From: an uncultured virus (IMG/VR IMGVR_UViG_3300021399_000148) | Lineage: Duplodnaviria; Heunggongvirae; Uroviricota; Caudoviricetes | Reading direction: 5' to 3' (one strand) | DNA length: 64,000 bases | IMG/VR virus record: IMGVR_UViG_3300021399_000148 | Shown here: one piece after another, positions 1 through 64,000 of the stretch | Numbering within the stretch: the stretch's first letter is position 1 | Layout: the number at the start of each line of letters is the position of its first letter | Notes under the pieces: generated by a model | The model's database searches: none | Seen by the model: only the letters and a program-made list of their open reading frames with translations | What the model was told of the DNA's origin: nothing | Position numbers and translations under genes: made by a program

Positions 1-110
1 GGACGAAGAGTAGTAGAGTAAATATGGGAGGGGATATTCCCCTCCGTTCTATTATTCTTACTTAATCAAAATTAAAACAGATTAAAACAAATTAAAAGAG
101 GTAAAATTAA

Positions 111-1022
111 ATGTTAAGACAGGCAGAAAATCGTTGTAAAATTGAAGGTGTATTAAGTGAGATTGATCTTAATCCAAGAACCTTTATGAAGAATGGAAGA
201 GAAGTAGAGGCTATTGGAGGCTCTATTACTGTTAAGGTAAATCAAAAGATTAGTGGTGTAGAAAAAGAGCTGATGATTCCAGTATATATGTTTGCGTCAA
301 AACTTACAAACGCGGGCAAGCCAAATCCAGCTTATGAATCTATTAAAACTGTAATGGATAGTTTTAATTCGATTGCATCTACTGGGGATGAGGATAAGGC
401 TGATAGAATCAGAATTACAAGTGGTAATATTCGTATGAATGAGTATTACGCGGCCGATGGTCACTTGGTTTCGTTCCCAAGAATCCACGCATCTTTTGTA
501 AACAAGATTGGCAAGACTGAGTGTAAGCCAGAGGCAACTTTTGTTCTTCAGTTTGCAGTAGCAAATGCAAATGATGAAGTAAAAAATGACGAGCCGACTG
601 GTCGTTATAAGATTAGTGCGCTCGTACCTCAGTATGGCGGGCAGGTTGATGTGATGCCGCTGTATGCGGAAGCTGAAGGTGTAATCAGTGCAGTATCTAC
701 TTATTGGGGTATTGGTGATACAGTAAAGGCAAATGGTAGACTTGATTTCAGTTCTACAACTGAAGTGGTTTATGAGGAAGTAGATTTTGGTGAGCCAATT
801 GAAAAGGTAAGAACTATCAATAAGAGTGACCTTATTATTACTGGTGGTTCTCAAGAACCGTTTGAGGGTGAATTTGCTTTTGCAAAGGCTGACCTCGATG
901 AGGCTCTTGCTGAAAGAAAGGCTAGACTCGAAGCTAGAAAAGACAGAGATCAGTCTAAGATGTCTACAAGAAAGGCGCCGCCGCAGCATTCCAATACGGG
1001 ATTTGCTGACCTTGGATTTTAA
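111..1022 (+). CDS. Putative single-stranded DNA-binding/recombination protein (two OB-like halves, acidic-aromatic C-terminal tail)
   Basis: 303 aa; SD GAGGT; beta-rich; ends FADLGF; lies before AAA ATPase-helicase-primase as in SPbeta-like replication modules. Confidence 0.55.
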   Translation: MLRQAENRCKIEGVLSEIDLNPRTFMKNGREVEAIGGSITVKVNQKISGVEKELMIPVYMFASKLTNAGKPNPAYESIKTVMDSFNSIASTGDEDKADRIRITSGNIRMNEYYAADGHLVSFPRIHASFVNKIGKTECKPEATFVLQFAVANANDEVKNDEPTGRYKISALVPQYGGQVDVMPLYAEAEGVISAVSTYWGIGDTVKANGRLDFSSTTEVVYEEVDFGEPIEKVRTINKSDLIITGGSQEPFEGEFAFAKADLDEALAERKARLEARKDRDQSKMSTRKAPPQHSNTGFADLGF

Positions 1023-1035
1023 TTAGGAGGTTACT

Positions 1036-2010
1036 ATGGCAACAATTGATATTCTCAATTTAAAGCCAACTGTAATCTCTAGAGATTTAAAAGGGAAATA
1101 TATACTTATCTATGGTAAGCCAAAGTGTGGTAAAACCACTTTGGCTTCGAAATTTCCCAAAAATTTGTTAATAGCTTTTGAAAAGGGCTATAATGCTATT
1201 AATGATATTTATGCTCAAGACATTAATAGTTGGTCAGAATTTAAACAAGTATTAAAACAGTTAAAACGTCCAGAAGCTCAAGAACTCTTCCACACAATTA
1301 CAATTGATACTACAACTATTGCATATGAAATGTGCGAACAGTACATTTGTCAACAGAATGGTGTACAATCTATAAGTGATATTCCTTGGGGCGGCGGTTA
1401 TTCCGCTACAAAGAAAGAGTTTGAAAAATGTCTACGTGAAATTACCATGCTCGGTTATGGACTTGTTTTAATTTCTCATATTGAAGTTAGAAAAGAAAAA
1501 ACCGCAGATGATAGTGAAATTGAAATTCTTGCACCTAGTATGCCAAAAAGATGCTATGAAATTGTTAATCAAATTGTAGATATTATTGGTTATATTGCAA
1601 CCGAATGGAATGATACTGGAGATAGCGAACGGTGGTTATATACAAGACAAACTCCAACCGTTATGGCAGGAAGTCGCTTTCCATATCTCGCTCCCAAGAT
1701 TAAATTGGGATATGATGAATTAGTGGCCGCAATTAACGATGCAATTGATAAACAACAAGAATTGGATGGTGCGATTGTTGTAGATAAAATTGAACCAGTA
1801 GTCAAAGAAGAACTTGACTTCGATAAGATTAGAGAGGAAGCTTCTACCATTTGGGGAAATCTTGTAAGTCAAGACCCAGCAAATGCAGAAAGAATCCTCA
1901 AGAAAGTGGAAATGATTTTTGGACGAAAAATTAAGTTATCAGAAATTACCGAAGATCAAAAAGAACTTTTCAATCTGGTTTTACTAGATATGAGAGACAT
2001 GATTAAATAA
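1036..2010 (+). CDS. AAA-family ATPase (Sak4-like)
   Basis: Walker A GKPKCGKTT, Walker B TITIDT, LISH motif; SD AGGAGG. Confidence 0.8.
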   Translation: MATIDILNLKPTVISRDLKGKYILIYGKPKCGKTTLASKFPKNLLIAFEKGYNAINDIYAQDINSWSEFKQVLKQLKRPEAQELFHTITIDTTTIAYEMCEQYICQQNGVQSISDIPWGGGYSATKKEFEKCLREITMLGYGLVLISHIEVRKEKTADDSEIEILAPSMPKRCYEIVNQIVDIIGYIATEWNDTGDSERWLYTRQTPTVMAGSRFPYLAPKIKLGYDELVAAINDAIDKQQELDGAIVVDKIEPVVKEELDFDKIREEASTIWGNLVSQDPANAERILKKVEMIFGRKIKLSEITEDQKELFNLVLLDMRDMIK

Positions 2011-2017
2011 CTCCCTT

Positions 2018-2047
2018 TAAAACGCACTTTGAAAGAAGTGCGTTTTT
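2018..2047 (+). terminator. Intrinsic terminator
   Basis: AAAACGCACTT-loop-AAGTGCGTTTTT. Confidence 0.75.
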
Positions 2048-2051
2048 AAAT

Positions 2052-2080
2052 TTGACTTTTGGTGGAAATTGTGTTATAAT
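2052..2080 (+). promoter_or_regulatory. sigmaA-type promoter
   Basis: TTGACT-17-TATAAT with extended -10 TG. Confidence 0.8.
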
Positions 2081-2111
2081 AAAAAGAGAAAAAAGAAAAA
2101 AGGAGTTTGAA

Positions 2112-2636
2112 ATGCCTAAATGTAGAATCTGTAAAATTGAAATAGATAAAGAAAAAGATGATTGGATAATGCCTAAAAACAAATGGTATTACCATAGAGA
2201 GTGTTATGAAAACTGGAAAAAATCTACACCTTCAACAGACGAAGAATATAAGGCTTTTATATATGATTTTATCTCACGAGATTTAAAAGTTAAATATAAT
2301 TATCATATGTGTGAAGCACAGATAGATAAGTTTGTAAAAGAAAACAAAATGACCGTTAAAGGAATTTTCTTTACTTTAAAGTATTTTTATGAAGTAAAAA
2401 AACACGAATGGGATAAAGGACACGGCGGCATTGGAATAGTTCCTTATGTATATAATGAAGCCTGTGCTTATTGGGTAAGAAGAGAAGAGAAAAGTAAAGG
2501 AGTGGTGGAAGATATAGAAAGACAAATGAAAGAGGCCACCAGTAGAAAGAAAACTAAAATTCAAAAGAAAACGGTCAAACCAAAGAAACTTTCAATAGAC
2601 TTAGATTCGATTTTAGATATGGAGGATGAGGAGTGA
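2112..2636 (+). CDS. Zn-binding replication accessory protein (possible helicase loader)
   Basis: CxxC...HxxC; start moved to ATG 2112 after SD AAGGAG; overlaps the helicase start. Confidence 0.55.
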   Translation: MPKCRICKIEIDKEKDDWIMPKNKWYYHRECYENWKKSTPSTDEEYKAFIYDFISRDLKVKYNYHMCEAQIDKFVKENKMTVKGIFFTLKYFYEVKKHEWDKGHGGIGIVPYVYNEACAYWVRREEKSKGVVEDIERQMKEATSRKKTKIQKKTVKPKKLSIDLDSILDMEDEE

Positions 2637-4255
2637 TCGATAAAAGAGACGTTCAACAAATATTGGGATGTCTAATGAAACATCCTCAATTTTTAAGTGA
2701 GATAGATAAATATTCTTTTACCATAACTGATTTTCCAAACCGTTTTGAAAAATATATTTTTAGTGCAATAGATGGTCTATATCGGAATGGAGCAACTAAG
2801 ATTAATCCAATTGATATAGAGAATTTTTTGGAAGTTAATGCCGCGGCCGCAGTAACTTTTAAAGAAAAAAATGGAATAGAATATTTACAGGATATATTAG
2901 AGTTATCAGAAGTAGAAAACTTTGGATTTTATTATAATAGGTTTAAAATGTTTAACCTATTAAAAGATTTAAAAAAGCAAGGATTTGATGTAAGCGATTT
3001 TTATTGTGAAGATTTAACAAATCCAAAAGCCCAAGAGATAAATAAAAATTTTAATTTTCTTACTCCAAAACAAATTACAGATTCGGTTAGAAAAAAACTT
3101 TTAAAAATTGAGTCTCAATATGGAGCAACCGATGAAGTAGAAGTCGAATCAGCTTTTAATGGAATGGATGATTTGATTAATCAATTCGGCGCTGAATATG
3201 AAATTGGAATGCCAATTCAAGGAGCAATTTTCAATCAAGTTATAGATGGAGCTAAGAAAGGTACTTTAACAATTCGGTCGGCAGCAAGTTCGGTTGGTAA
3301 GACAAGAAATGCGGTTGCTGATGCTTGTTATCTAGCATATCCAATTAGATATAATAGTTTAACCTGTGAGTGGGAACAGCAAGGTAATAATGAAAAAGTT
3401 TTGTTTATTATGACTGAACAGCGTTTTAAAGAAATTAGAATGATGATATTAGCGTATTTGACTGATATTAATTCTTCTAGATTTAAGTATGGAGATTTTT
3501 CAAGTAGAGAGCGCGCGGTCATAGAACAAGCCATCCATATAATGGAGAAATATGATAATTTGATTTTGGTTAAAATGCCAAATCCTACAATTGAATTGGT
3601 TAAAACAATTGTAAGAGAAAATTGTATTGTACATGATATTGGTTATGTATTTTATGACTATATTTTTATAGGCCCGTCTCTATTAAATGAATTTAAAGGT
3701 TTTGCTTTAAGAAATGATGAAGTATTATTAATGTTTGCTACAGCTTTAAAGGATCTAGCGGTTGAATTAGATGTAGCAATGTTTACTTCTACTCAGTTAA
3801 ATGCAAAAGGTGATGATAATAGAGACATAAGAAATGAAGGTTCTTTAGCGGGTGGCCGCAGCACGATTAATAAAGCTGATAATGGTGCGATTATGGCAAG
3901 ACCAACACAAGAAGAATTGGAAGTATTAAAACCACTCTTTGAACGGACAGTGGCGGATGGTGATAATATTACTTATCTTAACCCAAGATATAAAAATATG
4001 ATAACAGTAGAACCGAATTTGGTAACTGACGTTTTTAAAGTTAGAAGCGGAGAATGGACGCAAGTCCGTATATGGTCAGATATGAATTTGGGTACGCTGA
4101 GAAAACGTGATTTATTTATTACTGATTCTCAGTTGTATCCAATCGAAGGTTTCTTTGAGAGAGAAGAGTATCAAATTAAGAGTTGGGATGATGAAGGGGA
4201 TAAGGAATTAGAACGAATCTTAGAAAGGTTAAATCAAGGTGAAATAGTTGATTGA
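2633..4255 (+). CDS. DnaB-like replicative helicase
   Basis: Walker A AASSVGKT, MTEQ, FYDYI, TQLN, KAD superfamily-4 motifs. Confidence 0.85.
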   Translation: MIDKRDVQQILGCLMKHPQFLSEIDKYSFTITDFPNRFEKYIFSAIDGLYRNGATKINPIDIENFLEVNAAAAVTFKEKNGIEYLQDILELSEVENFGFYYNRFKMFNLLKDLKKQGFDVSDFYCEDLTNPKAQEINKNFNFLTPKQITDSVRKKLLKIESQYGATDEVEVESAFNGMDDLINQFGAEYEIGMPIQGAIFNQVIDGAKKGTLTIRSAASSVGKTRNAVADACYLAYPIRYNSLTCEWEQQGNNEKVLFIMTEQRFKEIRMMILAYLTDINSSRFKYGDFSSRERAVIEQAIHIMEKYDNLILVKMPNPTIELVKTIVRENCIVHDIGYVFYDYIFIGPSLLNEFKGFALRNDEVLLMFATALKDLAVELDVAMFTSTQLNAKGDDNRDIRNEGSLAGGRSTINKADNGAIMARPTQEELEVLKPLFERTVADGDNITYLNPRYKNMITVEPNLVTDVFKVRSGEWTQVRIWSDMNLGTLRKRDLFITDSQLYPIEGFFEREEYQIKSWDDEGDKELERILERLNQGEIVD

Positions 4256-5297
4256 TTATAAGGGAATTATTGAACAGCTTAACGATGAGAAAATAAAACA
4301 ATTATTAGATAGATTAGATATACCTTTTCAAGAGACAGATTCTTATTTCGTCATGCCCACCGCCTGTCATAATGAAGATATAGATTCGGCCTCTTGGAAA
4401 CTTTACTACTATAAAAACAATCATATATTTTATTGTTATACGAATTGTCTAGGAATGTCTATTTTTAAATTCCTCAAAAACTATTATGAAGTTAGAGGAA
4501 TTGATTATGACTGGTATCAAGACATATATAAGGTAGTTCTTGATTGTAGTAATTACGAACAAAACTTTGGTTTCGCGCCCCGTAAATATAAAAGTATACG
4601 TAATATGTACAAGGCGGCCGAACTAAAACAACTTCCAACATATCCCAATGGTATACTTGATTGCTTTACAAAATTTTATCCGCCTGAATGGTTAGCTGAT
4701 GGAATTAGTAAGGAAGCTATGGATAAATTCGATATACGATATTCAATACCACAGAATAAAATTATAATACCACACTACAATGTAGACGGAGAATTAGTTG
4801 GAATACGAGGGCGCGCACTCAACGAATGGGAAGTTGAAAACCTGGGAAAATATATGCCAGTTCAAATAGAAGGTAAATGGTATAGTCATCCACTTTCATT
4901 AAACTTATATGGATTGAATTGGAATAAGGAAAATATACAACGTGAAGGTGTTTGTTTTCTTTTTGAAGCAGAAAAAAGTTGTATGCAAATGGAATCTTTT
5001 CAACGTCCAAACTGCTCAGCCGCAGTGTGCGGAAGTCAGTTCAATAAGCATGCTCTGAAAATTCTAATTCAAAATGCGCATCCACAAGAAATTATTATTT
5101 GTTTTGATAAAGAAGAAGTACCTCCAAACGAAACGTATTTTAATAAGCTATATAAGATAGGAAAAAAATATCAGAATTATGCGGATTTTTCTTTCATTTA
5201 TGATAGAGAAGGGTTGTTAGACCTCAAAGATTCTCCAACTGATAAAGGAGAAGAAATATTCGAAAAGTTATTACAAAAACGTGTGAGGATTAAATAA
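4248..5297 (+). CDS. DNA primase
   Basis: N-terminal CH...CxxxC Zn finger, IIIP..GIRGR, FEAEKS, CFDK TOPRIM motifs. Confidence 0.85.
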   Translation: MIDYKGIIEQLNDEKIKQLLDRLDIPFQETDSYFVMPTACHNEDIDSASWKLYYYKNNHIFYCYTNCLGMSIFKFLKNYYEVRGIDYDWYQDIYKVVLDCSNYEQNFGFAPRKYKSIRNMYKAAELKQLPTYPNGILDCFTKFYPPEWLADGISKEAMDKFDIRYSIPQNKIIIPHYNVDGELVGIRGRALNEWEVENLGKYMPVQIEGKWYSHPLSLNLYGLNWNKENIQREGVCFLFEAEKSCMQMESFQRPNCSAAVCGSQFNKHALKILIQNAHPQEIIICFDKEEVPPNETYFNKLYKIGKKYQNYADFSFIYDREGLLDLKDSPTDKGEEIFEKLLQKRVRIK

Positions 5298-5299
5298 GA

Positions 5300-5500
5300 A
5301 TGATAGGATTTATTTGTCTTTGGATAGGATTTATATTAGCTTCTATTTTTTATTATAAAACTGATGAATGGAGAATTAGAAGATTAACACAGAAAGGATA
5401 TGATAAAGCGGTGCGTGATATTTTAGAATTTAATTTTTATTATGACACCAATAATAATAGAATTAATATTGCAGTTGAGGAGATAAATAATGAAGTGTAA
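5300..5500 (+). CDS. Small membrane protein
   Basis: N-terminal hydrophobic helix; packed within the operon. Confidence 0.55.
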   Translation: MIGFICLWIGFILASIFYYKTDEWRIRRLTQKGYDKAVRDILEFNFYYDTNNNRINIAVEEINNEV

Positions 5501-7244
5501 GTTAGTAAATAAAGATATTAGAAATAATTATACAATTGAGTTACTCAAAGAGCGTGGATTAAGTGAAAATGAAATTAAATACTTTCTCGAAGTACCAAAT
5601 GATGAATATCTTCAAAGTCCAAAATTGTTAAATAACATAGATGCTGGTGCTACAATGTTTGATGATATGGTTTGTACCTTAGAAGAGAACGATCGTATTG
5701 TTGTGGTTGTAGATAGCGACGTGGACGGATTTACTTCCGCGGCGATTTTTATACAGTATCTACGCAAACACAATTCGAAAGTTCAAATTGATTATATACT
5801 GCATAAAGGCAAAGGACATGGTTTATCAGATACAATTGAAGATATTTACAAGTTGTACGATGAAAATTCAAATATTAAATATGTAGTATTGCCAGATTCG
5901 AGTAGTAATGATTTTGAATATCATGAACGCTTATATGCTGATGGTATTAAATGTTTAATTTTAGACCACCATATAGTAGAGCCTGATACTCAGTTTTCTA
6001 AAGGTGCGGTAATAATTAATAATCAGCTATCAGACAAATACACTAATAAAGACTTGTGCGGCGCTGGTGTCACTTGGCAATTTTGTAGATTTATGGATAA
6101 TTTTTATGGCACATATTATGCAGATGAATTTATTGACCTCGCGGCATTAGGTATTGTTAGTGATATGATGTCAATGCTTTCACTTGAAAACAGATATATT
6201 GTTCATACGGGTTTTACAAATATCAAAAATTACTTCTTTAAGGCTCTTTGTGAAAAACAATCCTTCTCAATGGGTGGAAAAGTTACTCCGACAACAGTAG
6301 CTTTCTATATTACTCCACTTATCAATGCCATGATTAGAGCTGGTGCGCAAGAAGAAAAAGAAAGATGTTTTCTTGCTTTCATAGATGGTCACCAGATGGT
6401 CGAATCTCATAAGCGTGGAGCGAAAGGTACTTTTGAAGAAGTCGCAATTGAGTCGGCGCGTGAGTGTACAAACGCACGTGCAAAACAAAACCGCATACTT
6501 GATAAAGCTGTGGAAGAACTTGAAATTAAAATTGCAAAGCACGATTTACTTGAAAATAAAGTACTGTTTATTAGATTAGAAGATGAAGATTTTCCTTCCG
6601 AACTCAATGGTTTGGTAGCAATGAAACTTTCTGCTAAATATAAAAAGCCGACAATCGTTGCCAGACTTAATGATGACGGAGAAATTAAAGGTTCTTTAAG
6701 AGGATTAAATGAATCTGAGCTAACTTCTTTTAAAGGATTCTTAGACCAAAGTAATCTCTTCACTTTCACTGCTGGACACGATAATGCGGCTGGATGTGGA
6801 ATTTTAGATAAGAATTTAGCGACTTTTCATGAATATGCAAATAGAGAACTTGCAAATGTTAATTTCGGTGAATCGTGGTATGAAGTTAACTTTGAGCGTA
6901 TTGCGGCGGATCAAGACATAACAGATATAATTTATGATATAGCAGCACACGAAGACTTATGGGGTCAGCACTGTCCAGAGCCTTTAATTCACATAAAAGA
7001 TATTAATATAACTAAAAAAGATATTCGTATTATGGGAAAGTCTCAAGATACTGTTAAAATTGAAAAATTTGGAATTTCATATATGAAATTTCATGCAAAA
7101 GATTTTATACAGGAATTAGCTCAGTATGATTCTATTAAGTTGGAAGTTGTCGGTAGAGCAAATCTCAACGAGTGGGGAGGAGCTTATACGCCTCAAATTT
7201 TTATCACTAATTATCAAATTGAAGATGGGAGTTTAGGATTCTAA
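5490..7244 (+). CDS. recJ: RecJ-like ssDNA exonuclease (DHH family)
   Basis: DSDVDG, LDHH, DLCGAGV, GSLRG, AGHDNAAG motifs. Confidence 0.9.
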   Translation: MKCKLVNKDIRNNYTIELLKERGLSENEIKYFLEVPNDEYLQSPKLLNNIDAGATMFDDMVCTLEENDRIVVVVDSDVDGFTSAAIFIQYLRKHNSKVQIDYILHKGKGHGLSDTIEDIYKLYDENSNIKYVVLPDSSSNDFEYHERLYADGIKCLILDHHIVEPDTQFSKGAVIINNQLSDKYTNKDLCGAGVTWQFCRFMDNFYGTYYADEFIDLAALGIVSDMMSMLSLENRYIVHTGFTNIKNYFFKALCEKQSFSMGGKVTPTTVAFYITPLINAMIRAGAQEEKERCFLAFIDGHQMVESHKRGAKGTFEEVAIESARECTNARAKQNRILDKAVEELEIKIAKHDLLENKVLFIRLEDEDFPSELNGLVAMKLSAKYKKPTIVARLNDDGEIKGSLRGLNESELTSFKGFLDQSNLFTFTAGHDNAAGCGILDKNLATFHEYANRELANVNFGESWYEVNFERIAADQDITDIIYDIAAHEDLWGQHCPEPLIHIKDINITKKDIRIMGKSQDTVKIEKFGISYMKFHAKDFIQELAQYDSIKLEVVGRANLNEWGGAYTPQIFITNYQIEDGSLGF

Positions 7245-7435
7245 TGAAATGGGATGAATATAAACAAGAATATTATAATTCACCACTTGATCTATCAGAG
7301 TGGCAAAAAACAAATTTTGAATGTCCCGAATGTGGAGGGACAATTTATAAAAATATCCGTTATGTTTTAGCAAGTTATCCACCTAAATATACATATAAAT
7401 GTTCTAAATGTAACTGGACAGAAGCATGGTATTAA
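7244..7435 (+). CDS. Small Zn-ribbon protein
   Basis: CPECGG...CSKC; translationally coupled to recJ. Confidence 0.6.
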   Translation: MKWDEYKQEYYNSPLDLSEWQKTNFECPECGGTIYKNIRYVLASYPPKYTYKCSKCNWTEAWY

Positions 7436-7469
7436 TTTAATATTAATAAGATAAATGAGGGCAATATTA

Positions 7470-8156
7470 ATGAAAGTATTAGTAGCTTGTGAAGAATCAC
7501 AAAGAGTGTGTATAGCCTTTAGAGAAAAAGGGCATGAAGCATATAGCTGTGATATATTACAATGTTCTGGCGGCCACCCAGAGTGGCATATATGTTCAGA
7601 TGTATTATCACTATTAAATGGAAATGCAGTTTTTACAACTCAAGATGGAACTTTTCATTCCATTGATGGTAAATGGGATATGATATTGGCTTTCCCGCCA
7701 TGTACTCATTTAGCAGTAAGTGGTGCGCCATCTTTTGCAAAGAAAAGAGAAGATGGAAGGCAATTAGAAGGTCTGCAATTCTTTTGTAGTTTTTTTGATG
7801 CCGATTGTGATAAAGTGGTGATTGAAAACCCAGTTAATATAATTGGTGGCCCATATTGTTTGAAATGGTTTCCAGAAATAGCAGAACGTTATAATCTTCC
7901 ACGTAAACCAACTCAATATATTCAACCATATGAATATGGGGAACCAGATCGTAAAAAAACTGGATTATGGATCAAAGGATTACCTAAACTACAACCAACT
8001 GATATAGTTGAGCCAGAGTTAATAAAATATATAGATAAAAACGGAATAGAAAAAACTGATTCTAAGTGGCATTGGTATACCGGAAAAGGAAAAGGAAAAG
8101 AAAGGAGCAAAACCTATATTGGAATAGCCAAAGCTATGGCTGAACAATGGGGTTAA
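7470..8156 (+). CDS. Phage DNA cytosine-5 methyltransferase-like protein
   Basis: Catalytic PPC (AFPPCTHL), IENP motif VI, KVLVACEES variant motif I; start moved to ATG 7470. Confidence 0.7.
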   Translation: MKVLVACEESQRVCIAFREKGHEAYSCDILQCSGGHPEWHICSDVLSLLNGNAVFTTQDGTFHSIDGKWDMILAFPPCTHLAVSGAPSFAKKREDGRQLEGLQFFCSFFDADCDKVVIENPVNIIGGPYCLKWFPEIAERYNLPRKPTQYIQPYEYGEPDRKKTGLWIKGLPKLQPTDIVEPELIKYIDKNGIEKTDSKWHWYTGKGKGKERSKTYIGIAKAMAEQWG

Positions 8157-8166
8157 ATAAAATAAT

Positions 8167-8195
8167 TTGACAATTTAATAAAATTTTGTTATACT
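8167..8195 (+). promoter_or_regulatory. sigmaA-type promoter
   Basis: TTGACA-17-TATACT. Confidence 0.8.
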
Positions 8196-8226
8196 ATATA
8201 TAGAATAAAATAGAAAGGAATAAAAA

Positions 8227-8385
8227 ATGAAAGAAGAATTATTGCAATTATATATTAATGCTTTAGAAGACGCGACAAGTTTCTATTGCAGTGACTATAG
8301 TAATTCAATAGACGAAGATGAAAGAAGAAAACAGGAAGATCAAGAATTAATAAAATATTTTAAATCTATATTAGAACAATTATAA
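8227..8385 (+). CDS. Hypothetical 52-aa protein (below ORF-track cutoff)
   Basis: SD AAAGGA, own promoter, MKEELLQLY... Confidence 0.55.
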   Translation: MKEELLQLYINALEDATSFYCSDYSNSIDEDERRKQEDQELIKYFKSILEQL

Positions 8386-8422
8386 TATAGAGTAAAGAAT
8401 AAAAAGAAAGAGGTAAATGTGA

Positions 8423-11400
8423 ATGGATAAAATCAGATACCCAGGTTCACTCCATGCGCACACGGACCACTCGAACTTCCGTTTGCGTGACAGCATCAAC
8501 ACGGTGGAATCACTTATTGATTACTCGATTGAACTTGGACATGAAGTAGTAGCAATTACCGAACACGATACAATAGCTAGTGCGGTTAGAGCAGAGAAAT
8601 ATTATAACAAAATAAAAAAAGATAACCCTAATTTTAGGGTTCTTTTTGGTAATGAAATTTATTTAGTTAGAAATGGATTAACAAGTCAAAACTTTAATAA
8701 AGATTTTGATAGATATTATCATTTCATTTTAATTGCAAAAGATGCAATTGGTCATCAACAAATTCGTGAAATATCAACGCGCGCATGGATGAGAAGCTGG
8801 GTGGCGCGCAGAATGCGTAGAGTTCCAACGTATTATCAAGATTTAATTGACATTATTGGAGCAAATCCTGGTCATGTAATTGGAAGCACAGCTTGTCTTG
8901 GAGGATGCCTTCCGACTCAACTTATGAGATTACGTGACACTGGCGCGCCATCAATGGATAAAATTAAAATTTGGATTGAACAAATGCAGAAAATCTTTGG
9001 TAAAGAAGATTTTTATTTTGAAATGCAGCCATCAAAAAATAAAGATCAAATCTATGTAAATAATGAGTTGATTAAATTAAGTGATGAATTGGGAATTAAA
9101 TATATTATTACAACCGATTCTCATTATTTAAAAAAAGAAGATAGACCAATTCATAAAGCATTTCTTAATGCTCAGCAAGGAGATAGAGAAGTTGATGATT
9201 TTTATGCAACAACTTATCAAATGAGCGATGAAGAAATTAGAAGTTATATGGAAGATGAGATTGGAGAAGAAGTTCTTCAAAAGGCTTATCAAAATATAAT
9301 TGAAATTAAAAATAAATGTGAAGATTTCACATTAATGAAACCGTTAAAAATTCCGAGATTAAATTGGAAAGAAATAGATAAAAATAAAGAACCGGATGCT
9401 TTTGGTTATGAAGAGATTTTTAATCAGATTCCAATGTTATGGACTTTTTGTGAATCGCCTTATGAGTCTGATAGACATCTAACAAAAGTTATTGTAGAAG
9501 CAATTAATAAAGACGAAAGTTTAAGAAATAAACAAGCATATGATGAAATAAATGCTTGTCTCGAAGATACATGGGTTAGCTCAGAAGTAAACGGAAGTAG
9601 ATGGAGTGCATATTTCCTAAATCTTCAAAATATAATAGATGTATGTTGGGATGCAGGAACATTAGTAGGCGCGGGACGTGGTTCTGGTGTTGGTTTTATT
9701 CTGTTATATTTATTAGGAATCACTCAAATAAATCCTTTAAGAGAAAAAGCACCAACTTTTAGGTGGAGATTCCTTAACCCTGAACGTGTGTCAGTTCTTG
9801 ATGTAGATATTGATATAGAGGGCGGCCGCCGCGCAGAAGTATTAAATAAATTTAGAGAAGTATATGGTGAAGATAGAGTTGCAAATGTATTAACTCTTAA
9901 AACTGAAAAGTCTAAATCTGCAATTCTTACTGCCGCAAGAGGCCTTGGAATTGATGTTGATACTGCGCAGTATCTCGCTTCTTTTATTGAAGCAGATAGA
10001 GGACAATTAAGAACACTTCATCAAACTTTTTATGGTGATCCAGATAATGGAATTAGCGCATCGAAACAGTTCCGAATTGAAATGGAAGAGAACTATCCGG
10101 AACTTTGGAAAGTTGCTCAAGGAATTGAAGGACTTATTAATGGAATGGGTATTCACGCGGGCGGGGTCATTTTTGTTGATGAACCATTTACTAATTCTAC
10201 CGCGTTAATGCGGGCGCCAAGCGGTGAAATTATAACTCAATTCGATCTTCATGATGCAGAAGATACGGGACTTATCAAATATGATATTTTGTCCATAGAG
10301 GCTTTAGATAAAATTCATAATTGTATTGATTTAATTTGTGAATATGGATATGAAACAAGAGAGCTTACGCTGAAAAAAACTTATGAAAAAATTGTAGGTG
10401 TATATAATCTTAAACGTACAGAACCAAAGATGTGGGAAATGTGTTGGAATCACGAAGTAATGAGTTTATTCCAAATGGAAAAACAAAGTGGCATTCAAGG
10501 CATAGCTGTAATGAAACCGACTTCAGTAGATGACTTAGCGATTCTCAATTCCGCCATTCGTCTTATGGCAACAGAAAAAGGCGGGGAAATGCCAGTAAAT
10601 AAGTTGGCAAGATTTAAAGCACATCCATCTGATTGGGATTATGAGCTGCAAAAGTATGGACTTGGCGCGGAGGCAAAGAAAATTCTCGAACCCGTACTAA
10701 ATATTTCTTATGGTTTGTGTATTGCTCAAGAACAATTTATGCAGCTGGTTCAGCTTCCAGAATTAGGCGGTTTTAATCTGACTTGGGCAGATAAATTAAG
10801 AAAATCTATTGCAAAAAAGAATCCAGCAGAGTATGAAAAATTAACTGAGGATTATTTCAAAGAAATTAAAGAGCGCGGATGTGATGAAAAACTTTGTAAA
10901 TATGTATGGAATGTACTTATTGCAATGAGTAAAGGATATGGATTTAATCTGTCGCACACTCTTGCGTATTCAATCATTGGATTACAAGAATTGAATTTAG
11001 CTTATCGTTATCCACTTATTTTGTGGAATTGCGCTTGTTTAATTAGCGATAGCGGTGGAAATGAAAAAGAAGAAACTGAACGAGAAAACGAAGAAGATAG
11101 TCGAGAAGATAACTGGGAAGCCTTTGATGACATATCAATGGGAGTTTTTCAAGATGACATATCAGAAAACGAAGAAGAGGAAGAAGATATATCTAATACT
11201 CCTTCCAAAAAGAAAACTTCTAAAGTCAACTATGGGAAAATAGCTACTGCAATTGGAAAAATGAAAAGTGAAGGTGTTAGTATTGTAGCAACCGACATTA
11301 ATAAATCGAATTTTACCTTTGCACCAGACATTGAAAATAATAGTATTATTTATGGACTCAGCGGTATTACAAAAGTTGGAACCGATGTTGTTCATGAAAT

Positions 11401-12442
11401 AATAGAAAATAGACCATATGAATCAATCGAAGACTTCCTTAATAAAGTAAAAGTAAATAAACCACAAATGATTAATCTTATTAAAGCTGGAGCATTTGAC
11501 AACATTTATAAAGATCATGATCGAATAGAAGTTATGGAAGATTATATTGATTTAATTGCAGATAAGAAGAAAAGAATTACTTTACAAAATATGAAAATGT
11601 TAATTGATTTTAATTTAATTCCAAGTAAATACGATTTTCAGTGTAAAGTTTATAATTTTAATAAGTATTTAAAAAAATTCAAAATGGATAGTTATTATCA
11701 ATTAAATCAAATAGCTTTCAATTTTTATGAAAAAAGTTTTGACTTAGATTTATTAATTCCATATCAAAAGGATGAAATAGTTTTTATAATTAAGCAAACT
11801 GACTGGGATAAAATTTATAAAAAACAAATGGATATTATTCGACCATATATAAAAGAAAATAATGAACAAATACTTGAAGCTGTAAACAATAGACTTCGTC
11901 AAGATATTTGGGATAAATATTGCGGCGGTACAATCAGTCAGTGGGAAATGGACGCAGTGTCATGTTATATTCATGACCACGAATTAAAAAATCTTAAAAG
12001 AGCATTTTATGGTCTTTCTGATTATAAAAATTTATCTGAAGAACCGGAAGTTAACTACGAGTTTAAATCAAAACAAACTGGTCAAAAGATTCCCCTTTTT
12101 AAAATACATCGTATTGCCGGAACAGTTTTAGACAGAGATAAGGCAAAGAAAAGTATAACACTTCTTACAACTAGTGGAGTTGTGACGGTAAAAATTTTTG
12201 GGGATGCCTTTACTCATTATGATAAACAAATTTCAGAGCGCGGAGCTGATGGAAAGAAACATGTGGTTGAAAAATCTTGGTTTACTCGTGGTAATAAAAT
12301 TATTGTAACAGGGATTAGACGTGGCGATAATTTCATTGGTAAAAAATATAAAAACACTCCTTTTCATTTAGTAGAATTGATTACCAACATAAATGAAAAA
12401 GGATATATTGAAACTGAAAAAGAAAGACAGGAGGGGATTTAA
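8423..12442 (+). CDS. dnaE: DNA polymerase III alpha subunit (family C)
   Basis: PHP domain (HAHTDHS, TEHD, TTDSHY), GRGSG, DVDID, HAGG, KYDIL, YGFNLSH. Confidence 0.95.
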   Translation: MDKIRYPGSLHAHTDHSNFRLRDSINTVESLIDYSIELGHEVVAITEHDTIASAVRAEKYYNKIKKDNPNFRVLFGNEIYLVRNGLTSQNFNKDFDRYYHFILIAKDAIGHQQIREISTRAWMRSWVARRMRRVPTYYQDLIDIIGANPGHVIGSTACLGGCLPTQLMRLRDTGAPSMDKIKIWIEQMQKIFGKEDFYFEMQPSKNKDQIYVNNELIKLSDELGIKYIITTDSHYLKKEDRPIHKAFLNAQQGDREVDDFYATTYQMSDEEIRSYMEDEIGEEVLQKAYQNIIEIKNKCEDFTLMKPLKIPRLNWKEIDKNKEPDAFGYEEIFNQIPMLWTFCESPYESDRHLTKVIVEAINKDESLRNKQAYDEINACLEDTWVSSEVNGSRWSAYFLNLQNIIDVCWDAGTLVGAGRGSGVGFILLYLLGITQINPLREKAPTFRWRFLNPERVSVLDVDIDIEGGRRAEVLNKFREVYGEDRVANVLTLKTEKSKSAILTAARGLGIDVDTAQYLASFIEADRGQLRTLHQTFYGDPDNGISASKQFRIEMEENYPELWKVAQGIEGLINGMGIHAGGVIFVDEPFTNSTALMRAPSGEIITQFDLHDAEDTGLIKYDILSIEALDKIHNCIDLICEYGYETRELTLKKTYEKIVGVYNLKRTEPKMWEMCWNHEVMSLFQMEKQSGIQGIAVMKPTSVDDLAILNSAIRLMATEKGGEMPVNKLARFKAHPSDWDYELQKYGLGAEAKKILEPVLNISYGLCIAQEQFMQLVQLPELGGFNLTWADKLRKSIAKKNPAEYEKLTEDYFKEIKERGCDEKLCKYVWNVLIAMSKGYGFNLSHTLAYSIIGLQELNLAYRYPLILWNCACLISDSGGNEKEETERENEEDSREDNWEAFDDISMGVFQDDISENEEEEEDISNTPSKKKTSKVNYGKIATAIGKMKSEGVSIVATDINKSNFTFAPDIENNSIIYGLSGITKVGTDVVHEIIENRPYESIEDFLNKVKVNKPQMINLIKAGAFDNIYKDHDRIEVMEDYIDLIADKKKRITLQNMKMLIDFNLIPSKYDFQCKVYNFNKYLKKFKMDSYYQLNQIAFNFYEKSFDLDLLIPYQKDEIVFIIKQTDWDKIYKKQMDIIRPYIKENNEQILEAVNNRLRQDIWDKYCGGTISQWEMDAVSCYIHDHELKNLKRAFYGLSDYKNLSEEPEVNYEFKSKQTGQKIPLFKIHRIAGTVLDRDKAKKSITLLTTSGVVTVKIFGDAFTHYDKQISERGADGKKHVVEKSWFTRGNKIIVTGIRRGDNFIGKKYKNTPFHLVELITNINEKGYIETEKERQEGI

Positions 12443-12516
12443 TGAAAGATACTTTAGAAATGATTGTACTCGTTATAATAATATCTTTTTTAGTATTATT
12501 GGTGGTCATGAGGTAA
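12442..12516 (+). CDS. 24-aa hydrophobic peptide
   Basis: TAATG coupling to dnaE, SD GGAGG, MKDTLEMIVLVIIISFLVLLVVMR. Confidence 0.4.
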   Translation: MKDTLEMIVLVIIISFLVLLVVMR

Positions 12517-12520
12517 AATA

Positions 12521-13633
12521 ATGAGTTATGGTCTATATGACGGAGACTTAAAACTATATCCCCACACCCCTTTCTTTAATTTAGAACTAATGAAATTATC
12601 TACTTACTATAAGAATAAACTTGAAATAGTTAGTTTTTCACCCGATTTTAATCCAAGAATGTATACGCATTTTTTAGTACGCCAAGACTTTTTAAATAAT
12701 TATGTATACCCGCCGCATCCAAATGTTGAATACGGCGGGCGCGCCTTCCAAGGTAATAAATATATACCATTACCGCAAGAAATTGAACGATGTAGACCAG
12801 ATAATGAATTATATAATAAATTATATAGAAAAGATTTTAGTTTAGCAGAAAGAGCAGCATTTAATACCATGAGGCGCGCAGAGCATGTAAGATTATCTTT
12901 AGATGGAAAAACAATTTGGAAAGATTGGCAAAAACAAATTAGATATGACGATAAAAATTGGGGAATAATTATACATGATTATAATATTGGTCAGATTGAT
13001 GGAGCGTATCAAGCTATAAAAGATAATCTAAATGATATAGTTAAAAATTCACGGGCGCGCAGAGTTGGAATGAAGTTTCCTGTAATTGTGGATAATGAAA
13101 AGAACTTTTGTGATTGGTTTAATTTGCCAAGTATAGGGCAATACTTTAATCTTCAATATGATGGTATAATTACTAAAGATGTTATTCCTGAAATAGTTGA
13201 CAATTATGTCAAAGGTAGGGGAAAGCAAGTTACAATAAATGTTACAAAAAATACATCTTACGATGATTTTATTAATCATAAAATAAACATCATACTCAAA
13301 ACTATATTAGAATTGCGAAGTTATGGAATAGTTTTTCCACTTATATATGATAAGGATTTTTTCGCAAATTCTCAATGGTTGGATGTTATGAAGATGATTC
13401 AAGGTTTTAACCATCATATTCTTGATACTGGTATAAGGCGTGCAAACTATTTTGCTAAGCGCGCGCCCTATGAAAGTTTATTTAGCTACTATAATTCTAT
13501 ACTTAAAAACGCAGAGAGACGTCATGAAGATGCTGAAAGGAGACAAAAGTTAATTAATATTTTCCAATTCGTGCGAGAAAATAACTATGAATTATTTAAA
13601 CTATTTTATGAGACACAGGAGTATAAGAGATGA
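12521..13633 (+). CDS. Hypothetical protein, N-terminus resembling phage radical-SAM-associated family
   Basis: GLYDGD...FNLELMKLSTYYK...YGG motif; no CxxxCxxC. Confidence 0.45.
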   Translation: MSYGLYDGDLKLYPHTPFFNLELMKLSTYYKNKLEIVSFSPDFNPRMYTHFLVRQDFLNNYVYPPHPNVEYGGRAFQGNKYIPLPQEIERCRPDNELYNKLYRKDFSLAERAAFNTMRRAEHVRLSLDGKTIWKDWQKQIRYDDKNWGIIIHDYNIGQIDGAYQAIKDNLNDIVKNSRARRVGMKFPVIVDNEKNFCDWFNLPSIGQYFNLQYDGIITKDVIPEIVDNYVKGRGKQVTINVTKNTSYDDFINHKINIILKTILELRSYGIVFPLIYDKDFFANSQWLDVMKMIQGFNHHILDTGIRRANYFAKRAPYESLFSYYNSILKNAERRHEDAERRQKLINIFQFVRENNYELFKLFYETQEYKR

Positions 13634-13824
13634 ATAAAGAAGAGATAAGAAATAAAATTCTCTTTAATGAGCAAAAAATTCAAAAACTATTAGACCCATC
13701 AACTTTCATTCTACAACCAGAAGTAGTGAAATTAATGGAAGAAAATGAATATTTGAAATCTATTTGTGCTCATGAATTTGAGAATGGAGTATGTGTAATT
13801 TGCGGAAAAACCAAAGACTCTTAA
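13630..13824 (+). CDS. Small Zn-finger protein
   Basis: CAHEF...CVICG; coupled to upstream gene. Confidence 0.6.
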   Translation: MNKEEIRNKILFNEQKIQKLLDPSTFILQPEVVKLMEENEYLKSICAHEFENGVCVICGKTKDS

Positions 13825-13854
13825 ACTATTTATATATTTAGAGGAGGTTTATTA

Positions 13855-16053
13855 ATGCAATACATTAGAAAAAGAGACGGCCGCATAGTTGAATTTAATA
13901 AGAATAAAATTATCAATGCAATTATAAATGCTTTTAAAGAAGTAGATGGAGAAATAACTCCATATGCTTTAGATAAAGCAAATAAAATTGCAGAATATGT
14001 ACAAAAACAAAATAGTGGTAATATTCTTACTGTTGAACAAATTCAAGACCTTGTTGAAAAAGGATTGATGTCAACGCGTAGAAAAGATGTCGCAAGACGT
14101 TATATAATTTATAGAGAAGAACGCAATAAAATTCGCAATTGGAACACACAAATGATGGATAAGGTTGCTATTAAATTAGCTGCTTCTGATGTACAAAACC
14201 AAAATGCGAATGTAGATGAGTATTCTTTTGGCGGACGTAGAGGTGAAGCCGATGCAGTTATTTTTAAACAATATGCTCTTGATAATTTAATGAGCGAGAC
14301 TTCACGAGAAAATCATTTGAATAATGAAATTTATATTCATGATTTAGATAGTTATGCCTTAGGTATGCATAATTGCTTATCAGTTCCATTTGATAAATTA
14401 CTTGCTGAAGGTTTTAATACTAGACAAACAGATGTTCGTCCTGCTAACAGCATTAATACTGCTTTTCAATTGGTGGCAGTTATCTTTCAGCTTCAGTCAC
14501 TTATGCAATTTGGTGGAGTAAGTGCTACACATCTTGATTGGACGATGGTTCCTTATGTAAGGAAAAGTTTTTATAGACATTTCAAAGATGGATTACATTA
14601 TATAGAAGATCCAGTAGGTGATAAGTATTTATCTGAAATAAATCCAGAAATGTCCATCGATGACGATAAATATAAAGAACCATATCACTATGCATATAGA
14701 TATGCTATGGATATGACAATAAGAGAAACTCAACAAGCTGTTGAAGGAATGTATCATAATCTTAATACCCTTCAATCCCGCAGTGGTAACCAGCTGCCTT
14801 TCACCTCAATCAATTATGGAACTTGTACTCTTCCGGAGGGCCGCATGGTGATTGAAGCACTTCTTGAGGGTTCAATTAAGGGCGTTGGTAAATTACATAA
14901 AACAGCGATTTTCCCATGCGGAATTTTTCAATATATGAAAGGAGTTAACAGTGATCCAGGAGATCCCAATTACGATTTGTATAGACTCGCGCTCGAGTCT
15001 ACCGCAAAAAGATTGTACCCAAACTATGCAAACGTTGACTGGAGTGGCAACGCTGGATATGATAGAAGTGACCCCAGAACATATTTTAGCACAATGGGTT
15101 GCAGAACTGCAAATGGAGCCGATATTAACGCCGAGCCTGGGGTCAACCCTCAGACTAAAGATGGACGTGGAAACATTGCGCCCGTAACAATTATTCTACC
15201 AACACTTGCGATGGAAACTGGCAATGTAGAAGATTTCATGGAACTTCTTGATATTAAAATTCATGAAGCTAAAGATATGCTTATTGAACGATATGAATAT
15301 ATTTGTTCACAAGATGCTTCAGCCGCTAAGTTCATGTATGAAAATGGAACAATGATTGGATATAAACCAGAAGAAGGCATACGTTCTGCGCTTAAACATG
15401 GAACAATTGTAATTGGTCAATTAGGTCTTGCAGAATGTTTACAAATTCTTATCGGATGTGATCATACAGAAGAAAAAGGAATGGAACTGGCTAAGCGAAT
15501 TGAACAATTATTCAAAGATAGATGTGCTGAATTTAAACAACAGTATAAACTTAACTTTGGTGTATACTATACTCCAGCAGAAAATCTTTGTTACACCGCT
15601 ATGAAAAAATTCAAGGAAGACTTCGGAGAGATTCCAAACGTAAGTGATAAAGATTACTTCACTAATTCAATGCACGTACCAGTATGGAAAGAAATTTCTC
15701 CATTTGATAAAATTGATATTGAATCTCAGTTAACTGGCTATTCGAGTGCTGGTTGTATTACTTACGTTGAATTAGAAGGCGCGGTATTAAAAAATCTTGA
15801 TGCGCTAGAGCAAATTGTGAATTACGCAATGGATAAAGATGTTCCTTATTTTGCCATAAATGTTCCGAACGATACTTGTATGAATTGTGGATGGACAGGA
15901 GAAATTACTAATGAGTGTCCTGAGTGCGGTTCAACAGATATACAAAGATTGAGAAGAGTAACAGGATATTTAACTGGAGATTATAAAACAGCTTTTAATA
16001 TAGGTAAACAACATGAAGTCGAAGATAGATATAAGCACAGCAATAAGTTGTAA
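13855..16053 (+). CDS. nrdD: Anaerobic (class III) ribonucleoside-triphosphate reductase
   Basis: ATP cone KRDGR, IHDLD, HNC, MGCRT, TPAEN, CxxC-CxxC, RRVTGYL glycyl-radical motif. Confidence 0.95.
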   Translation: MQYIRKRDGRIVEFNKNKIINAIINAFKEVDGEITPYALDKANKIAEYVQKQNSGNILTVEQIQDLVEKGLMSTRRKDVARRYIIYREERNKIRNWNTQMMDKVAIKLAASDVQNQNANVDEYSFGGRRGEADAVIFKQYALDNLMSETSRENHLNNEIYIHDLDSYALGMHNCLSVPFDKLLAEGFNTRQTDVRPANSINTAFQLVAVIFQLQSLMQFGGVSATHLDWTMVPYVRKSFYRHFKDGLHYIEDPVGDKYLSEINPEMSIDDDKYKEPYHYAYRYAMDMTIRETQQAVEGMYHNLNTLQSRSGNQLPFTSINYGTCTLPEGRMVIEALLEGSIKGVGKLHKTAIFPCGIFQYMKGVNSDPGDPNYDLYRLALESTAKRLYPNYANVDWSGNAGYDRSDPRTYFSTMGCRTANGADINAEPGVNPQTKDGRGNIAPVTIILPTLAMETGNVEDFMELLDIKIHEAKDMLIERYEYICSQDASAAKFMYENGTMIGYKPEEGIRSALKHGTIVIGQLGLAECLQILIGCDHTEEKGMELAKRIEQLFKDRCAEFKQQYKLNFGVYYTPAENLCYTAMKKFKEDFGEIPNVSDKDYFTNSMHVPVWKEISPFDKIDIESQLTGYSSAGCITYVELEGAVLKNLDALEQIVNYAMDKDVPYFAINVPNDTCMNCGWTGEITNECPECGSTDIQRLRRVTGYLTGDYKTAFNIGKQHEVEDRYKHSNKL

Positions 16054-16585
16054 CTCAATAATAGCAGGATTATTAATCGGTTTGGGTGTTATTATTAACA
16101 CCCAAATCCAACCTCCAATTTTAGGAGCGTTACTATTTAGTTTTGGATTATTGACAATAATTCAGTTAGAATTGCCACTTTTCACTGGAAAAGTTGGGTT
16201 TTTAGGAGAACATCTATTTCAAATATTACTTTTTAATTTTATAGGAATTAGTATTGCTTTTTATCTCTACTGTCTAAGTAATCCAGAATATTATAATATA
16301 CTACACGACGCGGCCGCCATGAAGTTTTCCAAAACTTATATTCAAATGTTATTTGGCGGTATATTCTGTGGAATACTGATACATTTTGCCGTTAAATGTA
16401 AGACTTCTTATCTAACAGCAATGGCAGTGATAATTTTCATCCTTATCGGCGCGGAACACTGTGTAGCAGATTTTCCCTATTTATTAGTTTGCTTTAACGT
16501 ATACAACCTTATAAAACTTTTATTAGTAATAGTAGGAAATTCAATTGGAGCAATAATTTTGGAAGGAATGATAACGAATGAGTAA
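16013..16585 (+). CDS. Formate/nitrite transporter (FNT) family protein, compact
   Basis: AGLLIGLG, LFSFGL, LFTG, EHCVAD signatures; about 6 TM segments; start uncertain (overlaps nrdD). Confidence 0.8.
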   Translation: MKSKIDISTAISCNSIIAGLLIGLGVIINTQIQPPILGALLFSFGLLTIIQLELPLFTGKVGFLGEHLFQILLFNFIGISIAFYLYCLSNPEYYNILHDAAAMKFSKTYIQMLFGGIFCGILIHFAVKCKTSYLTAMAVIIFILIGAEHCVADFPYLLVCFNVYNLIKLLLVIVGNSIGAIILEGMITNE

Positions 16586-17081
16586 TTACAATACGATAAT
16601 TTCAAATGATGTAGCAAATGGAGAAGGAGTTTGTGTAAGTTTCTTTGTTCAAGGCTGCCCGCATCATTGTGTGGGATGTTTTAATGAAGAGACTTGGGAT
16701 TTTGAAAAAGGCACACCCTATACAGATCACACGAAATGGGAAATTATAGAAGCGATAGGAGCTAATGGAATACAAAGAAACTTCTCCGTACTTGGCGGCG
16801 AGCCGTTAGTTCCACGGAATTTAAATATGACTTGGGAAGTTATTGATGCAGTACGGCATGCTTATCCTAATATTAAGATTTTTCTTTGGACAGGATACAC
16901 TTTTGAAGAATTGATGTTAAGTGAGAACCCTCTTATAAAAAATATTCTTGATAATATAGATGTACTGATTGACGGCCCTTTCGATGAAGAAAAAAAAGAC
17001 CTGTCATTAAAATTAAGGGGCAGTTCTAATCAAAATGTATATATAAAAAATGATAATACATGGGAGAGGAGTAATGGATGA
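16578..17081 (+). CDS. nrdG: Anaerobic RNR activating enzyme
   Basis: NGEG, GCPHHCVGCFN, LGGEP, DVLIDGPF, RGSSNQ. Confidence 0.95.
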   Translation: MSNYNTIISNDVANGEGVCVSFFVQGCPHHCVGCFNEETWDFEKGTPYTDHTKWEIIEAIGANGIQRNFSVLGGEPLVPRNLNMTWEVIDAVRHAYPNIKIFLWTGYTFEELMLSENPLIKNILDNIDVLIDGPFDEEKKDLSLKLRGSSNQNVYIKNDNTWERSNG

Positions 17082-17289
17082 ACTTTATATTGATTTAGAA
17101 TTTTTAAGGAAGATGTGTAAAAAACTCAAAAAAGAAAAGATTGATAAGGTTTCTTTCACTTTTTTAATAGGGAGTTGTTTTCCAGACATTTTAGAAAACA
17201 TTGAAAAAGAAATGCGTAGACAATTTACTTTAGGTTATATTGAAGGACAAAAGGAGGGTAACAATGATCAGCAACTGGGCGTTAGTTAA
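17074..17289 (+). CDS. Hypothetical protein
   Basis: SD GAGGAG before ATG 17074; overlaps nrdG stop. Confidence 0.55.
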   Translation: MDELYIDLEFLRKMCKKLKKEKIDKVSFTFLIGSCFPDILENIEKEMRRQFTLGYIEGQKEGNNDQQLGVS

Positions 17290-17590
17290 TATTTTTTTGG
17301 CTTTTGCATCCGGAATTATAGCAATTGTCTCTCTTTGTAAACAGAAGGATACAGACCTAAGAGAAGATTTAAGAAAAAGAGTTAGACTTATAAAAAGTCT
17401 TGCTATAGAAGTGGGAGTTGGTGCTTGTTTGGTATGTCTCTTTAGTAAGCACGAAGTTCCGCAGTTTATATTGGTAGATCAATGGACAATTGTTCTATTT
17501 TTACTATTTGTGGGTGAGATTATGGCAGCCTATTTTATAGATAGAAGAAGTCATAATGCAAAAACTGAACTTATAGGAGGAAAAAAATGA
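17264..17590 (+). CDS. Membrane protein (3 TM)
   Basis: SD AAGGAGG before ATG 17264; three hydrophobic segments. Confidence 0.6.
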   Translation: MISNWALVNIFLAFASGIIAIVSLCKQKDTDLREDLRKRVRLIKSLAIEVGVGACLVCLFSKHEVPQFILVDQWTIVLFLLFVGEIMAAYFIDRRSHNAKTELIGGKK

Positions 17591-17997
17591 ATACAGTAGC
17601 TTTAATTATTATGGTATCAATTGTTGTAGAAGGATTAATAGAATATGCTAAAACAATTGAAAAAGCAGTAGTCGCATATGGTTATAAAACCGCAATTACC
17701 CAAGGTTTAACATTAATTCTTGGAATTGGAATGGCCTTTGTTTTCCATTTAGAACTATTTAATGGAGCAATGAGTGAATTCTATGGAGGAATCTCTATTA
17801 ACCCATATGTTGATATGGTTTTAACTGGTATTCTTTTAAGCAGAGGTTCTAACTACGTTAGTGATTTAATCTCAAAACTACAAAAACCAAATGCTTTTGA
17901 CTTATTAAAAGATTTCGATTATTTGGATGAGCCTGAAGCGGAATATGATGATGTTATAGAAGAAGAAGAAACAGAAGAACCAGAAGAAGAAGAATAA
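17587..17997 (+). CDS. Holin-like membrane protein with acidic tail
   Basis: VEGLIEYAK...LTGILLSRGSNYVSDLI pattern typical of a clostridial phage holin-like family. Confidence 0.55.
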   Translation: MNTVALIIMVSIVVEGLIEYAKTIEKAVVAYGYKTAITQGLTLILGIGMAFVFHLELFNGAMSEFYGGISINPYVDMVLTGILLSRGSNYVSDLISKLQKPNAFDLLKDFDYLDEPEAEYDDVIEEEETEEPEEEE

Positions 17998-18004
17998 GAT
18001 TATT

Positions 18005-18030
18005 AAACGTCGGAGAAATCCGACGTTTTA
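18005..18030 (+). terminator. Intrinsic terminator
   Basis: AAACGTCGGA-GAAA-TCCGACGTTTT. Confidence 0.75.
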
Positions 18031-18034
18031 AATT

Positions 18035-18063
18035 TTGACAAAAAATTTTTTTTATGATATAAT
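18035..18063 (+). promoter_or_regulatory. sigmaA-type promoter
   Basis: TTGACA-17-TATAAT, extended -10 TG. Confidence 0.85.
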
Positions 18064-18098
18064 ATATATAGAAGATAAGAAAGGAGATATAAAAAAAG

Positions 18099-18938
18099 AT
18101 GAGATTTGCAGAAACTAAAGTCTTCAATTTTGAAGGGGCTTTTAGAGGTATGAGAAATCCCCTTAATTCTTGGGATAAGTCTGATAGTTACTTTGGATTA
18201 ATGGACTTAAGATACCCAACTGATCAACATGAGGAAGTAATTGATTGTTGGATAACTCAAGAGCTAAACAGACGAAACCATCCAATTGAATTGTATAATG
18301 GTGAGTGGGAAGAATTATATAGTCGATACGCAGAATGGCTATCAAGTAATGAAATGCTTGATCTGGACTGGGATTTAGCAATTGTTGCTGCATTAGGACC
18401 AAACGATTTGGCCCTCGCGCAAAAGCTCGTACTCGCAGGAGACGAACATGCGAAATTCATGAGACAAATTTTTGTTTGTGTAGATATTACTGCACCAATA
18501 TATTGGTGGAAGGAAATGGACACTTACAAAATTGGAACGGTAGCAAATTCAACTTCAACAATGCATAAATTGGCAACAACGCCAATTTCTTTAGAGTGTT
18601 TTGAAGTGGAAGACTATGAACCAAGATTGCAGCTAATCGATCCGACAATGTTAGACGTAAGAGTAGATTCTTTCTTAAGTGATTTAGAACAACTTAGACA
18701 GTCATACTTGCAAACTAAAGATAAACGGTATTGGAAAGAGTTAGTACGTTGGCTTCCAGAATCGTGGCTTCAGACTCGTACAATGACAATGTCATATGCA
18801 AATTTAAGAAATATATATTTCCAAAGAAAAAATCATAAACTAACAGAATGGCATACTTTTTGTAATTGGATAAAAGGTTTACCATATAGTGGAGAATTAA
18901 TTGCTTTAGAGGAGAAAGAAACAAATGAGACTAATTAA
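18099..18938 (+). CDS. ThyX-like (FAD-dependent thymidylate synthase fold) protein
   Basis: HAKFMRQI.V.VDITAP.YWWKEMDTY...NSTSTMH...LP.S.LQTR pattern; nucleotide metabolism context. Confidence 0.55.
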   Translation: MRFAETKVFNFEGAFRGMRNPLNSWDKSDSYFGLMDLRYPTDQHEEVIDCWITQELNRRNHPIELYNGEWEELYSRYAEWLSSNEMLDLDWDLAIVAALGPNDLALAQKLVLAGDEHAKFMRQIFVCVDITAPIYWWKEMDTYKIGTVANSTSTMHKLATTPISLECFEVEDYEPRLQLIDPTMLDVRVDSFLSDLEQLRQSYLQTKDKRYWKELVRWLPESWLQTRTMTMSYANLRNIYFQRKNHKLTEWHTFCNWIKGLPYSGELIALEEKETNETN

Positions 18939-19146
18939 AAGAACAGAAGAATACGTAGTCGATACTGAAGAAGAAGCTATCCAGGCAATTCAAAACTTTA
19001 GAGAAGATGCTGAGGAACACGGACATACGGTCGGCGCGAGTGGCTATACATATAAGACAAAGAAAGCCAAAGGAGAAATTATTGGAGAACAGTATTTGAT
19101 TAAAGTAACTAGAATACTTGGAGGAATTTGGGACGATTATGAATAA
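18925..19146 (+). CDS. Hypothetical protein
   Basis: SD GAGGAG; coupled within operon. Confidence 0.6.
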   Translation: MRLIKRTEEYVVDTEEEAIQAIQNFREDAEEHGHTVGASGYTYKTKKAKGEIIGEQYLIKVTRILGGIWDDYE

Positions 19147-20086
19147 AGAAGATTTAACTTTAATTGAGACAAAACCTCAAGAAGAAGAACAAAAACAAGA
19201 AAACCAAAATTCTGCCGCAATTGAACTCAGCTTTGAACAACTGCAAGAATTTTATGAACAAAATCCTGAAGCAGTAGAATTACTTGGCGGCCTTGATATA
19301 TTTGAATCGTTATTGAATGTACCAGACGAACAGTTTGAAACATTAGAGCCTTCTTTTTTACAAATCTTTACCGAAGTTTTAAATGAGAAAGAAGCTAAGA
19401 ATGAAATTTTAGCTATTTTAAATTCATCAGAATATGATGAATATAAATTACAGCAGGACTTTGCTTTAATGAGCGAGGCGATTGATGAGATTGACTTTTT
19501 AAGTGAAAGAAAAAAAGATTTTCTCAAAAAGATTACTGCCATGTCTGCCAATAAAATGGAAGAACTTAGTAATCAAATAGTAAAAGTAATTCAAATTCCA
19601 TGCGAGATGGAAGATGGGGTTTTACCTCCGGTATATGCGCACGAAACAGATGCGGGAATGGACATTTATTCACCAGCCGAATATACAATCGCGCCCGGTG
19701 AAACTGTTATCATTCCAACTGGTATTAAATGTGCTATACCCGAAGGATATGCTTTACTCATTCAGCCTCGTAGCGGTCAAAGTGTCAAGACAAAATTACG
19801 TATTGCTAATACACCAGGACTTATCGATTCTGGATATAGAGACACTATTGGAGTCATCGTAGAAAACATCGAGCCACCTTTTAAAGACATCGATTATGAA
19901 TTTGATGATAATGGAGAAATTCATATCAAATCCATCCTTCATGGAAATTCATATACAATCGCGGCGGGTCAAAAATTTGCACAAATGAGACTTGTACAAG
20001 TACCACATGCTCAATTCATGCCAGTTGAGTCAGTTGGTGAAATAGGAGATAATCGCGGCGGCGGCTTCGGTTCTACAGGAATGTGA
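19139..20086 (+). CDS. dut: Trimeric dUTPase with long acidic N-terminal extension
   Basis: Motifs AGMDI, PRSG, GLIDSGYR, FAQM, RGGGGFGSTG in C-terminal half; start probably ATG 19139. Confidence 0.9.
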   Translation: MNKEDLTLIETKPQEEEQKQENQNSAAIELSFEQLQEFYEQNPEAVELLGGLDIFESLLNVPDEQFETLEPSFLQIFTEVLNEKEAKNEILAILNSSEYDEYKLQQDFALMSEAIDEIDFLSERKKDFLKKITAMSANKMEELSNQIVKVIQIPCEMEDGVLPPVYAHETDAGMDIYSPAEYTIAPGETVIIPTGIKCAIPEGYALLIQPRSGQSVKTKLRIANTPGLIDSGYRDTIGVIVENIEPPFKDIDYEFDDNGEIHIKSILHGNSYTIAAGQKFAQMRLVQVPHAQFMPVESVGEIGDNRGGGFGSTGM

Positions 20087-20814
20087 GTAAATTAAAAATA
20101 GATGATATACGAAAGGCGGCGATAGAACAAGGATGGACTCTTATTTCAGAAGAGTATAAAAATCTGAATACGCCAATGAGTTTCGAATGTGAAGAAAAAC
20201 ATAAAATATATTTACCATATAAAGACATTCGAAATAAATGGGAGTGTCCAATTTGTAAACAAAATAAATATTATAATTTCAATAGCGATTTACCTAGAAA
20301 AAGAAAAGAAATTCAGCGCACTCTTGGACTAGACCAGGCTACTCATATTACGGGATATTCAATTTTTGATGGAGCAGAATTAATATATGCAGGGACTTTT
20401 GAAACAACAGAAGGAGATGAAATAGAAAGAGATAATCAAGTAAAAAACTGGTTGGCTCAATTGATAGTAAGCGCAAAAATTGATGTCGTTGGTTTGGAGG
20501 GAATACAGTTACAACAATTTAATAATAAGATGATTGGTGTAACAACTTATCAAACCCTTGCGCGCCTTCAAGGTATTTTAATGTCTTTATGCGCCGAGTT
20601 AAATGTAAGTTATGTGGTTTGCCCGCCCGCAACGTGGAGAGCACATTGTGGAGTGAAGGGCCGCAGTCGTGCGGATAAGAAAAAATCAATGCAGAATAAA
20701 ATTAAAGAGTGGTTTGATATAACGGTATCAGACGATGTTGCAGATGCTATTGGAATAGGAAAATATGTTAATGAAACCCACAAGAAAAAAATAGAAATTT
20801 TTAATTGGGAGTAA
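20083..20814 (+). CDS. RuvC-like Holliday junction resolvase with N-terminal Zn ribbon
   Basis: LGLDQAT..TGY, VGLEGI, DDVADAIGIG; C..H...CPIC. Confidence 0.75.
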   Translation: MSKLKIDDIRKAAIEQGWTLISEEYKNLNTPMSFECEEKHKIYLPYKDIRNKWECPICKQNKYYNFNSDLPRKRKEIQRTLGLDQATHITGYSIFDGAELIYAGTFETTEGDEIERDNQVKNWLAQLIVSAKIDVVGLEGIQLQQFNNKMIGVTTYQTLARLQGILMSLCAELNVSYVVCPPATWRAHCGVKGRSRADKKKSMQNKIKEWFDITVSDDVADAIGIGKYVNETHKKKIEIFNWE

Positions 20815-20829
20815 AAAGGAGGATATTAA

Positions 20830-21216
20830 ATGGTTAAAGTTACGATGGAACAGGTTCTTAACTTTAGAAATAATGGAGATTTTCTTTCTAGTAAGGTAAT
20901 TCCATTGAAAATTGCATATAAGTTAAATAAGCTGAAAAAAGCGGTAGAAACTGAAGCAGAATTTTATGGCGGAAAATTTCAAGAAATTATTGATACCTAT
21001 GCTAAGAAAGATGAAAATGGAAATGTGGTTTTCTCAGAAGATGGCGATCAGATTATGATTGCCGAAGGAAAGATTGAAGACTGCAATAAGGCTCTTGAGG
21101 ATTTGCAAAATCTGGAGGTCGAAATTGATAATTGCAATTTGACTATCGATGATTTTGGAGATAATATGGAATGCACCGCAGAAGAACTTGAAGCGCTAAT
21201 GCCATTTCTTGGTTAA
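20830..21216 (+). CDS. Hypothetical protein
   Basis: SD AAGGAGG; 128 aa, acidic. Confidence 0.65.
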   Translation: MVKVTMEQVLNFRNNGDFLSSKVIPLKIAYKLNKLKKAVETEAEFYGGKFQEIIDTYAKKDENGNVVFSEDGDQIMIAEGKIEDCNKALEDLQNLEVEIDNCNLTIDDFGDNMECTAEELEALMPFLG

Positions 21217-21218
21217 AA

Positions 21219-21251
21219 TAAAAGAGAGGTCGTTATGACCTCTCTTTTTTA
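21219..21251. terminator. Bidirectional intrinsic terminator between convergent modules
   Basis: AAAAGAGAGGTC-GTTAT-GACCTCTCTTTTTT. Confidence 0.85.
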
Positions 21252-24200
21252 TTATCTTAAATTTCTGACCTGAGTTACGTTTCTGTAAGATGAGTTTGTC
21301 GTAATAATTTTTCCAACTCGTTTAGCAATTTTATCTACATCATAATCATTACTAATATGGTCTACATTAATATTGATTTCATAAGTAGCATCGCCACTAG
21401 ATGATTCATCGAGTGAACCCGCGGCTTTAACTGCGCGACTGAGTACATCTTTAAGGGCCAAGAAATTTTTTGTATCGGCTGCATTGAGTACAAGTTCTGG
21501 TTTTGATGGAGTGCCATCAAGCCATGCTGGACCTGTGAAATCAGCAATGCCGCCAGCTGCAAATTCTTTTTTGAATTTCGTCTTAAAAGCTTTTTTAAAT
21601 GCTTCACTAACTTTAGCTTTTCCAACAATGGCTCTAACTTCAGCGGCACTACTAAATTGATTCAAAATATCTGCCCAAGTTACGTCTTTTAAATTTGCAT
21701 ATTTCTTTAAAAAACTATATCCAGATACACCCATTGACATAGCAAGTTCTGTTCGTTTTTTAAGCTTAGGTAAATCTTTGGCAGAGGGCTTTCCAGATGC
21801 CCCCGCACCCGCTGAACTCTTGCTTCCAGGTGCGCTACCTGCGCTCTTCTTGGGTTCTTCTTTGGTTTTCTTTTCTTCTTTTTTCGAAGTTTCTTTAGGT
21901 GTAGTATTTTGTTCAATTTTTTCAACAGAATTCTTTATTTTTTCACTCAAAGCTTTGGCTGCTTCTAGTTTATCTTTCGTAGCTTTAATCTCTTCTATTT
22001 GCGCTTCTTGTAAATCTTGATTTGTTGTTAAACCACTAAAGAATTTATTCCATTCTGCATCTACCTTGTCTTGTAATGGACTTGGCATTTTGTCATAATC
22101 TGGATAATTTTTTCTTAGCCACCCTTCGCGGATTTCATTCTCATAAGCTTTTGGATTAGCCATCCAAGTATTAACTTGTGCAGCATTATTGGTACTCTCT
22201 AAAAGAGCCTCTTCTAACTCAATTACCCTCTCTCTTTGTTCCGCAGCGAGATCAGCTTGTTTTTGTAGCTGATCAATTAATTGATCTTCTAATGAACGTT
22301 CATAGTTTTGTTGAGCATCAGCGATTTCTTTCTCAAGCTGAGCAATTTCCACAGCGTGGCCGCCAGATGTATCTGCACGTAACAGAGCAAGACGTTGCAT
22401 TTTTTGAGATATATCTCTTTCCGTATTGGCGTTATCTTCTTTTCTACGGCGTTCATCAAGTTTGTTTTTAATTTGCTCAAGAAGCCTATTCATTGAATCT
22501 TTAATTGAATCACTTAACTTTTTAAATTGTTCAATTTCATTCTTTTGTTCTTCTTCGCTAATATCCCAAAGTTCTTCGGCATAATTATACCAATCATCTT
22601 GAAGTTCCTTTAATGTAGTATACTGCTCTGTTAAATCCGTATTTAAATCATCAATAGCTTTATTTAGATTTTCACTTTCTTCGGATAGTTCTTTAACGTA
22701 ATCTTGTATTGTTTTAAACTTTTCTTCTGTAATAATTCCTTTATTTTTATCTTCTCTAAGTTTTTCTTGTTTAAAATCAATATTTAATGTTCCATCAGAG
22801 TTGCGAGTAACATTTAAATATTTCCAAGCATCCTGTTGAGCAGCAATTCTCTTTTTTAGATTATCTCTATATTCTTCATAACCCATTCGCTCAGTGTCAT
22901 TTAATTTGCCAGCTTTAGCTTTTTTAAGATTAGCTTTTGCTATTTTTTGTTGTTTTTTTGCATTAATAAAATCTTGCTGAGCTTTTTTAATTTCTTGAGG
23001 ACTTCTACCAGTAGCAGAAACTCTTAATAAATTACGCTGAGCTTTTTCTACTTTTTTATCAGCTTTATTTTTTGCTTTTCGTGCGTTTGCAATCTTTTCT
23101 GTAGCATCAGTATCTGCTTTAAGTTTTTTTCGTACATCTGCTAAATTCTTTTTATCTTCTGTTTGATTTATTAAATTAGTAATATTTTTCTGAGTTGCTT
23201 TAATTAATGAATTATCTAATTTAATTTTTTCTGTTTGTTTTTTAACACCAACTATAAAGTTAGATACCATCTGTTCTGCGTATTGTTCAATATTTAAATA
23301 ACCAGTATCAAATTGTGCCTCTAATAAATCTCCATAACTCTTATTTCTACTAATTTTAGAAGTAACATTTGAAATTTGTTGAGTCAGTTCCCAAATAACA
23401 GTTAATTCGCTTTCCCACGCGAAGAAGGTATTGTAAAGCTCTTCGCTCATTTTATCCAAAGCTTCTTTAGCTTTATCTACACCATCTTGCGCACTATTTC
23501 TTTGTTTTATTCTCTCATCTAACCGTTTATTTAATTCATCCGCAACCGCCTGTCTTTTTGATTTATTTCCAATTTTATTAAGTGCCTTCTGATCAATTAC
23601 ATAAGTTCTATTATTCTTATCATACTTAATATATCCAGCTGTATTCACATAAGCAGTTTTGGTAACTTTTTCTTTTTTGCCTTTTTTATTTTTCTTATAA
23701 CCCTCATAAGAAATTTCCATCGCAGAGACAGAACCATTTTCATATGCTTTCTTAATGTCTTTAGGTTTTTTATACCTCTTCTTATCAATCTTCCGCAATT
23801 CTTTCTTAGCCTGGGCATTCATTTTTTTACTAATACCAAGTACGTGGGTTATATCGTCAATATATTTGTCACCGCCACCACCACCAGAAGATAGAGGCTG
23901 ACCAGTTTTCTTCAGAGTTGCTCGCATCTCCTTGATATATTTTTCAAAGTTGGTCGCACTTCTTTCCATAATTCTTTGCGCGCCCTCAAGTTTGCGAGCC
24001 ATATTGTCCCAATATACAGAAACTCTTTTAACAGTTTTAGTTGTATTTTCTACATCAGATTCTATCTTTTGTGTAGCTTTATCAATATTTTTCTTTGTGG
24101 TATTACTATCGTTAGAAACTTGTTTTGCAGCTTTATCCGCGGCCGATGTAGTGCCAGAAGAAGTTGATCCACTATCGTCAAATCTCATGCCACTTCCGCC

Positions 24201-27200
24201 TACATTAGACCCAGCTGGAATAGATTTTTGTTTTAAAATCTTTTTAGATTGTTCATGAGTCCAAACCACGGCATCTGGAGGTAAATCCAACATCTGTGGT
24301 CCACTAGCACCAAGAATCATTGAGCGATTTTCACTTGGAATCCAAGCTATTTCATAACCCTTTTCTCCAGTAAGAGTTAAACCACCTTTTCCATTAGGGC
24401 CTAATCTTCCTTTACCCTTCGCGGCGGAAGCAAAGGTAGGAACTGGTGTTGTATTAATTTTATTATTTTTGCCCTTTGCAAGTCCTTCATTCCAACCACC
24501 AACAGTGTTGCCACTTTTTGAAACATTGATATGAACTGTTTTACTACCAGTTTGATTTAATGTTACTGTTAATGGAATAGTACGCCCTTTATTACCATTA
24601 ATTAAACGCTCAATTTTTGCTTGAGCTGGACCAGTTATCGCATCAACCGTTATTTTTGCAGTGGTTCGATTAATTACGCCAACACCACGATCAACTTCAT
24701 CTTTATTAAAGGTTGTACTAACTCCTACCTTTTTAACTCCACTATTAGATTGCAGCGCTTTTACATTTTTAGTGACTGTACTTAATTGCGCCAAACCAGG
24801 TACGGAAATTGAGAATCTTGCACCTTGATCAATAGTTGCTTTTGTTTCAGTGGCTTTAGTTTTAACTTGTTCTAATTTAGTTTCTGCTTCAGCCGTATCT
24901 ACCGTGACCTTCGCAGCAGTGGTTTTTGGTTGTTGTGGTTGTTGTGGTTGTTGCGGTTGTTTTGGCTGTTGATTTGGAGGAACATTAGAGGGCATACCCG
25001 GCGCTTGTTGATGAGGAATTAAGTTTTTATTAGCTTCTGCTTCAGAACCTTCTTTCAATTTTTTGAAGAAATTTCCAATTTTTGAAATTAAAGAATCAGC
25101 GGGAAGCTCTCCTACTTTGCCAACTTCTTTTTCTATGTCTTTTGAATAATCAGGTTTTTCAAAATTAGATTCTGCACTAGCTTTAAGATATGCCTCTTTA
25201 ATTTTATCCCACGCAGAACTCATTACTTCTGCAATTGGTTTATTAAAAGCGTTTGTTTCTGGTTCTTGAACTTGAGTAGATTGATCAATTAAATCAGATG
25301 TGTCTTTACGTACTTCTGTTTCTAAAGCTGGGTCTTCTTTAGAACTTTCTTCAGAAAAACTTTGTCCTATCCAATTTTTAATACTACTCCAAAGCTGAGA
25401 TGCGGATTCCTTTAATTGACCAGGAGCTTCAGTAAGATCTGGACCTTCTGGAACTAAATGATAATTTCCATCCGTGCCTCTAACATAATTAGAATTTGAA
25501 GAAGTATCTGAGGTACTTCCTCCACGTCCAGAAGGTGGAGTATTTGGAGTTTCAACTTGTTCTGGAGGCTGTTGTGATAGGGTATTTAAAAATTCTTCTA
25601 TATTTACATCATTTTCTTGTAATACAGACAAATAATGTTCTAATGCCCCCAAATCTCCCGAGACGTCTTCGGCATCTTTTCCAGAGAAAGCTCCCATTAT
25701 TAAATTAGAAATACCATTTATACCCTGTTGATCAAGTTGTTGTAATTTAGATACATTAATTTGACCATTTTTATTGGTAGCTTGTCCAACAATTTCATCT
25801 AAATAGCTATCAACTGCTTCTGGTGAAAGCATTTCAGGCCCATGCTTTGTCTGTAAAATTGGACTAAAAGCTATCTGTATTTCATTTTTGTCCTCTCCAT
25901 AACCTTGGGCCCAACTCATGAAAGTGGAATGAGCATTTTTAAGCTCATCCGCAGTATATCCCCAAGCTTGCGCGACTTTAAAATTCTTATTCTTTGTCGG
26001 ATCTTTGCCCCAATTTAGAACCTGTCTATTGGCTAAATCGGTATTCATAAATCCATTTTTCTGATAAGCATCTATTGCTTTTTTCCCAGAGGCAGTATTA
26101 TATAAATCTGTGACACTTTTCTTAATATCTTCTACAGTCTCAGGTTTAATTTCTTTTTCTCCGCCAGAACCACCTCGCGCAGTTTCTTCTTGTTTTCCAG
26201 CTTCTTTCGTTTTAGTTTTTTCGTTTTTAGCTTTTGTTTCTTCTTCTTGATGTTTTTGCTTTCCAGCTTCTATATAATCCTTTAAATATTTTAAATAGCC
26301 ATTATCTTTATTATTAAACGCATCTATTTCTTTTTGTATTCTTTCAGCAGCCTCAGTATCCCCAGCTTCTTGTGCGGCTTTTAATCCTGTTTCTAACTGT
26401 TGTACCCAAGTAGTACCTTCTTTATATAGTTTATTTAATTCCGCTAAACTTCTACTATACTCCTCATCCGTAAGTTTTTTCCCGTTAGCATTCTTACCTA
26501 AAGAGAACTTCTGAGCTACTGTATCAGCTCCCTCGCCTCCTAAGACCTGTTGCTTATAATTCGAAGCCTGTGACATCGAACTATCAAACTTGCCATTTTG
26601 AACAAGATTAGAAGCCAATAATTGACGAATATCCTGTACTGTACTCTCAATTGCTTGTACAGAAGGAAGCGCAGGGTCTTGAGAGAAATCTACGAAATCT
26701 TTATAAGACTCATTAAAATCTTCTTCCGTAGCACCAAATTTCTTATTTGCTACATCAAAGATTTGTTCTTTTGTGTACTGTCCAGTTTCGCCTAATACAT
26801 TAATTGCAGATTCTAAATCTGTAATTCCCATATCTTTTAAGCTACTCTTAGAAAGCTCTACTGGTTCATCAATTATTACAACATTGCCCTCTTTTTGGAT
26901 TTTTTTCATTTCGGCGGCTTGTTCAGATAAAGAATAACCAGCCTCGGTCATAGCATTTTCTAAATGTGCTCTACTAACATAAAGTTTCTTTTGTTCACCA
27001 CTCTGTCCATGAACAACAGTTTCATCAGTTGATAAAGCCTTACGGACACTTTTAATATTACCAAGGTCTATATTGCCAAATTGTCTTAACTTATTTATCA
27101 TAGAACTCAATAAGTCATCTGACATACCAAGTTCTACAGCCAGTTTATGAAATGCTTCTGGATGCGCTTGCTGATCTATATTAAAAACGCCTTTTTTTGC

Positions 27201-30200
27201 ATCTATTAAAACACCTGGAATTTTATTAGCCTCTTTATTATTCATTAACGTATTCCAGAAGTTTTGTGCGCCCTCTGCTCCTTCTTTGAGCATAGGTTCT
27301 AACTTTTTAAGACGTTTTTCTATTTCGTCTTCAGCTTTAAAACCATCTTTATTATTTTTATATATATCAGCTACAGTTTCTCTACCAAGAAGACTGATAG
27401 CGCCAGTTTCAAAAGTTCTATCTCCTTTTCCTTGCGTATGTAATTTAGCTTTCGTACCATCTTCAAGTTCTGTTTCTTTAAAAATTTCATCATAAATTGA
27501 CTTCATTCCCTGCGCAGCAGTTGAATAATCAGTTTTAGTTGTCTCTTGGAAATTTTCAAGCGCACTTTCGGCTGCTTGAATCTTATAAGTCATTTCATTA
27601 AGAGCCTCAGTTAAAGAGATACTCCCCTCTTCGGTGAAATTTTGAATTTGACTAACTTGATTTTTTAAATGTTCGGTTAAAGCTTGCGCATAAGATTCAT
27701 TACTATTTTCATATTGTTCAATTAAATTTTGTAATTTAGTGATAGCCTCTTCGGAATCTTTAGTATATTTTCCTACATTTAAGGTATCTGCGAAATTCTC
27801 TTGCGCATCCGCGGCTATCTGCATTGCCTTGGCATATTCAGTATCTTCTGCTGTAATTGCTCCTAATTCAGTAGCAAAAGATTCAGCATCAGAAATAATA
27901 TCTTTATAACTTTTATCCTCAGCCGCGATATCCTCTAAACCAGTCATTAAGGCTGAACGCATTTCTGGAGCAATATCTTTATAGGCCTGAGAATCGGTTA
28001 ATTTCGCAGCAAGCAGATCAATTGTAGGCTGTATTGCTTTATTAAATTTCGCTGTATCTTTTGATAAAGAAGTGAAAGATTTTTCAAGTGAATCTGTATA
28101 ATAATCAGTAGCTGTTTCTCCAGCCTCTGACGCGGCGACTTGTAATTCAGAATTAATACTATCTTGATTCTTTACGAAATTTCTAATTGCAGACTTTTCA
28201 CCATTTTCTATTTGTTTTAAACTAGTATCATAGCGACTTAATACTTTATCTACATCAACATTAAAATCTGCATCTTGTAAACTCTTAGCTAAGGCTTGAA
28301 CACTACTCTGCATAGGTGTATTGGCTTTTTCTGTTGTCGTACCAAATTTATTTCCGCCACCTAACCAATAACCACTTATTGCTTCTTTTTGAGTTCTTAA
28401 TTGTTTATAATAACCCTTATTTATGTCTCTAGCTGCGATAACTTTTCTGAAAGATTCATCGCTCGTATATTCTTTTCTTGCTTTCTTTTCTTGTTGGTCT
28501 AATAAACGTAATGTTTCACTTAAGGCTTGATTATTGGTGATAATAGCCTTGCCTTGAGAATTAAATCCTTCAATTATTTCTGGATTCACATCGGCTATTT
28601 TTTGCACCATTTCTTGATATTTGTCATAATCAGCCTGCTCTAAGGAAACATTCATTCCATTAGAATCAACACCACGCGAAAGTCTTTCCCATTCGCCCTG
28701 ATAATTTTTTAGAGTGGTTCTATTTTTTTCAATTCTCTTAGTGGCTTTATCGTAGGCATCTGCTACATCTTTAGCATCCTTTTTAATTTCCTCGTTTCGT
28801 TTTTGCGCGCGATAAAATCCATACCCCAATGCAGCAAATGCACCAACTATTGCTGCGATTGGTAAAGCCATAGCACCAACAGTCGTACCTAATGCTGCAG
28901 CAACGCTCTGAAGTCCAGAAAAGGCAGAGCCTATTCCGCCTATAGCCATACCAACATTAGTAACTATTCCACCGAAAGACTGTAAAGCAGAGCCTACTGC
29001 CCCAACAGGTCCACCAAGTTGACTTAATAACATTCCAAAAGAACTAATTGACTGACCTGCTCCAATAAAAGCATCACCAACACCACTAGTAGCATTAGCA
29101 AGTTTATCCATTTTAGATAATGGTGCTTGGTCTTCCTTATAGCCCAGTCCTAAATTTCCTTTTTCCTCTGCTAAACGTCTTTGATATGCTTTTTTATAAG
29201 CCTCTGCTGATTTTTTACGGGTTTCTGGGTCTTCTTTTTGTATTTGTTCAATAGATTTATAATAATTTTGCCCCATCCATTGTCTAGCTTTGGATGCTGC
29301 TTCTTCCATTTTTTGACTATAATTAGCAGAAAAACCTTTTGCTGCATCAGTTCCTGCGATAGCACCCCAAGAACTAGGATTACCTAAAGCTCTTAGTCCT
29401 ACTTCTGGCTTAATTTGGCCTTTAGCCATCCCCTTAAAAATATCAGCTTGTATAGTTTTACCTAACATTTGCATTTTAGGGTTATCTGTAAAGGCACTAT
29501 CCATCATTTTAAAAGCACTACGTTGTATTGCATTCATAGTACCTCTATTACGCTGGAAAAGACGAGCCTGATCTTCTGGACTTAGTCCTTTAAAAGCTTT
29601 TCGAACCTTAGAAAGCTCTACATTTCCACCCTTATTTAAAGCCTTTAAATCATTCCTACTCTTTTCGTAATTGCCGGTATTTGTCTTCTCTGTTTTAATT
29701 CCTTTATTTTTAATACCATTAATGGCATTTAAAATATCACCTAACTTACTAACAATTGGTACGGTAATACGATTTGCGCCCATTCCCATAGCGCCGGTTT
29801 GCATACCTTTTCCGAAGCCGCCTTTTGTAGTTGGATCAAGCATACCACCCAATCCACCAATAAGTCCATTCATCGCGCGGCCAGCAATTTTTAAACCTGT
29901 AAAAGCAGTAAAAATAGAGAGGAAAGATTTGATTACTCCATTACCATGACTTAATCCGTCTATTAATTCATTGACTTTATCTATAATCAAGGTAATTCCA
30001 TCTACCGTACCCTTTACAAAGGTATTATTCGCAATACCCATAGTAAATTGTTGCCAAGCGTTTTGAAGCCTATTCATTTTTGCTTCAAAGGAATCCAAAG
30101 TTTTATTAAACTGTTCTTGAGAAGCACCAGCACTTTCATTTGCATAATCCATCAATTCCATTGTACGGTCATAACTTCCAACCATCGCAATGAAACGAGA

Positions 30201-31910
30201 CTGTTGTCTAGAACCAGCAGCTATTGTAGCAATATAACGTTGCTGCATCTGAGTTAAGCTACCCCATTTCTTAGAAATATCTAAAAATACTTCATCAAGA
30301 TTTCTAAATTGACCATTAGTAGCTACAAGGTCAACCCCAATTGTTTTTAAGGCGGTATCAACTCTATTAAAGTCAACCTCTTCTCCGTCAACCTCAGAAA
30401 TCTCAAGAGGATTCTTCTTTAACTCTTGGAATCTAGCTACAATGGTCTTCATCGCAGTACCTAAATTCTCTGGAGCTTCTCTTGTGGTTTCAATCATCTG
30501 AGCTAAGAACGCCGCGGTTCCTTCAAAACTCATTCCAGCAGAGTGAGCAATTGAAGCAGTACGTTCCATGGCTTCACCAATTTCTTTAGTATTAGACGCA
30601 GTTTTAGCAGCTAAATTTGAATAAACATCATTAATACGTTGAGCAGAAGTTTCATTTAACTCCATGTTAAATCCACGAAGCGCCGCGGTCATCATATCCG
30701 TCGTTTGAGCATAATCAAGTCCGGCAATACGCGCCATCTTCATAGTTTCAGCGCCAATTTCAAATGTAGCTTGCTGATCAAGACCCTGTTGATAGTACAG
30801 AGTCATTGTTTCATAAGCGCCCTGTGTTGTTGCACCCAATTCATTAGCAAGTTTTGTATATTTTGGTAAATCTTTCCACATGTCAGCAACACTGAAATTA
30901 GTTACTACTGCGGTTTCAGTCATTGCTTTATCTAAATTTTTAACAGATTCAACAGCCTGATCAATTCCTTGTTTAAGCAAATTAATCATATTTCTTAAAC
31001 TAAAGAAATACTGTGTAGATTGTTGCAAATCTCCCAATTGCTTTGACATGTTATAAGAAGAGTTTGCCATTTCTTTCGCGGCCAAGCCGACCTGTCTCAT
31101 TCCTAATTCTAATTTACTAGAATCACTAGCAAGTTTTTCTACTTCTATTCTTGCTCTGCTAAGTTGATCAGCTTGTAAACCACTTATATCATTCTTTACA
31201 CCTTCTATTGATTTATCAAGTTCTTTTGTTTTATTCTTCGCGTTTTCTGCATCCCGAGCTATTGCTTTAACACCCTCGCCCATCGTAATGCCATTAGCAA
31301 CATCAGCAGTAATTTTAGCTTCATCTTTTAATCTTTTAAAAGCCTTTTCTAATTTTTCAACTGCTTCTATATACGCCGTTATATTACCAGTTTTATAAGC
31401 ATCTAGGGCTTCTTTAGCATACTGTCCAGCTTTGGTCTTTCCGGCTTTGTTTTGTATTCCTTGAAGAACATTTTCAATATTAGCAGATTTTCCATCCGTT
31501 TCTACAGTAATTTTAAGAGCCTCTTTAGCTAGTCTATTCTTTTGTTCTACGAACTCTTTTAATCTATTTTGAGCCTCTACTATTTTAGAACTATCGACTT
31601 TAAAATCTATAGTTTTTCCTGTAATCTCTTTAAAAAGATGAGATAGTTTACCCAATTCTGTATCCATTTCTTTAGTTATTTTCGTAATATTGGATACATC
31701 AGCTTTAGAATTAAAACCAGCGTCTAATTGAGTTTTAAATCTTGAAAAAATCCCTTCTAAATTAGAAAAACTTTTTGTAAATTTCGCACCAAAATCTGCT
31801 GGTATTTTCAGCTTAGAAATACTTGATTGTAATTTTTTAATATCAGATTCGGCATCATCGACTCTTAACTTTAAATTACCAATAATATTAAACTCAGTCT
31901 GTTGCGCCAT
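21252..31910 (-). CDS. Tail tape measure protein (about 3550 aa)
   Basis: TP901-type TMP core (LDKAMTETAVV...GTAMKTIVAR), Gly/Ala hydrophobic segment, long coiled coils; start at ATG 31910 after SD. Confidence 0.9.
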   Translation of the reverse strand: MAQQTEFNIIGNLKLRVDDAESDIKKLQSSISKLKIPADFGAKFTKSFSNLEGIFSRFKTQLDAGFNSKADVSNITKITKEMDTELGKLSHLFKEITGKTIDFKVDSSKIVEAQNRLKEFVEQKNRLAKEALKITVETDGKSANIENVLQGIQNKAGKTKAGQYAKEALDAYKTGNITAYIEAVEKLEKAFKRLKDEAKITADVANGITMGEGVKAIARDAENAKNKTKELDKSIEGVKNDISGLQADQLSRARIEVEKLASDSSKLELGMRQVGLAAKEMANSSYNMSKQLGDLQQSTQYFFSLRNMINLLKQGIDQAVESVKNLDKAMTETAVVTNFSVADMWKDLPKYTKLANELGATTQGAYETMTLYYQQGLDQQATFEIGAETMKMARIAGLDYAQTTDMMTAALRGFNMELNETSAQRINDVYSNLAAKTASNTKEIGEAMERTASIAHSAGMSFEGTAAFLAQMIETTREAPENLGTAMKTIVARFQELKKNPLEISEVDGEEVDFNRVDTALKTIGVDLVATNGQFRNLDEVFLDISKKWGSLTQMQQRYIATIAAGSRQQSRFIAMVGSYDRTMELMDYANESAGASQEQFNKTLDSFEAKMNRLQNAWQQFTMGIANNTFVKGTVDGITLIIDKVNELIDGLSHGNGVIKSFLSIFTAFTGLKIAGRAMNGLIGGLGGMLDPTTKGGFGKGMQTGAMGMGANRITVPIVSKLGDILNAINGIKNKGIKTEKTNTGNYEKSRNDLKALNKGGNVELSKVRKAFKGLSPEDQARLFQRNRGTMNAIQRSAFKMMDSAFTDNPKMQMLGKTIQADIFKGMAKGQIKPEVGLRALGNPSSWGAIAGTDAAKGFSANYSQKMEEAASKARQWMGQNYYKSIEQIQKEDPETRKKSAEAYKKAYQRRLAEEKGNLGLGYKEDQAPLSKMDKLANATSGVGDAFIGAGQSISSFGMLLSQLGGPVGAVGSALQSFGGIVTNVGMAIGGIGSAFSGLQSVAAALGTTVGAMALPIAAIVGAFAALGYGFYRAQKRNEEIKKDAKDVADAYDKATKRIEKNRTTLKNYQGEWERLSRGVDSNGMNVSLEQADYDKYQEMVQKIADVNPEIIEGFNSQGKAIITNNQALSETLRLLDQQEKKARKEYTSDESFRKVIAARDINKGYYKQLRTQKEAISGYWLGGGNKFGTTTEKANTPMQSSVQALAKSLQDADFNVDVDKVLSRYDTSLKQIENGEKSAIRNFVKNQDSINSELQVAASEAGETATDYYTDSLEKSFTSLSKDTAKFNKAIQPTIDLLAAKLTDSQAYKDIAPEMRSALMTGLEDIAAEDKSYKDIISDAESFATELGAITAEDTEYAKAMQIAADAQENFADTLNVGKYTKDSEEAITKLQNLIEQYENSNESYAQALTEHLKNQVSQIQNFTEEGSISLTEALNEMTYKIQAAESALENFQETTKTDYSTAAQGMKSIYDEIFKETELEDGTKAKLHTQGKGDRTFETGAISLLGRETVADIYKNNKDGFKAEDEIEKRLKKLEPMLKEGAEGAQNFWNTLMNNKEANKIPGVLIDAKKGVFNIDQQAHPEAFHKLAVELGMSDDLLSSMINKLRQFGNIDLGNIKSVRKALSTDETVVHGQSGEQKKLYVSRAHLENAMTEAGYSLSEQAAEMKKIQKEGNVVIIDEPVELSKSSLKDMGITDLESAINVLGETGQYTKEQIFDVANKKFGATEEDFNESYKDFVDFSQDPALPSVQAIESTVQDIRQLLASNLVQNGKFDSSMSQASNYKQQVLGGEGADTVAQKFSLGKNANGKKLTDEEYSRSLAELNKLYKEGTTWVQQLETGLKAAQEAGDTEAAERIQKEIDAFNNKDNGYLKYLKDYIEAGKQKHQEEETKAKNEKTKTKEAGKQEETARGGSGGEKEIKPETVEDIKKSVTDLYNTASGKKAIDAYQKNGFMNTDLANRQVLNWGKDPTKNKNFKVAQAWGYTADELKNAHSTFMSWAQGYGEDKNEIQIAFSPILQTKHGPEMLSPEAVDSYLDEIVGQATNKNGQINVSKLQQLDQQGINGISNLIMGAFSGKDAEDVSGDLGALEHYLSVLQENDVNIEEFLNTLSQQPPEQVETPNTPPSGRGGSTSDTSSNSNYVRGTDGNYHLVPEGPDLTEAPGQLKESASQLWSSIKNWIGQSFSEESSKEDPALETEVRKDTSDLIDQSTQVQEPETNAFNKPIAEVMSSAWDKIKEAYLKASAESNFEKPDYSKDIEKEVGKVGELPADSLISKIGNFFKKLKEGSEAEANKNLIPHQQAPGMPSNVPPNQQPKQPQQPQQPQQPKTTAAKVTVDTAEAETKLEQVKTKATETKATIDQGARFSISVPGLAQLSTVTKNVKALQSNSGVKKVGVSTTFNKDEVDRGVGVINRTTAKITVDAITGPAQAKIERLINGNKGRTIPLTVTLNQTGSKTVHINVSKSGNTVGGWNEGLAKGKNNKINTTPVPTFASAAKGKGRLGPNGKGGLTLTGEKGYEIAWIPSENRSMILGASGPQMLDLPPDAVVWTHEQSKKILKQKSIPAGSNVGGSGMRFDDSGSTSSGTTSAADKAAKQVSNDSNTTKKNIDKATQKIESDVENTTKTVKRVSVYWDNMARKLEGAQRIMERSATNFEKYIKEMRATLKKTGQPLSSGGGGGDKYIDDITHVLGISKKMNAQAKKELRKIDKKRYKKPKDIKKAYENGSVSAMEISYEGYKKNKKGKKEKVTKTAYVNTAGYIKYDKNNRTYVIDQKALNKIGNKSKRQAVADELNKRLDERIKQRNSAQDGVDKAKEALDKMSEELYNTFFAWESELTVIWELTQQISNVTSKISRNKSYGDLLEAQFDTGYLNIEQYAEQMVSNFIVGVKKQTEKIKLDNSLIKATQKNITNLINQTEDKKNLADVRKKLKADTDATEKIANARKAKNKADKKVEKAQRNLLRVSATGRSPQEIKKAQQDFINAKKQQKIAKANLKKAKAGKLNDTERMGYEEYRDNLKKRIAAQQDAWKYLNVTRNSDGTLNIDFKQEKLREDKNKGIITEEKFKTIQDYVKELSEESENLNKAIDDLNTDLTEQYTTLKELQDDWYNYAEELWDISEEEQKNEIEQFKKLSDSIKDSMNRLLEQIKNKLDERRRKEDNANTERDISQKMQRLALLRADTSGGHAVEIAQLEKEIADAQQNYERSLEDQLIDQLQKQADLAAEQRERVIELEEALLESTNNAAQVNTWMANPKAYENEIREGWLRKNYPDYDKMPSPLQDKVDAEWNKFFSGLTTNQDLQEAQIEEIKATKDKLEAAKALSEKIKNSVEKIEQNTTPKETSKKEEKKTKEEPKKSAGSAPGSKSSAGAGASGKPSAKDLPKLKKRTELAMSMGVSGYSFLKKYANLKDVTWADILNQFSSAAEVRAIVGKAKVSEAFKKAFKTKFKKEFAAGGIADFTGPAWLDGTPSKPELVLNAADTKNFLALKDVLSRAVKAAGSLDESSSGDATYEININVDHISNDYDVDKIAKRVGKIITTNSSYRNVTQVRNLR

Positions 31911-31956
31911 TCTTCCTTTCCTCCTTTCCTCCAATTAAAAATGACGTTAACCAAAG

Positions 31957-32757
31957 TTAACGCCATTCAGAGTCCTTATCTATATCATCCTCTAAATAAT
32001 AAATCTCTAACGCTTTTGACTTCTTTCTATCTCCAACAGACAGCGCAGTCGCGCTAAACTTACCAACCACTGGTTGAGCATTTGCCCCAAGCGTTAAATT
32101 AAAATCTGACGTTATCTTTAGTTTTGGTATATAGATAATAGCGGTATGGGTTTGTCCAGTAATGTCATCTTTAAATCTACTTCTTCCTTCTAAACTAACA
32201 TATCCGTCAAAAATATCTTCACCAATGAAGTTTACTGTCGCGCCATTATCATATCCATATTCATAATCTACAATAACATCTTTATAGACTAGAGGGGTTT
32301 GAATTTGTTGCTCGCCAATTAACGATAAGCCCTGTAATTTTTCTCCAGTTTCTTTATTATAAACAAAAATCCACGCATTTAATGGTTTGTGGGTTAATGT
32401 GATTATTCCTTCGTCATTAGTTTCCAATTCGTCTCTTTGAGAAATTCTCACAATCTGATTATCGGAGGTTGATAAAATACGAGAATTATTCATTAAACCG
32501 AATTGGGTTTTTGAAAAGATACCTTGTGTAAAAACTAAATCTACTCCCTCAGTCCTATTCCAAATTACTACTTTTCTATTCTGATAACCGCCTTGCGCCG
32601 CGGCCTCTCGATGAATTTCTTTAAAATTAGCAATTTGGATTTTATCAAATGCCGCAATTACTTCTCCTTCGGCAATCTGATTTCCATTTATCTCTATTAT
32701 AGAAGTGGATTTTAGCTGCACAAAGTATAGTTCTTGCATTCCAAATTCATTATTCAT
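31957..32757 (-). CDS. Tail tube-like protein (paralog of major tail protein)
   Basis: Similar N-terminus and C-terminal IPK.K.....LT.....P pattern shared with 32829..33857. Confidence 0.55.
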   Translation of the reverse strand: MNNEFGMQELYFVQLKSTSIIEINGNQIAEGEVIAAFDKIQIANFKEIHREAAAQGGYQNRKVVIWNRTEGVDLVFTQGIFSKTQFGLMNNSRILSTSDNQIVRISQRDELETNDEGIITLTHKPLNAWIFVYNKETGEKLQGLSLIGEQQIQTPLVYKDVIVDYEYGYDNGATVNFIGEDIFDGYVSLEGRSRFKDDITGQTHTAIIYIPKLKITSDFNLTLGANAQPVVGKFSATALSVGDRKKSKALEIYYLEDDIDKDSEWR

Positions 32758-32779
32758 TTCCTTTATCTCCGTTTATAAA

Positions 32780-32809
32780 CAAAGCGAGGAGGCTTTCCGC
32801 CTCCCCGCC
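32780..32809 (-). terminator. Terminator after major tail gene
   Basis: GGCGGGGAGGC-GGAAA-GCCTCCTCGC-TTTGTTT on the minus strand. Confidence 0.7.
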
Positions 32810-32828
32810 ATTAAAATTTCTTATTAAA

Positions 32829-33857
32829 TTATTCGTCCGTAAGCATAGAAGCGTTAGCCGCAACATTCATATCTGTAACATATGGATCATGAGAATTATC
32901 AGCATCATAGTCATCAAGTACAGAAGCAACACCCTTGTTCTTACCATCGGTTGCTCCATTACCAGAACTTAATGAGTACTTAACTAATTTAACCATAGAA
33001 CCACTTTCAGACTTCAGACATTCAACAGTCATTGAGAAAGTAGCTGGATCACCATCAGCTTCCATTGTAAGACTTACATCCTCGGCAGAAACCTTTCCCT
33101 TTGGAATGATAAATTGCAGGAATTCATCTTTACCAGAAGCAACATTTCTAGCATATGTGTCACCAGTAATGTAATAAGTATTGGAATCAAATTCTGCACC
33201 AATATCAATTGTTACACCCTTAAAAACAGAACCATTACCAGCTTCTCTTGCCGTTGCATAATGAGTACCATTTACAATAGTTCCATTTGTACAATCAAGT
33301 AAATCAAATGTAATAAAATCAATTGCTTGGTTAGTTCCAGAGACTTTTCCGCCTACCCAATCAACAGTAGATCTTTTTACTGGAGTTGGTTCACTTAATT
33401 CATTACCATTACTGTCTTGATAACTGAACACAGTAACTAAACTTTTAGCAATATATAATTCAGTACCATTGATAGTAAATGTTAAATAATTTTTTTGATC
33501 TGAACCACTTTCAGTAGCTTCTTTAATCTTGGTAGTATCATAACGTAAAGTCTTTAATACTTCCTGTTTGTTTTCTTTAACATACATTTTTCCGCCAAAC
33601 ATAATACCAAGCGATTTAGCACTGAAAACAGCATCTTCCATTTCAATAGTGATTTCTTTATTGGTATCCCAAGAAAGAAGCTTAGCATTACCTTTACCAC
33701 CTCTAGCATCTACTTTTTCAGAACTTTGAGATAAAGTAGAAGTTTTTAAAGTGTCAAGATAAAGAGCCGGAGCAGATGGCGCGCCCTTTGAGTCAAGCTC
33801 ATAGAACATAACATCAGCTACCTCTTTAATAGCATATCTATCAAGAACAATTGCCAT
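32829..33857 (-). CDS. Major tail (tube) protein
   Basis: YAIKEVADV...LDTLK.S...ARGG.GN...W pattern of SPbeta-like tail tubes; followed by terminator. Confidence 0.75.
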   Translation of the reverse strand: MAIVLDRYAIKEVADVMFYELDSKGAPSAPALYLDTLKTSTLSQSSEKVDARGGKGNAKLLSWDTNKEITIEMEDAVFSAKSLGIMFGGKMYVKENKQEVLKTLRYDTTKIKEATESGSDQKNYLTFTINGTELYIAKSLVTVFSYQDSNGNELSEPTPVKRSTVDWVGGKVSGTNQAIDFITFDLLDCTNGTIVNGTHYATAREAGNGSVFKGVTIDIGAEFDSNTYYITGDTYARNVASGKDEFLQFIIPKGKVSAEDVSLTMEADGDPATFSMTVECLKSESGSMVKLVKYSLSSGNGATDGKNKGVASVLDDYDADNSHDPYVTDMNVAANASMLTDE

Positions 33858-33874
33858 ATTAAATAGCCTCCTAT

Positions 33875-34630
33875 TTATTTTTCTTCATCTATATTTTTAA
33901 TCCAATATTTTGGTTTAACTTTTTTGCTATCCGCGCCAGCAAGAAGCGCACGAATATCAATATCATACTCTTCCTTCTGCTGTTCCATAGCTATAAGCCA
34001 ATGAACACACGCATAGCTCATCTCTCCAATATTAAGTGGAGTTAAACCAATTCCCATACAACAAATTGCCGCAAGAAGAGTTCCAAAAGTTGGTCCTTTT
34101 TTAGCTTTTTTCTTTTTTACCAACTTTTCACTTCTACGTACCTTTTCCTTCCAACGCTTAATGCGCGGGTCCTCATTCGGATCATCTGGTTCGGGCAGCT
34201 TAACTGGAGTGTCACCCATAACTAAACGAATTGTATTTTGAAATTCAAAATAATTTTCTTCAGTAAGTAACTTCGGGTCCTCCAAATCTACATCTGGATC
34301 AAGTTCATCCTCACTTTTTCCAATCAGTAACATTTCAATTTCTGGAACTATAGTTACAGGTTCATGAATAAATTTACTAAACCCTTCTTCAATTTTTTGT
34401 CGCATCTCTTCTTCTTGATAATAATTCATCAACAAATATTGAAAAGGAGTCGGTACTATATCCATCGCCTCACCATATGCATCTTTAAGTTCTTCTTGCG
34501 TCATTGTAAACAATGTCTGATAGATTTTAAAATCTTCATCCCCAATAACATCATTTACAGTGGGCGGATAAACTTTGCAAATACCCTTAAAATCAATGGG
34601 GTATCCTAAGAAAACTCTCTCATCAATCAT
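33875..34630 (-). CDS. Putative tail assembly chaperone/virion assembly protein
   Basis: Position upstream of tail tube; LLAGAD...KYWI ending. Confidence 0.45.
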   Translation of the reverse strand: MIDERVFLGYPIDFKGICKVYPPTVNDVIGDEDFKIYQTLFTMTQEELKDAYGEAMDIVPTPFQYLLMNYYQEEEMRQKIEEGFSKFIHEPVTIVPEIEMLLIGKSEDELDPDVDLEDPKLLTEENYFEFQNTIRLVMGDTPVKLPEPDDPNEDPRIKRWKEKVRRSEKLVKKKKAKKGPTFGTLLAAICCMGIGLTPLNIGEMSYACVHWLIAMEQQKEEYDIDIRALLAGADSKKVKPKYWIKNIDEEK

Positions 34631-35114
34631 AAGTAGTAATTACAAAGGTCTGTTCGTAGGCACTAATTTCTTCCGTCAAGAAATTTAAAGCAAAATCTCC
34701 ACCCACCATTTTGCCTAAGCCTTCTATTTTTTTACCTTCAAGTGATTTCTGAATTTCACCCATAATAGCAAACGGGCGCAAATTCGTATCTTTAATAATC
34801 CACTGCGTTAAAGGTACAAAACTTTCCACACTTATTACAATATTTCTAAATTCCCCATTTGAAGCCAATCCTTGGCCGCGCGCCACCCGCACAGTAACTA
34901 CAGAATGAGCAGTTTCATGCGGCCCCACGCGAGGAACAATTTTAATGAGTTTCTCAAAAACCTCATCTTGTATTTGTTCTTTAGTCAAATCCTCATTATC
35001 CAAGGGGTCTTTATCGGTGTAATAAAGTAACTTTAAAAGGTTTTGATTAGCAAAAAGTCTTTTTACTATATACTGTAAATTAACTCCAAGTTCTGCACAG
35101 TTTCTTACACTCAA
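34623..35114 (-). CDS. Putative tail terminator/completion protein
   Basis: LLKLLYY...LRPF.I pattern; synteny. Confidence 0.5.
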   Translation of the reverse strand: MSVRNCAELGVNLQYIVKRLFANQNLLKLLYYTDKDPLDNEDLTKEQIQDEVFEKLIKIVPRVGPHETAHSVVTVRVARGQGLASNGEFRNIVISVESFVPLTQWIIKDTNLRPFAIMGEIQKSLEGKKIEGLGKMVGGDFALNFLTEEISAYEQTFVITTYD

Positions 35115-35842
35115 TCTTCCTCACCCCCACGATTTAACCAATAAAAATCATCTGCATTATCTTCAGGAGTTTGAACTGGCGGCTCGCTATGATCTCTCAA
35201 ATATTGCGGATCAACTGACACAAATTCAACCCCAGGGGTCGACTGTATATCATAACCAGTTACTACATAGGCTTCAACTAGATTACCTTGCGCGACCTCT
35301 AAATAATTATCTTTCCTAATATTCTCATTAAATGGGGTAATGAAGAAACTTAACTTTAAGTTTTCTGTATAAAGGGCCTTATTTCTACTTCTTGACTTTA
35401 ACTCATCTTTTAACATATTATCTTCTTGACCATAGAAATATGCCCAAGCTGTACATTTCTCTCCTTGACGATTTTTCCATTCAAGGAAATGGGTCATTCT
35501 CAAAACAATATACCTATTATATCCACTGGCTACATAATCTTCTAGCCAATAAATCATCCAAGGCACTCTATTACCATCTTTATCTGGCAACATTAATATT
35601 GTACCATTCGGAATATTCAAATGTACATCTGTTAAAAGATAACGTAAATCTTTAGTCTCATTTTGTCGATAAGGAGTGAGTTCTCCTTCTCTTTCTTCCT
35701 CTTCATACATGAAATCTATATAATAAACAGACTTCTTTAATTGTAATTTAAAATTTTCTTCACGCTGGCGCTGCATACGAGATTGAAAATCTATTCCATA
35801 TCTATTTAATCTCTTTAAATACACATCCTCATAGTAGCTCAT
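35111..35842 (-). CDS. Putative head-closure/head-tail joining protein
   Basis: Synteny between adaptor and tail terminator. Confidence 0.45.
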   Translation of the reverse strand: MSYYEDVYLKRLNRYGIDFQSRMQRQREENFKLQLKKSVYYIDFMYEEEEREGELTPYRQNETKDLRYLLTDVHLNIPNGTILMLPDKDGNRVPWMIYWLEDYVASGYNRYIVLRMTHFLEWKNRQGEKCTAWAYFYGQEDNMLKDELKSRSRNKALYTENLKLSFFITPFNENIRKDNYLEVAQGNLVEAYVVTGYDIQSTPGVEFVSVDPQYLRDHSEPPVQTPEDNADDFYWLNRGGEED

Positions 35843-36125
35843 CTTCTTGTTCTCCTATTTTTGAAAGTAAAGACATGCAATCAAATATTGTTTTTCTAAA
35901 ATACTTATAACTCAAATATCTACATGAAGATAGCTTGTGATATAAAGAAAAATAATAAATTGTCTTTTCTTCCTCTTTAAAACCTTCTAACTCAATGAGA
36001 ATGGAATCTAAAAAGCCTTCCCAGTCGCGCCCGCGCTCATATTCACATAAAAGTCCATATAACTGACTCTTCAGTTTATTATGATAACCTTCATATATAT
36101 CTTGAATATATCCCATTCTATTCAC
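35829..36125 (-). CDS. Hypothetical virion-module protein
   Basis: Coupled ORF in structural operon. Confidence 0.55.
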   Translation of the reverse strand: MNRMGYIQDIYEGYHNKLKSQLYGLLCEYERGRDWEGFLDSILIELEGFKEEEKTIYYFSLYHKLSSCRYLSYKYFRKTIFDCMSLLSKIGEQEDELL

Positions 36126-36546
36126 CTGCTAATTTAGTGTAATCGAATGGTTGCCTATTCCTAGAACGATAATAAACTCGCTCTAATTTAAGTGCTTTAT
36201 ATTCCTCTCTATCTTGTAATTTTTGTAACTTATCAATTAAATTTGCCTGTGAAAAATCCCTTTCTACATATAATGGTTTTACATTTTCCCAAGTCAAAAT
36301 TTCTCTATTAAGCCACTCACATTTCATTAAAGTAGCAATTATTTGAATCTCTTCATTGTTTAAATCATCAACGAAATCCCCAGACTCATCAAATTCCAAG
36401 CTAACACGAGGAAATTTAAAATTCGGCAAAGCACTTAAAAGAAGTTGTCTCCAATCTGCTTCAACTTCTTCCTGTGTCCAATTCAACCATTCATCCTCTA
36501 ACATTTTTGACAAAAAAGCCTCATAAACTTTATAAACGGAAGTCAT
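36118..36546 (-). CDS. Putative head-tail adaptor
   Basis: Helical 142 aa, VYEAFLSK...DFSQAN; synteny. Confidence 0.5.
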   Translation of the reverse strand: MTSVYKVYEAFLSKMLEDEWLNWTQEEVEADWRQLLLSALPNFKFPRVSLEFDESGDFVDDLNNEEIQIIATLMKCEWLNREILTWENVKPLYVERDFSQANLIDKLQKLQDREEYKALKLERVYYRSRNRQPFDYTKLAGE

Positions 36547-36547
36547 T

Positions 36548-37033
36548 TTACCTCTCCTGTGTAGCTTGATCGTCCCTATTTAATTGAATTGCTCTCATAA
36601 TATCAATTCCAATACGTTTTTTAATGGCATCTGACTTATCATAATCCATAATTTCATGTTCAATGGCATATGCGGCCAGCTCATTGACTTGATCATTGGA
36701 AAGTTCTCCAATCTTCTCTTTAAACTCAAACGCTGGCATGGTTGTTAAATATCTCTTTCTTTGATTATCATCTAAAGTGATAATATTAGTTGGCTCTTCC
36801 GCACCTTCCGGTTCTAAGCCTAAAGCAATTTTAATCTCCATATCGTCAATACCAAGAACTCCATTCTTGAAAAGATTTTCAACTCCAGGACGATACATAG
36901 CTTCTTCTAACTGATCAAAAGGAATTGTTGCAATCGCACCTTTCTTTTCCCAAACTCTCTTAAGTCTAAGGTCTGGCACTGTTAAAACAACTCTTTGAGA
37001 AACTAAACTTACAATTTTTACCTTCTTATCCAT
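36548..37033 (-). CDS. Hypothetical protein downstream of capsid
   Basis: SD AAGGAG before ATG 37033. Confidence 0.6.
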   Translation of the reverse strand: MDKKVKIVSLVSQRVVLTVPDLRLKRVWEKKGAIATIPFDQLEEAMYRPGVENLFKNGVLGIDDMEIKIALGLEPEGAEEPTNIITLDDNQRKRYLTTMPAFEFKEKIGELSNDQVNELAAYAIEHEIMDYDKSDAIKKRIGIDIMRAIQLNRDDQATQER

Positions 37034-37059
37034 TTTCTTTACTCCTTTTAACTCCATAA

Positions 37060-37089
37060 AAATACGGGGAGGGACGAAATCCCTCCCCT
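37060..37089 (-). terminator. Terminator after capsid gene
   Basis: GGGGAGGGA-TTTCG-TCCCTCCCC-GTATTTTT on the minus strand. Confidence 0.75.
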
Positions 37090-37099
37090 ATTTATCAAA

Positions 37100-38161
37100 C
37101 TATACGTTTGGATACATTTCCTTATAAGTCTGAGGAATTGCCTCATTCTTATAAATAGCCCAGTTATGATATGCAAGGATAGCAGTACCAAGCTTTCTAT
37201 AAGTATTAATCTCCATAGACTGGTCTGGATTGACGTAATCCCACATCTGAGTGTTGCCCTCGAAGACAACTTTAACAACTCTTTCTCCACCAGTTGGCAG
37301 AACGTAAGCCAGCTGAGGATCAATCCAAGTCTCTACGTTGTTTTCATCAACGAAGGACTGTGGAAACTGAACGATAGGAGTTCCTCTGAAAATATTAATG
37401 TATCCAGTATTATGAATAGCATCAATATCCTGTGGATGATATACGCCACCATAATTGCCATTAGCAGCAACTGGAACGATAGCATCAGCACCCATTGCTC
37501 CAATGAACTCAGGTGGTGCAAAGATAATCGCACCAGAACCATAAGCTCTAACAGTGGAAATCAACTTCATCATTTCATCGCCATCAAAGTCACTTCCTAC
37601 AGTAACATTGGCTCTGTTGTTTGCTGGTACACCATTCTGAGTAACGGCCGCGCGCAGTGCTCTCTGAACTTCTTGATAAACAGCATCTGTCTGAGCCTCT
37701 GTTAACAGGCTAATCAGTTCAGACATATTCTCAGCGCCATCAAGCATTCTTTCAAAATCAATTGAGCAAGCTCCGCCGATTGCGTGCGCACTAACTTCAA
37801 ATGAACCATTGTCCAGTCTGAAGCTTTCATAAACACCAGACAGACCAACTTGAGTTAGGAATTTCTTTGCTCTTGTCTTACCAAGCTTTGTTCTAAACAT
37901 AGCTTTCTGTCCCTGCGGAACCTGTCTAACTTCAGCAAAGATTCCTACTGCATCGATAACCTTATTAGGAACGATTTCATCAGCAGCTTCAATTATAATT
38001 TCATAAATATCATATCTATTTTTCATGAACTGGTTAACTGAACCAGCCAGATCTTTTAGGCCATCACGAAGCGCCTCATCAACAGTCTCTACAGAATAGT
38101 TAGATGGAGCCTGACCCTTAGCCGCACATACAGCTAATTCTTTCATTTCTTTAATAGTCAT
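37100..38161 (-). CDS. Major capsid protein
   Basis: 353 aa, after scaffold/decoration genes, followed by terminator, high-expression codon bias. Confidence 0.75.
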   Translation of the reverse strand: MTIKEMKELAVCAAKGQAPSNYSVETVDEALRDGLKDLAGSVNQFMKNRYDIYEIIIEAADEIVPNKVIDAVGIFAEVRQVPQGQKAMFRTKLGKTRAKKFLTQVGLSGVYESFRLDNGSFEVSAHAIGGACSIDFERMLDGAENMSELISLLTEAQTDAVYQEVQRALRAAVTQNGVPANNRANVTVGSDFDGDEMMKLISTVRAYGSGAIIFAPPEFIGAMGADAIVPVAANGNYGGVYHPQDIDAIHNTGYINIFRGTPIVQFPQSFVDENNVETWIDPQLAYVLPTGGERVVKVVFEGNTQMWDYVNPDQSMEINTYRKLGTAILAYHNWAIYKNEAIPQTYKEMYPNV

Positions 38162-38176
38162 TCTTCACACCCCCTA

Positions 38177-38728
38177 TTATGCAGTCTTAACTTGGAACTT
38201 CAGAGCAAATTGTCCATCCGGCATAGTTGTCTTTTCAACAACCAGTAGAACAGGACCAGCCTGAGGAGCAGTAGCAGAAACCTTAATTGCACCATTAGCA
38301 CTAATTCCACCATACAGCGGAGTAGTAGCCAGAGCATCAGCTGCGGTCGCTAAAGCTTCTTCATCAGCAAATTCACTTTCATCCATGCAAATACAATTTG
38401 TAGTAAATAATTCACCTACAGACAGGAATCCAAGTCTAGGAAGGAAAGTACCTCTTTCAAGTTTGAAATCCTTTAGTGAATTATATCTTTCATCATACAT
38501 ATGCTCTGTAGTATAATTCAGAGCGATTGGCAGAGAATCATCAACAGGGAACTTAACAGTTCTGTTAACTCTGTCTACTGCCAGTAACATTCCGTTTTCT
38601 GCGGGAACGGCCGCGAAATCAGTGGCATCAAGCGCACACTGAGCCTCAATGCGTCCATCTCTACGGAAAGATACTTGGTTAAGTTCGACTTGACCGAACC
38701 CGTCAATTACAAGTCTTTTATCAGCCAT
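38177..38728 (-). CDS. Capsid decoration/minor head protein
   Basis: ENGMLL...FTTN...TMPDG; sits between scaffold and capsid. Confidence 0.55.
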   Translation of the reverse strand: MADKRLVIDGFGQVELNQVSFRRDGRIEAQCALDATDFAAVPAENGMLLAVDRVNRTVKFPVDDSLPIALNYTTEHMYDERYNSLKDFKLERGTFLPRLGFLSVGELFTTNCICMDESEFADEEALATAADALATTPLYGGISANGAIKVSATAPQAGPVLLVVEKTTMPDGQFALKFQVKTA

Positions 38729-38745
38729 AATAAATCCTCCGTTTA

Positions 38746-40179
38746 TTACTTCTTATATCTACTTAAAATTCCCTCAATACCAGTTGGCTCAACATTATCT
38801 TTCGGTACATATTGAGGGTCTGAGTCATTTGTGAAAAGCGTCGGCTTATTCTTAACTAAAGTATAAGCTAATTCTCTATCTAACTCATCATTGGTCATCT
38901 CATCCATCTTTTCTTTGAAAGAAGAAATTTCTTCTGCATCAAGCAGCTGAGCATAATGATCAAGAGTAGCTTCTTTTTCTTTCTTTAAAATGTCAGCCTT
39001 GAAAGTTTCTAAAGATTCTTTTTCAGCTGTTAAAGATTCAATAGTAGCTTGAGCATTTTGATAGCTTTCTTGTACTTCATTTAAAGTGCTTTCTACATCC
39101 GCTTTTTCCTGTTGTAAAGTAGCGATTTCTCCATTACTCTCTTCAATTTTCTGACTATAAGTTGTTTCTAATTCATTCTTTTCATTCGTTAAAGTCTCAA
39201 CTTGATTAGTAAGAGAAGAATAATTTTCATCTACTTTCTCATAAGTATCGCCATTTAATTGATGCAGAACTTCAAGCGCACGCTTCTCTTCTTCATTGAC
39301 GTCAACAATATAGCAATTTTCTTTATTTGTAATTTCTAAAGAATCTGTTGCGTCATCTTTTGTATAGTAAGCTCTTTCATACTTCTGAGTTTCAAAGTTG
39401 AAAACAACAGCATATCCATCATAAACTTCTCCTACTGAGTAGTCAATAACATAGCCATTCTCTTCATTGAATCTAGAATTTAAAAGAGTCCAAATCATAT
39501 TATATTTCTGATTATCAGAAAGTTTAAATTCCATTTGATCTTTTCCTCCTACTTCTAATTTAGAATCTAGTTCAAATTGCTGCATTCTTTCAGCTAACGT
39601 TTCCGCAATTAATGTATAGAAGCTCGCGCCCTCAAAGCAGGGTTCGAAATCTTCTCCCAATGCTTGTAGACCTAAGAAACATCCATCCGTAAAGACAAAA
39701 TATTTCTTTCCATTAATAAACTTCCATTCACCTTCAATTGCATCAGCATATAACTCCATCGACTGCGCGCTTTCAACTATATCTAATGCCTCTTTTTGAT
39801 AAATGGCAGTATAGAGAAGAACATCAGTACAAGCGTATTCCCTCTCTATACCGTCTTTATCAAGATGCTTTTCCCAAGCGAAGTGATTATCGACAGGTAC
39901 TACGCCATAAATGCGCCCTTGATAGCGTTGCGTTCCATGGTCAGAAAAATCTTCCGTCATAGAATCATAGATACCCTTCACTGGCGCATAGGGTAGAGAT
40001 GCAATTAACTTTTCAGCAAATTCATCTGTAATATAAGTACCATTTCGATTACCACCCTTATAGAAAATGCGGCACCTCGCAAGGGATAAAGTCTTATTAT
40101 AGGCGGTTACATTACCATAAAGAGAAAGAGAAAAAGTAGTCATTTTATTCTTATCCATTGGTATTTGAACCTCCGCCAT
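38746..40179 (-). CDS. Prohead protease-scaffold fusion
   Basis: GGNRNGT, DH, QSMEL, LGEDFEPCFEGA, followed by acidic coiled coil. Confidence 0.7.
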   Translation of the reverse strand: MAEVQIPMDKNKMTTFSLSLYGNVTAYNKTLSLARCRIFYKGGNRNGTYITDEFAEKLIASLPYAPVKGIYDSMTEDFSDHGTQRYQGRIYGVVPVDNHFAWEKHLDKDGIEREYACTDVLLYTAIYQKEALDIVESAQSMELYADAIEGEWKFINGKKYFVFTDGCFLGLQALGEDFEPCFEGASFYTLIAETLAERMQQFELDSKLEVGGKDQMEFKLSDNQKYNMIWTLLNSRFNEENGYVIDYSVGEVYDGYAVVFNFETQKYERAYYTKDDATDSLEITNKENCYIVDVNEEEKRALEVLHQLNGDTYEKVDENYSSLTNQVETLTNEKNELETTYSQKIEESNGEIATLQQEKADVESTLNEVQESYQNAQATIESLTAEKESLETFKADILKKEKEATLDHYAQLLDAEEISSFKEKMDEMTNDELDRELAYTLVKNKPTLFTNDSDPQYVPKDNVEPTGIEGILSRYKK

Positions 40180-41638
40180 CTAATGATTTTTCATTAGCAA
40201 TTGTTTTTGCACTTTTCTCTTCTGCTGGTAATTCTGGTCGCCCAGGGGTGTTACCAGTTTCCGTATAAGCAGTACTCAACGGTATAAGTTTTTCCTTTAA
40301 AACAAGAACATCATTTTCTAAATCTTTAATATTACCAAGCTCCTTCTGCGAAATTCCCATAGCCAACGCGGGCATAATAAAGCTATAACCAGAATTAGCC
40401 ATTTTAAGAGCATTATCGCAATACTTTTGTTCATTATAAAAAGTAATAGGAAGAATAGTATACTTAAAAGTAATATTAGAATTACCAAATTGATTATTTA
40501 TGAGGAAAGTCATAAACTTATCAATTTTTCGTGCAAAAGTCATCATTAATGCCATATCATTATTAATTGAGGTTTCTAATGATAAGTTAGATTCTGTTCC
40601 AAATAATTGAGGACTAGAACCCGCTTCAGAGTAAATATTAAGAAGAGACTTCTCAATACTACTCGTAGCGTTATCATTTGAGGTTTTAGAAACTATAGCA
40701 TCTACGTCTGCATAGGTAGTTAAAACAGATACATTAGGATTACCCTTCATCATTTTAACAGTACCCTTATGCATGACCTCAGCTTCATCAGGCTCAAATA
40801 GTAATCCCCCATCTTGTAAGTGAGGAATTTTTTGAACTATAATCTTCCTTATTTCTTCTAAATCTCTTTCTTTGTTAATATCTCTTGCTTGGTCATATTC
40901 AATAGCGGCAGGAATGATATTTAAAAACATTGGGTAACCGTCAAGAAATGGCATACAAATTCCCATTTCAGCTGGTATAAACACCCATCTCTTTACCTTT
41001 CCTAATTTATATCTCCTATACCAATTAGCAACCACTTTTGGATATACCTTTAACGCGGCCCTACGGTCATCCTTATCAGTAATAGAATCAAAATAACTTA
41101 CATCAAATTCAACCAAATCATTACCCTTAATATCTTTAAAACGGGTGCGACAATAATAAACTGGTAAATCTATAATAGAAATAGAATCTTTGTCCACATT
41201 AAGAACAATACCATAATAACACCCATCGCGCAAGCTACGAATAGCCATTTTTGTAAAAATATCGGGCAATCCCGCGCAATCTATAAAATTCATTGCATTA
41301 AAATACTTTTTCTCAACATACTTTTCGGAGAGAGATTTACCAAAACTTGGATTAGGAATTAATAAACCAGTATATTTAAGTAAAGTTGCATAATGCAATA
41401 GAATACGTTGATAAAATCCACCCTTATCAAAGAAAAAACGGGATAGTCGAATTTGTGATTCCAACGAGCCAGATTCAATTATTCGTTCTATCTCTTCTGG
41501 AGTATAGTTCTTATAATTGCGTCTGCTGAAATAAGTAGAACCATATTTGTTGCCACTATAACTAGCATCACTTGTTGCAATCATTCGTTCATAGGAGCTT
41601 TTAAAGGTACTGAGAAACTCTTTATCGTTTCTATCCAT
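40151..41638 (-). CDS. Portal protein
   Basis: 495 aa directly after TerL; PLSTAYT...GRP C-terminus. Confidence 0.75.
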   Translation of the reverse strand: MDRNDKEFLSTFKSSYERMIATSDASYSGNKYGSTYFSRRNYKNYTPEEIERIIESGSLESQIRLSRFFFDKGGFYQRILLHYATLLKYTGLLIPNPSFGKSLSEKYVEKKYFNAMNFIDCAGLPDIFTKMAIRSLRDGCYYGIVLNVDKDSISIIDLPVYYCRTRFKDIKGNDLVEFDVSYFDSITDKDDRRAALKVYPKVVANWYRRYKLGKVKRWVFIPAEMGICMPFLDGYPMFLNIIPAAIEYDQARDINKERDLEEIRKIIVQKIPHLQDGGLLFEPDEAEVMHKGTVKMMKGNPNVSVLTTYADVDAIVSKTSNDNATSSIEKSLLNIYSEAGSSPQLFGTESNLSLETSINNDMALMMTFARKIDKFMTFLINNQFGNSNITFKYTILPITFYNEQKYCDNALKMANSGYSFIMPALAMGISQKELGNIKDLENDVLVLKEKLIPLSTAYTETGNTPGRPELPAEEKSAKTIANEKSLDGGGSNTNG

Positions 41639-43448
41639 TTATCCCTCCCGTAAAGAACACCAATTTACGTCCCGCCGCGCGGCGTCTATGGCTTCGACTA
41701 TAAGATTCTTCTTCAAGTTCTTTAATTCTCCACAGTCCATAAGAAAAACTTGAATATTTATCTTTTGGGAAGCGAGAATTAATTCTTTCAAGAACTATGT
41801 CGAGACTAGAACCCGTGCGTTTTAAACGTAAATTAGCCATTTCTTCAAATAATTTAGTTGTCATTTCGTGAGGCATTAACCTCTTCACTCTTTGTTCTAC
41901 GGTCATTTTTTGACCGACTTTAGTAGCAAGAAGCGCACTTTTTGCTTCTTGTTCTTTTATTAAGAAACGCACCATTCCGCTTGTTAAGCGGGAATAGCAG
42001 TTACCATGAATTTTAGAATTTAGCGATTGATTGGCCTTTATTCCATAAAGAATTTTTTGTGCATCCTTTGGCTGAATGGCTTTATAATTATCATCGTTTA
42101 AAAAGCCATATGCTGGTAAAAAATTGCCCATTTCATCATAATGCGGCTTAATCATTTCGTCCGCTAAACCAATACCTAATCCATTCGTATCAATCACGAC
42201 TTCGCGCGGATTGAAATCAGCAATAATTTTTTTCAAATCAACTGCTTGAATTGAAAAGGGTTTAGTTTTTGGAGTGCGGCCCAGTACAATCAAATTAACT
42301 AAAGTCGCATAATATTTTTGATTAGTCACATTAACTCTAAAAATTGAAACTGCGGTTTGGTCGCTTAAACGACCTACGTCTACTGATATTAAGTAGAATT
42401 GTTCCGATCCGGGTCTATTAATTGCGTGCGTTTCAGGATTTTTTATTTTTCTGTATTTGGTTAAACGTTCATATGAGAACCACGCATCTTCACTAGAACC
42501 TTGCCAAAGAGACAAGTACTCAGTAGCAAATGATTCCGCATTATAAGATGGACTCATCTTTAATTTATTAATATATTGTTTATCAATAAGTCCGTGCATG
42601 GCGGGCAACCGCCAATCGCATCCAAACATGAAAGCGTGGTCTGGATCAATTATTGCGTTTTCAAAAGTATCTATTAAACGATCATATGCAAAAGAAGTCT
42701 TACTTCCCGCAGATGTCGTAGCTATAATCTGTTGATTTGGCTCATTGTCATTAACTGTATTATTTGGTAAACGACGAGATACATTTACAAGCGGAATTAC
42801 TACAGAGTTAATCATCTCTTCATCACCATCTCGTATCTCATCGATCATTCCACCATGCCGGCGCCCTCCACGTGCAGCATCTCCGGCGAGCACTACATCA
42901 AATACAGAACCATTACGGAATTTGAGCGTTACATAATCTTTTCCGAAATTGCCTGGATAATCGCTCAACTCCCAACCAATAACTTCCTTTTTGAGTAAAG
43001 GCCAATGATCGTAAATTTCATAAATCTTTTCTTTTGTAATTTGCGCGGCCTGTTGTTTAGTATTCGCAGTCATAAATACTTTGCGCCCTGGTATAAATAC
43101 ACATTGTAAGAAAAGAGCCAGAATAGTAATAAATGATTTTGAAAACGCACGTGGCGCCGTTATGAATACGTCTTTAAAACGCATGAGAGCGCGCAGTGTA
43201 AATCTTTGGTAAAAGAAAAGACTAAACTCTGAATCAGCGGGTCTTATTAAATCTAAATAATAATCTGGATAAACCGTAAATAAATTAACCCATTTAGTCA
43301 ATTCACTATAATGTCTTTCTAAATATTCATTAGTCAATACGGCGCCTTTCTCAAGTTCTATGCCTTCGCGCTCTGCGCGTTCAACGAACTCATCAGCCAT
43401 TAATTCTTGTCGTGCGCTTAAAATAACTTTTCTTCGTTTTTCTTGCAT
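41631..43448 (-). CDS. Terminase large subunit
   Basis: TAPRAFSKS Walker A, RGGR, IDE Walker B, SVDVG and IDTNGLG nuclease motifs, KDKYSS. Confidence 0.9.
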   Translation of the reverse strand: MQEKRRKVILSARQELMADEFVERAEREGIELEKGAVLTNEYLERHYSELTKWVNLFTVYPDYYLDLIRPADSEFSLFFYQRFTLRALMRFKDVFITAPRAFSKSFITILALFLQCVFIPGRKVFMTANTKQQAAQITKEKIYEIYDHWPLLKKEVIGWELSDYPGNFGKDYVTLKFRNGSVFDVVLAGDAARGGRRHGGMIDEIRDGDEEMINSVVIPLVNVSRRLPNNTVNDNEPNQQIIATTSAGSKTSFAYDRLIDTFENAIIDPDHAFMFGCDWRLPAMHGLIDKQYINKLKMSPSYNAESFATEYLSLWQGSSEDAWFSYERLTKYRKIKNPETHAINRPGSEQFYLISVDVGRLSDQTAVSIFRVNVTNQKYYATLVNLIVLGRTPKTKPFSIQAVDLKKIIADFNPREVVIDTNGLGIGLADEMIKPHYDEMGNFLPAYGFLNDDNYKAIQPKDAQKILYGIKANQSLNSKIHGNCYSRLTSGMVRFLIKEQEAKSALLATKVGQKMTVEQRVKRLMPHEMTTKLFEEMANLRLKRTGSSLDIVLERINSRFPKDKYSSFSYGLWRIKELEEESYSRSHRRRAAGRKLVFFTGGING

Positions 43449-44443
43449 TAGCTGCCCTCCTCCTCGGAGAGATCGGCAGAAAACTCTTCATCCGCATATA
43501 ACTCTTCAAATCCTTGATTCTCATAGTTGTCAAAGTCTGTATCATCTTGATTCAAATCATAGTAATTCTCAAGCTCTGCCGCAGTCTTCAAAGCTTGTAT
43601 ACGTTGTGTAATCTCATCTCCAATTCCACTTTCATTTGTATACAACCTCTGATTCCAACTCTGTATATTCTTAATAGTCTCATCAACTATATCTCTTGTC
43701 TCTCCATCATAAAAAGGATTGATAAATCCTCTTTTTTCGAGCCATCTGCATAACTCTCCCATCGACTCAAAGTCACTCGCATTCTTCACGTTCTTCGGCG
43801 TAAATTCTCCCGTTTTAACCAACTTATCATAAGAAGCAAGTAACTTATCAAAATCTGCGCCTTCTCTAATTCTACAGTCAATCTCATAAGAAATCTTACA
43901 AATCTTAAGTGCTTGGTCACCTTGAAGCGCGCCATTGATATTTTGAGTCAATAATAACCCATCATATAAATTTTCTAAATAATTGAGTGCCTCTTCATCA
44001 TAATTATAACCCCATTTTTCTTGAAGCTTTCTTTGTTCTTCTTCTGCAAGCCCCGGCACAGCATCAACAAGCGCACCACGTGCCTCCAACTCTTTATAGG
44101 CATCTTCGTAAGAGGACCAATCAATCCCCTCATATTCCTTGCCACCAAATTGTATAACGTAAGCCTGTAGAAGTTGCGCAGGCGCATCTTCATGGGTTTT
44201 CTTTAGCTCTTCAAATTTCTTCAAGTCAAAAGGAATATCTAAATATTGACAAATCTTATCCATAACTTCCCAAGACTCATCAACCATTAAGCGTTTACCA
44301 AGACAATCAGTACAAATATTAATATAACCAGAAGGGAAAAGAAAAGAATTAGTAGGTAGATAACTTAAGGACGATTTCGCGCGGCCGCAGCATTCGCATT
44401 TCTTTTCTTCAAAGTCTATGTCAAAAACTGGTTTAAGTGCCAT
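43448..44443 (-). CDS. Putative terminase small subunit-like protein with Zn finger
   Basis: CxCC...CxxC, DIPF, KWG; coupled to TerL. Confidence 0.5.
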   Translation of the reverse strand: MALKPVFDIDFEEKKCECCGRAKSSLSYLPTNSFLFPSGYINICTDCLGKRLMVDESWEVMDKICQYLDIPFDLKKFEELKKTHEDAPAQLLQAYVIQFGGKEYEGIDWSSYEDAYKELEARGALVDAVPGLAEEEQRKLQEKWGYNYDEEALNYLENLYDGLLLTQNINGALQGDQALKICKISYEIDCRIREGADFDKLLASYDKLVKTGEFTPKNVKNASDFESMGELCRWLEKRGFINPFYDGETRDIVDETIKNIQSWNQRLYTNESGIGDEITQRIQALKTAAELENYYDLNQDDTDFDNYENQGFEELYADEEFSADLSEEEGS

Positions 44444-44721
44444 TACTTCTCTCCTTTGGTTGCGGCCTTCAGCAGCTTATCCAAATTTCTTCTTTGCGTT
44501 CTGTTCAATTCCACAACCTTTTCAATGACTTCTTCAATCAACTTTTCGGCTGGCCGCGCCTCTACATTCAACTTCTCTTTCTCTTCTCCCTTATCTATCT
44601 CTTCATAAATCTTAACCCCAAGAATCTTACAAATCCCCATAAATTCCTGTGGTTTCAATTTACAAATCCTCTCTACAATTCTTTTCTGTCCTTTACTAAT
44701 TTTCCTCTCATCTCTATCCAT
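44443..44721 (-). CDS. Small basic hypothetical protein
   Basis: Likely start ATG 44721 overlapping upstream stop. Confidence 0.5.
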   Translation of the reverse strand: MDRDERKISKGQKRIVERICKLKPQEFMGICKILGVKIYEEIDKGEEKEKLNVEARPAEKLIEEVIEKVVELNRTQRRNLDKLLKAATKGEK

Positions 44722-46018
44722 TTCTCTTTTTTCTTTCCTCCCTTTCACACCTTTTACACTTATTTTGAAATCCATCCTTACTTCTAGATTTCCTCACCCA
44801 ATTGCGCGCATCCAACAATAGGACCCGGCCGCAGCAAGTACATTTCTTAAAGTTCTCTGGGAAAAAACAATTTTCAATCGTCTCCCTATGAAGTTCCGCA
44901 GTCTCATTAATCTTCCCTATAATCTTTTGTCTAAAAATCGTACTAATATAATTTGCAGTATACCCCTTCCCGTATTTCCTATTAATAATCTCTGCAATTT
45001 CCGCGTTTTTAACCTTCTTTTCTTTAAGTCTTAGAACTTCTAGTTGTAAGTCTGTCAATTCTGCCATATCTTCATAAAATTCGAGCGTTCGTATTAAACC
45101 TTTTTGGTTGCTTTCAATTTTAGAGTCGGCTTCGTCTCTTTCAGCTTGGTCCATAATTTCAAATCTATATAGGTAAAGCTGGTAAACGCTTTCTAAATCT
45201 CGGAAGTCGAAAGAGGTTTCGAAATCTTCTTTTTTTCTCCAGACCAACTGACTAATTTGTTGTAGTTGTTGTTCGGAGAGTCGCGCGGGGTCGAAATTTT
45301 TGTCAAAAATTATGCGGCCAATTGTTGTGTCTGCGAGTCCTAACGGTAAAACCTCAATGTCGCAATCAAAAACGGTTGAGTCTTTGTGCGGCGCGCTTAA
45401 GGTCTGTCCAAATGCGATGGTTGACTGATAGGAATCTCTAATTGTGAATTGTTCACGACGCAAGTCTACGAGTTGGTGGCGCTTTTTCAAATAGGTATAT
45501 TGGTTGAGTTTTTGGCTGCGCGCACGTATACGTTCAACTTCTTCGGAAGAGAACTTTTTTAGAAGAGTTTCTCTTGGCGGTTTCTTTCTTTTCCCTATGC
45601 GCTCTTCGTAAAAGCAAATTTCTAAGTCGATTTCGTCAATGAGGCGCCAAAGATTTTCTAGGGCCTCTTTAACGCAGTCTGGTGCATTTGCGCGGGCCTC
45701 GTTTCGGTCGAAGACAACCCGCGGTTTCTTGTAAACGGTGGCTTCGTCCAACCCTCTAACGTAAATGTGAGAAGCGGAAGTTGATTCGAGGACTGCTTCG
45801 AGTGAGTCGGGGGAGTTTTCTTCTTTACTCCATTTTGTTTCGAGATTGAGGTCTGAGCCAATTGCGGTGCCTGTTTCGTCTTTGCCCCAAAGTAGATAAT
45901 TTGCGATTGTTGTTGCCTCTTGTGGGGTAAGCGTATCAAATTGCGTTATATATCTATTAATAAAGTCAATGCGTTCTTTAGCAGACTCTAATGTAAAATC
46001 TAGTTTTAATCGATTCAT
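44714..46018 (-). CDS. Putative transcription regulator (sigma-region-4-like HTH plus C-terminal Zn finger) heading the late operon
   Basis: LTDLQLEVLRLK...NAEIAEIIN...NYIS HTH; CxCC...CxxC; own promoter. Confidence 0.55.
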   Translation of the reverse strand: MNRLKLDFTLESAKERIDFINRYITQFDTLTPQEATTIANYLLWGKDETGTAIGSDLNLETKWSKEENSPDSLEAVLESTSASHIYVRGLDEATVYKKPRVVFDRNEARANAPDCVKEALENLWRLIDEIDLEICFYEERIGKRKKPPRETLLKKFSSEEVERIRARSQKLNQYTYLKKRHQLVDLRREQFTIRDSYQSTIAFGQTLSAPHKDSTVFDCDIEVLPLGLADTTIGRIIFDKNFDPARLSEQQLQQISQLVWRKKEDFETSFDFRDLESVYQLYLYRFEIMDQAERDEADSKIESNQKGLIRTLEFYEDMAELTDLQLEVLRLKEKKVKNAEIAEIINRKYGKGYTANYISTIFRQKIIGKINETAELHRETIENCFFPENFKKCTCCGRVLLLDARNWVRKSRSKDGFQNKCKRCEREERKKRNG

Positions 46019-46037
46019 TTTGTACCCTCCTGATTAT

Positions 46038-46066
46038 ATTATACGCGTGTGCGGAGGAAAAGTCAA
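46038..46066 (-). promoter_or_regulatory. sigmaA-type promoter of regulator/terminase operon
   Basis: TTGACT-17-TATAAT on the minus strand; SD GGAGG. Confidence 0.85.
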
Positions 46067-46100
46067 ATTTCGTGGATTGATTTTATAGATTGAGGTTCAA

Positions 46101-46196
46101 TTTTTGATTTCGTGGATATTTTGATTTTTGATTTCGTGGATATTTTGATTTTTGATTTCGTGGATATTTTGATTTTTGATTTCGTGGATATTTTGA
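46101..46196. repeat. Four perfect tandem 24-bp repeats
   Basis: (TTTTTGATTTCGTGGATATTTTGA)x4, partial copy at 46067. Confidence 0.95.
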
Positions 46197-46540
46197 GGCA
46201 GGCCTCACTTTCACGGGGTAAAGTATAAAAGCAATTTTCCGTAAACCTGGCCGGGCGTTGCAAAATTGCAACACGCTAATTGTTCGGTTCATCGATTTGA
46301 CCAATTAGCAGAATTGTTCGAAAATTTTCGTTGATTGATGTAGGTACTACCTTTGGAAAATTTTTTCATTTCATTTATTCATAGGGTACTTTTTTATGTG
46401 GGTATCGTTTCATTTTATCATACCCCGTTAAGGCGTTTATTTGCGTTTCTAATCGTTTTAAATTGTTTCGCTGATATATTTATCGATTGAGTTATTAAAA
46501 TCGCTAAAAACGGCGATTTTTACGTTTAGGAACATGGCAA

Positions 46541-46571
46541 TAAAAAAGAGGCGATTGATTCGCCTCTTTTA
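46541..46571. terminator. Intrinsic terminator (possibly bidirectional)
   Basis: AAAAAAGAGGCGA-TTGAT-TCGCCTCTTTT. Confidence 0.75.
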
Positions 46572-46628
46572 TTTATTTTTTAAAATCCACATCCTTGATA
46601 TTGTATTCCTTGACTTTTACGGATTGTT

Positions 46629-47084
46629 TTAAATCTCCCATGATGTCCAGTTAACGTATGCTATCAACTCTCCATCTAACACTATATGATGAAAGTCTCT
46701 TTCAAATCCTTCTTCATTATCTACATAATCAAACAGTGCGTCAATTGCTTCTTGATTGTTCATTTCTCTATAGATTTCTTTTCCGCCTTCTTCAAAACCG
46801 ATGAAATTTTTGAAAGTAATGTGGATTACCTTATCAGTGATACCATGTTTGAAGAAGTCAACATATGCATCATCATTCTTTTCGACTTCTGCCATAAGTC
46901 GGAAAAGTTTATCTTTCTTTTCAATTCTCTCATTCATTCTATTGACTGAGATTTTCTCCAAGGTCTTTTCCAATTCAGAAAAGACTTCTTCCCATTCTTC
47001 TTCAGTCATGTTGTCGATATAGTCGTTGACCATAGCGTCAAACTGTTCTGTTATATCCATTTCGAAGTACTTTCTATCTGTCAT
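46629..47084 (-). CDS. Highly acidic hypothetical protein, paralog B
   Basis: SD GAGGAGAGGA; N-terminal ~40 aa shared with 47163..47558. Confidence 0.75.
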   Translation of the reverse strand: MTDRKYFEMDITEQFDAMVNDYIDNMTEEEWEEVFSELEKTLEKISVNRMNERIEKKDKLFRLMAEVEKNDDAYVDFFKHGITDKVIHITFKNFIGFEEGGKEIYREMNNQEAIDALFDYVDNEEGFERDFHHIVLDGELIAYVNWTSWEI

Positions 47085-47120
47085 TGTTTCCTCTCCTCTC
47101 GTTCATCTATTTAGTTTGTT

Positions 47121-47151
47121 CGTGCGGTCATTGTGAGGGAATGACCGCACG
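47121..47151. other. 12-bp stem hairpin between acidic paralogs
   Basis: CGTGCGGTCATT-GTGAGGG-AATGACCGCACG. Confidence 0.7.
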
Positions 47152-47162
47152 TTGCTTTGTTC

Positions 47163-47558
47163 TTAATATGTAATCATCCCAACTATGGGTGATATAATTA
47201 AATTCTTACAGATGAAGAGATAACTTCCAAGTGCTTTCTCTTCTTCTTCTTCGTTAGCATAGACATATCTTTCCGCCGCATCCCAGAAACTTTCCTTTTC
47301 TCGTTGTGTCCAATCTGCCATTCTTTTCTCGAGAATATCATAGGCTTCCAGTGCTTCATCATGGGTATAACTACCATCCCACGCTTTTACTTCCTCTGCG
47401 GTCAAATCTGTTCTTCTGAGCCAATCAGTTTTTGCCGTTTCGTCCAATTCGGCAAGAACATCTTCCCATTCCTCTTCGCTCAGATTGCTCATGTAGTCAT
47501 TTACCATAGTGTCAAACTCTTCAATTGCATCCATCTCGAAATATCTTCTGTTTTCCAT
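47163..47558 (-). CDS. Highly acidic hypothetical protein, paralog A
   Basis: SD GAGGGG before ATG 47558 (MENRRYFEMD). Confidence 0.75.
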   Translation of the reverse strand: MENRRYFEMDAIEEFDTMVNDYMSNLSEEEWEDVLAELDETAKTDWLRRTDLTAEEVKAWDGSYTHDEALEAYDILEKRMADWTQREKESFWDAAERYVYANEEEEEKALGSYLFICKNLIISPIVGMITY

Positions 47559-47618
47559 TGTTCCCCTCTTCTTTCTCCGTCTGCTGACGGTTAACATTGT
47601 TTTGTTCTGACACTTAAG

Positions 47619-47647
47619 ATTGTAAAGGAAATGAAAACGAAAATCAA
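47619..47647 (-). promoter_or_regulatory. Promoter for acidic pair
   Basis: TTGATT-17-TACAAT on the minus strand. Confidence 0.65.
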
Positions 47648-47849
47648 GACTTTTTTTATCAACTTAATGATATTTTTTTTATTACATTATATATATAAAT
47701 GTTTTCCCCGGTTTTTCGTTATTCCCGGCTTTTCGTTCTCATAATACTAAAGTATGACTAACATTAAAAAAGTCGCTTAAATCGGCGATTTTTGCCCTTC
47801 TCGCATGAATTTATGTTTATTCATGCCGTTTTTTAGCGATTGAAAAAAA

Positions 47850-48380
47850 TCGAACGACATTCGACAATATATCTATTTTTCGATTTGAGCGATTGAGTTA
47901 AACTTTTAACAAAGTCAACCGTTATGTTCTTTGTATGCAAATGTATATAATGCATAAATATACATGGGCGAAAAAAGAACATACGTTCGCAAACAAACAT
48001 ACGTTCCTCTTCATCGCTTTAATGCGTTAACGCGTTAACTTAATAAAGTATTGTATACAGTATGCACGTTTGAGTTAGTTCAATCTAACTAACTATTGAC
48101 AGAATTGTCAGACAATTCAAAAGATTATGTAATGTATACAATACACAGTACACACTTTAATATATTAAAGCGTTAACGCTTTACACTGATGAAGTGCGTC
48201 CGAGTTAGTTCAATCTAACTAACTATAAACTGAATCTTTTGAATTGTCTGACAATTCAGAATATTGTGTAGTGTATACAGTACGCAGTACACACTTCACC
48301 ACAGTAAAGCGTTAACGCGCTAACGCGCTAATACTTTAATACTGGAAAGCTATAAAGCTTTAAAGCTCTAAAGCGCTAAA
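47850..48380. promoter_or_regulatory. Dense array of host transcription-factor-like operator boxes
   Basis: Spo0A-like TTCGACA 47860; Rex-like 47895; ArgR-like 47950; LexA 47976 and 47994; CTTYA-N6-RAAG 48155, 48179, 48294, 48334, 48358; TGTATACA 48052, 48133, 48272; AGTTAG-N5-CTAACT 48073, 48203; CodY-like 48103, 48242. Confidence 0.7.
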
Positions 48381-48462
48381 GAATTGTTTTTAAAAAAATA
48401 CATTGACAAGAAGCCTGAGAAGTGATAGAATAGAGTTAGAAAAGGAAAGGAGAGAAAAAGCC

Positions 48463-48927
48463 ATGAAGCTGAGCACTTTTTGTACACTTGTTAAATTTTA
48501 CAAGTCTCGTTCGTTTACACATAGCTACATTTTCGGTATCCTGTTTAAAGGAAACCTGTATATGATTATCACCGATGATTCGAGTTTTGGTCAGCTGCTG
48601 AAGCTGGACAAGGCAAGCCGGGGAGCTGGCTACAGCCTGCGTTTTCGTCCGAATCGTCAGCAGAAAAGCCTGCTGATGGGCATGGAAACAATTTGTCTCT
48701 GCTCGGCTGAGATGTTCAAAACGCTCTGTGCTGAGAGCAAGTATAACAAAGGCGAAGTATTCGAAAAGCTCGTAACTGAGTACTTCGGTCAGACTTGGGA
48801 AAAGGACAACGTTCCGTTCACAGAAGATGGAGACGTCACGGTTGACGGCGTAGCCTATCAAATCAAGTTTGAACAGGCAACTTTCATCACTGAAAAGCAG
48901 ATGCTGAGAATGAGAGCAGAGGGCTAA
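48463..48927 (+). CDS. Hypothetical protein with possible PD-(D/E)xK nuclease-like motif
   Basis: GEVFEKLV...GDV...YQIKF; SD AAGGAG; start ATG 48463. Confidence 0.5.
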   Translation: MKLSTFCTLVKFYKSRSFTHSYIFGILFKGNLYMIITDDSSFGQLLKLDKASRGAGYSLRFRPNRQQKSLLMGMETICLCSAEMFKTLCAESKYNKGEVFEKLVTEYFGQTWEKDNVPFTEDGDVTVDGVAYQIKFEQATFITEKQMLRMRAEG

Positions 48928-49016
48928 TCCCTCGCTCCATTCAATAAAGTTAAAAATAGGGGTTGACAAAACAAGCTACAAGTGCTATACTAATAATAGA
49001 AAGAGAGGTAAGAAAA

Positions 49017-49241
49017 ATGCTGAGACTGAGAAATGGAGAAAGAGTGTTCACCGTCAACAAGACCGCATTCGTTAAGAACTGGCTGTTCGATGATTGGAAC
49101 ACTGGAGACAAGTTCTTCGTGAGAGCTATGGATGAAAAGACAGCTTTCGAAATTGCGGAAGCCAACTACGATAACGTAAAAGGTTACGGATGGTTCGGCG
49201 ATAACGAAGCCGAAAGAATGGGACTGCCCTTCGTAGAATAG
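49017..49241 (+). CDS. Hypothetical early protein
   Basis: Own promoter and SD GAGGT. Confidence 0.65.
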   Translation: MLRLRNGERVFTVNKTAFVKNWLFDDWNTGDKFFVRAMDEKTAFEIAEANYDNVKGYGWFGDNEAERMGLPFVE

Positions 49242-49340
49242 GGCGGTTTTATTTTGCCCGGCCCTCTTCAAAAAAAGTGTTGACAAACTTTGAAATTTGT
49301 GATATACTATATTTAGAAAAGGAAAGAGAGGAAAAGAAAA

Positions 49341-49784
49341 ATGACAAAGACAATTTACTTCGATATGGATGGAACAATTGCTAATCTGTATGGTGTTGAC
49401 GGTTGGTTGGATATGTTGATTGCGAATGATGAAACACCATATACAATCGCTAAACCACTTGTTAAAATGAATGTACTGGCAAGGGTTTTGAATAATCTGA
49501 TTCGTAAAGGTTGGACGGTTGGAGTAATTAGTTGGTTGGCTAAAAATTCCAATTCTGAGTATGATGAAAAGGTAACCAATGCAAAAATGAATTGGTTGAA
49601 TACTCATTTAAAAAGTGTGAAGTTTGATGAAATCCATATTGTTCCATATGGCACACCAAAAGAAAAGATTGCACTCAATCCGAACGGGATTCTGTTTGAC
49701 GATGAAGAACAGAACAGAAACAATTGGTACGGTACTGCGTATGACGTGGATGATATTATTGGCACATTGAAAGCGATTGCATAA
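49341..49784 (+). CDS. HAD-superfamily 5'-nucleotidase-like phosphatase
   Basis: YFDMDGT motif I, K, ILFDD motif IV. Confidence 0.75.
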   Translation: MTKTIYFDMDGTIANLYGVDGWLDMLIANDETPYTIAKPLVKMNVLARVLNNLIRKGWTVGVISWLAKNSNSEYDEKVTNAKMNWLNTHLKSVKFDEIHIVPYGTPKEKIALNPNGILFDDEEQNRNNWYGTAYDVDDIIGTLKAIA

Positions 49785-49856
49785 ATAATTTTTAAAAAGG
49801 GGTTGACAAATTGATATAAGTATGATATTATATATATAGAAAGAGAGGTAAGGGAA

Positions 49857-49940
49857 ATGGAGATTATTAAAGGAATTGCTTTTGTAACTGTATTATTTAT
49901 CGCTTTTGGACTTTGTGGATATGTAGAGGTTTTTTGTTAG
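49857..49940 (+). CDS. 27-aa membrane peptide
   Basis: Own promoter, SD, MEIIKGIAFVTVLFIAFGLCGYVEVFC. Confidence 0.5.
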   Translation: MEIIKGIAFVTVLFIAFGLCGYVEVFC

Positions 49941-49955
49941 AAGGGAGATAAAACA

Positions 49956-50096
49956 ATGACGATTAAGGAATTGAAGGATTTACTGGATAAGTTCAATGAT
50001 GATGATGTGGTTAAGATTAATGATAATGGTTGGGCGGAAGATATAACGCATATATATCGCAGTCCGTTTACTGGTGAAGTTGTTATCTACGATTAA
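49956..50096 (+). CDS. 46-aa hypothetical protein
   Basis: SD AAGGGAG; MTIKELKDLL. Confidence 0.55.
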   Translation: MTIKELKDLLDKFNDDDVVKINDNGWAEDITHIYRSPFTGEVVIYD

Positions 50097-50119
50097 AGAA
50101 CAGAAAATTCTGTTCTTTT

Positions 50120-50362
50120 TTTTCTCCGAAAATCTCCCGAAACTTCCTGTTAAAATTTTCACAATGCGCCGGCATCCTAAAATTCTTTCAGAATTTTCCG
50201 AAAATTACGCGTTCAATTGATGTTCTTGAAAAAATTCTCCTAAAACTTCCAAAAACTTCCTAAAACTCAAAAGCCTTCCAAAAATTCTCCTAAAATTTTT
50301 GGAAAATTCTCTTTTCAAATTTTAACTTCCTAAAATTAAAATTTGAAATTTTCCTAAAATTC
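50120..50362. repeat. Array of short TTCC(T/A/G)AAAA repeats
   Basis: More than 10 copies, several at ~10-bp spacing, running into the 50343 promoter. Confidence 0.75.
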
Positions 50363-50411
50363 TGTTATAATATTTTTAGAAAAAAGAGAAAAAGAAAAAG
50401 AGGTAAGAAAA

Positions 50412-50768
50412 ATGACAAAGAAAGATTTCCTAAAAAGAATTTTGGAAAATAAAGTAACTGAAGAAGTGGTAGAATTTGCTAGAAAAGAATTGGAAAAAGA
50501 GGAACAAAAAGATTTAAAAAGACTTTCAAATCCGACAACTCAGCAAAAAGAAAACGCAAAAATTGCCGAAAAAATTTTAGAATTTTTACAAGATGGAGAA
50601 AAAAGAAGAATTGACGAAATTCTTTCTTTCCTTAATATCAAGGAAATGACAAGACAAAGACTTTCTGCAATTTGTACAAATTTGGTAAAAGAAGGAAAAA
50701 TTTTTACAGAAAAAATCCGAGTTAAAAACGTAGGGACGCGCGCGGTGTACTTCATTTCTAAAAAATAG
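50412..50768 (+). CDS. Winged-helix family protein, paralog 1
   Basis: MTKKDF helical N-terminus plus wHTH; aligns with 52469, 54485, 58110. Confidence 0.7.
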   Translation: MTKKDFLKRILENKVTEEVVEFARKELEKEEQKDLKRLSNPTTQQKENAKIAEKILEFLQDGEKRRIDEILSFLNIKEMTRQRLSAICTNLVKEGKIFTEKIRVKNVGTRAVYFISKK

Positions 50769-50909
50769 TTTGCCGGGCCGCAATTGTCAGAAAATTTTGA
50801 ATTATTTTAATTTTACAAATTTTTCTAAAGGGGTTGACTTCCTAAAAAATATATGATAAAATAATTATAGAAAATAAAGAGAAGAGAAAAATCGAAAGGT
50901 AGGTACACT

Positions 50910-51260
50910 ATGGCAGTTTCCAGAAAAGTTGAGCGTGAAATTCTGAGAAATGATTTTCTTGGAAAAGTTATTGAATCTTTTGAACAGATTGGCGAAGATG
51001 TACTGAGAGTAAAATCCAATGAAGTGGCAATTCCCGTAGTTGGTTGTGAGGGAAACGAAGATTGGGTTGTGATTACTGTAAAAGTTCCGACTGGAGCGAA
51101 TAAGGGTCTCGAACCGTATGACGGTTACGAGATGGCAGAAGAATACGAAATGAAGTTGAAAGAGAAAGAACGCAAAGCAAAAGAAAAAGCAATTGCAAAG
51201 GAAAAGAAGATTCAGAGAGATAAGGAAATTAGAGAAAAGAAAAAGTTAAAAGAAAATTGA
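50910..51260 (+). CDS. Hypothetical protein, duplicate copy 1 (MAVSRKVERE)
   Basis: Strongly similar to 56915..57268. Confidence 0.75.
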   Translation: MAVSRKVEREILRNDFLGKVIESFEQIGEDVLRVKSNEVAIPVVGCEGNEDWVVITVKVPTGANKGLEPYDGYEMAEEYEMKLKEKERKAKEKAIAKEKKIQRDKEIREKKKLKEN

Positions 51261-51328
51261 AAAAAGGGGTTGACAAAAGTCAACCCTTTTGATATAATAT
51301 AGACAAGATAAAGAAAGGAGATAAGACA

Positions 51329-51427
51329 ATGGGAATGGGAATGGCAATAATTTTCGGCGCGGCGTTAGGGTTAATATTAGGACAATTACTGTATGGAGAC
51401 GACATTTTCAAGAAAAGAAAATTTTAA
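51329..51427 (+). CDS. 32-aa membrane peptide
   Basis: Own promoter, SD AAGGAG; hydrophobic helix with basic tail. Confidence 0.5.
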   Translation: MGMGMAIIFGAALGLILGQLLYGDDIFKKRKF

Positions 51428-51492
51428 AAAAGGTTGACAAGCGAATCTTTTTCTGATATAATATATATAGAATAAAGAGAGGAGATAAAGCA

Positions 51493-51690
51493 ATGACAGC
51501 AATAACAGAAAAACTGAATGGAATGACAATTGGCAGACTGAAAGAAATCATTTCCAATATTGATGATAACGTAGAAATTGACATTTGGGATAGTTTGGGT
51601 CTTGTCACAAATATCGAAATTGAAGTTACAAGAATGTTACTTGGAGCAACCGATGTTTGCATTAATATTGATGGAGTTTATCCGTATTAG
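51493..51690 (+). CDS. Hypothetical early protein
   Basis: Own promoter and SD GAGGAG. Confidence 0.65.
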   Translation: MTAITEKLNGMTIGRLKEIISNIDDNVEIDIWDSLGLVTNIEIEVTRMLLGATDVCINIDGVYPY

Positions 51691-51703
51691 AAAGGGGGAT
51701 AAA

Positions 51704-51922
51704 ATGGATATTACTAAACTGACCACTGAGGAACTTGAAAATCTCAGAAAAGGAATTGACTGCGAAATCAGAGAAAGAAGAAAAACAAGGCAACTGACAG
51801 CAATCAATCTTTTCAAGGAAGCATTCAAGGCACTTAAAAACGAACACGTTGATATTTATTTCGACTGTGGCGATGATGAATATCTTGTTCTTTTTGAGGA
51901 TTTCCACTTTGAAGAGGCTTAA
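51704..51922 (+). CDS. Hypothetical early protein
   Basis: SD AAGGGGG before ATG 51704. Confidence 0.6.
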   Translation: MDITKLTTEELENLRKGIDCEIRERRKTRQLTAINLFKEAFKALKNEHVDIYFDCGDDEYLVLFEDFHFEEA

Positions 51923-51941
51923 AAAGTCTCTTTTTTTTATA

Positions 51942-51955
51942 CGAACATACGTTCG
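51942..51955. promoter_or_regulatory. LexA (Cheo/SOS) box
   Basis: CGAACATACGTTCG, perfect match to CGAACRNRYGTTCG. Confidence 0.8.
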
Positions 51956-52061
51956 GACGCGCCGGGCGCCTCTTCATCGCGTTAAAGTATAAAAGTAATG
52001 TATACAGTATTCTTTTAAAATAAGTCTTGACTTTTTTAGAAATTTCGTTTATAATATATAT

Positions 52062-52143
52062 AGAAAGTGAAGAGAGGAGAAGAAAATAAACGGTATATGG
52101 GGAACACCATCCCATTCCTCTCAATCCGCGCGGATTCACTTTC
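52062..52143 (+). ncRNA. Candidate structured small RNA
   Basis: Own promoter 52027; nested stems; no well-placed SD. Confidence 0.45.
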
Positions 52144-52273
52144 AAATCAATTGTCAAGAGGAGAGATAGTAGGTTTAATAAAGGGTACGCGTTCAATTTT
52201 ATAGCCCATCTCAAAAAATAAAAAAATCCTAAAAACCTCTTGACAAATTTAAAAGTCTATGCTATAATATGAT

Positions 52274-52370
52274 TGTCCTCAAGAGATAGGACATAAAGAA
52301 TTTCTCTTCGGCAAGGGCGTACCCGTTATCTAAGCCTTTCTCAATGGCACTACAAAGTGCCATTGAGAAA
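52274..52370 (+). ncRNA. Candidate pseudoknot-containing small RNA/leader
   Basis: Own promoter 52240; TGTCCT/AGGACA plus AAGAGA/TCTCTT; 15-bp hairpin. Confidence 0.5.
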
Positions 52371-52468
52371 AATAAAAAATTTAAAAAAAGGTATTGACAA
52401 ACTTAAAAAACTATGATATAATGTAAATGTAAGATAAAGGAAAACAAAAGTAAAAGAAAGGAAACACT

Positions 52469-52795
52469 ATGACTCAGAGAGAATTTTTCAACGCAGTTAT
52501 CGCAGAAACTCAGAACACCGCAATCAAAGAGTTTGCAACGAACGCACTTCACAAGATGGATGAACGCAACGCAAACCGTTCTGCAAAACCGTCTAAGACT
52601 CAGATTGAGAACGCACCGCTCATTGCTCAGATTAAAGAGATTCTGACCACTGAACCGATGCTTGCAAGTGAAATTGCAGAAAAGGTTGGAATCTCAACCG
52701 CCAAGGCTTCGGCACTCGTCAAGAAAGTCGAGGGTGTACACGTTACCGATGTAAAGGTAAAGGGAAAGGGTGCGAGAAAGGCATATTCTCTTTAA
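52469..52795 (+). CDS. Winged-helix family protein, paralog 2
   Basis: MTQREF...ASEIAEKVGISTAKASAL. Confidence 0.75.
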   Translation: MTQREFFNAVIAETQNTAIKEFATNALHKMDERNANRSAKPSKTQIENAPLIAQIKEILTTEPMLASEIAEKVGISTAKASALVKKVEGVHVTDVKVKGKGARKAYSL

Positions 52796-52835
52796 TAAAT
52801 AGGGTTTGCGGTCATCCCTTAAAACCGCATTATAT

Positions 52836-52919
52836 GGGATTGTATCTTAAATGGCAAAGTATCTGACCTAAATGCGTGCATATCAGACATTGTGGGTTCG
52901 AATCCCACCAATCCCACCA
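52836..52919 (+). tRNA. tRNA-like RNA with expanded 16-nt anticodon loop (identity undetermined)
   Basis: Acceptor GGGATTG/CAATCCC-A-CCA; T arm GTGGG-TTCGAAT-CCCAC; D loop with GG; stem TCTGA/TCAGA. Confidence 0.75.
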
Positions 52920-52950
52920 CAAATTGACACATTGTTACCTCCTTTTCTTA

Positions 52951-52982
52951 AAGAGAACACCGCAAGTCGGTGTTCTTTTTTT
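52951..52982 (+). terminator. Intrinsic terminator
   Basis: AGAACACCG-CAAGT-CGGTGTTCT-TTTTTT. Confidence 0.8.
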
Positions 52983-52992
52983 CTAGAAAAGA

Positions 52993-53038
52993 CGAACATA
53001 CGTTCGCGGCCGGCCAAATGCAGACGAACATACGTTCC
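52993..53038. promoter_or_regulatory. Two LexA boxes
   Basis: CGAACATACGTTCG 52993 and CGAACATACGTTCC 53025. Confidence 0.8.
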
Positions 53039-53145
53039 CGAAATGCGCCGGGCGCGATTGTATACAATATATTTTTAATTTAGGGGTTGACATTCCTCTT
53101 CATATGTGGTAATATTAATACAGAAAGAAGAAAGGAGGATAACAA

Positions 53146-53304
53146 ATGAACAGAACAAGAAAATTGCATTACGTAGTTAATGGATACGGAGAAATAGTCG
53201 GGCGTTTTACCGATAGATACAGTGCGATTGCTTATATAAGATATTATCATTCTATTTGCCCTAAAGAGTGGGTATTTCTTAGAACGATAACGATAAAAGG
53301 GTAG
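53146..53304 (+). CDS. 52-aa hypothetical protein
   Basis: Own promoter, SD AAGGAGG. Confidence 0.6.
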   Translation: MNRTRKLHYVVNGYGEIVGRFTDRYSAIAYIRYYHSICPKEWVFLRTITIKG

Positions 53305-53431
53305 TATAAATACACAAGAAGACTTATTAATAGATACAAATAAAATTTAAAATTAATTTTTAAAAAGGGGTTGACATTCAACCCTTTTTATGATATTATA
53401 ATTATAGAGAAAAGGAAAGGAGATAGGAACA

Positions 53432-53596
53432 ATGACAAAGATGGAAATGGTAAACAGAATGATAATTCTCGGATGCATCAAGGAATCTGACAGAGCAAAC
53501 ATGATGCGTAGAAGTAAGACAAGAATCACTGAAATCTATATCAGAATCGTTCCCGTCAGACTTGAATGGATTGAAGAAAATAAGAAAAAGGGTTGA
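53432..53596 (+). CDS. 54-aa hypothetical protein
   Basis: Own promoter, SD AAGGAG; stop overlaps next -35. Confidence 0.6.
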   Translation: MTKMEMVNRMIILGCIKESDRANMMRRSKTRITEIYIRIVPVRLEWIEENKKKG

Positions 53597-53652
53597 CAAC
53601 CCTCTTCAATTATGTTATACTATAGATACAATAAAGAAAGGGAGATAACATA

Positions 53653-53916
53653 ATGGAAATGACTAGAATGCAGAGTATATGGAAGGAACTTAACTACATT
53701 GTACTTATCGCACTGATTGCAGGTCAGTGTGTTGTAAAAGCAGACTTTTTAATCGGTCAGTTTGTCTATCTGTTCGCCAATGTAATGTCTTTCACTCGTT
53801 GCTTTGTTCTTGATAGACCAATTGCAGACAAAATCAAAGATGGATGTTGTTTAGGCATCACGACTGGATTAATCGCAATGGTAATTCTTGAAAGTTATGG
53901 GATTCATATTGTATAG
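53653..53916 (+). CDS. Small membrane protein
   Basis: Three hydrophobic segments; own promoter. Confidence 0.65.
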   Translation: MEMTRMQSIWKELNYIVLIALIAGQCVVKADFLIGQFVYLFANVMSFTRCFVLDRPIADKIKDGCCLGITTGLIAMVILESYGIHIV

Positions 53917-53936
53917 GAAAAAGAAGGGAGGAAGAA

Positions 53937-54152
53937 ATGCCTATCACAATTATTGGAAATATTGAAATTAATTTAAATGAAGTCATAGATATTAAATCTA
54001 TTAAAGATAACATTGTAGATATGGTAGTAGACCAAATAGACTATGACATCTATAAAGAAATTATAGAATACAGTCCAAATTCTTATCAGGAACTTATTAA
54101 AGATTGTATGCTTTATATAGCACAATATCTTATCGAAGAATACGAGGGGTAA
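53937..54152 (+). CDS. Small acidic hypothetical protein
   Basis: SD GGGAGG. Confidence 0.65.
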   Translation: MPITIIGNIEINLNEVIDIKSIKDNIVDMVVDQIDYDIYKEIIEYSPNSYQELIKDCMLYIAQYLIEEYEG

Positions 54153-54484
54153 TACCCCTCTTTTAGTTCGCGCCGGCCCGCGAATTGTCAGAATATTCTG
54201 TGTTTACGAAAACGATTAAGACTTCATCGAAAACTATTGACTTTCCTCTTCATTTGTAGTAATATATACTTGTCAAGGGGAGATAAAAGAGTAAATGAAG
54301 AAACATGAGAAATCTGATAACAGAGTAATTGGAAAACTCCCCTTGACAAAATTCAAAAAAAATTTAAAAAAGGTCTTGACAAACTTAAAAAAGTTTGATA
54401 TAATAAAGACAAGATAAAGGAAAGGGAGACAGGAACTCCCAAAAGTAAAAATAGGTTGCGACTTACCGCAAGAAAGGAAAAGTT

Positions 54485-54817
54485 ATGACTAAGAGAGAAT
54501 TTATGCAGATGGTTATCGATGGTGTTACTTCTGAGGAAATGGTTGCATTCGCTACCGCAGAAATCACAAAGATGGATGCTCGTAACGCAAAGAGGGCAGA
54601 GAAGGCGAAGGAAGTCAAGCCCGAAGATGTTGCACTGGATGCAAGAATCCATGAGGTTCTGACTTCTGACTATCAGACCGCAACTGAAATCGCTAATCAG
54701 ATTGAGGGTGTTACTCTCGCAAAGGTTGCGGCTCGTCTGAGAAAGATGGATGACATCTCGGTTATCGATGGCGAGTCCCTCGGAATGGGTAAGAAGAAGG
54801 TCTACGCTCTCGCATGA
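54485..54817 (+). CDS. Winged-helix family protein, paralog 3
   Basis: MTKREF...ATEIANQIEGVTLAKV. Confidence 0.75.
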   Translation: MTKREFMQMVIDGVTSEEMVAFATAEITKMDARNAKRAEKAKEVKPEDVALDARIHEVLTSDYQTATEIANQIEGVTLAKVAARLRKMDDISVIDGESLGMGKKKVYALA

Positions 54818-54867
54818 CCTCTTCAATGGGGAACGGACGAAAGTCCGTTCTCTTTTTGACCCAAAAA

Positions 54868-54881
54868 AGAACATACGTTCG
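54868..54881. promoter_or_regulatory. LexA box
   Basis: AGAACATACGTTCG. Confidence 0.75.
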
Positions 54882-54990
54882 CGGGCCGGACCGCGCCGGG
54901 CCGATTGTTAAAAAATTAACTTTTAAAAAGGGGTTGACATTTCTTTTGATTTGTGGTAATATTAATATAGAAAGAGGAAAGGAGAAAAAA

Positions 54991-55206
54991 ATGAAAGTCA
55001 GAGGTTATAAGGATTTTAATGGTTGTCCTAAGTGTGGCGGATATGACTATGAAAGTTGGATTGATGGATTCGATTTTCTTGATTTAGGTGAGCAATACAT
55101 AGCCGTACATCATGTTGTTACTTGTAACTGTGGACACCATTACAGATTTGATGAGATTTATAAATATGAATGTGACTTAATAAAAGAAAGAGAGGTTATC
55201 AAATGA
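54991..55206 (+). CDS. Small Zn-ribbon protein
   Basis: CPKCG...CNCGH; SD AAGGAG before ATG 54991. Confidence 0.65.
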   Translation: MKVRGYKDFNGCPKCGGYDYESWIDGFDFLDLGEQYIAVHHVVTCNCGHHYRFDEIYKYECDLIKEREVIK

Positions 55207-55400
55207 AAATCACAACGAACCATCACGAACACAGATTCGTTCCTGTAGAAAATACAATCCACAACGTGATTAAAATAATGGATATGTTGGATTGTACCTA
55301 TCTCTACAACTCTAAAACTGGTGAAGTAATCAGAATTGAAGATTTATGTAAAACGGTTGATGTTCTGTCAAAATTTTGTCACGTAGATACGATGAATTAA
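55203..55400 (+). CDS. Hypothetical protein
   Basis: SD GAGGT; coupled to upstream gene. Confidence 0.6.
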   Translation: MKITTNHHEHRFVPVENTIHNVIKIMDMLDCTYLYNSKTGEVIRIEDLCKTVDVLSKFCHVDTMN

Positions 55401-55484
55401 TTTTAAAAAAGGGGTTGACAAATCCCTTTTTCCATGCTATAATTAACTTGTAAGTTAAAAAGATACAGAAAGGAAGTAACAACA

Positions 55485-56153
55485 ATGGTAAAAATTGACC
55501 GCAGAAAATCTTATTACATGGTATTCGATACGGAAACTTCTAACGGACTTGATGACCCAATTGTCTACGATATTGGATTCGCAATTGTAGATAAAAAAGG
55601 CAATGTGTATGAAGCGAAAAGTTTCGTAATCTATGAAACTTTCTGCAAGATGAAAGACTTAATGCAGAGTGCATACTATGCGGATAAAATCCCTAACTAT
55701 ATTGAACAGATTGAAAATGGTGAAAGAAAAATTGTTCGATTCGCAACCGCAAAAAAGATTATGCGTGAATTGTGCGAAAAGTATAATGTCAAGGCAATTA
55801 TGGCACACAATGCGAGATTCGACTACAAAGCAACCGCAACCACTCAGCGTTACTTAACAAAATCTAAATACCGTTTCTTCCTTCCTTATGGTATTGCACT
55901 ATGGGATACTCTGAAAATGGCAAGAGACACAATTTGCAAACAGACCATGTATAAAGAATGGGCAAGAAAAAACGGATATGTAACAAAAAACAATCAAGTA
56001 AAAGCAACCGCAGAAATCCTTTACAGATACATCAGCGGAAACAATGACTTCATCGAATCCCATACTGGATTAGAAGATGTATTGATTGAGAAAGAAATCT
56101 TCGCCCACTGCATGAGACAACACAAATCCATGAGAAAAGAGTGCTTCGCTTGA
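55485..56153 (+). CDS. DEDDh 3'-5' exonuclease (DnaQ-like)
   Basis: FDTET, AHNARFD, HTGLED. Confidence 0.85.
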   Translation: MVKIDRRKSYYMVFDTETSNGLDDPIVYDIGFAIVDKKGNVYEAKSFVIYETFCKMKDLMQSAYYADKIPNYIEQIENGERKIVRFATAKKIMRELCEKYNVKAIMAHNARFDYKATATTQRYLTKSKYRFFLPYGIALWDTLKMARDTICKQTMYKEWARKNGYVTKNNQVKATAEILYRYISGNNDFIESHTGLEDVLIEKEIFAHCMRQHKSMRKECFA

Positions 56154-56278
56154 GCACTCTTTTTTGAGCATGCTCAGTGCGGCCGGGCCAAATGTATACA
56201 ATATTTTTTTCAAAAAACTATTGACAAATTTATTTATTTGGTATATAATATCTATAGTAAAAGAAAGGAGAAAATACA

Positions 56279-56431
56279 ATGACTATTACAAAAGAATTAA
56301 ATGACTATTTAAAAGAAGTGATTCGCAATAGTTATAAATGTGCGCATTGTACCTTTAATCATTCGGGAATTTGTTTCTTTGCTTATGAATGTATTAAAAA
56401 AGATTTTCAAAATTTTACCGAAGAAGATTGA
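56279..56431 (+). CDS. 50-aa Cys-rich protein
   Basis: Own promoter, SD AAGGAG; CxxC..C..C. Confidence 0.55.
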   Translation: MTITKELNDYLKEVIRNSYKCAHCTFNHSGICFFAYECIKKDFQNFTEED

Positions 56432-56500
56432 AAAATCTCTTGACAACTTCCGCAATTGGGTGTATAATATCTATAGAAAATAAAGAAAGGAGAAACAAAA

Positions 56501-56839
56501 ATGGGTGTGAGTTATTTAATGTCAATTGGTTTTGGAGTTATTGTTGACGAAGAGAAAGCCGAAACCATAGAAAAATACGTTAAGGAAAAATTTTCCGCAA
56601 ATAAGGCAGACCTCTTCATAGGAGAGTATTTAACTCCTATTAATGCACGGACAAGTGAAGATTATTTTTTAGGGGTTATAAAAGACTTGAGCTATTCTGA
56701 TAGAGTGAAGATTGATAATAATCTTTGTGATATGAGAGCAGTAGTAAAATTCTTGCACATGATTACTGAATATGAAATCATTCAGTTTCTTTCTAAAAAA
56801 GATGAACCAGAATTTTATTTATTAAACTTTTGTTATTAG
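56501..56839 (+). CDS. Hypothetical early protein
   Basis: Own promoter, SD AAGGAG. Confidence 0.7.
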   Translation: MGVSYLMSIGFGVIVDEEKAETIEKYVKEKFSANKADLFIGEYLTPINARTSEDYFLGVIKDLSYSDRVKIDNNLCDMRAVVKFLHMITEYEIIQFLSKKDEPEFYLLNFCY

Positions 56840-56914
56840 GGGTTGACAAACCAATTCAAACATGATATACTATAGGTACAATAAAGAAAGACAGATGAAG
56901 AAAGGTAGGTAATT

Positions 56915-57268
56915 ATGGCAGTATCTCGCAAGGTAGAACGTGAAATGATTAGAACAAACTTTCTCAATCTCGTAGCGGATTATCTCCACTCGGTTGATGA
57001 AGAGGTTTTGCTCGTCAAGTCTAATGAAATCGCAATCCCTGTCGTGGGTTGTGAGGGCAATGAGGATTTTCTTGTAATCACTTTCAAAGTTCCCACTGGT
57101 GCAAACAAGGGGATGGAACCCTATGACGGATATGCAGAAGCCGAAAACTTTGAATTCAAGCAGATGGAAAAGGCGATGAAAATGCAAGAAAATGCCAAAA
57201 AGAAGGCAAAGAAAATTGCTCGTGATGAGGAAATCCGCAAGGCGAAAGCCAATCAGAAAAAAGAGTAA
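56915..57268 (+). CDS. Hypothetical protein, duplicate copy 2 (MAVSRKVERE)
   Basis: Strongly similar to 50910..51260. Confidence 0.75.
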   Translation: MAVSRKVEREMIRTNFLNLVADYLHSVDEEVLLVKSNEIAIPVVGCEGNEDFLVITFKVPTGANKGMEPYDGYAEAENFEFKQMEKAMKMQENAKKKAKKIARDEEIRKAKANQKKE

Positions 57269-57271
57269 CTC

Positions 57272-57301
57272 AAAGGCGGTCGGATTGACCGCCGTTTTTT
57301 A
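57272..57301 (+). terminator. Intrinsic terminator
   Basis: GGCGGTC-GGATT-GACCGCC-GTTTTTT. Confidence 0.75.
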
Positions 57302-57367
57302 TTGTCAACTGCGCAAACAATAAAAGTATTATGTCAACCGCGCGCCGGCGTAAACGCGCCGGCATAA

Positions 57368-57588
57368 CGAACATATGTTCGCAGGTCCGCCGGCCGAAAT
57401 TGTCAGAATATTTCAAATTTTAAGACTTCTTAAAATTCTAATTTCCCTATTGACTTCCCATTAATAGTGTGGTATAATTAATTGGGGGAACTTAAATTGT
57501 CAGAATTTTCTGAATTGTCTGAGTTTTCTGATGTATACAGTATCCCGTATTTTGTATACAGTATACGCGCGGGACGAACGTATGTTCG
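57368..57588. promoter_or_regulatory. Operator cassette: LexA x2, CodY-like x2, TGTATACA x2 around promoter 57450
   Basis: CGAACATATGTTCG 57368, CGAACGTATGTTCG 57575, AATTGTCAGAATATT 57398, AATTGTCAGAATTTT 57495, TGTATACA 57532 and 57553. Confidence 0.75.
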
Positions 57589-57614
57589 CGGTGTGTCAAA
57601 TTTTACGGGTCGTA

Positions 57615-57723
57615 GGGAGCTGCAAAGCGAGCTGCGTTTGGTCAGCCAGGGAGCTGCGTCGCGCGGCTGTGAGGGAGCTGCGTTTACGCGCGGGCTAAGG
57701 AGCTGCATTTTCGAGGGAGCTGC
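57615..57723. repeat. Cluster of (GG)GAGCTGC direct repeats
   Basis: Six copies at 57615, 57629, 57649, 57673, 57699, 57715; related copies at 57829, 57886, 57944. Confidence 0.85.
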
Positions 57724-58109
57724 GCCCCAGAAATTTGACAAAAAATTTCAAATTTTAAATAAACTTTCCTGAAAATTTGACTTTTAATTTCAAACTGTGA
57801 TATAATATAAAAAAACAATTAAATTTTTGCAGCTGCAAAACTTGATTTTTAAAGTCAAATTTTAGCCGCGCAGATAATCCAAAAGAAGCTGCAATTTGAG
57901 AACTTCTGAAAATTCTAGTATACTATATATAGAAAGTGAGAGAGGGAGCTGCAAAAAATCCTCTCTTGTGCGGGAAGAGGGAAAAGAAAATTTGAAAACC
58001 TCAGAAAATCCTGCTATAATAATTATAGAAAGTGAGAGAAGAAAGTAACTCTTCTCAAAAGAAATGTGACTGGCGCCCACTGCCCTAGTGTGGGAGAAAG
58101 AAGGATTCT

Positions 58110-58466
58110 ATGATGACCAAGATTGATGCTTACAAGGCTGTTGTTGCTGGTGAAGTGACCGAGGAAGTTAAGGAGAAGTTCGCAGAGATGATTGCGGCTT
58201 ACGAAACTGAGGCTGGAAAGCGTAGAGAGCGCGCAGCCGAGAAGAGAGCCGAGAAGAGAGCTGTTGATGCGGGCCTGGAAGCTGCAATTCTGGAGGCTCT
58301 GGGAGAGGAGCCGATGTCTGCCTCTCAGATTATGGAGGCTGTAGAGGGCATCGCAACGCCGCAGAAGGCTACCGTGCTGGTCAAGAGACTGGTTGAGGAC
58401 GGAAAGGCTGAGCAGGTCGACATGAAGATCGAGAAGAGAAAGGTCAAGGGCTACGTTGTAGCTTGA
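58110..58466 (+). CDS. Winged-helix family protein, paralog 4
   Basis: PMSASQIMEAV...PQKATVLVKRLVEDGK. Confidence 0.75.
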   Translation: MMTKIDAYKAVVAGEVTEEVKEKFAEMIAAYETEAGKRRERAAEKRAEKRAVDAGLEAAILEALGEEPMSASQIMEAVEGIATPQKATVLVKRLVEDGKAEQVDMKIEKRKVKGYVVA

Positions 58467-58483
58467 TCTCATCAACTAGACGG

Positions 58484-58512
58484 AAAAAAGAGCCGAAAGG
58501 CTCTTTTTTCTT
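58484..58512. terminator. Intrinsic terminator
   Basis: AAAAAAGAGCC-GAAA-GGCTCTTTTTT. Confidence 0.85.
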
Positions 58513-59550
58513 TTGTATACGTATACGTATACGTATATATGTACGTATAATATGTATGTTTTGTATGCGGAAATTTGACTTTTAAAGTCATTTTTTAAAA
58601 AAATTTTTTTAAAAATTTGATTGGGTTCGTTGGTTGTGGCACCCACCTACTACCACTTATTATAACCTACTACCACTCATTGTAACCTACTTCCTTTTAT
58701 TCAAACCTATTCAAACCTATTCCGAACCCTATATATATACATATAGAAACTGTCGCTTTATCCACGATAGGGAGGGTCTCTTGGTACTTGAAAGGTACGC
58801 GGACCTTGCACATACACGTTCGGAACCTCAAATTTCACAATTTTAGTATACGTATTACGTATACGTTGGGTAGTTGTTGGGGTAGGCGAAGTAAAGAGTT
58901 AAATGGGGTGGGGCGGTTTAAGAACTTATACGTATACGTATTATGTATACGTAGAATGAGTAGGTGGAGCTGGTGAGGGGCGGCGGAGTTAAGAAAGACA
59001 GAACTATATATATGTACATATTATATGTACGTATTATATGTACATACTATATATATGTATATATGTAGTGGCGGTATACTATATATGTAGTAGTTAATTG
59101 TAGTGGCTGTTCTGTATACGTTTTGTGTGGCTTTTCAGCCGTTGGCTAAAAGCCCACACAAAGTTTTTTTGGCCTTCGGCCTAGAGCAAAAAAAAATTTT
59201 TTTTAAAAAAAATTTTTATTTATAGTACGTATATATGTACATACTATATGTATATATTATATGTACATATTATATATATTTCTCTTACGTTTTTATAATA
59301 AGTAGTTTTTAGTAAAAGTCTCTACTAACTTTTTCAGACGCAGATTTCAAAAAAATTTTTCTATTGTAGAGGGCGGCCGAGCGTAAGTTGCAGTGGTCCT
59401 GCAAAATTTTTGGAAAATTTTTAGCCTGAAAAATCTTGGAAAATTTTCAACCCATAAAGAATCTTGGAAAATTTCTCGGCCTGTGAAATCCTAGAAAATT
59501 TTCAACTGCGCGCAGTACCCGAAAAGAAAAATCTTGGAAAATTTCCCAAT
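58513..59550. repeat. Repeat/palindrome-rich non-coding region (candidate origin or genome end)
   Basis: GTATAC/TATATGTAC runs, A/T tracts, CTACTACCAC repeats, TTGGAAAATT repeats. Confidence 0.6.
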
Positions 59551-59594
59551 AAAAAAGACTCAGGTTTCTACCTAAGTCTTTCGTTTTCCCTAAT

Positions 59595-60089
59595 CTATTT
59601 GCTCAATCTATCTGCAATTGATGAAGCTGCATATGAGTTTGGTTTTACCTCACAACTATATCCCATTCCATTCACCCATCCAACAAGAGACTTAATTAGG
59701 TTTCTTGTCTTTCCGTTCTCTGCGTTGCCCGCATCGATATGAATTGAGATAGGACAGTTCTTGTAAATTTTTTGGAATTTTTTTTGTTGAAGAATTTCTA
59801 TGAGCTGGTGCGCGACGGTAAGACTCCTATTAGTCTCCTCCTCTAACTTCTTTCTCACATCAAAAATTGACCCTATATATTCCACATGATGAAAGAAGAT
59901 GCCGCCGCGCCCTCTACAAATTATCGAAATCACAGAAACAATTTTAGTATACCCAGTTCTATTCTGAGAATCTGTTCCTATCGTAATCTCCATTGGCTCG
60001 CCGCAATCTACATTCCTATTATAGAAGGCCAGCAACTTCTCTGGAATCTCTTCTATTGTCAATACTCCATAAGATTGTGATCTCCACAT
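59595..60089 (-). CDS. RNase H-like YkuK-family protein
   Basis: IGTDSQ, GGIFF, IHIDAG, KPNSYAASSIAD. Confidence 0.8.
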   Translation of the reverse strand: MWRSQSYGVLTIEEIPEKLLAFYNRNVDCGEPMEITIGTDSQNRTGYTKIVSVISIICRGRGGIFFHHVEYIGSIFDVRKKLEEETNRSLTVAHQLIEILQQKKFQKIYKNCPISIHIDAGNAENGKTRNLIKSLVGWVNGMGYSCEVKPNSYAASSIADRLSK

Positions 60090-60093
60090 TGGT

Positions 60094-60291
60094 CTAATCT
60101 TCCTCTACTTCCACAGTCCATCCTTCAAAAATTAACACAAGGCGGCCAAGCAACCAAGCGATGAAACAGAGAGCCATGCAAATCCAAAACTCTCCTTCTT
60201 TCATTCCTCCAAAAAAATTACTAAAACCAATTCCAACCAGCAAAACAATAACCCATACAGCTACAAGAATTGCTTCTGCTTTATCTCTCAT
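60094..60291 (-). CDS. Small membrane protein
   Basis: Two TM helices; SD GGAGG. Confidence 0.55.
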   Translation of the reverse strand: MRDKAEAILVAVWVIVLLVGIGFSNFFGGMKEGEFWICMALCFIAWLLGRLVLIFEGWTVEVEED

Positions 60292-60454
60292 TTGACTCTT
60301 CCTCCAACCCACAAATTTCATCTGCAATAAAGTCTAACATCACCTGTAAGTCCTCTACGAACTGCGGGTAAATGCAGATGCTGCCACTCGGCGTTTTGAA
60401 ATTCTTGGAAAATCTTTTATAAGATTCCATTAATCTTTTAATTCTAATCATCAT
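60281..60454 (-). CDS. Hypothetical protein
   Basis: SD AGGAG; coupled to neighbours. Confidence 0.45.
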   Translation of the reverse strand: MMIRIKRLMESYKRFSKNFKTPSGSICIYPQFVEDLQVMLDFIADEICGLEEESNER

Positions 60455-60788
60455 AACTCCTATAACTAATTTCACAGTTTGGGTCTTCACTGCATGCATT
60501 CGCGCGCGAGGTCATCTCCTCATCCGTTATAGCCTGCGCGAACCACATTTTCATACACTCTTTATACATTTCATCTTTATCTTCGCTATAAGCTGCACAA
60601 TCTTCACACTTCTTAAACTGCCCATCATTAGGACAAAAAGGAAAAGAAGAAGTCGTTGAATAAGTTGGAAGCCACTGATTGCTCCTAACTGTAGTCCATA
60701 TAACCTTAACCTTTTCCCCACTGGGAAGGGTCTGAATCATTTCAACAATATCCTGGAGTTTAATAAAGGATTTAGTTACTTTGTTCAT
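60444..60788 (-). CDS. Cys-rich hypothetical protein
   Basis: SD GAGGA; CP...CxxC. Confidence 0.6.
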   Translation of the reverse strand: MNKVTKSFIKLQDIVEMIQTLPSGEKVKVIWTTVRSNQWLPTYSTTSSFPFCPNDGQFKKCEDCAAYSEDKDEMYKECMKMWFAQAITDEEMTSRANACSEDPNCEISYRSYDD

Positions 60789-60800
60789 TTGATTTTCCTC

Positions 60801-60938
60801 CTAAAGAATCTCGATTGAAAGAACCTCATATACATAAGTTACAACTGCTTCATAGAGTTCATCCTCAGAGTTATACTGTGTAGAGTCAACTTCGAACTCG
60901 ACAAAATCATCATCAATCCATACTCTTACCGTGCGCAC
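60801..60938 (-). CDS. 45-aa acidic protein
   Basis: GTG start after GAGGAG; fills operon gap. Confidence 0.45.
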   Translation of the reverse strand: MRTVRVWIDDDFVEFEVDSTQYNSEDELYEAVVTYVYEVLSIEIL

Positions 60939-60941
60939 TGT

Positions 60942-61139
60942 CTATTCTCCTCTCTCCCACCGAGCATAAAATTCTTTATGTTCTTTATCTGCATTCGGAC
61001 TATAAGGACTAATAGCTGTACTGATAGAATAACCACATTTACAACATCTTATTATATATGGAATTGAGGTATCTCCGCACATGGCCTCTGACCTCTCATA
61101 TGCTTCACCGCCACATCTAGGACAAGGTTTAATCTCCAT
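60942..61139 (-). CDS. Lar-like (restriction alleviation) Zn-ribbon protein
   Basis: IKPCPRCGGEA...IRCCKCG...W. Confidence 0.55.
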   Translation of the reverse strand: MEIKPCPRCGGEAYERSEAMCGDTSIPYIIRCCKCGYSISTAISPYSPNADKEHKEFYARWERGE

Positions 61140-61506
61140 TACTTTCCTCCTCTTTTACCATATATGATCCGCAATAGTGACAATAGTTCATTTGATATGC
61201 CCTTTTATCATCTACGCGATAATCTTCATCTACATGTGTTTCTACTCCACAGTTGGAGCAAATCCAATCTTCTCCGTAAGTGTCAATCCAATGCGCTCTC
61301 CTTGGTCCTAAGGCTTTCTTAACTAAATCTCTATTTTCCTCACTAATGTACGGGCAGACCAAACACCACACAATTTCTCTACTATCGAAATCACACAAGC
61401 GATCTGCCATTGGACAATATAACTTCATTGGTTCTCTCCTAATAACATCACTATAAGTTGGCTGTACATCTAAGGCATCTTTATTTATCCACTCCGCCTT
61501 AATCAT
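61129..61506 (-). CDS. Zn-ribbon hypothetical protein
   Basis: HWI...CSNCG...NYCHYCGSYM. Confidence 0.65.
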   Translation of the reverse strand: MIKAEWINKDALDVQPTYSDVIRREPMKLYCPMADRLCDFDSREIVWCLVCPYISEENRDLVKKALGPRRAHWIDTYGEDWICSNCGVETHVDEDYRVDDKRAYQMNYCHYCGSYMVKEEESNGD

Positions 61507-61901
61507 TCTATATACCTCCTATCAGGTGCTTCGTGATTTCATAAGTAACTATACCAATAATCACATACACCCCTATCGGCATTCCATTACAGATATATTC
61601 AATCATCTTGTTCACCTCTCATGTAGAGTGATACATAAACAAAAGTCCAAACAGTGCTATCCACCAATGGTCGAATTGCCAAGCAAGAAAGATAAAGCCA
61701 GCAACTGCGATAGCACTTACAACAAATGCCATTTTCATTCTTCTATATCTCTCAACATTTTTTCTACAAGTATTGCTGGAATTTTTATCATTGCTTGCTC
61801 AAGTCCTTCTACCGTAATTCTGGCAAAGTAATAAGCAACTTTATAGCTCATGTCATACTCATCCATGATTACTTCCGCTACCTTTTCAACATTTTCTTTT
61901 T

Positions 61902-62183
61902 TCATTCTATTTCAACCCCCATTTTTGCTCCACAGTTAAAACAAAATCTGTAACATATTACGGTCTTTGCTCTGCAATTCGAACACTCCATCCAACCCAT
62001 AAATGCCATTTCTTCATTTTCCTCTACAGTAAAATTTCTCCAATAGGCCCTCTTTGGCTCTGCGGCCTTGTGTAATGCTTCACAAATAGGCTCATTAACA
62101 CTTGTACAAAATCCACCAATCGGGTCACAGTTACCAAGAGATGTTCGCATCTGACATTTCGGATATTTTTTAATGTTGCTCAT
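61902..62183 (-). CDS. Zn-ribbon hypothetical protein
   Basis: YW...CSNC...FCFNCGAKM. Confidence 0.65.
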   Translation of the reverse strand: MSNIKKYPKCQMRTSLGNCDPIGGFCTSVNEPICEALHKAAEPKRAYWRNFTVEENEEMAFMGWMECSNCRAKTVICYRFCFNCGAKMGVEIE

Positions 62184-62361
62184 TCTTCTTTATCTTCTCC
62201 TCTACCTTAGGACACTGCCAGTAATTACAAAAACTATCCGTTAACCTACATCTTCCTAAAGTAAAACCAATATAATACTTTTTGCAAAACAATGCTCTGA
62301 AAAAATGTCTGATAGTTTTTCCTATATGTATAATTTTCTTTCCCCATTCATATATCATACC
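62170..62361 (-). CDS. Hypothetical protein
   Basis: SD GAGGT; coupled to neighbours. Confidence 0.45.
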   Translation of the reverse strand, partial: GMIYEWGKKIIHIGKTIRHFFRALFCKKYYIGFTLGRCRLTDSFCNYWQCPKVEEKIKKNEQH

Positions 62362-62693
62362 TCGCCCTCCGTTAGACACGATTTGAGTATGGGCATCCAT
62401 TTGAGAATTGGGATGCCTGGGAAATACATGCTATCTGTGCTCTCCCATTTCCCATTGCTATACCATGCTGTAAATATATCAGCCCCGTCATCAACCAGTA
62501 CGATTTCTTCCTCATCGGGCAACCACTCAGAACATAGTATCCATGGGTTTACGGTCGGTTGTTCATCGATGTCCTCGCAGAGGCCTTCAATAACCTCTTC
62601 CACCCATTTTTCATTATCTCTAAACAAGTGTCTCACGCTTTCCCAACTACTTCGAATAGAGTATTTAAATGCGTCTGCATCTATCAATCTCAT
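62355..62693 (-). CDS. DUF551-like phage protein
   Basis: MRLIDADA...PTV..WILCSEWLP...WMP. Confidence 0.65.
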   Translation of the reverse strand: MRLIDADAFKYSIRSSWESVRHLFRDNEKWVEEVIEGLCEDIDEQPTVNPWILCSEWLPDEEEIVLVDDGADIFTAWYSNGKWESTDSMYFPGIPILKWMPILKSCLTEGEV

Positions 62694-62859
62694 GCCTCAC
62701 CATCCTCTCTACCAATCTCAAACATTTGTGTTTTCTTAAACGTTACTTGATTTAAAGTAATTTCGTAATGCCAATCTGGATTATCTGCCATAAACTTTTC
62801 CATCAGTTCTTTTTCTTTCGGGAATATGAACGTCACCATTGTTTTTTCTATTATGAACA

Positions 62860-63033
62860 TCACTCACCATCCTCTTTCCACTCACCATAACTCTCATGGT
62901 CTTCCTTAAGCCAAATTATCAAACCACCTCGACTAATTGAGTAGCGATATTGCAAGCGGTATAACCAATCGGTATAAAGCCAACTAGCGAACTCTTCTTC
63001 CGATAGAGTCCTCAGCCATTCAAGATTTGTCAT
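62860..63033 (-). CDS. Hypothetical protein (MTNLEWLR type)
   Basis: SD GGGAGGG. Confidence 0.55.
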   Translation of the reverse strand: MTNLEWLRTLSEEEFASWLYTDWLYRLQYRYSISRGGLIIWLKEDHESYGEWKEDGE

Positions 63034-63085
63034 TGCTCTTTCCCTCCCCACATAACTGCTCCGCAGTACCACAAAATTCGTTTTC

Positions 63086-63484
63086 TCATAATCCTAACTC
63101 CTCCGCTTTCATCTTTGCATATGCATCCTGTGCCATCTTAATAGCATGGTCTTTATCTTTCGCGAAAAATACACCTGACATGTTTGCAAGAGAAAACGCC
63201 CTCAGTCTCATTCTTTCAAGTTCTCCATGTCCTATGTAGTCGGTTTTACTTGCGCTCCACACTCCATCTATAAGGAAAACCTCAAACATATCGTTATCGA
63301 AAGTTGCCTTTGGTTCGTCAACTTCCACTTCATAAATTGAATATGCATCAATATACATGTATTCCTGACGCATATACTCCTTGATTACCGACTCAATGTA
63401 CGCAACTGCTTTTTCCCTTGATGTGAATGCTCCAACTATTCTTCTATCTGAGTATTCACCACATTCTACAACATATATCTTCAT
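63086..63484 (-). CDS. Hypothetical protein (MKIYVV..GEYSD type)
   Basis: SD AAGGAG; coupled to upstream gene. Confidence 0.6.
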   Translation of the reverse strand: MKIYVVECGEYSDRRIVGAFTSREKAVAYIESVIKEYMRQEYMYIDAYSIYEVEVDEPKATFDNDMFEVFLIDGVWSASKTDYIGHGELERMRLRAFSLANMSGVFFAKDKDHAIKMAQDAYAKMKAEELGL

Positions 63485-63771
63485 TCCGAATCTTCTCCTT
63501 CCATCAGCGCGCCGCAGTTTTCGCAAAAGTTAGGATAAACTCCTTGTGTTGACATCATGCTTCGTTCGTGACCACACTTGTTACATCTCACTTTCCATGT
63601 ATATGTCTCACTATCAATATCAATCCAATGCCCTTTGCGGTCTGTGGATGGCAAGTGTTTAAGAATAATCGTGAACAATCTGACCCATTCTTTATTTGTT
63701 CTGTTCGATTCATACTCACCAAACGGCTGTATCTCTTCAATCGCGGCCTGTCGACTTATATTATCATTCAT
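63481..63771 (-). CDS. Zn-ribbon hypothetical protein
   Basis: ISRQAAI...GHWI...CNKCG...NFCENCGALM. Confidence 0.6.
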   Translation of the reverse strand: MNDNISRQAAIEEIQPFGEYESNRTNKEWVRLFTIILKHLPSTDRKGHWIDIDSETYTWKVRCNKCGHERSMMSTQGVYPNFCENCGALMEGEDSE

Positions 63772-64000
63772 TATTTTGCTCCCTCTTTTGGTATTCATTC
63801 CCACATTTCCATCCCACACTAAATGCCGCGTCCCACTTATCATCATAATAAAAATTCAACACTATTAATCCCGCAAGTCCAAGGCCAAATATCAAGCCTA
63901 TAAATAGAGACAATAAATCAATCGTTATTTGCATTCTTTTTCCCTTCCATCTTTGCTCCGCAATACCAACAATATGGCACTTCCAACACCTCTGCTTGAA

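Follow-up and report, generated by a model that had tools for sequence, protein, structure and literature searches.

Arrays of operator-like sites matching several host regulators in an early intergenic gap of a ruminant-gut Clostridia phage suggest a possible repressor decoy

The 64,000-nucleotide window analysed here comes from a large phage whose probable hosts are ruminant-gut Clostridia, and its two divergent early gene blocks are separated by a predicted untranscribed gap of ~750 bases (47648–48402). This gap carries about 20 candidate operators that match their consensi closely: at least nine for HisR, two for DtxR-family regulators, two for CodY, two for LexA and one for Rex, together with three copies of the palindrome TGTATACA. 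Since these operators match the sites of host repressors, the phage probably either soaks up or reads host regulators. Our leading reading, to which we give a probability of roughly 40%, is that the gap sites are a decoy that would titrate host repressors while the phage DNA replicates. The phage is probably virulent, with replication genes of its own, and a search for integrase or resolvase genes in four complete relatives found none. A preliminary description had proposed tiled sites for eight host regulators within 500 bp; five of these eight assignments (HisR, DtxR, LexA, CodY and Rex) were independently supported, whereas GntR was weak and ArgR and Spo0A were not upheld.

The gap lies between the predicted promoters and first genes listed in Table 1. 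No ORF of at least 60 aa was present within 47598–48402, in line with the ORF-free reading given earlier, and each motif in the preliminary description was found at its coordinate, including TTCGACA at 47860 and TGCAT-AAAT-ATACA at 47951–47964. Searches of Pfam and PHROGs with the product of the first leftward gene returned no family. One strain among the related contigs had the whole gap identical but carried 397 other letters in place of the first leftward gene; this identity beside a replaced neighbour indicates mosaic exchange. The independent metagenome contig L036 was identical over 48046–48480, which excludes an assembly artefact. In relatives, orthologues of the first rightward gene also had equivalent operator-rich gaps upstream. 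Among deposited phages, close relatives were found neither for the gap nor for the window's 40–60 kb, no exact 25-mer match was found in IMG/VR, and no Rfam family was found in the gap. The nearest record ends at about 47135, short of the gap. The gap coincides with the minimum of the cumulative GC skew, a turn that is uninformative alone because it coincides with the switch in gene orientation. Outside the gap, a 24-bp repeat occurs four times at 46100–46196; its reading as DnaA sites was rejected, with a core matching the DnaA box at 7/9 positions and no enrichment in the family (73 vs 73).

Table 1. Predicted features of the gap and its flanks (window coordinates; strand where assigned)
Position	Strand	Feature	Basis
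47163–47558	-	First leftward gene, 131 aa, encoding a small acidic protein; paralogue of 46629–47084	ORF
47619–47647	-	Predicted sigma-70 promoter, leftward, TTGATT-17-TACAAT; left gap edge	Consensus scan 9/12; consensus match only
47895–47912		Rex-like box GAGTTAA-ACTT-TTAACAA	12/14 specified bases of Clostridium Rex operator
47976–47989		LexA (Cheo)-like box AGAACATACGTTCG	13/14; contains GAAC-ATAC-GTTC, 47977–47988
47994–48007		Second, weaker LexA-like box CAAACATACGTTCC	11/14; one-mismatch GAAC-N4-GTTC copy at 47995
48009–48048		Five HisR-like units in 8-bp phase	Core matches at 48017 and 48033
48048–48063		TGTATACA palindrome, copy 1, possibly GntR-type	One bacterial context
48073–48094		DtxR-family-type operator AGTTAGTT-CAATCT-AACTAACT, copy 1	Bacterial feoA / DtxR-family gene context
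48102–48118		CodY-like palindrome GAATTGTCAGACAATTC, copy 1	13/15 of consensus
48129–48144		TGTATACA palindrome, copy 2	
48153–48196		Two HisR-type 20-mers, CACTTTAATATATTAAAGCG and CGCTTTACACTGATGAAGTG, linked by GCGTTAACGC	At most 2 mismatches to cacTTTA-N6-TAAAgtg
48203–48224		DtxR-family-type operator, copy 2, same as copy 1	
48241–48257		CodY-like palindrome, copy 2	With flank, inverted relative to copy 1
48268–48283		TGTATACA palindrome, copy 3	
48292–48381		HisR-type 20-mer (48292–48311), followed by 10 8-bp-phased units	Overlapping CTTTA-N6-TAAAG cores at 48334, 48350, 48358, 48366
48403–48431	+	Predicted strong early sigma-70 promoter, rightward, TTGACA-17-TAGAAT, extended -10 TG; right gap edge	11/12
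48463–48927	+	First rightward early gene, 154 aa, without known family	ORF

The duplicated unit of ~130 bp noted earlier was recovered as a 39-nt pair with 87% identity, 130 bp apart, and a 78-nt pair with 85% identity, 139 bp apart. Within the gap the unit measures ~135 bp and lies 190–330 bp from the only strong promoter. Its components recur as AGTTAGTTCAATCTAACTAACT (48073 and 48203), GAATTGTCWGACAATTC (48102 and 48241), TGTATACA (48052, 48133 and 48272) and GCGTTAACGC (48024, 48170 and 48309), and the CodY-like palindrome, together with an 8-nt flank, occurs in opposite orientation in the two units (100% complementarity across 25 nt). Three period-8 arrays were returned by Tandem Repeats Finder, at 48015–48039, 48305–48331 and 48346–48381; read in one register, 48302–48381 consists of 10 units of the CNNTAAAG/CGTTAACG form. 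In one related contig, 56 nt (7 units) were missing from the array region 48292–48381.

Scans were run with consensus strings with mismatches allowed, and block shuffles of the 904-bp gap (47559–48462) served as the null. HisR cores with at most one mismatch occurred nine times in the gap against 0.09 expected, a count reached in none of 100 shuffles, and the HisR 20-mer with at most two mismatches occurred three times (48153, 48177 and 48292) against 0.00 expected. At the same tolerance of two mismatches, the DtxR-type palindrome was found twice (0.00 expected) and CodY twice (0.05 expected; 0/100 shuffles). The single LexA match (at most one mismatch) and the single Rex match (at most two mismatches) were reached in 7/100 and 9/100 shuffles, respectively. 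LexA and Rex were thus borderline in the gap alone and significant only across the whole early region and the relatives. ArgR (at most one mismatch) and the Spo0A 7-mer gave one match each and no excess over chance, with 20/100 and 20/200 shuffles reaching that number. Against shuffled controls the HisR, DtxR-type and CodY-like sites of the preliminary description exceeded chance, LexA and Rex were borderline, and ArgR and Spo0A stayed at chance level.

Related loci gave the same result for the last two: ArgR reached 5 exact matches against 2.3 expected and 64 against 90 at up to one mismatch, and Spo0A reached 27 against 52. The control motifs cre, Fur and CtsR were flat in 34 related loci. 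Counting palindromes de novo in the phage loci yielded CACTTTA-N6-TAAAGTG, TTGTTAA-N4-TTAACAA, CGAACAT|ATGTTCG, AATTTTC-N-GAAAATT, AGCACTC-N9-GAGTGCT and GTTAGTT-N6-AACTAAC, with matches to the published HisR, Clostridium Rex, CodY, CIRCE and Gram-positive LexA consensi. The GntR assignment of TGTATACA was weak, with one bacterial locus and an enrichment that was modest (36 sites, 15.1 expected). In 14 bacterial genomes this palindrome had two matches, one of them adjoining a GntR/FCD regulator gene, and we left it without an assignment because the bacterial matches were too few. Several other recurrent phage palindromes likewise had no match to a host regulator.

The HisR assignment held, since the de novo phage consensus is identical to the published Firmicutes one, a 20-bp palindrome cacTTTA-N6-TAAAgtg according to the available text of PMC9413887. 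The same text describes three HisR sites in Ruminococcus gnavus, whose HisR binds its own site in a histidine-dependent manner (PMC9413887). The gap contains three predicted HisR 20-mers and nine cores within 48017–48381, and 86 related loci together contained 96 HisR-type sites against 5.3 expected. The phage sites precede a gene without a known family and not a his operon, a hisXYZ transporter or hisR. In 14 bacterial genomes the 20-mer was not enriched overall (6 matches, with 11 for the reversed control). Only three of these six matches are informative, namely those in three gut Clostridia genomes in which a gene for a polar amino-acid ABC binding protein has the palindrome on its promoter. 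The 8-bp phase of the arrays is better explained by overlapping HisR cores than by a phage ribbon-helix-helix protein, a candidate rejected on the absence of that family among 26 small early ORFs. TrpR dimers bind in tandem 8 bp apart; a search for literature support on this point found no text.

The DtxR-type palindrome, AGTTAGTT-N6-AACTAACT, is present in two exact gap copies (48073 and 48203) and numbered 33 in 86 related loci against 0.7 expected, with 10 copies in L030 and 12 in L055. In gut Clostridia it lies on the feoA promoter, adjoining a divergent DtxR-family gene, and it occupied this position between the two genes at all five bacterial loci examined, which corroborates the assignment. 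TTGAC[AT] stood immediately 5' of the palindrome in 21 of 80 fetched bacterial stretches, and FeoA was encoded by 14 of the 17 tested ORFs downstream of TTGACA plus the palindrome. The bacterial operator overlaps the feoA -10 element, whereas the phage copies lack such a promoter and the accompanying genes. A search for a published motif for this palindrome found none.

The LexA, Rex and CodY assignments were supported by strong enrichment restricted to early regions and by flanking bases outside the query that match the published consensi. These flanks were C/G in 71% of 133 unique LexA-type sites (family consensus CGAACATATGTTCG) and T/A in 84% of 92 Rex-type sites. The window's Rex-like site differs at two positions from the Clostridium operator TTGTTAA-N4-TTAACAA (PMC8336468), and many relatives' sites are exact; L025, L026 and L028 share a perfect core of 16 nt, TGTTAAACTTTTAACA, whose spacer is that of the window site. 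Against the CodY box consensus AATTTTCWGAAAATT, both gap sites have two symmetric mismatches (T>G, A>C), and they grade into the boxes of L032, where exact boxes occur together with the gap's variant.

The 500 bp delimited in the preliminary description do contain a real array, but they are too narrow, as sites run through the whole early region from 47.9 to 57.6 kb, and operators of these types are found again in other early intergenic gaps. LexA matches with at most one mismatch to the Gram-positive Cheo box CGAAC-N4-GTTCG numbered eight within 47559–59500 against 0.27 expected, four of them exact; all seven GAAC-N4-GTTC occurrences in the window fell within 47977–57587. CodY matches with at most two mismatches numbered 10 in the window's early region against 0.49 expected, and at these thresholds neither LexA nor CodY had a single match in 1–47558. 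Equivalent arrays were sought in related phages and found, with type and number varying among relatives. Across 34 related loci we counted 107 LexA (5.0 expected), 95 Rex at up to one mismatch (0.7 expected), 14 CodY (0.3 expected) and 6 CIRCE matches (0 expected), counts that are not independent events because paralogous cassettes and related phages raise them. LexA-type sites were present in all four complete relatives and the window, at 8–18 boxes per genome and upstream of many early promoters. Eleven exact Rex operators stood in tandem with a 24-bp period in L017, five DtxR-type repeats of 26 bp in L030, and at least eight CodY boxes within 300 bp in L032; exact CIRCE elements with 9+9 arms and variable spacers occurred in four phages. 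For comparison, 14 gut Clostridia-type genomes (~29 Mb; not known hosts) contained 12 exact CGAAC-N4-GTTCG sites and one exact Rex 18-mer, and a whole Clostridium genome contained 3 CIRCE elements and 10 CodY boxes (at most one mismatch). Site density in the phages far exceeds that of bacterial chromosomes, and the phage sites are nearer to consensus than the chromosomal ones.

The positions of these sites relative to promoters bear on a second reading, namely that the phage senses the state of its host, with host repressors bound to the sites gating its early transcription or replication. We consider this unlikely, if well worth weighing; the inputs would be DNA damage, redox state and sufficiency of amino acids, histidine and iron, plus protein-folding stress in relatives. 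Comparable arrangements would be the control of phi29 by Spo0A and the 'lytic deferment' suggested for CtrA. Every regulator concerned does sense physiological state; that virulent phages co-opt a host regulator is established in the case of Spo0A, on phi29 and Nf, in the available part of PMC2731898 and proposed for CtrA in that of PMC9437464. The distances upstream of early promoters are also stereotyped: in histograms from a subset of sources (47 of 88 kept after over-strict de-duplication), LexA-type sites peaked at -90 to -110 and Rex-type sites at -70 to -90. A CodY-like box lay at about -84 in the window (54183 and 57398), L039, L040 and L044. Yet few LexA- or Rex-type sites fell within -50 to +10 or overlapped -35, -10 or +1, where repressors usually act; CodY-like matches avoided promoters less, with several at -30 to +50. 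A switch would also require far fewer sites than nine or more HisR boxes, or than a tandem of 11 Rex operators. The orthologous first early gene is preceded by HisR, LexA and CodY sites in the window, by Rex, LexA and DtxR-type sites in L005, and by neither set in L046, so that no gene is paired with a regulator in a conserved manner. Finally, because these repressors are DNA-bound in healthy, replete cells, repression would stop a virulent phage in the very hosts that suit it best. Placement and copy number of the sites appear to favour a sponge over a sensor.

Alternatively, phage DNA-binding proteins would bind the palindromes and tandem units for early shut-off, as replication-origin iterons or as a partition site, and their resemblance to host operators would be mimicry or coincidence. 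This is improbable in our estimate, although the early region encodes four winged-helix paralogues of ~110 aa (50412, 52469, 54485 and 58110) with weak generic Lrp/MarR-type matches. The dyad-symmetric tandem repeats of 24–26 bp are iteron-like, the gap sits at the GC-skew minimum, TGTATACA and several recurrent palindromes lack a host match, and a LexA homologue of GIL01 acts at the late promoter P3, as given in the available text of PMC6182141. However, this would require a coincidence with host consensi for each of six unrelated specificities, among them the exact 9+9 arms of CIRCE. DNA-binding domains of LexA, Rex, CodY, HrcA, TrpR/HisR and DtxR were found neither in the four complete relatives nor in the scanned window ORFs, and the paralogues show no specific likeness to them. 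As LexA, Rex or CodY look-alikes the paralogues were rejected, their matches being generic Lrp/MarR-type apart from one sub-threshold CodY-HTH match (E 0.0025). Of origin-iteron features, the gap has direct repeats and an AT-rich stretch (47650–47700); it has no initiator gene next to it, helicase and primase are encoded 44 kb away, and the sites are spread across ~10 kb rather than confined to one origin.

That the sites are functionless host promoter-operator fragments, gained by recombination and spread with duplicated cassettes, is highly implausible: the early region does consist of such cassettes, with paralogous genes and similar terminator-to-promoter junctions, and mosaic exchange did occur beside the identical gap, but operator arms are conserved next to variable spacers and flanks, tandem amplification reaches 5–11 copies, chromosomal sites match the consensus less closely, and phage DtxR-type copies lack the bacterial feoA -10 promoter context. 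The suggestion that host proteins coat incoming DNA is also unlikely, since the sites cluster in ~10 kb of genomes of 115–137 kb.

Under the preferred decoy reading, host repressors would bind the operator-like sites of the gap and, as the phage genome multiplies, would be drained from the chromosome. Sequestration as the main effect is suggested by sites whose strength and number exceed the needs of one promoter, by LexA and Rex types outside core promoters, and by the dispersed window sites, which lie after terminators. No phage protein would be needed for host supply regulons to be derepressed in this way: those for making and importing histidine, for ferrous-iron uptake, for amino-acid metabolism, for regenerating NAD+ and for SOS, joined by chaperones in relatives with CIRCE. 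Titration would begin only from mid-infection because many genome copies are required. Arrays without one promoter each (L017, L030 and L032) favour a decoy over ordinary control, as does an operator repertoire that varies among relatives in the manner of accessory functions. As counterpoints, the stereotyped positions of CodY-like, LexA and Rex sites could reflect a link to RNA polymerase or merely duplicated promoter cassettes, and the four winged-helix paralogues could bind some of the palindromes. It is possible, and we propose it tentatively, that this ruminant-gut phage family practises a protein-free takeover in which interchangeable operator cassettes (LexA plus varying Rex, CodY, HisR, DtxR-family and HrcA sites) would, by derepressing these regulons, supply virion production.

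The closest known cases share parts of this arrangement. According to the available text of PMC2731898 and PMC9437464, phi29 and Nf are virulent Firmicutes phages with several Spo0A boxes, sites of a host global regulator, in early and late control regions and no need of a phage homologue; there, however, one regulator acts at promoter-associated sites and its binding suspends the lytic cycle (PMC9437464). Here there are at least five predicted regulator types and up to ~20 sites per gap, mostly outside core promoters and in tandem in some relatives. GIL01, with gp7 and gp6, is a Firmicutes phage that bears LexA boxes of the Cheo type and uses host LexA, but it is temperate and, in the available parts of PMC4551915 and PMC6182141, has a few boxes, in its lysogenic promoter P1. 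In contrast, the phages described here have 8–18 LexA boxes per genome upstream of many early promoters, and no integrase was found in four complete relatives. The 'lytic deferment' proposed for CtrA in alphaproteobacterial phages was likewise approached by comparative genomics, with host-regulator sites concentrated in phage groups and lytic phages reading host state; as far as the available text of PMC9437464 goes, it involves a single regulator and promoter-located sites, with binding and regulation demonstrated experimentally, whereas the present case comprises several repressors and arrays and is known from sequence alone. The promoter overlap or abutment typical of phages with co-opted regulators was seen at few LexA- or Rex-type sites here. 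In synthetic yeast decoy arrays, as described in the available part of PMC3322331, repeated high-affinity sites sequester a regulator and alter target expression. Our literature searches found no earlier example of operator decoys in phages and no natural phage-borne decoy for several regulators. The datA locus titrates DnaA, and FURTA is a titration assay; these and the yeast decoys differ in being chromosomal or engineered rather than phage-borne. Mycobacteriophage cluster A stoperators also number dozens of operator-like sites across the phage genome in short intergenic gaps, but they are asymmetric, orientation-dependent and bound by the temperate phage's own repressor, whereas the sites here are palindromic and correspond to operators of the host.

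Phages that use a single host regulator are known (LexA, Spo0A, CtrA); a whole panel of host operators in arrays, swapped among related phages, was absent from the literature searched. If the decoy reading is true, the host would be reprogrammed in a new way, by DNA sequence alone, with an effect that scales automatically with genome copy number. If instead the sites are a sensor, at least five physiological signals would be integrated, far beyond any described lytic phage. Under either reading the operator repertoire hints at the host without culture: the Clostridium-type Rex box, the HisR sites and the feoA/DtxR-type operator point to a probable host among gut Clostridia, and if the protein-free takeover holds, the operator set would predict the host clade. 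These phages also offer a natural catalogue of predicted high-affinity operators for poorly studied anaerobes.

The gap between the leftward and rightward early genes comprises 904 bp without an ORF, from the end of a minus-strand gene at 47558 to the start of a plus-strand gene at 48463, and the ~750 bp between its predicted divergent promoters are probably untranscribed. All motifs of the preliminary description, which had reported tiled regulator sites here, were found in place, and its ~130-bp duplication corresponded to a ~135-bp unit (39 nt at 87% and 78 nt at 85% identity) with the CodY-like palindrome and its flank in opposite orientation in the two copies. Three period-8 arrays were present, with 10 consecutive 8-bp units in a single register at 48302-48381, and further repeats occupied the left part (47650-47890). 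An independent metagenome contig was identical across 48046-48480. In a near-identical strain (contig of run X3) the gap was unchanged and the neighboring acidic-protein gene was swapped: 397 different letters replaced gene 47163-47558 (compared over 47135-47556) with both flanks retained, a mosaic exchange of an early gene. One related contig was shorter by 56 nt (7 units) in the 8-bp array, which, as a single contig of low likeness, is a hint only. A weak promoter-like site (47591-47620) and a 37-aa hydrophobic ORF (47631-47744, +) were followed, inside the presumably untranscribed stretch, by a hairpin and T run resembling a terminator (47803-47835, +), and together these may yield a small transcript. 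The stretch ~47766-47800 was conserved in the related-phage locus L044.

The window, with a G+C content of ~35%, comes from a large tailed phage whose complete relatives measure 115-137 kb. Neither a tyrosine integrase nor a serine recombinase was detected in four of four complete relatives, and the family is therefore probably virulent. Duplicated cassettes make up the early region, with each paralogue behind its own promoter. A tRNA was predicted between two early genes at 52836-52916 (+; Rfam 53 bits, above the gathering score); ARAGORN counted zero tRNAs over the entire window. An ORF at 16013-16585 (+), between the phage NrdD and NrdG genes, matched the formate/nitrite transporter family (PF01226, E 4e-16); since anaerobic ribonucleotide reductase uses formate as its reductant, the ORF may represent a supply gene carried by the phage. 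A perfect tandem repeat of 4 x 24 bp (46100-46196) preceded the promoter of the sigma-factor-like gene and carried the core TATCCAC, equal to 7 of the 9 bases of a DnaA box; such cores were not enriched across the phage family (73 vs 73), and a similar cluster occurred only in the related locus L020. A tandem-repeat cluster with periods of 6, 13, 20, 26 and 27 bp (58515-59504) closed the early region on its far side, where the genes change direction once more.

Positions of features in the window and of exact CIRCE elements in related-phage loci (L numbers)
Feature	Position	Strand or remark
Replication genes (DnaB-like helicase, primase, PolIII-alpha-type polymerase, RecJ, NrdD/NrdG, dUTPase)	1-21 kb	+
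Structural block (3560-aa tail protein, portal, large terminase)	21-44 kb	-
Sigma-factor-like gene	44714-46018	after structural block
Predicted leftward gap promoter	47619-47647	-; weak match
Predicted rightward gap promoter	48403-48431	+; 11/12
Run of small genes, each with own near-consensus sigma-70 promoter and extended -10	48463 to ~59.5 kb	+
Four winged-helix paralogues (~110 aa, 24-36% identical)	50412-50768, 52469-52795, 54485-54817, 58110-58466	
Two paralogues starting MAVSRKVERE	50910-51260, 56915-57268	
GC-rich palindromic runs	51954-51970, 53005-53015, 53045-53056, 54169-54182, 54880-54903, 57338-57350, 57380-57396	
Exact CIRCE (HrcA) elements, related phages	L014 4261, 4695; L023 3535, 3926; L018 4169; L005 4664	

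Scanned as consensus strings with mismatches against shuffled controls, LexA (≤1 mismatch; 8 vs 0.27 expected), CodY (≤2; 10 vs 0.49) and Rex (≤2; 4 vs 0.59) sites were above chance in the early region and not enriched in the other 47.5 kb of the window; cre, Fur, CtsR, ArgR and CIRCE were not enriched within the window. The consensi were those given for CIRCE, CodY and the Clostridium Rex element in PMC8336468 and for GAAC-N4-GTTC in PMC11442139. All 7 copies of GAAC-N4-GTTC per 64 kb fell inside 47977-57587, most of them directly past a terminator and 60-95 bp before the next early promoter, and CodY-like boxes and the TGTATACA palindrome recurred in the same junctions. GC-rich palindromic runs (GCGCCGG...CGC type) adjoined LexA boxes in the otherwise AT-rich early region.

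Protein-anchored searches yielded 34 IMG/VR and 51 metagenome loci of relatives. Over the 34 loci, we counted 107 LexA sites (≤1 mismatch) vs 5.0 expected, 95 Rex sites vs 0.7 and 14 CodY sites vs 0.3, 11 of the latter from a single 8-kb fragment. Exact CIRCE arms (9+9, varied spacers) occurred 6 times vs 0 expected, in 4 phages, and the cre, Fur and CtsR controls were flat. LexA-type sites were clustered in each of four complete genomes (15/16 in 11 kb, 13/13 in 8 kb, 10/10 in 6 kb and 8/10 in 11 kb), and in one of these genomes all 12 Rex-type sites lay inside the LexA-type stretch. Position tables of unique sites gave CGAACATATGTTCG for LexA (133 sites) and TTGTTAA-N4-TTAACAA for Rex (92 sites), with bases outside the search pattern agreeing with the published consensi. 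The CIRCE elements of L014 and L023 were directly upstream of small acidic-protein genes resembling 46629-47084 and 47163-47558 of the window, and two of the related-phage elements sat in longer hairpins.

De novo palindrome counting in the phage loci recovered CACTTTA-N6-TAAAGTG, the common Firmicutes consensus cacTTTAnnnnnnTAAAgtg of HisR, a TrpR-family histidine repressor (PMC9413887, section 6). The gap held 3 HisR 20-mers (≤2 mismatches) vs 0.00 expected and at least 9 cores (≤1 mismatch) vs 0.09; L040 and L044, two related loci, had 18 and 12 HisR-type matches. Tandem units of the form CTTTAAAG create overlapping HisR cores, one per 8 bp, which explains the period of the gap arrays. In three gut Clostridia genomes the palindrome was on a promoter whose gene encodes a polar amino-acid ABC binding protein, which fits the HisR control described for the hisXYZ transporter (PMC9413887).

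A bacterial-genome scan for AGTTAGTT-N6-AACTAACT gave at least 120 stretches, of which 80 were retrieved. Among the matches listed, TTGAC[AT] directly preceded the palindrome in 21 of 80, its 6-nt spacer resembling a -10; the 17 ORFs tested 3' of it encoded FeoA (14), a ZIP metal transporter (1) and TetR regulators (2); 13 of the 14 FeoA genomes encoded a DtxR-family repressor; and in 5 of 5 loci examined a DtxR-family gene diverged from feoA with the palindrome between them. Based on this gene context, the assignment of the AGTTAGTT palindrome as the operator of an iron-responsive DtxR-family repressor in gut Clostridia and relatives, previously a weaker guess, is well founded. The TGTATACA palindrome, a possible GntR-type site, was modestly enriched (36 vs 15.1) and in one bacterial genome was flanked by genes for an aconitase-family protein and a GntR/FCD regulator. 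At the level of sequence, the "operator library" of host-regulator sites proposed earlier was largely right: five of eight assignments (HisR, DtxR, LexA, CodY and Rex) gained support, and Spo0A, a single 7-mer enriched nowhere, and ArgR, likewise not enriched, did not.

Several observations speak for sequestration of host repressors rather than ordinary promoter control. There is an excess of sites relative to bacterial genomes: three candidate HisR sites are predicted in the whole R. gnavus genome (PMC9413887), a Clostridium genome held three CIRCE and ten CodY boxes (≤1 mismatch), and fourteen gut Clostridia-type genomes, not known hosts, together held 12 exact CGAAC-N4-GTTCG and one exact Rex 18-mer. 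Pure arrays in some relatives point the same way: 11 exact Rex operators spaced at 24 bp fill the counterpart of the divergent gap, and others comprise five DtxR-type repeats of 26 bp or at least 8 CodY boxes within 300 bp. So does placement, as LexA- and Rex-type sites keep clear of the -50 to +10 interval of early promoters and those dispersed in the window lie past terminators, in DNA not swept by RNA polymerase. Against sequestration, the counts represent non-independent events, and titration would be possible only after replication.

Alternatively, host repressors might gate phage transcription by host state. Site-to-promoter distances are stereotyped, with a CodY-like box fixed at -84, and CodY-like matches avoid promoters less than LexA- and Rex-type sites; the distances may stem from genuine regulatory coupling or just from cassette duplication. 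The sites might also serve phage proteins or an origin, and the four winged-helix paralogues, which matched only generic Lrp/MarR-type domains, may bind palindromes without host assignment. In four complete relatives and the window ORFs scanned, LexA, Rex, CodY, HrcA, TrpR/HisR and DtxR DNA-binding domains gave sub-threshold matches only. As unrelated phage proteins are unlikely to reproduce six host specificities, CIRCE included, host repressors quite probably bind the assigned sites. Because distances, CodY placement, non-independence and timing were all weighed, we put sequestration, tentatively, at about 0.4; gating by host state appears rather unlikely, phage-protein binding or an origin more doubtful still, and passive baggage highly improbable.

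Phages are known or proposed to co-opt one host regulator, as with Spo0A on phi29 and Nf (PMC2731898), LexA on GIL01 and others (PMC4551915, PMC6182141) and CtrA in alphaproteobacterial phages (PMC9437464), and decoy arrays have been described in a synthetic yeast system (PMC3322331). In the literature searched, with subscription journals outside its coverage, no phage with arrays for several host regulators was found.

Also in favor of sequestration, the assigned regulators are all repressors that are DNA-bound in the replete, unstressed cell: in the source texts, HisR binding is promoted by histidine (PMC9413887), Rex binding is lowered by NADH (PMC5355995) and CodY represses during growth (PMC5314169). 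If sequestration operates, removal of these repressors would provide more histidine, iron, amino acids, NAD+ regeneration and SOS functions, and in relatives chaperones too; the phage itself encodes an Fe-S enzyme, NrdG. Phages differ in the operator set ahead of one orthologous gene, and their loads per genome vary widely, over 8-18 (LexA), 1-15 (Rex), 0-9 (HisR) and 0-11 (DtxR-type), a variability that favors sequestration as the behavior of accessory host-manipulation functions.

What the first reader, a model, noticed from the sequence alone, without database searches (positions are those of the whole stretch)
52836..52919. tRNA mimic with intact acceptor/T arms but a 16-nt anticodon loop
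Seen: perfect 7-bp acceptor stem, encoded CCA, canonical TTCGAAT loop and intact 5-bp anticodon stem, but the loop is CCTAAATGCGTGCATA (no U33; internal ATGC/GCAT pairing possible). Inference: stems stay perfect while decoding is lost, suggesting a functional non-decoding RNA, such as a decoy for anticodon nucleases, T-box/RelA sensing or synthetases, rather than decay. That would fit the CodY/amino-acid theme of the island.
Basis: partly seen in the sequence, partly recalled or inferred. Interest (0 to 1): 0.7.

Follow-up and report, generated by a model that had tools for sequence, protein, structure and literature searches.

The report
Remodelled phage leucine-tRNA that cannot decode
A ruminant-gut phage carries, just behind an early gene, a former leucine tRNA whose anticodon arm has been rebuilt so that it can no longer read codons, and it sits in a swappable slot where related phages carry normal lysine or asparagine tRNAs or other odd tRNA look-alikes.

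Summary
Window 52836-52919(+) has a perfect 7-bp acceptor stem, a GTGGG/TTCGAAT/CCCAC T arm, A73, an encoded CCA, and a perfect 5-bp stem closing a 16-nt loop. Rfam tRNA scores 53.1 bits; ARAGORN calls nothing.

The setting is a large phage, not a bacterial CodY island.

The element is a remodelled class II tRNA-Leu(UAA). Its "16-nt loop" is the old 7-nt loop (CCUAAAU, with U33 changed to C), the old 3' stem strand GCGUG, and CAUA. Relative L103 still reads as tRNA-Leu(UAA).

It is cargo in a conserved cassette: winged-helix gene, pseudoknot-like motif 5-11 nt after the stop codon, tRNA or tRNA-like, pyrimidine tract CCUCCUUU about 21 nt further on, terminator.
- Of 118 unique cassettes, ARAGORN cargos; 44 are Lys or Asn.
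- 29 more have a T arm and acceptor stem but no call.
- The nearest relatives, about 95% identical in the flanks, carry a 40-nt mini pseudoknot instead.

Best reading (0.4): a non-decoding tRNA-shaped module kept for its top half, as a signal for RNase P and 3' processing. Rivals are a decoy (0.25), a decaying pseudogene (0.25), a charged non-decoding RNA (0.07) and a spliced decoding tRNA (0.03). No RNA data exist.

Earlier notes of this scan describe similar phage tRNA look-alikes on other genomes.

The parts
52394..52422 (+). Promoter-like site TTGACA-17-TATAAT with TG extension, upstream of the winged-helix gene
   Evidence: 12 of 12 consensus matches. Its function is inferred.
52469..52795 (+). 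108-aa winged-helix gene (P0001), the gene whose 3' UTR holds the cassette
   Evidence: ORF. Weak Pfam HTH hits. AlphaFold pLDDT 89.8. Best Foldseek matches are PadR/ArsR-type, E about 0.02. Homologues precede the pseudoknot motif in 100 of 107 assessable cassettes.
52802..52829 (+). Conserved pseudoknot-like motif GGGTTTGCGGTCATCCCTTAAAACCGCA. Proposed stems are S1 GGG/CCC and S2 UGCGGU/ACCGCA. It starts 6 nt after the stop codon.
   Evidence: Exact motif found in 13 viral loci, at least 123 metagenome loci and 1 genome locus. S2 hairpin folds at -7.3 kcal/mol. The pseudoknot itself is inferred: the search pattern fixed both stems, so no covariation could be seen.
52830..52835 (+). 6-nt leader between the pseudoknot motif and the tRNA-like 5' end
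   Evidence: Relatives have leaders of 3-10 nt.
52836..52919 (+). tRNA-like RNA gene, a remodelled class II tRNA-Leu(UAA). Acceptor 52836-42/52909-15; D arm 52845-60; stem 52862-66/52883-87; 16-nt loop 52867-82; T arm 52892-908; A73 52916; CCA 52917-19.
   Evidence: Rfam tRNA 53.1 bits. Alignment A1 with L103, L063, L130 and canonical phage tRNA-Leu(UAA) genes. The cloverleaf fold is the constrained MFE at -18.3 kcal/mol.
52867..52873 (+). Remnant of the ancestral 7-nt anticodon loop CCUAAAU, with UAA at positions 34-36, A37, and U33 changed to C
   Evidence: Aligns to CUUAAAU of L103 and L063.
52874..52878 (+). Remnant of the ancestral 3' strand of the anticodon stem (GCGUG), now unpaired inside the big loop
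   Evidence: Identical to L103 and L063, where it pairs with CGUGC. In the window only 3 of 5 pairs are possible, and forcing them costs energy (-10.6 against -15.2 kcal/mol).
52920..52949 (+). 3' trailer with the pyrimidine tract ACCUCCUUUUCUU (52937-52949), which resembles the 16S rRNA 3' tail. CCUCC starts 21 nt after A73.
   Evidence: YCUCC lies within the first 60 nt of the trailer in 63 of 79 cassettes, and GGAGR in 0 of 79. It is unpaired in the MFE fold. Its function is unknown.
52950..52986 (+). Intrinsic terminator: 13-bp hairpin followed by a U run
   Evidence: MFE -17 kcal/mol, z -3.64, and 0 of 200 shuffles fold as well. The consensus scan missed it, probably because the stem extends into the T run.

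Best explanation
The element is a former class II tRNA-Leu(UAA) gene, carried as the cargo of an early-transcript cassette of a ruminant-gut phage. It is co-transcribed with the upstream winged-helix gene from the 52394 promoter and ends at the 52950 terminator.

Its anticodon arm has been rebuilt. The old 5' stem strand position now pairs with what used to be variable-arm sequence. The old loop and old 3' strand therefore form a 16-nt loop, U33 is lost, and the RNA cannot decode.

What is kept intact is the tRNA top half: acceptor stem, T arm, the D/T elbow, A73 and CCA. I think it most likely persists as a tRNA-shaped processing and stability module. Host RNase P would cut at its 5' end, leaving the mRNA capped by the pseudoknot motif. 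3' processing at the CCA end would release the trailer that carries the CCUCCUUU tract.

Shown here: the homology to tRNA-Leu(UAA), the loss of a decodable loop, the cassette architecture and its swapping between relatives.
Inferred: transcription, RNase P and 3'-end cleavage, and any benefit to the phage.
For: 1. Ancestry. Alignment A1 shows the same acceptor stem and T arm as phage tRNA-Leu(UAA) genes L016, L017 and L022. Relative L103 is called tRNA-Leu(taa), 86 nt, by ARAGORN.
2. No decoding. The loop is 16 nt with C33, and ARAGORN makes no call.
3. The top half is conserved. The tRNA-like is 80-85% identical to L103, L063 and L130, against 57-71% for the coding end, leader and trailer. 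The acceptor stem, T stem, T loop except one position (G/A in L063), and A73 are invariant across all 7 rows of A1; the CCA is encoded in 4 of the 7.
4. The new stem is unlikely by chance (0.28-1.4% of shuffles). The resulting cloverleaf is the constrained MFE (-18.3 kcal/mol).
5. Architecture. There is no promoter between the gene and the tRNA-like, a 12/12 promoter lies upstream, and a strong terminator lies downstream.
6. Across 118 cassettes, the parts common to all cargo types are the acceptor stem plus T arm (79 of 118 by my scan) and the fixed trailer. Anticodon regions range from canonical to absent (58-60-nt forms) to large inserts.
7. Near relatives replace the pseudoknot plus tRNA-like by a 40-nt pseudoknot ending in CCCA, in front of the same trailer. 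This fits a shared structural or processing role better than a decoding role.
8. Precedent: t-elements of plant mitochondria are tRNA-like structures proposed to act as RNase P/Z signals at mRNA ends (abstract of PMC1920247).
Against: - No RNA evidence at all: no listed holder run is on record as RNA.
- The exact variant was seen only in the window, in L073 and in runs of one study. Its own long-term conservation is therefore unknown.
- Relatives from three other studies (X5, X7, X12), 95% or more identical in the flanks, do not cover the tRNA-like; X7 and X12 demonstrably join across it with a mini pseudoknot. It is therefore dispensable.
- A pure processing role does not explain why canonical cargos are so strongly Lys/Asn (44 of 54 ARAGORN calls).
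- It also does not explain why some non-canonical cargos keep covarying stems and conserved big loops.
- Overall folding energy is not exceptional (z -0.94).
- The D stem has a mismatch.
Confidence: 0.4

Rival explanations
1. Decoy or sponge. After processing, the tRNA-shaped RNA accumulates early in infection and binds a host factor that attacks or senses tRNAs. Candidates are an anticodon-arm nuclease, an acceptor-end-modifying toxin, or LeuRS. It would be a non-productive ligand that protects the real tRNA pool.
For: - The same slot carries tRNA-Lys(UUU) 14 times, tRNA-Lys(CUU) 14 times and tRNA-Asn(GUU) 16 times among 54 ARAGORN calls.
- tRNA-Lys is the documented target of PrrC, PARIS AriB and a bacterial Schlafen, and phage tRNAs neutralise such systems (passages read in PMC10264068, PMC11464382, PMC13056530).
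- The cargo is swapped between phages about 95% identical in the flanks, and at least 8 cargo classes occur. This is the pattern of an arms-race locus.
- Non-canonical classes keep stems by compensatory change: class F has 2 of 5 pairs changed on both sides and 100% of cells paired.
- The loop block UAAAUGCGUGCAUA is 14/14 identical between the window and L103/L063, although the flanking stems differ at 6 of 10 positions.
Against: - No nuclease or partner is identified.
- No defence known to me targets bacterial tRNA-Leu(UAA).
- The AT-rich codon usage of this phage (UUA 35, AAA 62, AAU 50 per 1000 codons) explains Lys, Asn and Leu cargos by codon supply as well.
- The mini pseudoknot that replaces the element in near relatives has no anticodon arm at all.
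- No published case of a non-decoding phage tRNA decoy turned up in searches.
Confidence: 0.25
2. Decaying pseudogene. A tRNA-Leu(UAA) cargo lost selection for decoding in this lineage and is drifting. The perfect new stem is luck or a leftover.
For:
- L130 shows a different, independent degradation: G33 and a U-U in the stem.
- There is a U33-to-C change and a D-stem mismatch.
- The cassette is absent from the nearest relatives.
- The variant was seen in one study only.
Against: - The acceptor stem, T arm, A73 and CCA carry no damage.
- The six differences from L103 in the two stem strands create a perfect 5-bp helix in exact tRNA register (p about 0.003-0.014).
- The tRNA-like is more conserved than its flanks.
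- Non-decoding cargos recur and are structurally maintained in this slot.
- Lytic phage genomes rarely keep junk (established knowledge).
Confidence: 0.25
3. Charged but non-decoding tRNA. LeuRS still leucylates it, because A73 and the D/T elbow are present. The Leu-RNA would then serve a non-ribosomal purpose or sequester LeuRS or EF-Tu.
For: - A73, A14, G18G19 and the T loop are intact.
- From recall, not checked here: E. coli LeuRS does not read the anticodon and accepts minimal tRNA-Leu lacking the anticodon arm.
Against: - No aminoacyl-tRNA-dependent transferase was recognised in the window.
- The host LeuRS identity set is unknown.
- This reading does not explain the cargo diversity.
Confidence: 0.07
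4. It is still a decoding tRNA. A 9-nt intron-like insert would be removed, or the large loop tolerated.
For: ARAGORN with the intron option and the score threshold lowered to 80% (-ps80) proposes tRNA-Cys(GCA) with a 9-nt insert at position 32/33. Lak megaphage tRNAs have unexplained introns (passages read in PMC6784885).
Against: - The proposed product has U37 and A73, whereas Cys tRNAs have U73 (recalled), and the insert position is non-canonical.
- Homology shows that the 'insert' is the old Leu anticodon loop plus the old stem strand.
- No intron family hit in Rfam.
- Bacteria lack a bulge-helix-bulge endonuclease (established knowledge).
Confidence: 0.03

Closest known systems
t-elements of plant mitochondria (Forner et al. 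2007, PMC1920247; abstract read) and, from recall, the mascRNA tRNA-like signal at the MALAT1 3' end
   Same: A tRNA-like structure embedded next to an mRNA end, thought to be used as a cut signal for RNase P and/or RNase Z rather than for decoding.
   Different: This element is in a bacteriophage. It has a traceable origin from tRNA-Leu(UAA), an encoded CCA, an upstream pseudoknot motif and a fixed downstream CCUCCUUU tract. Cleavage is not shown.
Phage tRNAs that neutralise tRNA-cleaving defences: T5 tRNA-Lys against PARIS (PMC11464382, passages read) and anticodon-loop variants (PMC10264068, passages read)
   Same: Phage-borne tRNA genes with changed anticodon stem-loops. Relatives of this cassette carry mostly Lys and Asn tRNAs.
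   Different: Those tRNAs still decode and replace the cleaved host tRNA. This one has a 16-nt loop without U33 and cannot.
'Enigmatic' introns in Lak megaphage tRNAs (PMC6784885, passages read)
   Same: Phage tRNA genes with extra sequence in the anticodon region, conserved across samples, of unknown processing.
   Different: Here the extra length is not an insertion. It is a re-pairing of existing class II tRNA segments.
tmRNA tRNA-like domain and plant-virus tRNA-like structures (recalled; the Rfam tmRNA models were tested)
   Same: A non-decoding RNA that keeps only the acceptor/T half. Pseudoknots lie next to it.
   Different: The window element has G3-C70, not G3-U70, and no tag frame. 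Rfam tmRNA_permuted scores only 20.5 bits against a gathering score of 47. A different cargo class (L036 and others) comes closer.
tRNA-like 'stable RNAs' of phages T4 (species 1) and T5 (RNA1/2). Named from recall and from earlier scan note e1-5732831; not checked here.
   Same: Early-expressed phage RNAs that are tRNA-shaped but lack a normal anticodon loop, with unknown function.
   Different: No sequence relation was tested, and the cassette context differs.

Membership tests
Canonical decoding tRNA (Rfam RF00005) | Cloverleaf top half: 7-bp acceptor stem, T arm with a TTCRANT loop, GG in the D loop | tested here: met
   53.1 bits against a gathering score of 29. The only non-standard pair is U10-U25.
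Canonical decoding tRNA (Rfam RF00005) | 7-nt anticodon loop with U33 and a purine at 37, closed by a 5-bp stem | tested here: not met
   The loop is 16 nt with C at position 33. ARAGORN with default settings finds nothing.
Class II tRNA-Leu(UAA) | Sequence homology to tRNA-Leu(UAA) genes, and A73 | tested here: met
   Alignment A1. L103 is called tRNA-Leu(taa). A73 is at 52916.
Class II tRNA-Leu(UAA) | UAA presented in a 7-nt loop on its own 5-bp stem, plus a long variable-arm hairpin | tested here: not met
   Only 3 of the 5 old pairs are possible and forcing them is unfavourable (-10.6 against -15.2 kcal/mol). The variable-arm sequence is used by the new stem.
Class II tRNA-Leu(UAA) | Leucylation by LeuRS | not testable with these tools
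   Needs an aminoacylation assay.
Intron-containing tRNA (group I, bulge-helix-bulge, or Lak-type) | An insert whose removal leaves a canonical tRNA, and a recognisable intron fold | tested here: not met
   ARAGORN with the intron option and the score threshold lowered to 80% (-ps80) gives only a Cys(GCA) model with U37 and a 32/33 insert. No intron family in Rfam. Homology explains the extra 9 nt as old loop plus stem strand.
tmRNA | G3-U70, a tag reading frame, and a score at the Rfam or ARAGORN threshold | tested here: not met
   The pair is G3-C70. ARAGORN finds no tmRNA. tmRNA_permuted scores 20.5 bits against 47.
tRNA-like processing signal (t-element / mascRNA type) | tRNA-like fold inside a longer transcript, next to an mRNA end | tested here: met
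   It lies 40 nt after the stop codon, with no promoter in between and a terminator 31 nt downstream.
tRNA-like processing signal (t-element / mascRNA type) | Cleavage by RNase P and RNase Z at its ends | not testable with these tools
   No RNA run holds the stretch.
Phage anti-nuclease replacement tRNA | A functional decoding tRNA of the targeted isoacceptor with anticodon stem-loop substitutions | tested here: not met
   The window element is non-decodable. Canonical Lys/Asn cargos in relatives would qualify.

The most novel reading that the evidence does not exclude
Ruminant-gut phages keep a hypervariable early RNA cassette (post-stop pseudoknot, tRNA-shaped cargo, 16S-tail-like CCUCCUUU tract, terminator). 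Its non-decoding cargos, including this rebuilt tRNA-Leu with a 16-nt loop, would be a family of RNA decoys or inhibitors aimed at host tRNA-targeting (and perhaps anti-SD-targeting) defences. They would be exchanged between phages like anti-defence genes.
Probability: 0.2. Interest if true: 0.85.

Novelty: new variant of a known kind. Interest (0 to 1): 0.58.

Why it matters
Phage tRNAs are now known to counter tRNA-cleaving immunity, but only as working replacements. This case is different. A phage tRNA was rebuilt so that it cannot decode yet keeps every feature needed to be recognised as a tRNA. It sits in a slot that related phages fill with Lys/Asn tRNAs, other expanded-loop look-alikes, or a mini pseudoknot.

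If the cargo is only a cut signal, this is a bacterial-virus counterpart of mitochondrial t-elements. If it is a decoy, it would be a new class of RNA anti-defence.

Either way, the cassette gives an experimentally tractable set of natural variants: more than 100 sequences held here. The same set can be used to ask what tRNA-shaped non-decoding RNAs do in phages, including the old question of the T4 and T5 tRNA-like stable RNAs.

Tried and rejected
- Exact or near relatives in phage GenBank records: none.
- The window's own assembly is not held. The nearest record, G001, has no match.
- IMG/VR scans returned nothing for a 31-mer of the element, for a loop-plus-T-arm pattern, and for two 5'-half patterns. 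The pattern was mis-designed and could not have matched the window type.
- RNA evidence: no RNA holder is listed.
- Intron reading: rejected.
- tmRNA reading for the window element: rejected.
- Theta (HDV-like) ribozyme: these sit within 5 nt of the associated tRNA's end and are larger. The 28-nt motif here lies upstream of the tRNA-like. The comparison rests on passages read, and no sequence test was possible.
- Known riboswitch or ribozyme for the pseudoknot motif: no Rfam hit at E up to 10 in 52000-54000 or at E up to 0.5 in 12 related loci.
- Minus-strand gene behind the 'SD' that is the complement of CCUCC: read by eye in five cassettes, the minus-strand frames are not conserved (38 aa, 22 aa, M-stop, 4 aa, none). 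Rejected.
- Cis-pairing of the CCUCCUUU tract with the RBS of the upstream gene: the RBS is AGAAAGGAAA in 11 of the 14 loci (L001-L011) and in the window, whether or not they carry the cassette; L012-L014 differ. No specific support.
- Antisense target of the 16-nt loop inside the window: only a chance-level 3-mismatch site.
- RNA repair or tRNA enzymes in the window: none recognised.
- Integration-site (att) reading: the element is full length, lies inside a 3' UTR cassette, and no integrase was seen. Rejected.
- Covariation test of the 5' pseudoknot: impossible, because the search pattern fixed both stems.
Full report
**1. What is at the coordinates**

Window 52836-52919(+) reads GGGATTG TA TCTT AAATGGCA AAGT A TCTGA CCTAAATGCGTGCATA TCAGA CATT GTGGG TTCGAAT CCCAC CAATCCC A CCA.

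- a perfect 7-bp acceptor stem;
- A73 and an encoded CCA;
- a canonical T arm;
- a perfect 5-bp stem closing a 16-nt loop that has C where U33 should be.

The Rfam tRNA model matches end to end at 53.1 bits (gathering score 29, E 4.3e-10). It places 12 nt where the model has 3 and flags U10-U25 as the only bad pair. ARAGORN finds no tRNA or tmRNA anywhere in the 64-kb window.

The unconstrained MFE is ordinary: -20.0 kcal/mol, z -0.94, and 40 of 200 shuffles fold as well. With the acceptor stem, D stem and T stem fixed, the cloverleaf with the 5-bp stem is the optimum at -18.3 kcal/mol.

The suggested ATGC/GCAT pairing would leave a 2-nt loop and is not a feasible hairpin.

**2. The setting is a phage, not a bacterial island**

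The window has 35.3% G+C. PHROG matches include:
- DnaB-like helicase, primase and RecJ-like exonuclease;
- a 1339-aa DNA polymerase;
- NrdD and its activase;
- dUTPase and a resolvase;
- terminase and portal;
- virion proteins and a 3560-aa tape-measure-like ORF.

The window's own assembly is not held, and the nearest record is a virus fragment. Runs that hold parts of the stretch are labelled sheep, goat, bovine or unspecified gut metagenomes. Nothing supports a CodY or amino-acid theme.

The gene just upstream (52469-52795, 108 aa) is a small winged-helix protein:
- weak HTH hits in Pfam;
- a weak profile hit to MJ223;
- a model with pLDDT 89.8;
- best Foldseek matches of PadR/ArsR type at E about 0.02, none at E 0.001 or better.

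**3. Ancestry: a rebuilt class II tRNA-Leu(UAA)**

The 3' 30 nt of the element are identical to phage tRNA-Leu(UAA) and tRNA-Tyr genes found with a 25-nt pattern.

Three closer relatives came from metagenome loci that share the upstream motif: L103, L063 and L130. ARAGORN calls L103 a class II tRNA-Leu(taa) of 86 nt, but calls nothing in L063, L130 or the window-identical L073.

In alignment A1 the segments line up as follows:

| Segment | L103 / L063 | Window | Change |
|---|---|---|---|
| Anticodon loop | CUUAAAU | CCUAAAU | UAA still at 34-36, A37 kept, U33 to C |
| 3' strand of anticodon stem | GCGUG | GCGUG | none |
| Next 4 nt | CAUA | CAUA | none |
| 5' strand of anticodon stem | CGUGC | UCUGA | 4 of 5 |
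| Variable-region block | GCAGG | UCAGA | 2 of 5 |

UCUGA and UCAGA are perfectly complementary. So the "16-nt anticodon loop" is the old loop, plus the old 3' stem strand, plus 4 nt. The new helix turns a class II body into a class I-like cloverleaf with a 4-nt variable region.

Forcing the old pairing in the window is unfavourable (-10.6 kcal/mol, against -15.2 with no stem there and -18.3 with the new stem). A perfect 5-bp helix in a tRNA-compatible register arises in 0.28% (strict) to 1.4% (relaxed) of 200,000 shuffles.

L130 has lost decoding in a different way. It has G33, a U-U in the stem, and a G-to-U change that improves an alternative 8-bp hairpin. For L103, that alternative hairpin is also 9 kcal/mol better than the cloverleaf, so even its tRNA status is not certain.

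**4. The cassette**

The element is cargo in a repeated layout.

(a) The winged-helix gene. In 100 of the 107 cassettes where at least 25 residues could be read upstream, the preceding ORF is a homologue of this protein.

(b) The pseudoknot-like motif.
- A nearly invariant 27-28-nt motif, GGGTTTGCGGT-NNN-CCCTTAAAACCGC, starts 5-11 nt after the stop codon in 108 of 118 cassettes. The spacing is 6 nt in 41, 7 in 25 and 8 in 23.
- It can be drawn as an H-type pseudoknot (GGG/CCC and UGCGGU/ACCGCA). My search pattern fixed both stems, so no covariation could be seen and the fold is only a proposal.

(c) The cargo, starting 3-10 nt further on.

(d) The trailer. In 63 of 79 cassettes a pyrimidine tract YCUCC, mostly UUCCUCCUUUCUU or CACCUCCUUUC, lies in the first 60 nt of the trailer. 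All 63 offsets are 20-36 nt after the discriminator. GGAGR occurs in 0 of 79.

(e) A terminator. In the window it folds at -17 kcal/mol, z -3.64.

A 12/12 promoter-like site lies upstream of the gene, and none lies between the gene and the cargo. Co-transcription is inferred from this.

**5. Census of the cargo**

I found 141 motif instances, which collapse to 118 unique cassettes when collapsed on identity of the first 200 nt from the motif's start. These are not phylogenetically independent.

ARAGORN with default settings calls a tRNA within 40 nt of the motif in 54 of the 118:

| ARAGORN call | Number |
|---|---|
| Asn(GUU) | 16 |
| Lys(UUU) | 14 |
| Lys(CUU) | 14 |
| Glu | 2 |
| Leu | 2 |
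| Asp | 1 |
| Doubtful calls on odd bodies (L006, L008, L138, L055, L089) | 5 |

My own scan for a 5-bp T stem, a T[TG][CT][GA]A-type loop and an acceptor helix with at least 6 of 7 pairs finds 79 of 118. Of these, 29 have no ARAGORN call. Two of those 29 (L069, L097) are long spans that contain a normal tRNA further on.

The uncalled ones fall into recurrent classes:
- 58-60-nt forms without an anticodon arm.
- 76-nt forms with a 14-nt loop.
- The window class.
- 85-86-nt forms with a 7-bp stem and a 15-nt loop.
- 88-90-nt forms with a 5-bp stem and a 15-17-nt loop.
- 97-100-nt forms with G3-U70 that hit the Rfam tmRNA model at 26.3 bits.

In the 88-90-nt class the anticodon-like stem is paired in all 25 cells, and 2 of 5 pairs are changed on both sides. 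That is 5 sequences, probably two lineages.

Of the 39 cassettes without a T-arm hit, I classed the following by eye:
- about 10 go straight from the motif to an SD and an ORF;
- about 6 go to a terminator or promoter;
- several are truncated or carry variant T loops.

**6. The slot is swapped between near-identical phages**

I laid contigs of four runs on 52469-53000.
- Run X2, which may be the window's own source, has a contig identical over the whole stretch.
- Run X7, from another study, has a 3755-nt contig with 14 differences in 321 nt upstream and 1 in 84 nt downstream. It joins 52789 to 52917, with 40 other letters in place of the 127 nt that hold the pseudoknot motif and the tRNA-like.
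- Run X12 has a 4552-nt contig with 16 differences in 329 nt upstream and 0 in 72 nt downstream. It does the same, with 45 letters between.
- Run X5 shows the same kind of sequence as a loose end before 52917.

The replacement is the mini element also seen in L002 and L004. It has an AUGGC/GCCAU stem that covaries (UGGU/ACCA in L004, AGCGU/ACGCU in X12), interleaved with GUGGG/CCCAC and followed by CCCA. This is an H-type pseudoknot that again starts 5-7 nt after the stop codon and precedes the same trailer.

Among the 14 IMG/VR loci that encode homologues of the 108-aa protein:
- 3 carry the motif plus a tRNA-like (L006, L008, L009; the last two are identical);
- 2 carry the mini pseudoknot (L002, L004);
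- 9 carry only a terminator.

The cargo is therefore accessory and mobile.

**7. Conservation**

The window element is 80-85% identical to L103, L063 and L130. The last 40 nt before the motif, the leader and the trailer are 57-71% identical.

Differences cluster in the D stem, the two strands of the new helix, position 33, and the region before the T arm. The block UAAAUGCGUGCAUA is 14/14 identical to L103 and L063. The acceptor stem, T stem, T loop except one position (G/A in L063), and A73 are invariant across all seven rows of A1. The CCA is encoded in 4 of the 7 rows.

**8. How it most likely works**

Decoding is excluded for practical purposes. What selection has visibly kept is the top half of the tRNA and its place in the cassette.

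I therefore rank first (0.4) a processing and stability role. RNase P would cut at 52835/52836 and leave the winged-helix mRNA ending in the pseudoknot motif. 3' processing at the CCA end would free the trailer with its single-stranded CCUCCUUU tract and terminator hairpin. This works like the t-elements of plant mitochondria (abstract read). It explains three things: why anything from a normal tRNA to an armless 58-nt form to a CCCA-tailed pseudoknot can occupy the slot, why the trailer keeps a fixed distance, and why the anticodon region is free to change.

It does not explain the Lys/Asn bias of canonical cargos or the maintained big-loop stems. Those features, together with the swapping between near-identical phages, fit the decoy reading (0.25).
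- tRNA-Lys is the target of PrrC, AriB and a bacterial Schlafen, and phage tRNAs neutralise such systems (passages read).
- The bias also fits codon supply, since this phage uses AAA, AAU and UUA heavily.

A decaying pseudogene (0.25) is favoured by the canonical loop in L103 and L063 and by the element's absence from the nearest relatives. It is disfavoured by the flawless top half and the improbable new helix. Charging by LeuRS without decoding (0.07) and a spliced decoding tRNA (0.03) are minor options.

**9. Novelty and literature**

Searches were read as listings. Passages were read in six papers: PMC10879173, PMC13056530, PMC10264068, PMC10690425, PMC6784885 and PMC11464382. The abstract and outline were read for PMC1920247.

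None of this turned up a description of this cassette, of a tRNA-Leu rebuilt in this way, or of a non-decoding phage tRNA decoy.
- PMC10690425 reports unnamed tRNA-like candidates in phages in general. Its supplements were not read and may list related motifs.
- Lak megaphage tRNAs have unexplained introns.

Earlier notes of this scan describe comparable phage tRNA look-alikes on other genomes. They include expanded anticodon loops and a 45-nt top-half mimic with a pseudoknot cap, read there as a cut signal. These are unchecked AI notes. They agree with my reading but are not evidence.

I class the finding as a new variant of a known kind: a non-decoding tRNA-like RNA or t-element. The cassette as a whole is the more novel part.

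**10. Limits**

- No RNA data.
- The host is unknown.
- Only one lineage of the exact variant was seen.
- Cassette counts come from pattern-based sampling with a capped scan.
- The pseudoknot and the role of the CCUCCUUU tract are unexplained.

Noticed in passing
window 52802-52829; loci L006, L008, L027-L163: A nearly invariant 27-28-nt motif, GGGTTTGCGGT-NNN-CCCTTAAAACCGC, can be drawn as an H-type pseudoknot. It sits 5-11 nt after the stop codon of the 108-aa winged-helix gene family in 100 of 107 assessable cassettes. It matches no Rfam family. About ten times it is followed directly by an SD and an ORF instead of a tRNA.
   Followed up: partly
window 52937-52949; trailers of 79 related cassettes: A pyrimidine tract YCUCCUUUCU resembles the 3' tail of 16S rRNA. 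It lies 20-36 nt after the tRNA or tRNA-like end in 63 of 79 cassettes, GGAGR occurs in 0 of 79, and it comes just before the terminator. It could be an anti-SD small RNA released as a 3' trailer. Frames on the minus strand behind its complement are not conserved.
   Followed up: partly
window 52790-52916, against contigs of runs X7, X12, X5 and loci L002:3325-3370, L004:3325-3370: Phages about 95% identical in the flanks replace the pseudoknot motif and the tRNA-like by a 40-45-nt mini pseudoknot. Its S1 stem covaries (AUGGC/GCCAU, UGGU/ACCA, AGCGU/ACGCU), its S2 stem is GUGGG/CCCAC, and its tail is CCCA. It may be a pseudoknotted mimic of the acceptor/T minihelix.
   Followed up: partly
L036, L060, L062, L092 (cargo of 97-100 nt): A cargo class with acceptor GGGGGUG/CACCUCC (G3-U70, A73) and a T arm hits the Rfam tmRNA model at 26.3 bits (E 5.6e-7, below the gathering score of 47). 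It is far too short for a normal tmRNA, and no convincing tag frame was seen.
   Followed up: partly
L033, L039, L075 (cargo with variant T loop TGCAAGT): A covarying 5-bp stem (GCAAG/CUUGC, ACAAG/CUUGU, GUAAG/CUUAC) closes a conserved 16-nt loop, CAGUUGC(A/G)UAAUAGCC. Read in one frame the loop gives Ala/Val-Val-Ala followed by two stop codons.
   Followed up: no
L129 (about 430-700, minus strand of the locus): A tRNA-Lys(UUU) gene is identical to that of L071 up to CUUUU of the anticodon loop. It is then interrupted by an insert that contains an SD-like site and an ATG. This may be an intron with a homing-endonuclease gene.
   Followed up: no
window 52993-53006 and 53025-53038: Two palindromes, CGAACATACGTTCG and CGAACATACGTTCC, lie between the terminator and the next promoter (53087-53115). 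They resemble the Gram-positive LexA (Cheo) box as I recall it. Similar boxes (CGAACATATGTTCG) follow the terminator in many relatives.
   Followed up: no
window 52240-52268 and 52329-52376: A second 12/12 promoter-like site lies 150 nt upstream of the first. It is followed by a roughly 120-nt non-coding stretch with a long perfect hairpin (TCTCAATGGCACT...AGTGCCATTGAGA). This could be a leader or a small RNA.
   Followed up: no
window 52857-52829 (minus strand): A promoter-like site, TTGCCA-17-TATAAT (11 of 12), lies on the minus strand inside the tRNA-like and its leader. It would drive antisense transcription into the winged-helix gene.
   Followed up: no
window 16013-16585: A 190-aa phage ORF between the NrdD and NrdG homologues matches the formate/nitrite transporter family (Pfam PF01226, E 4e-16).
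   Followed up: no
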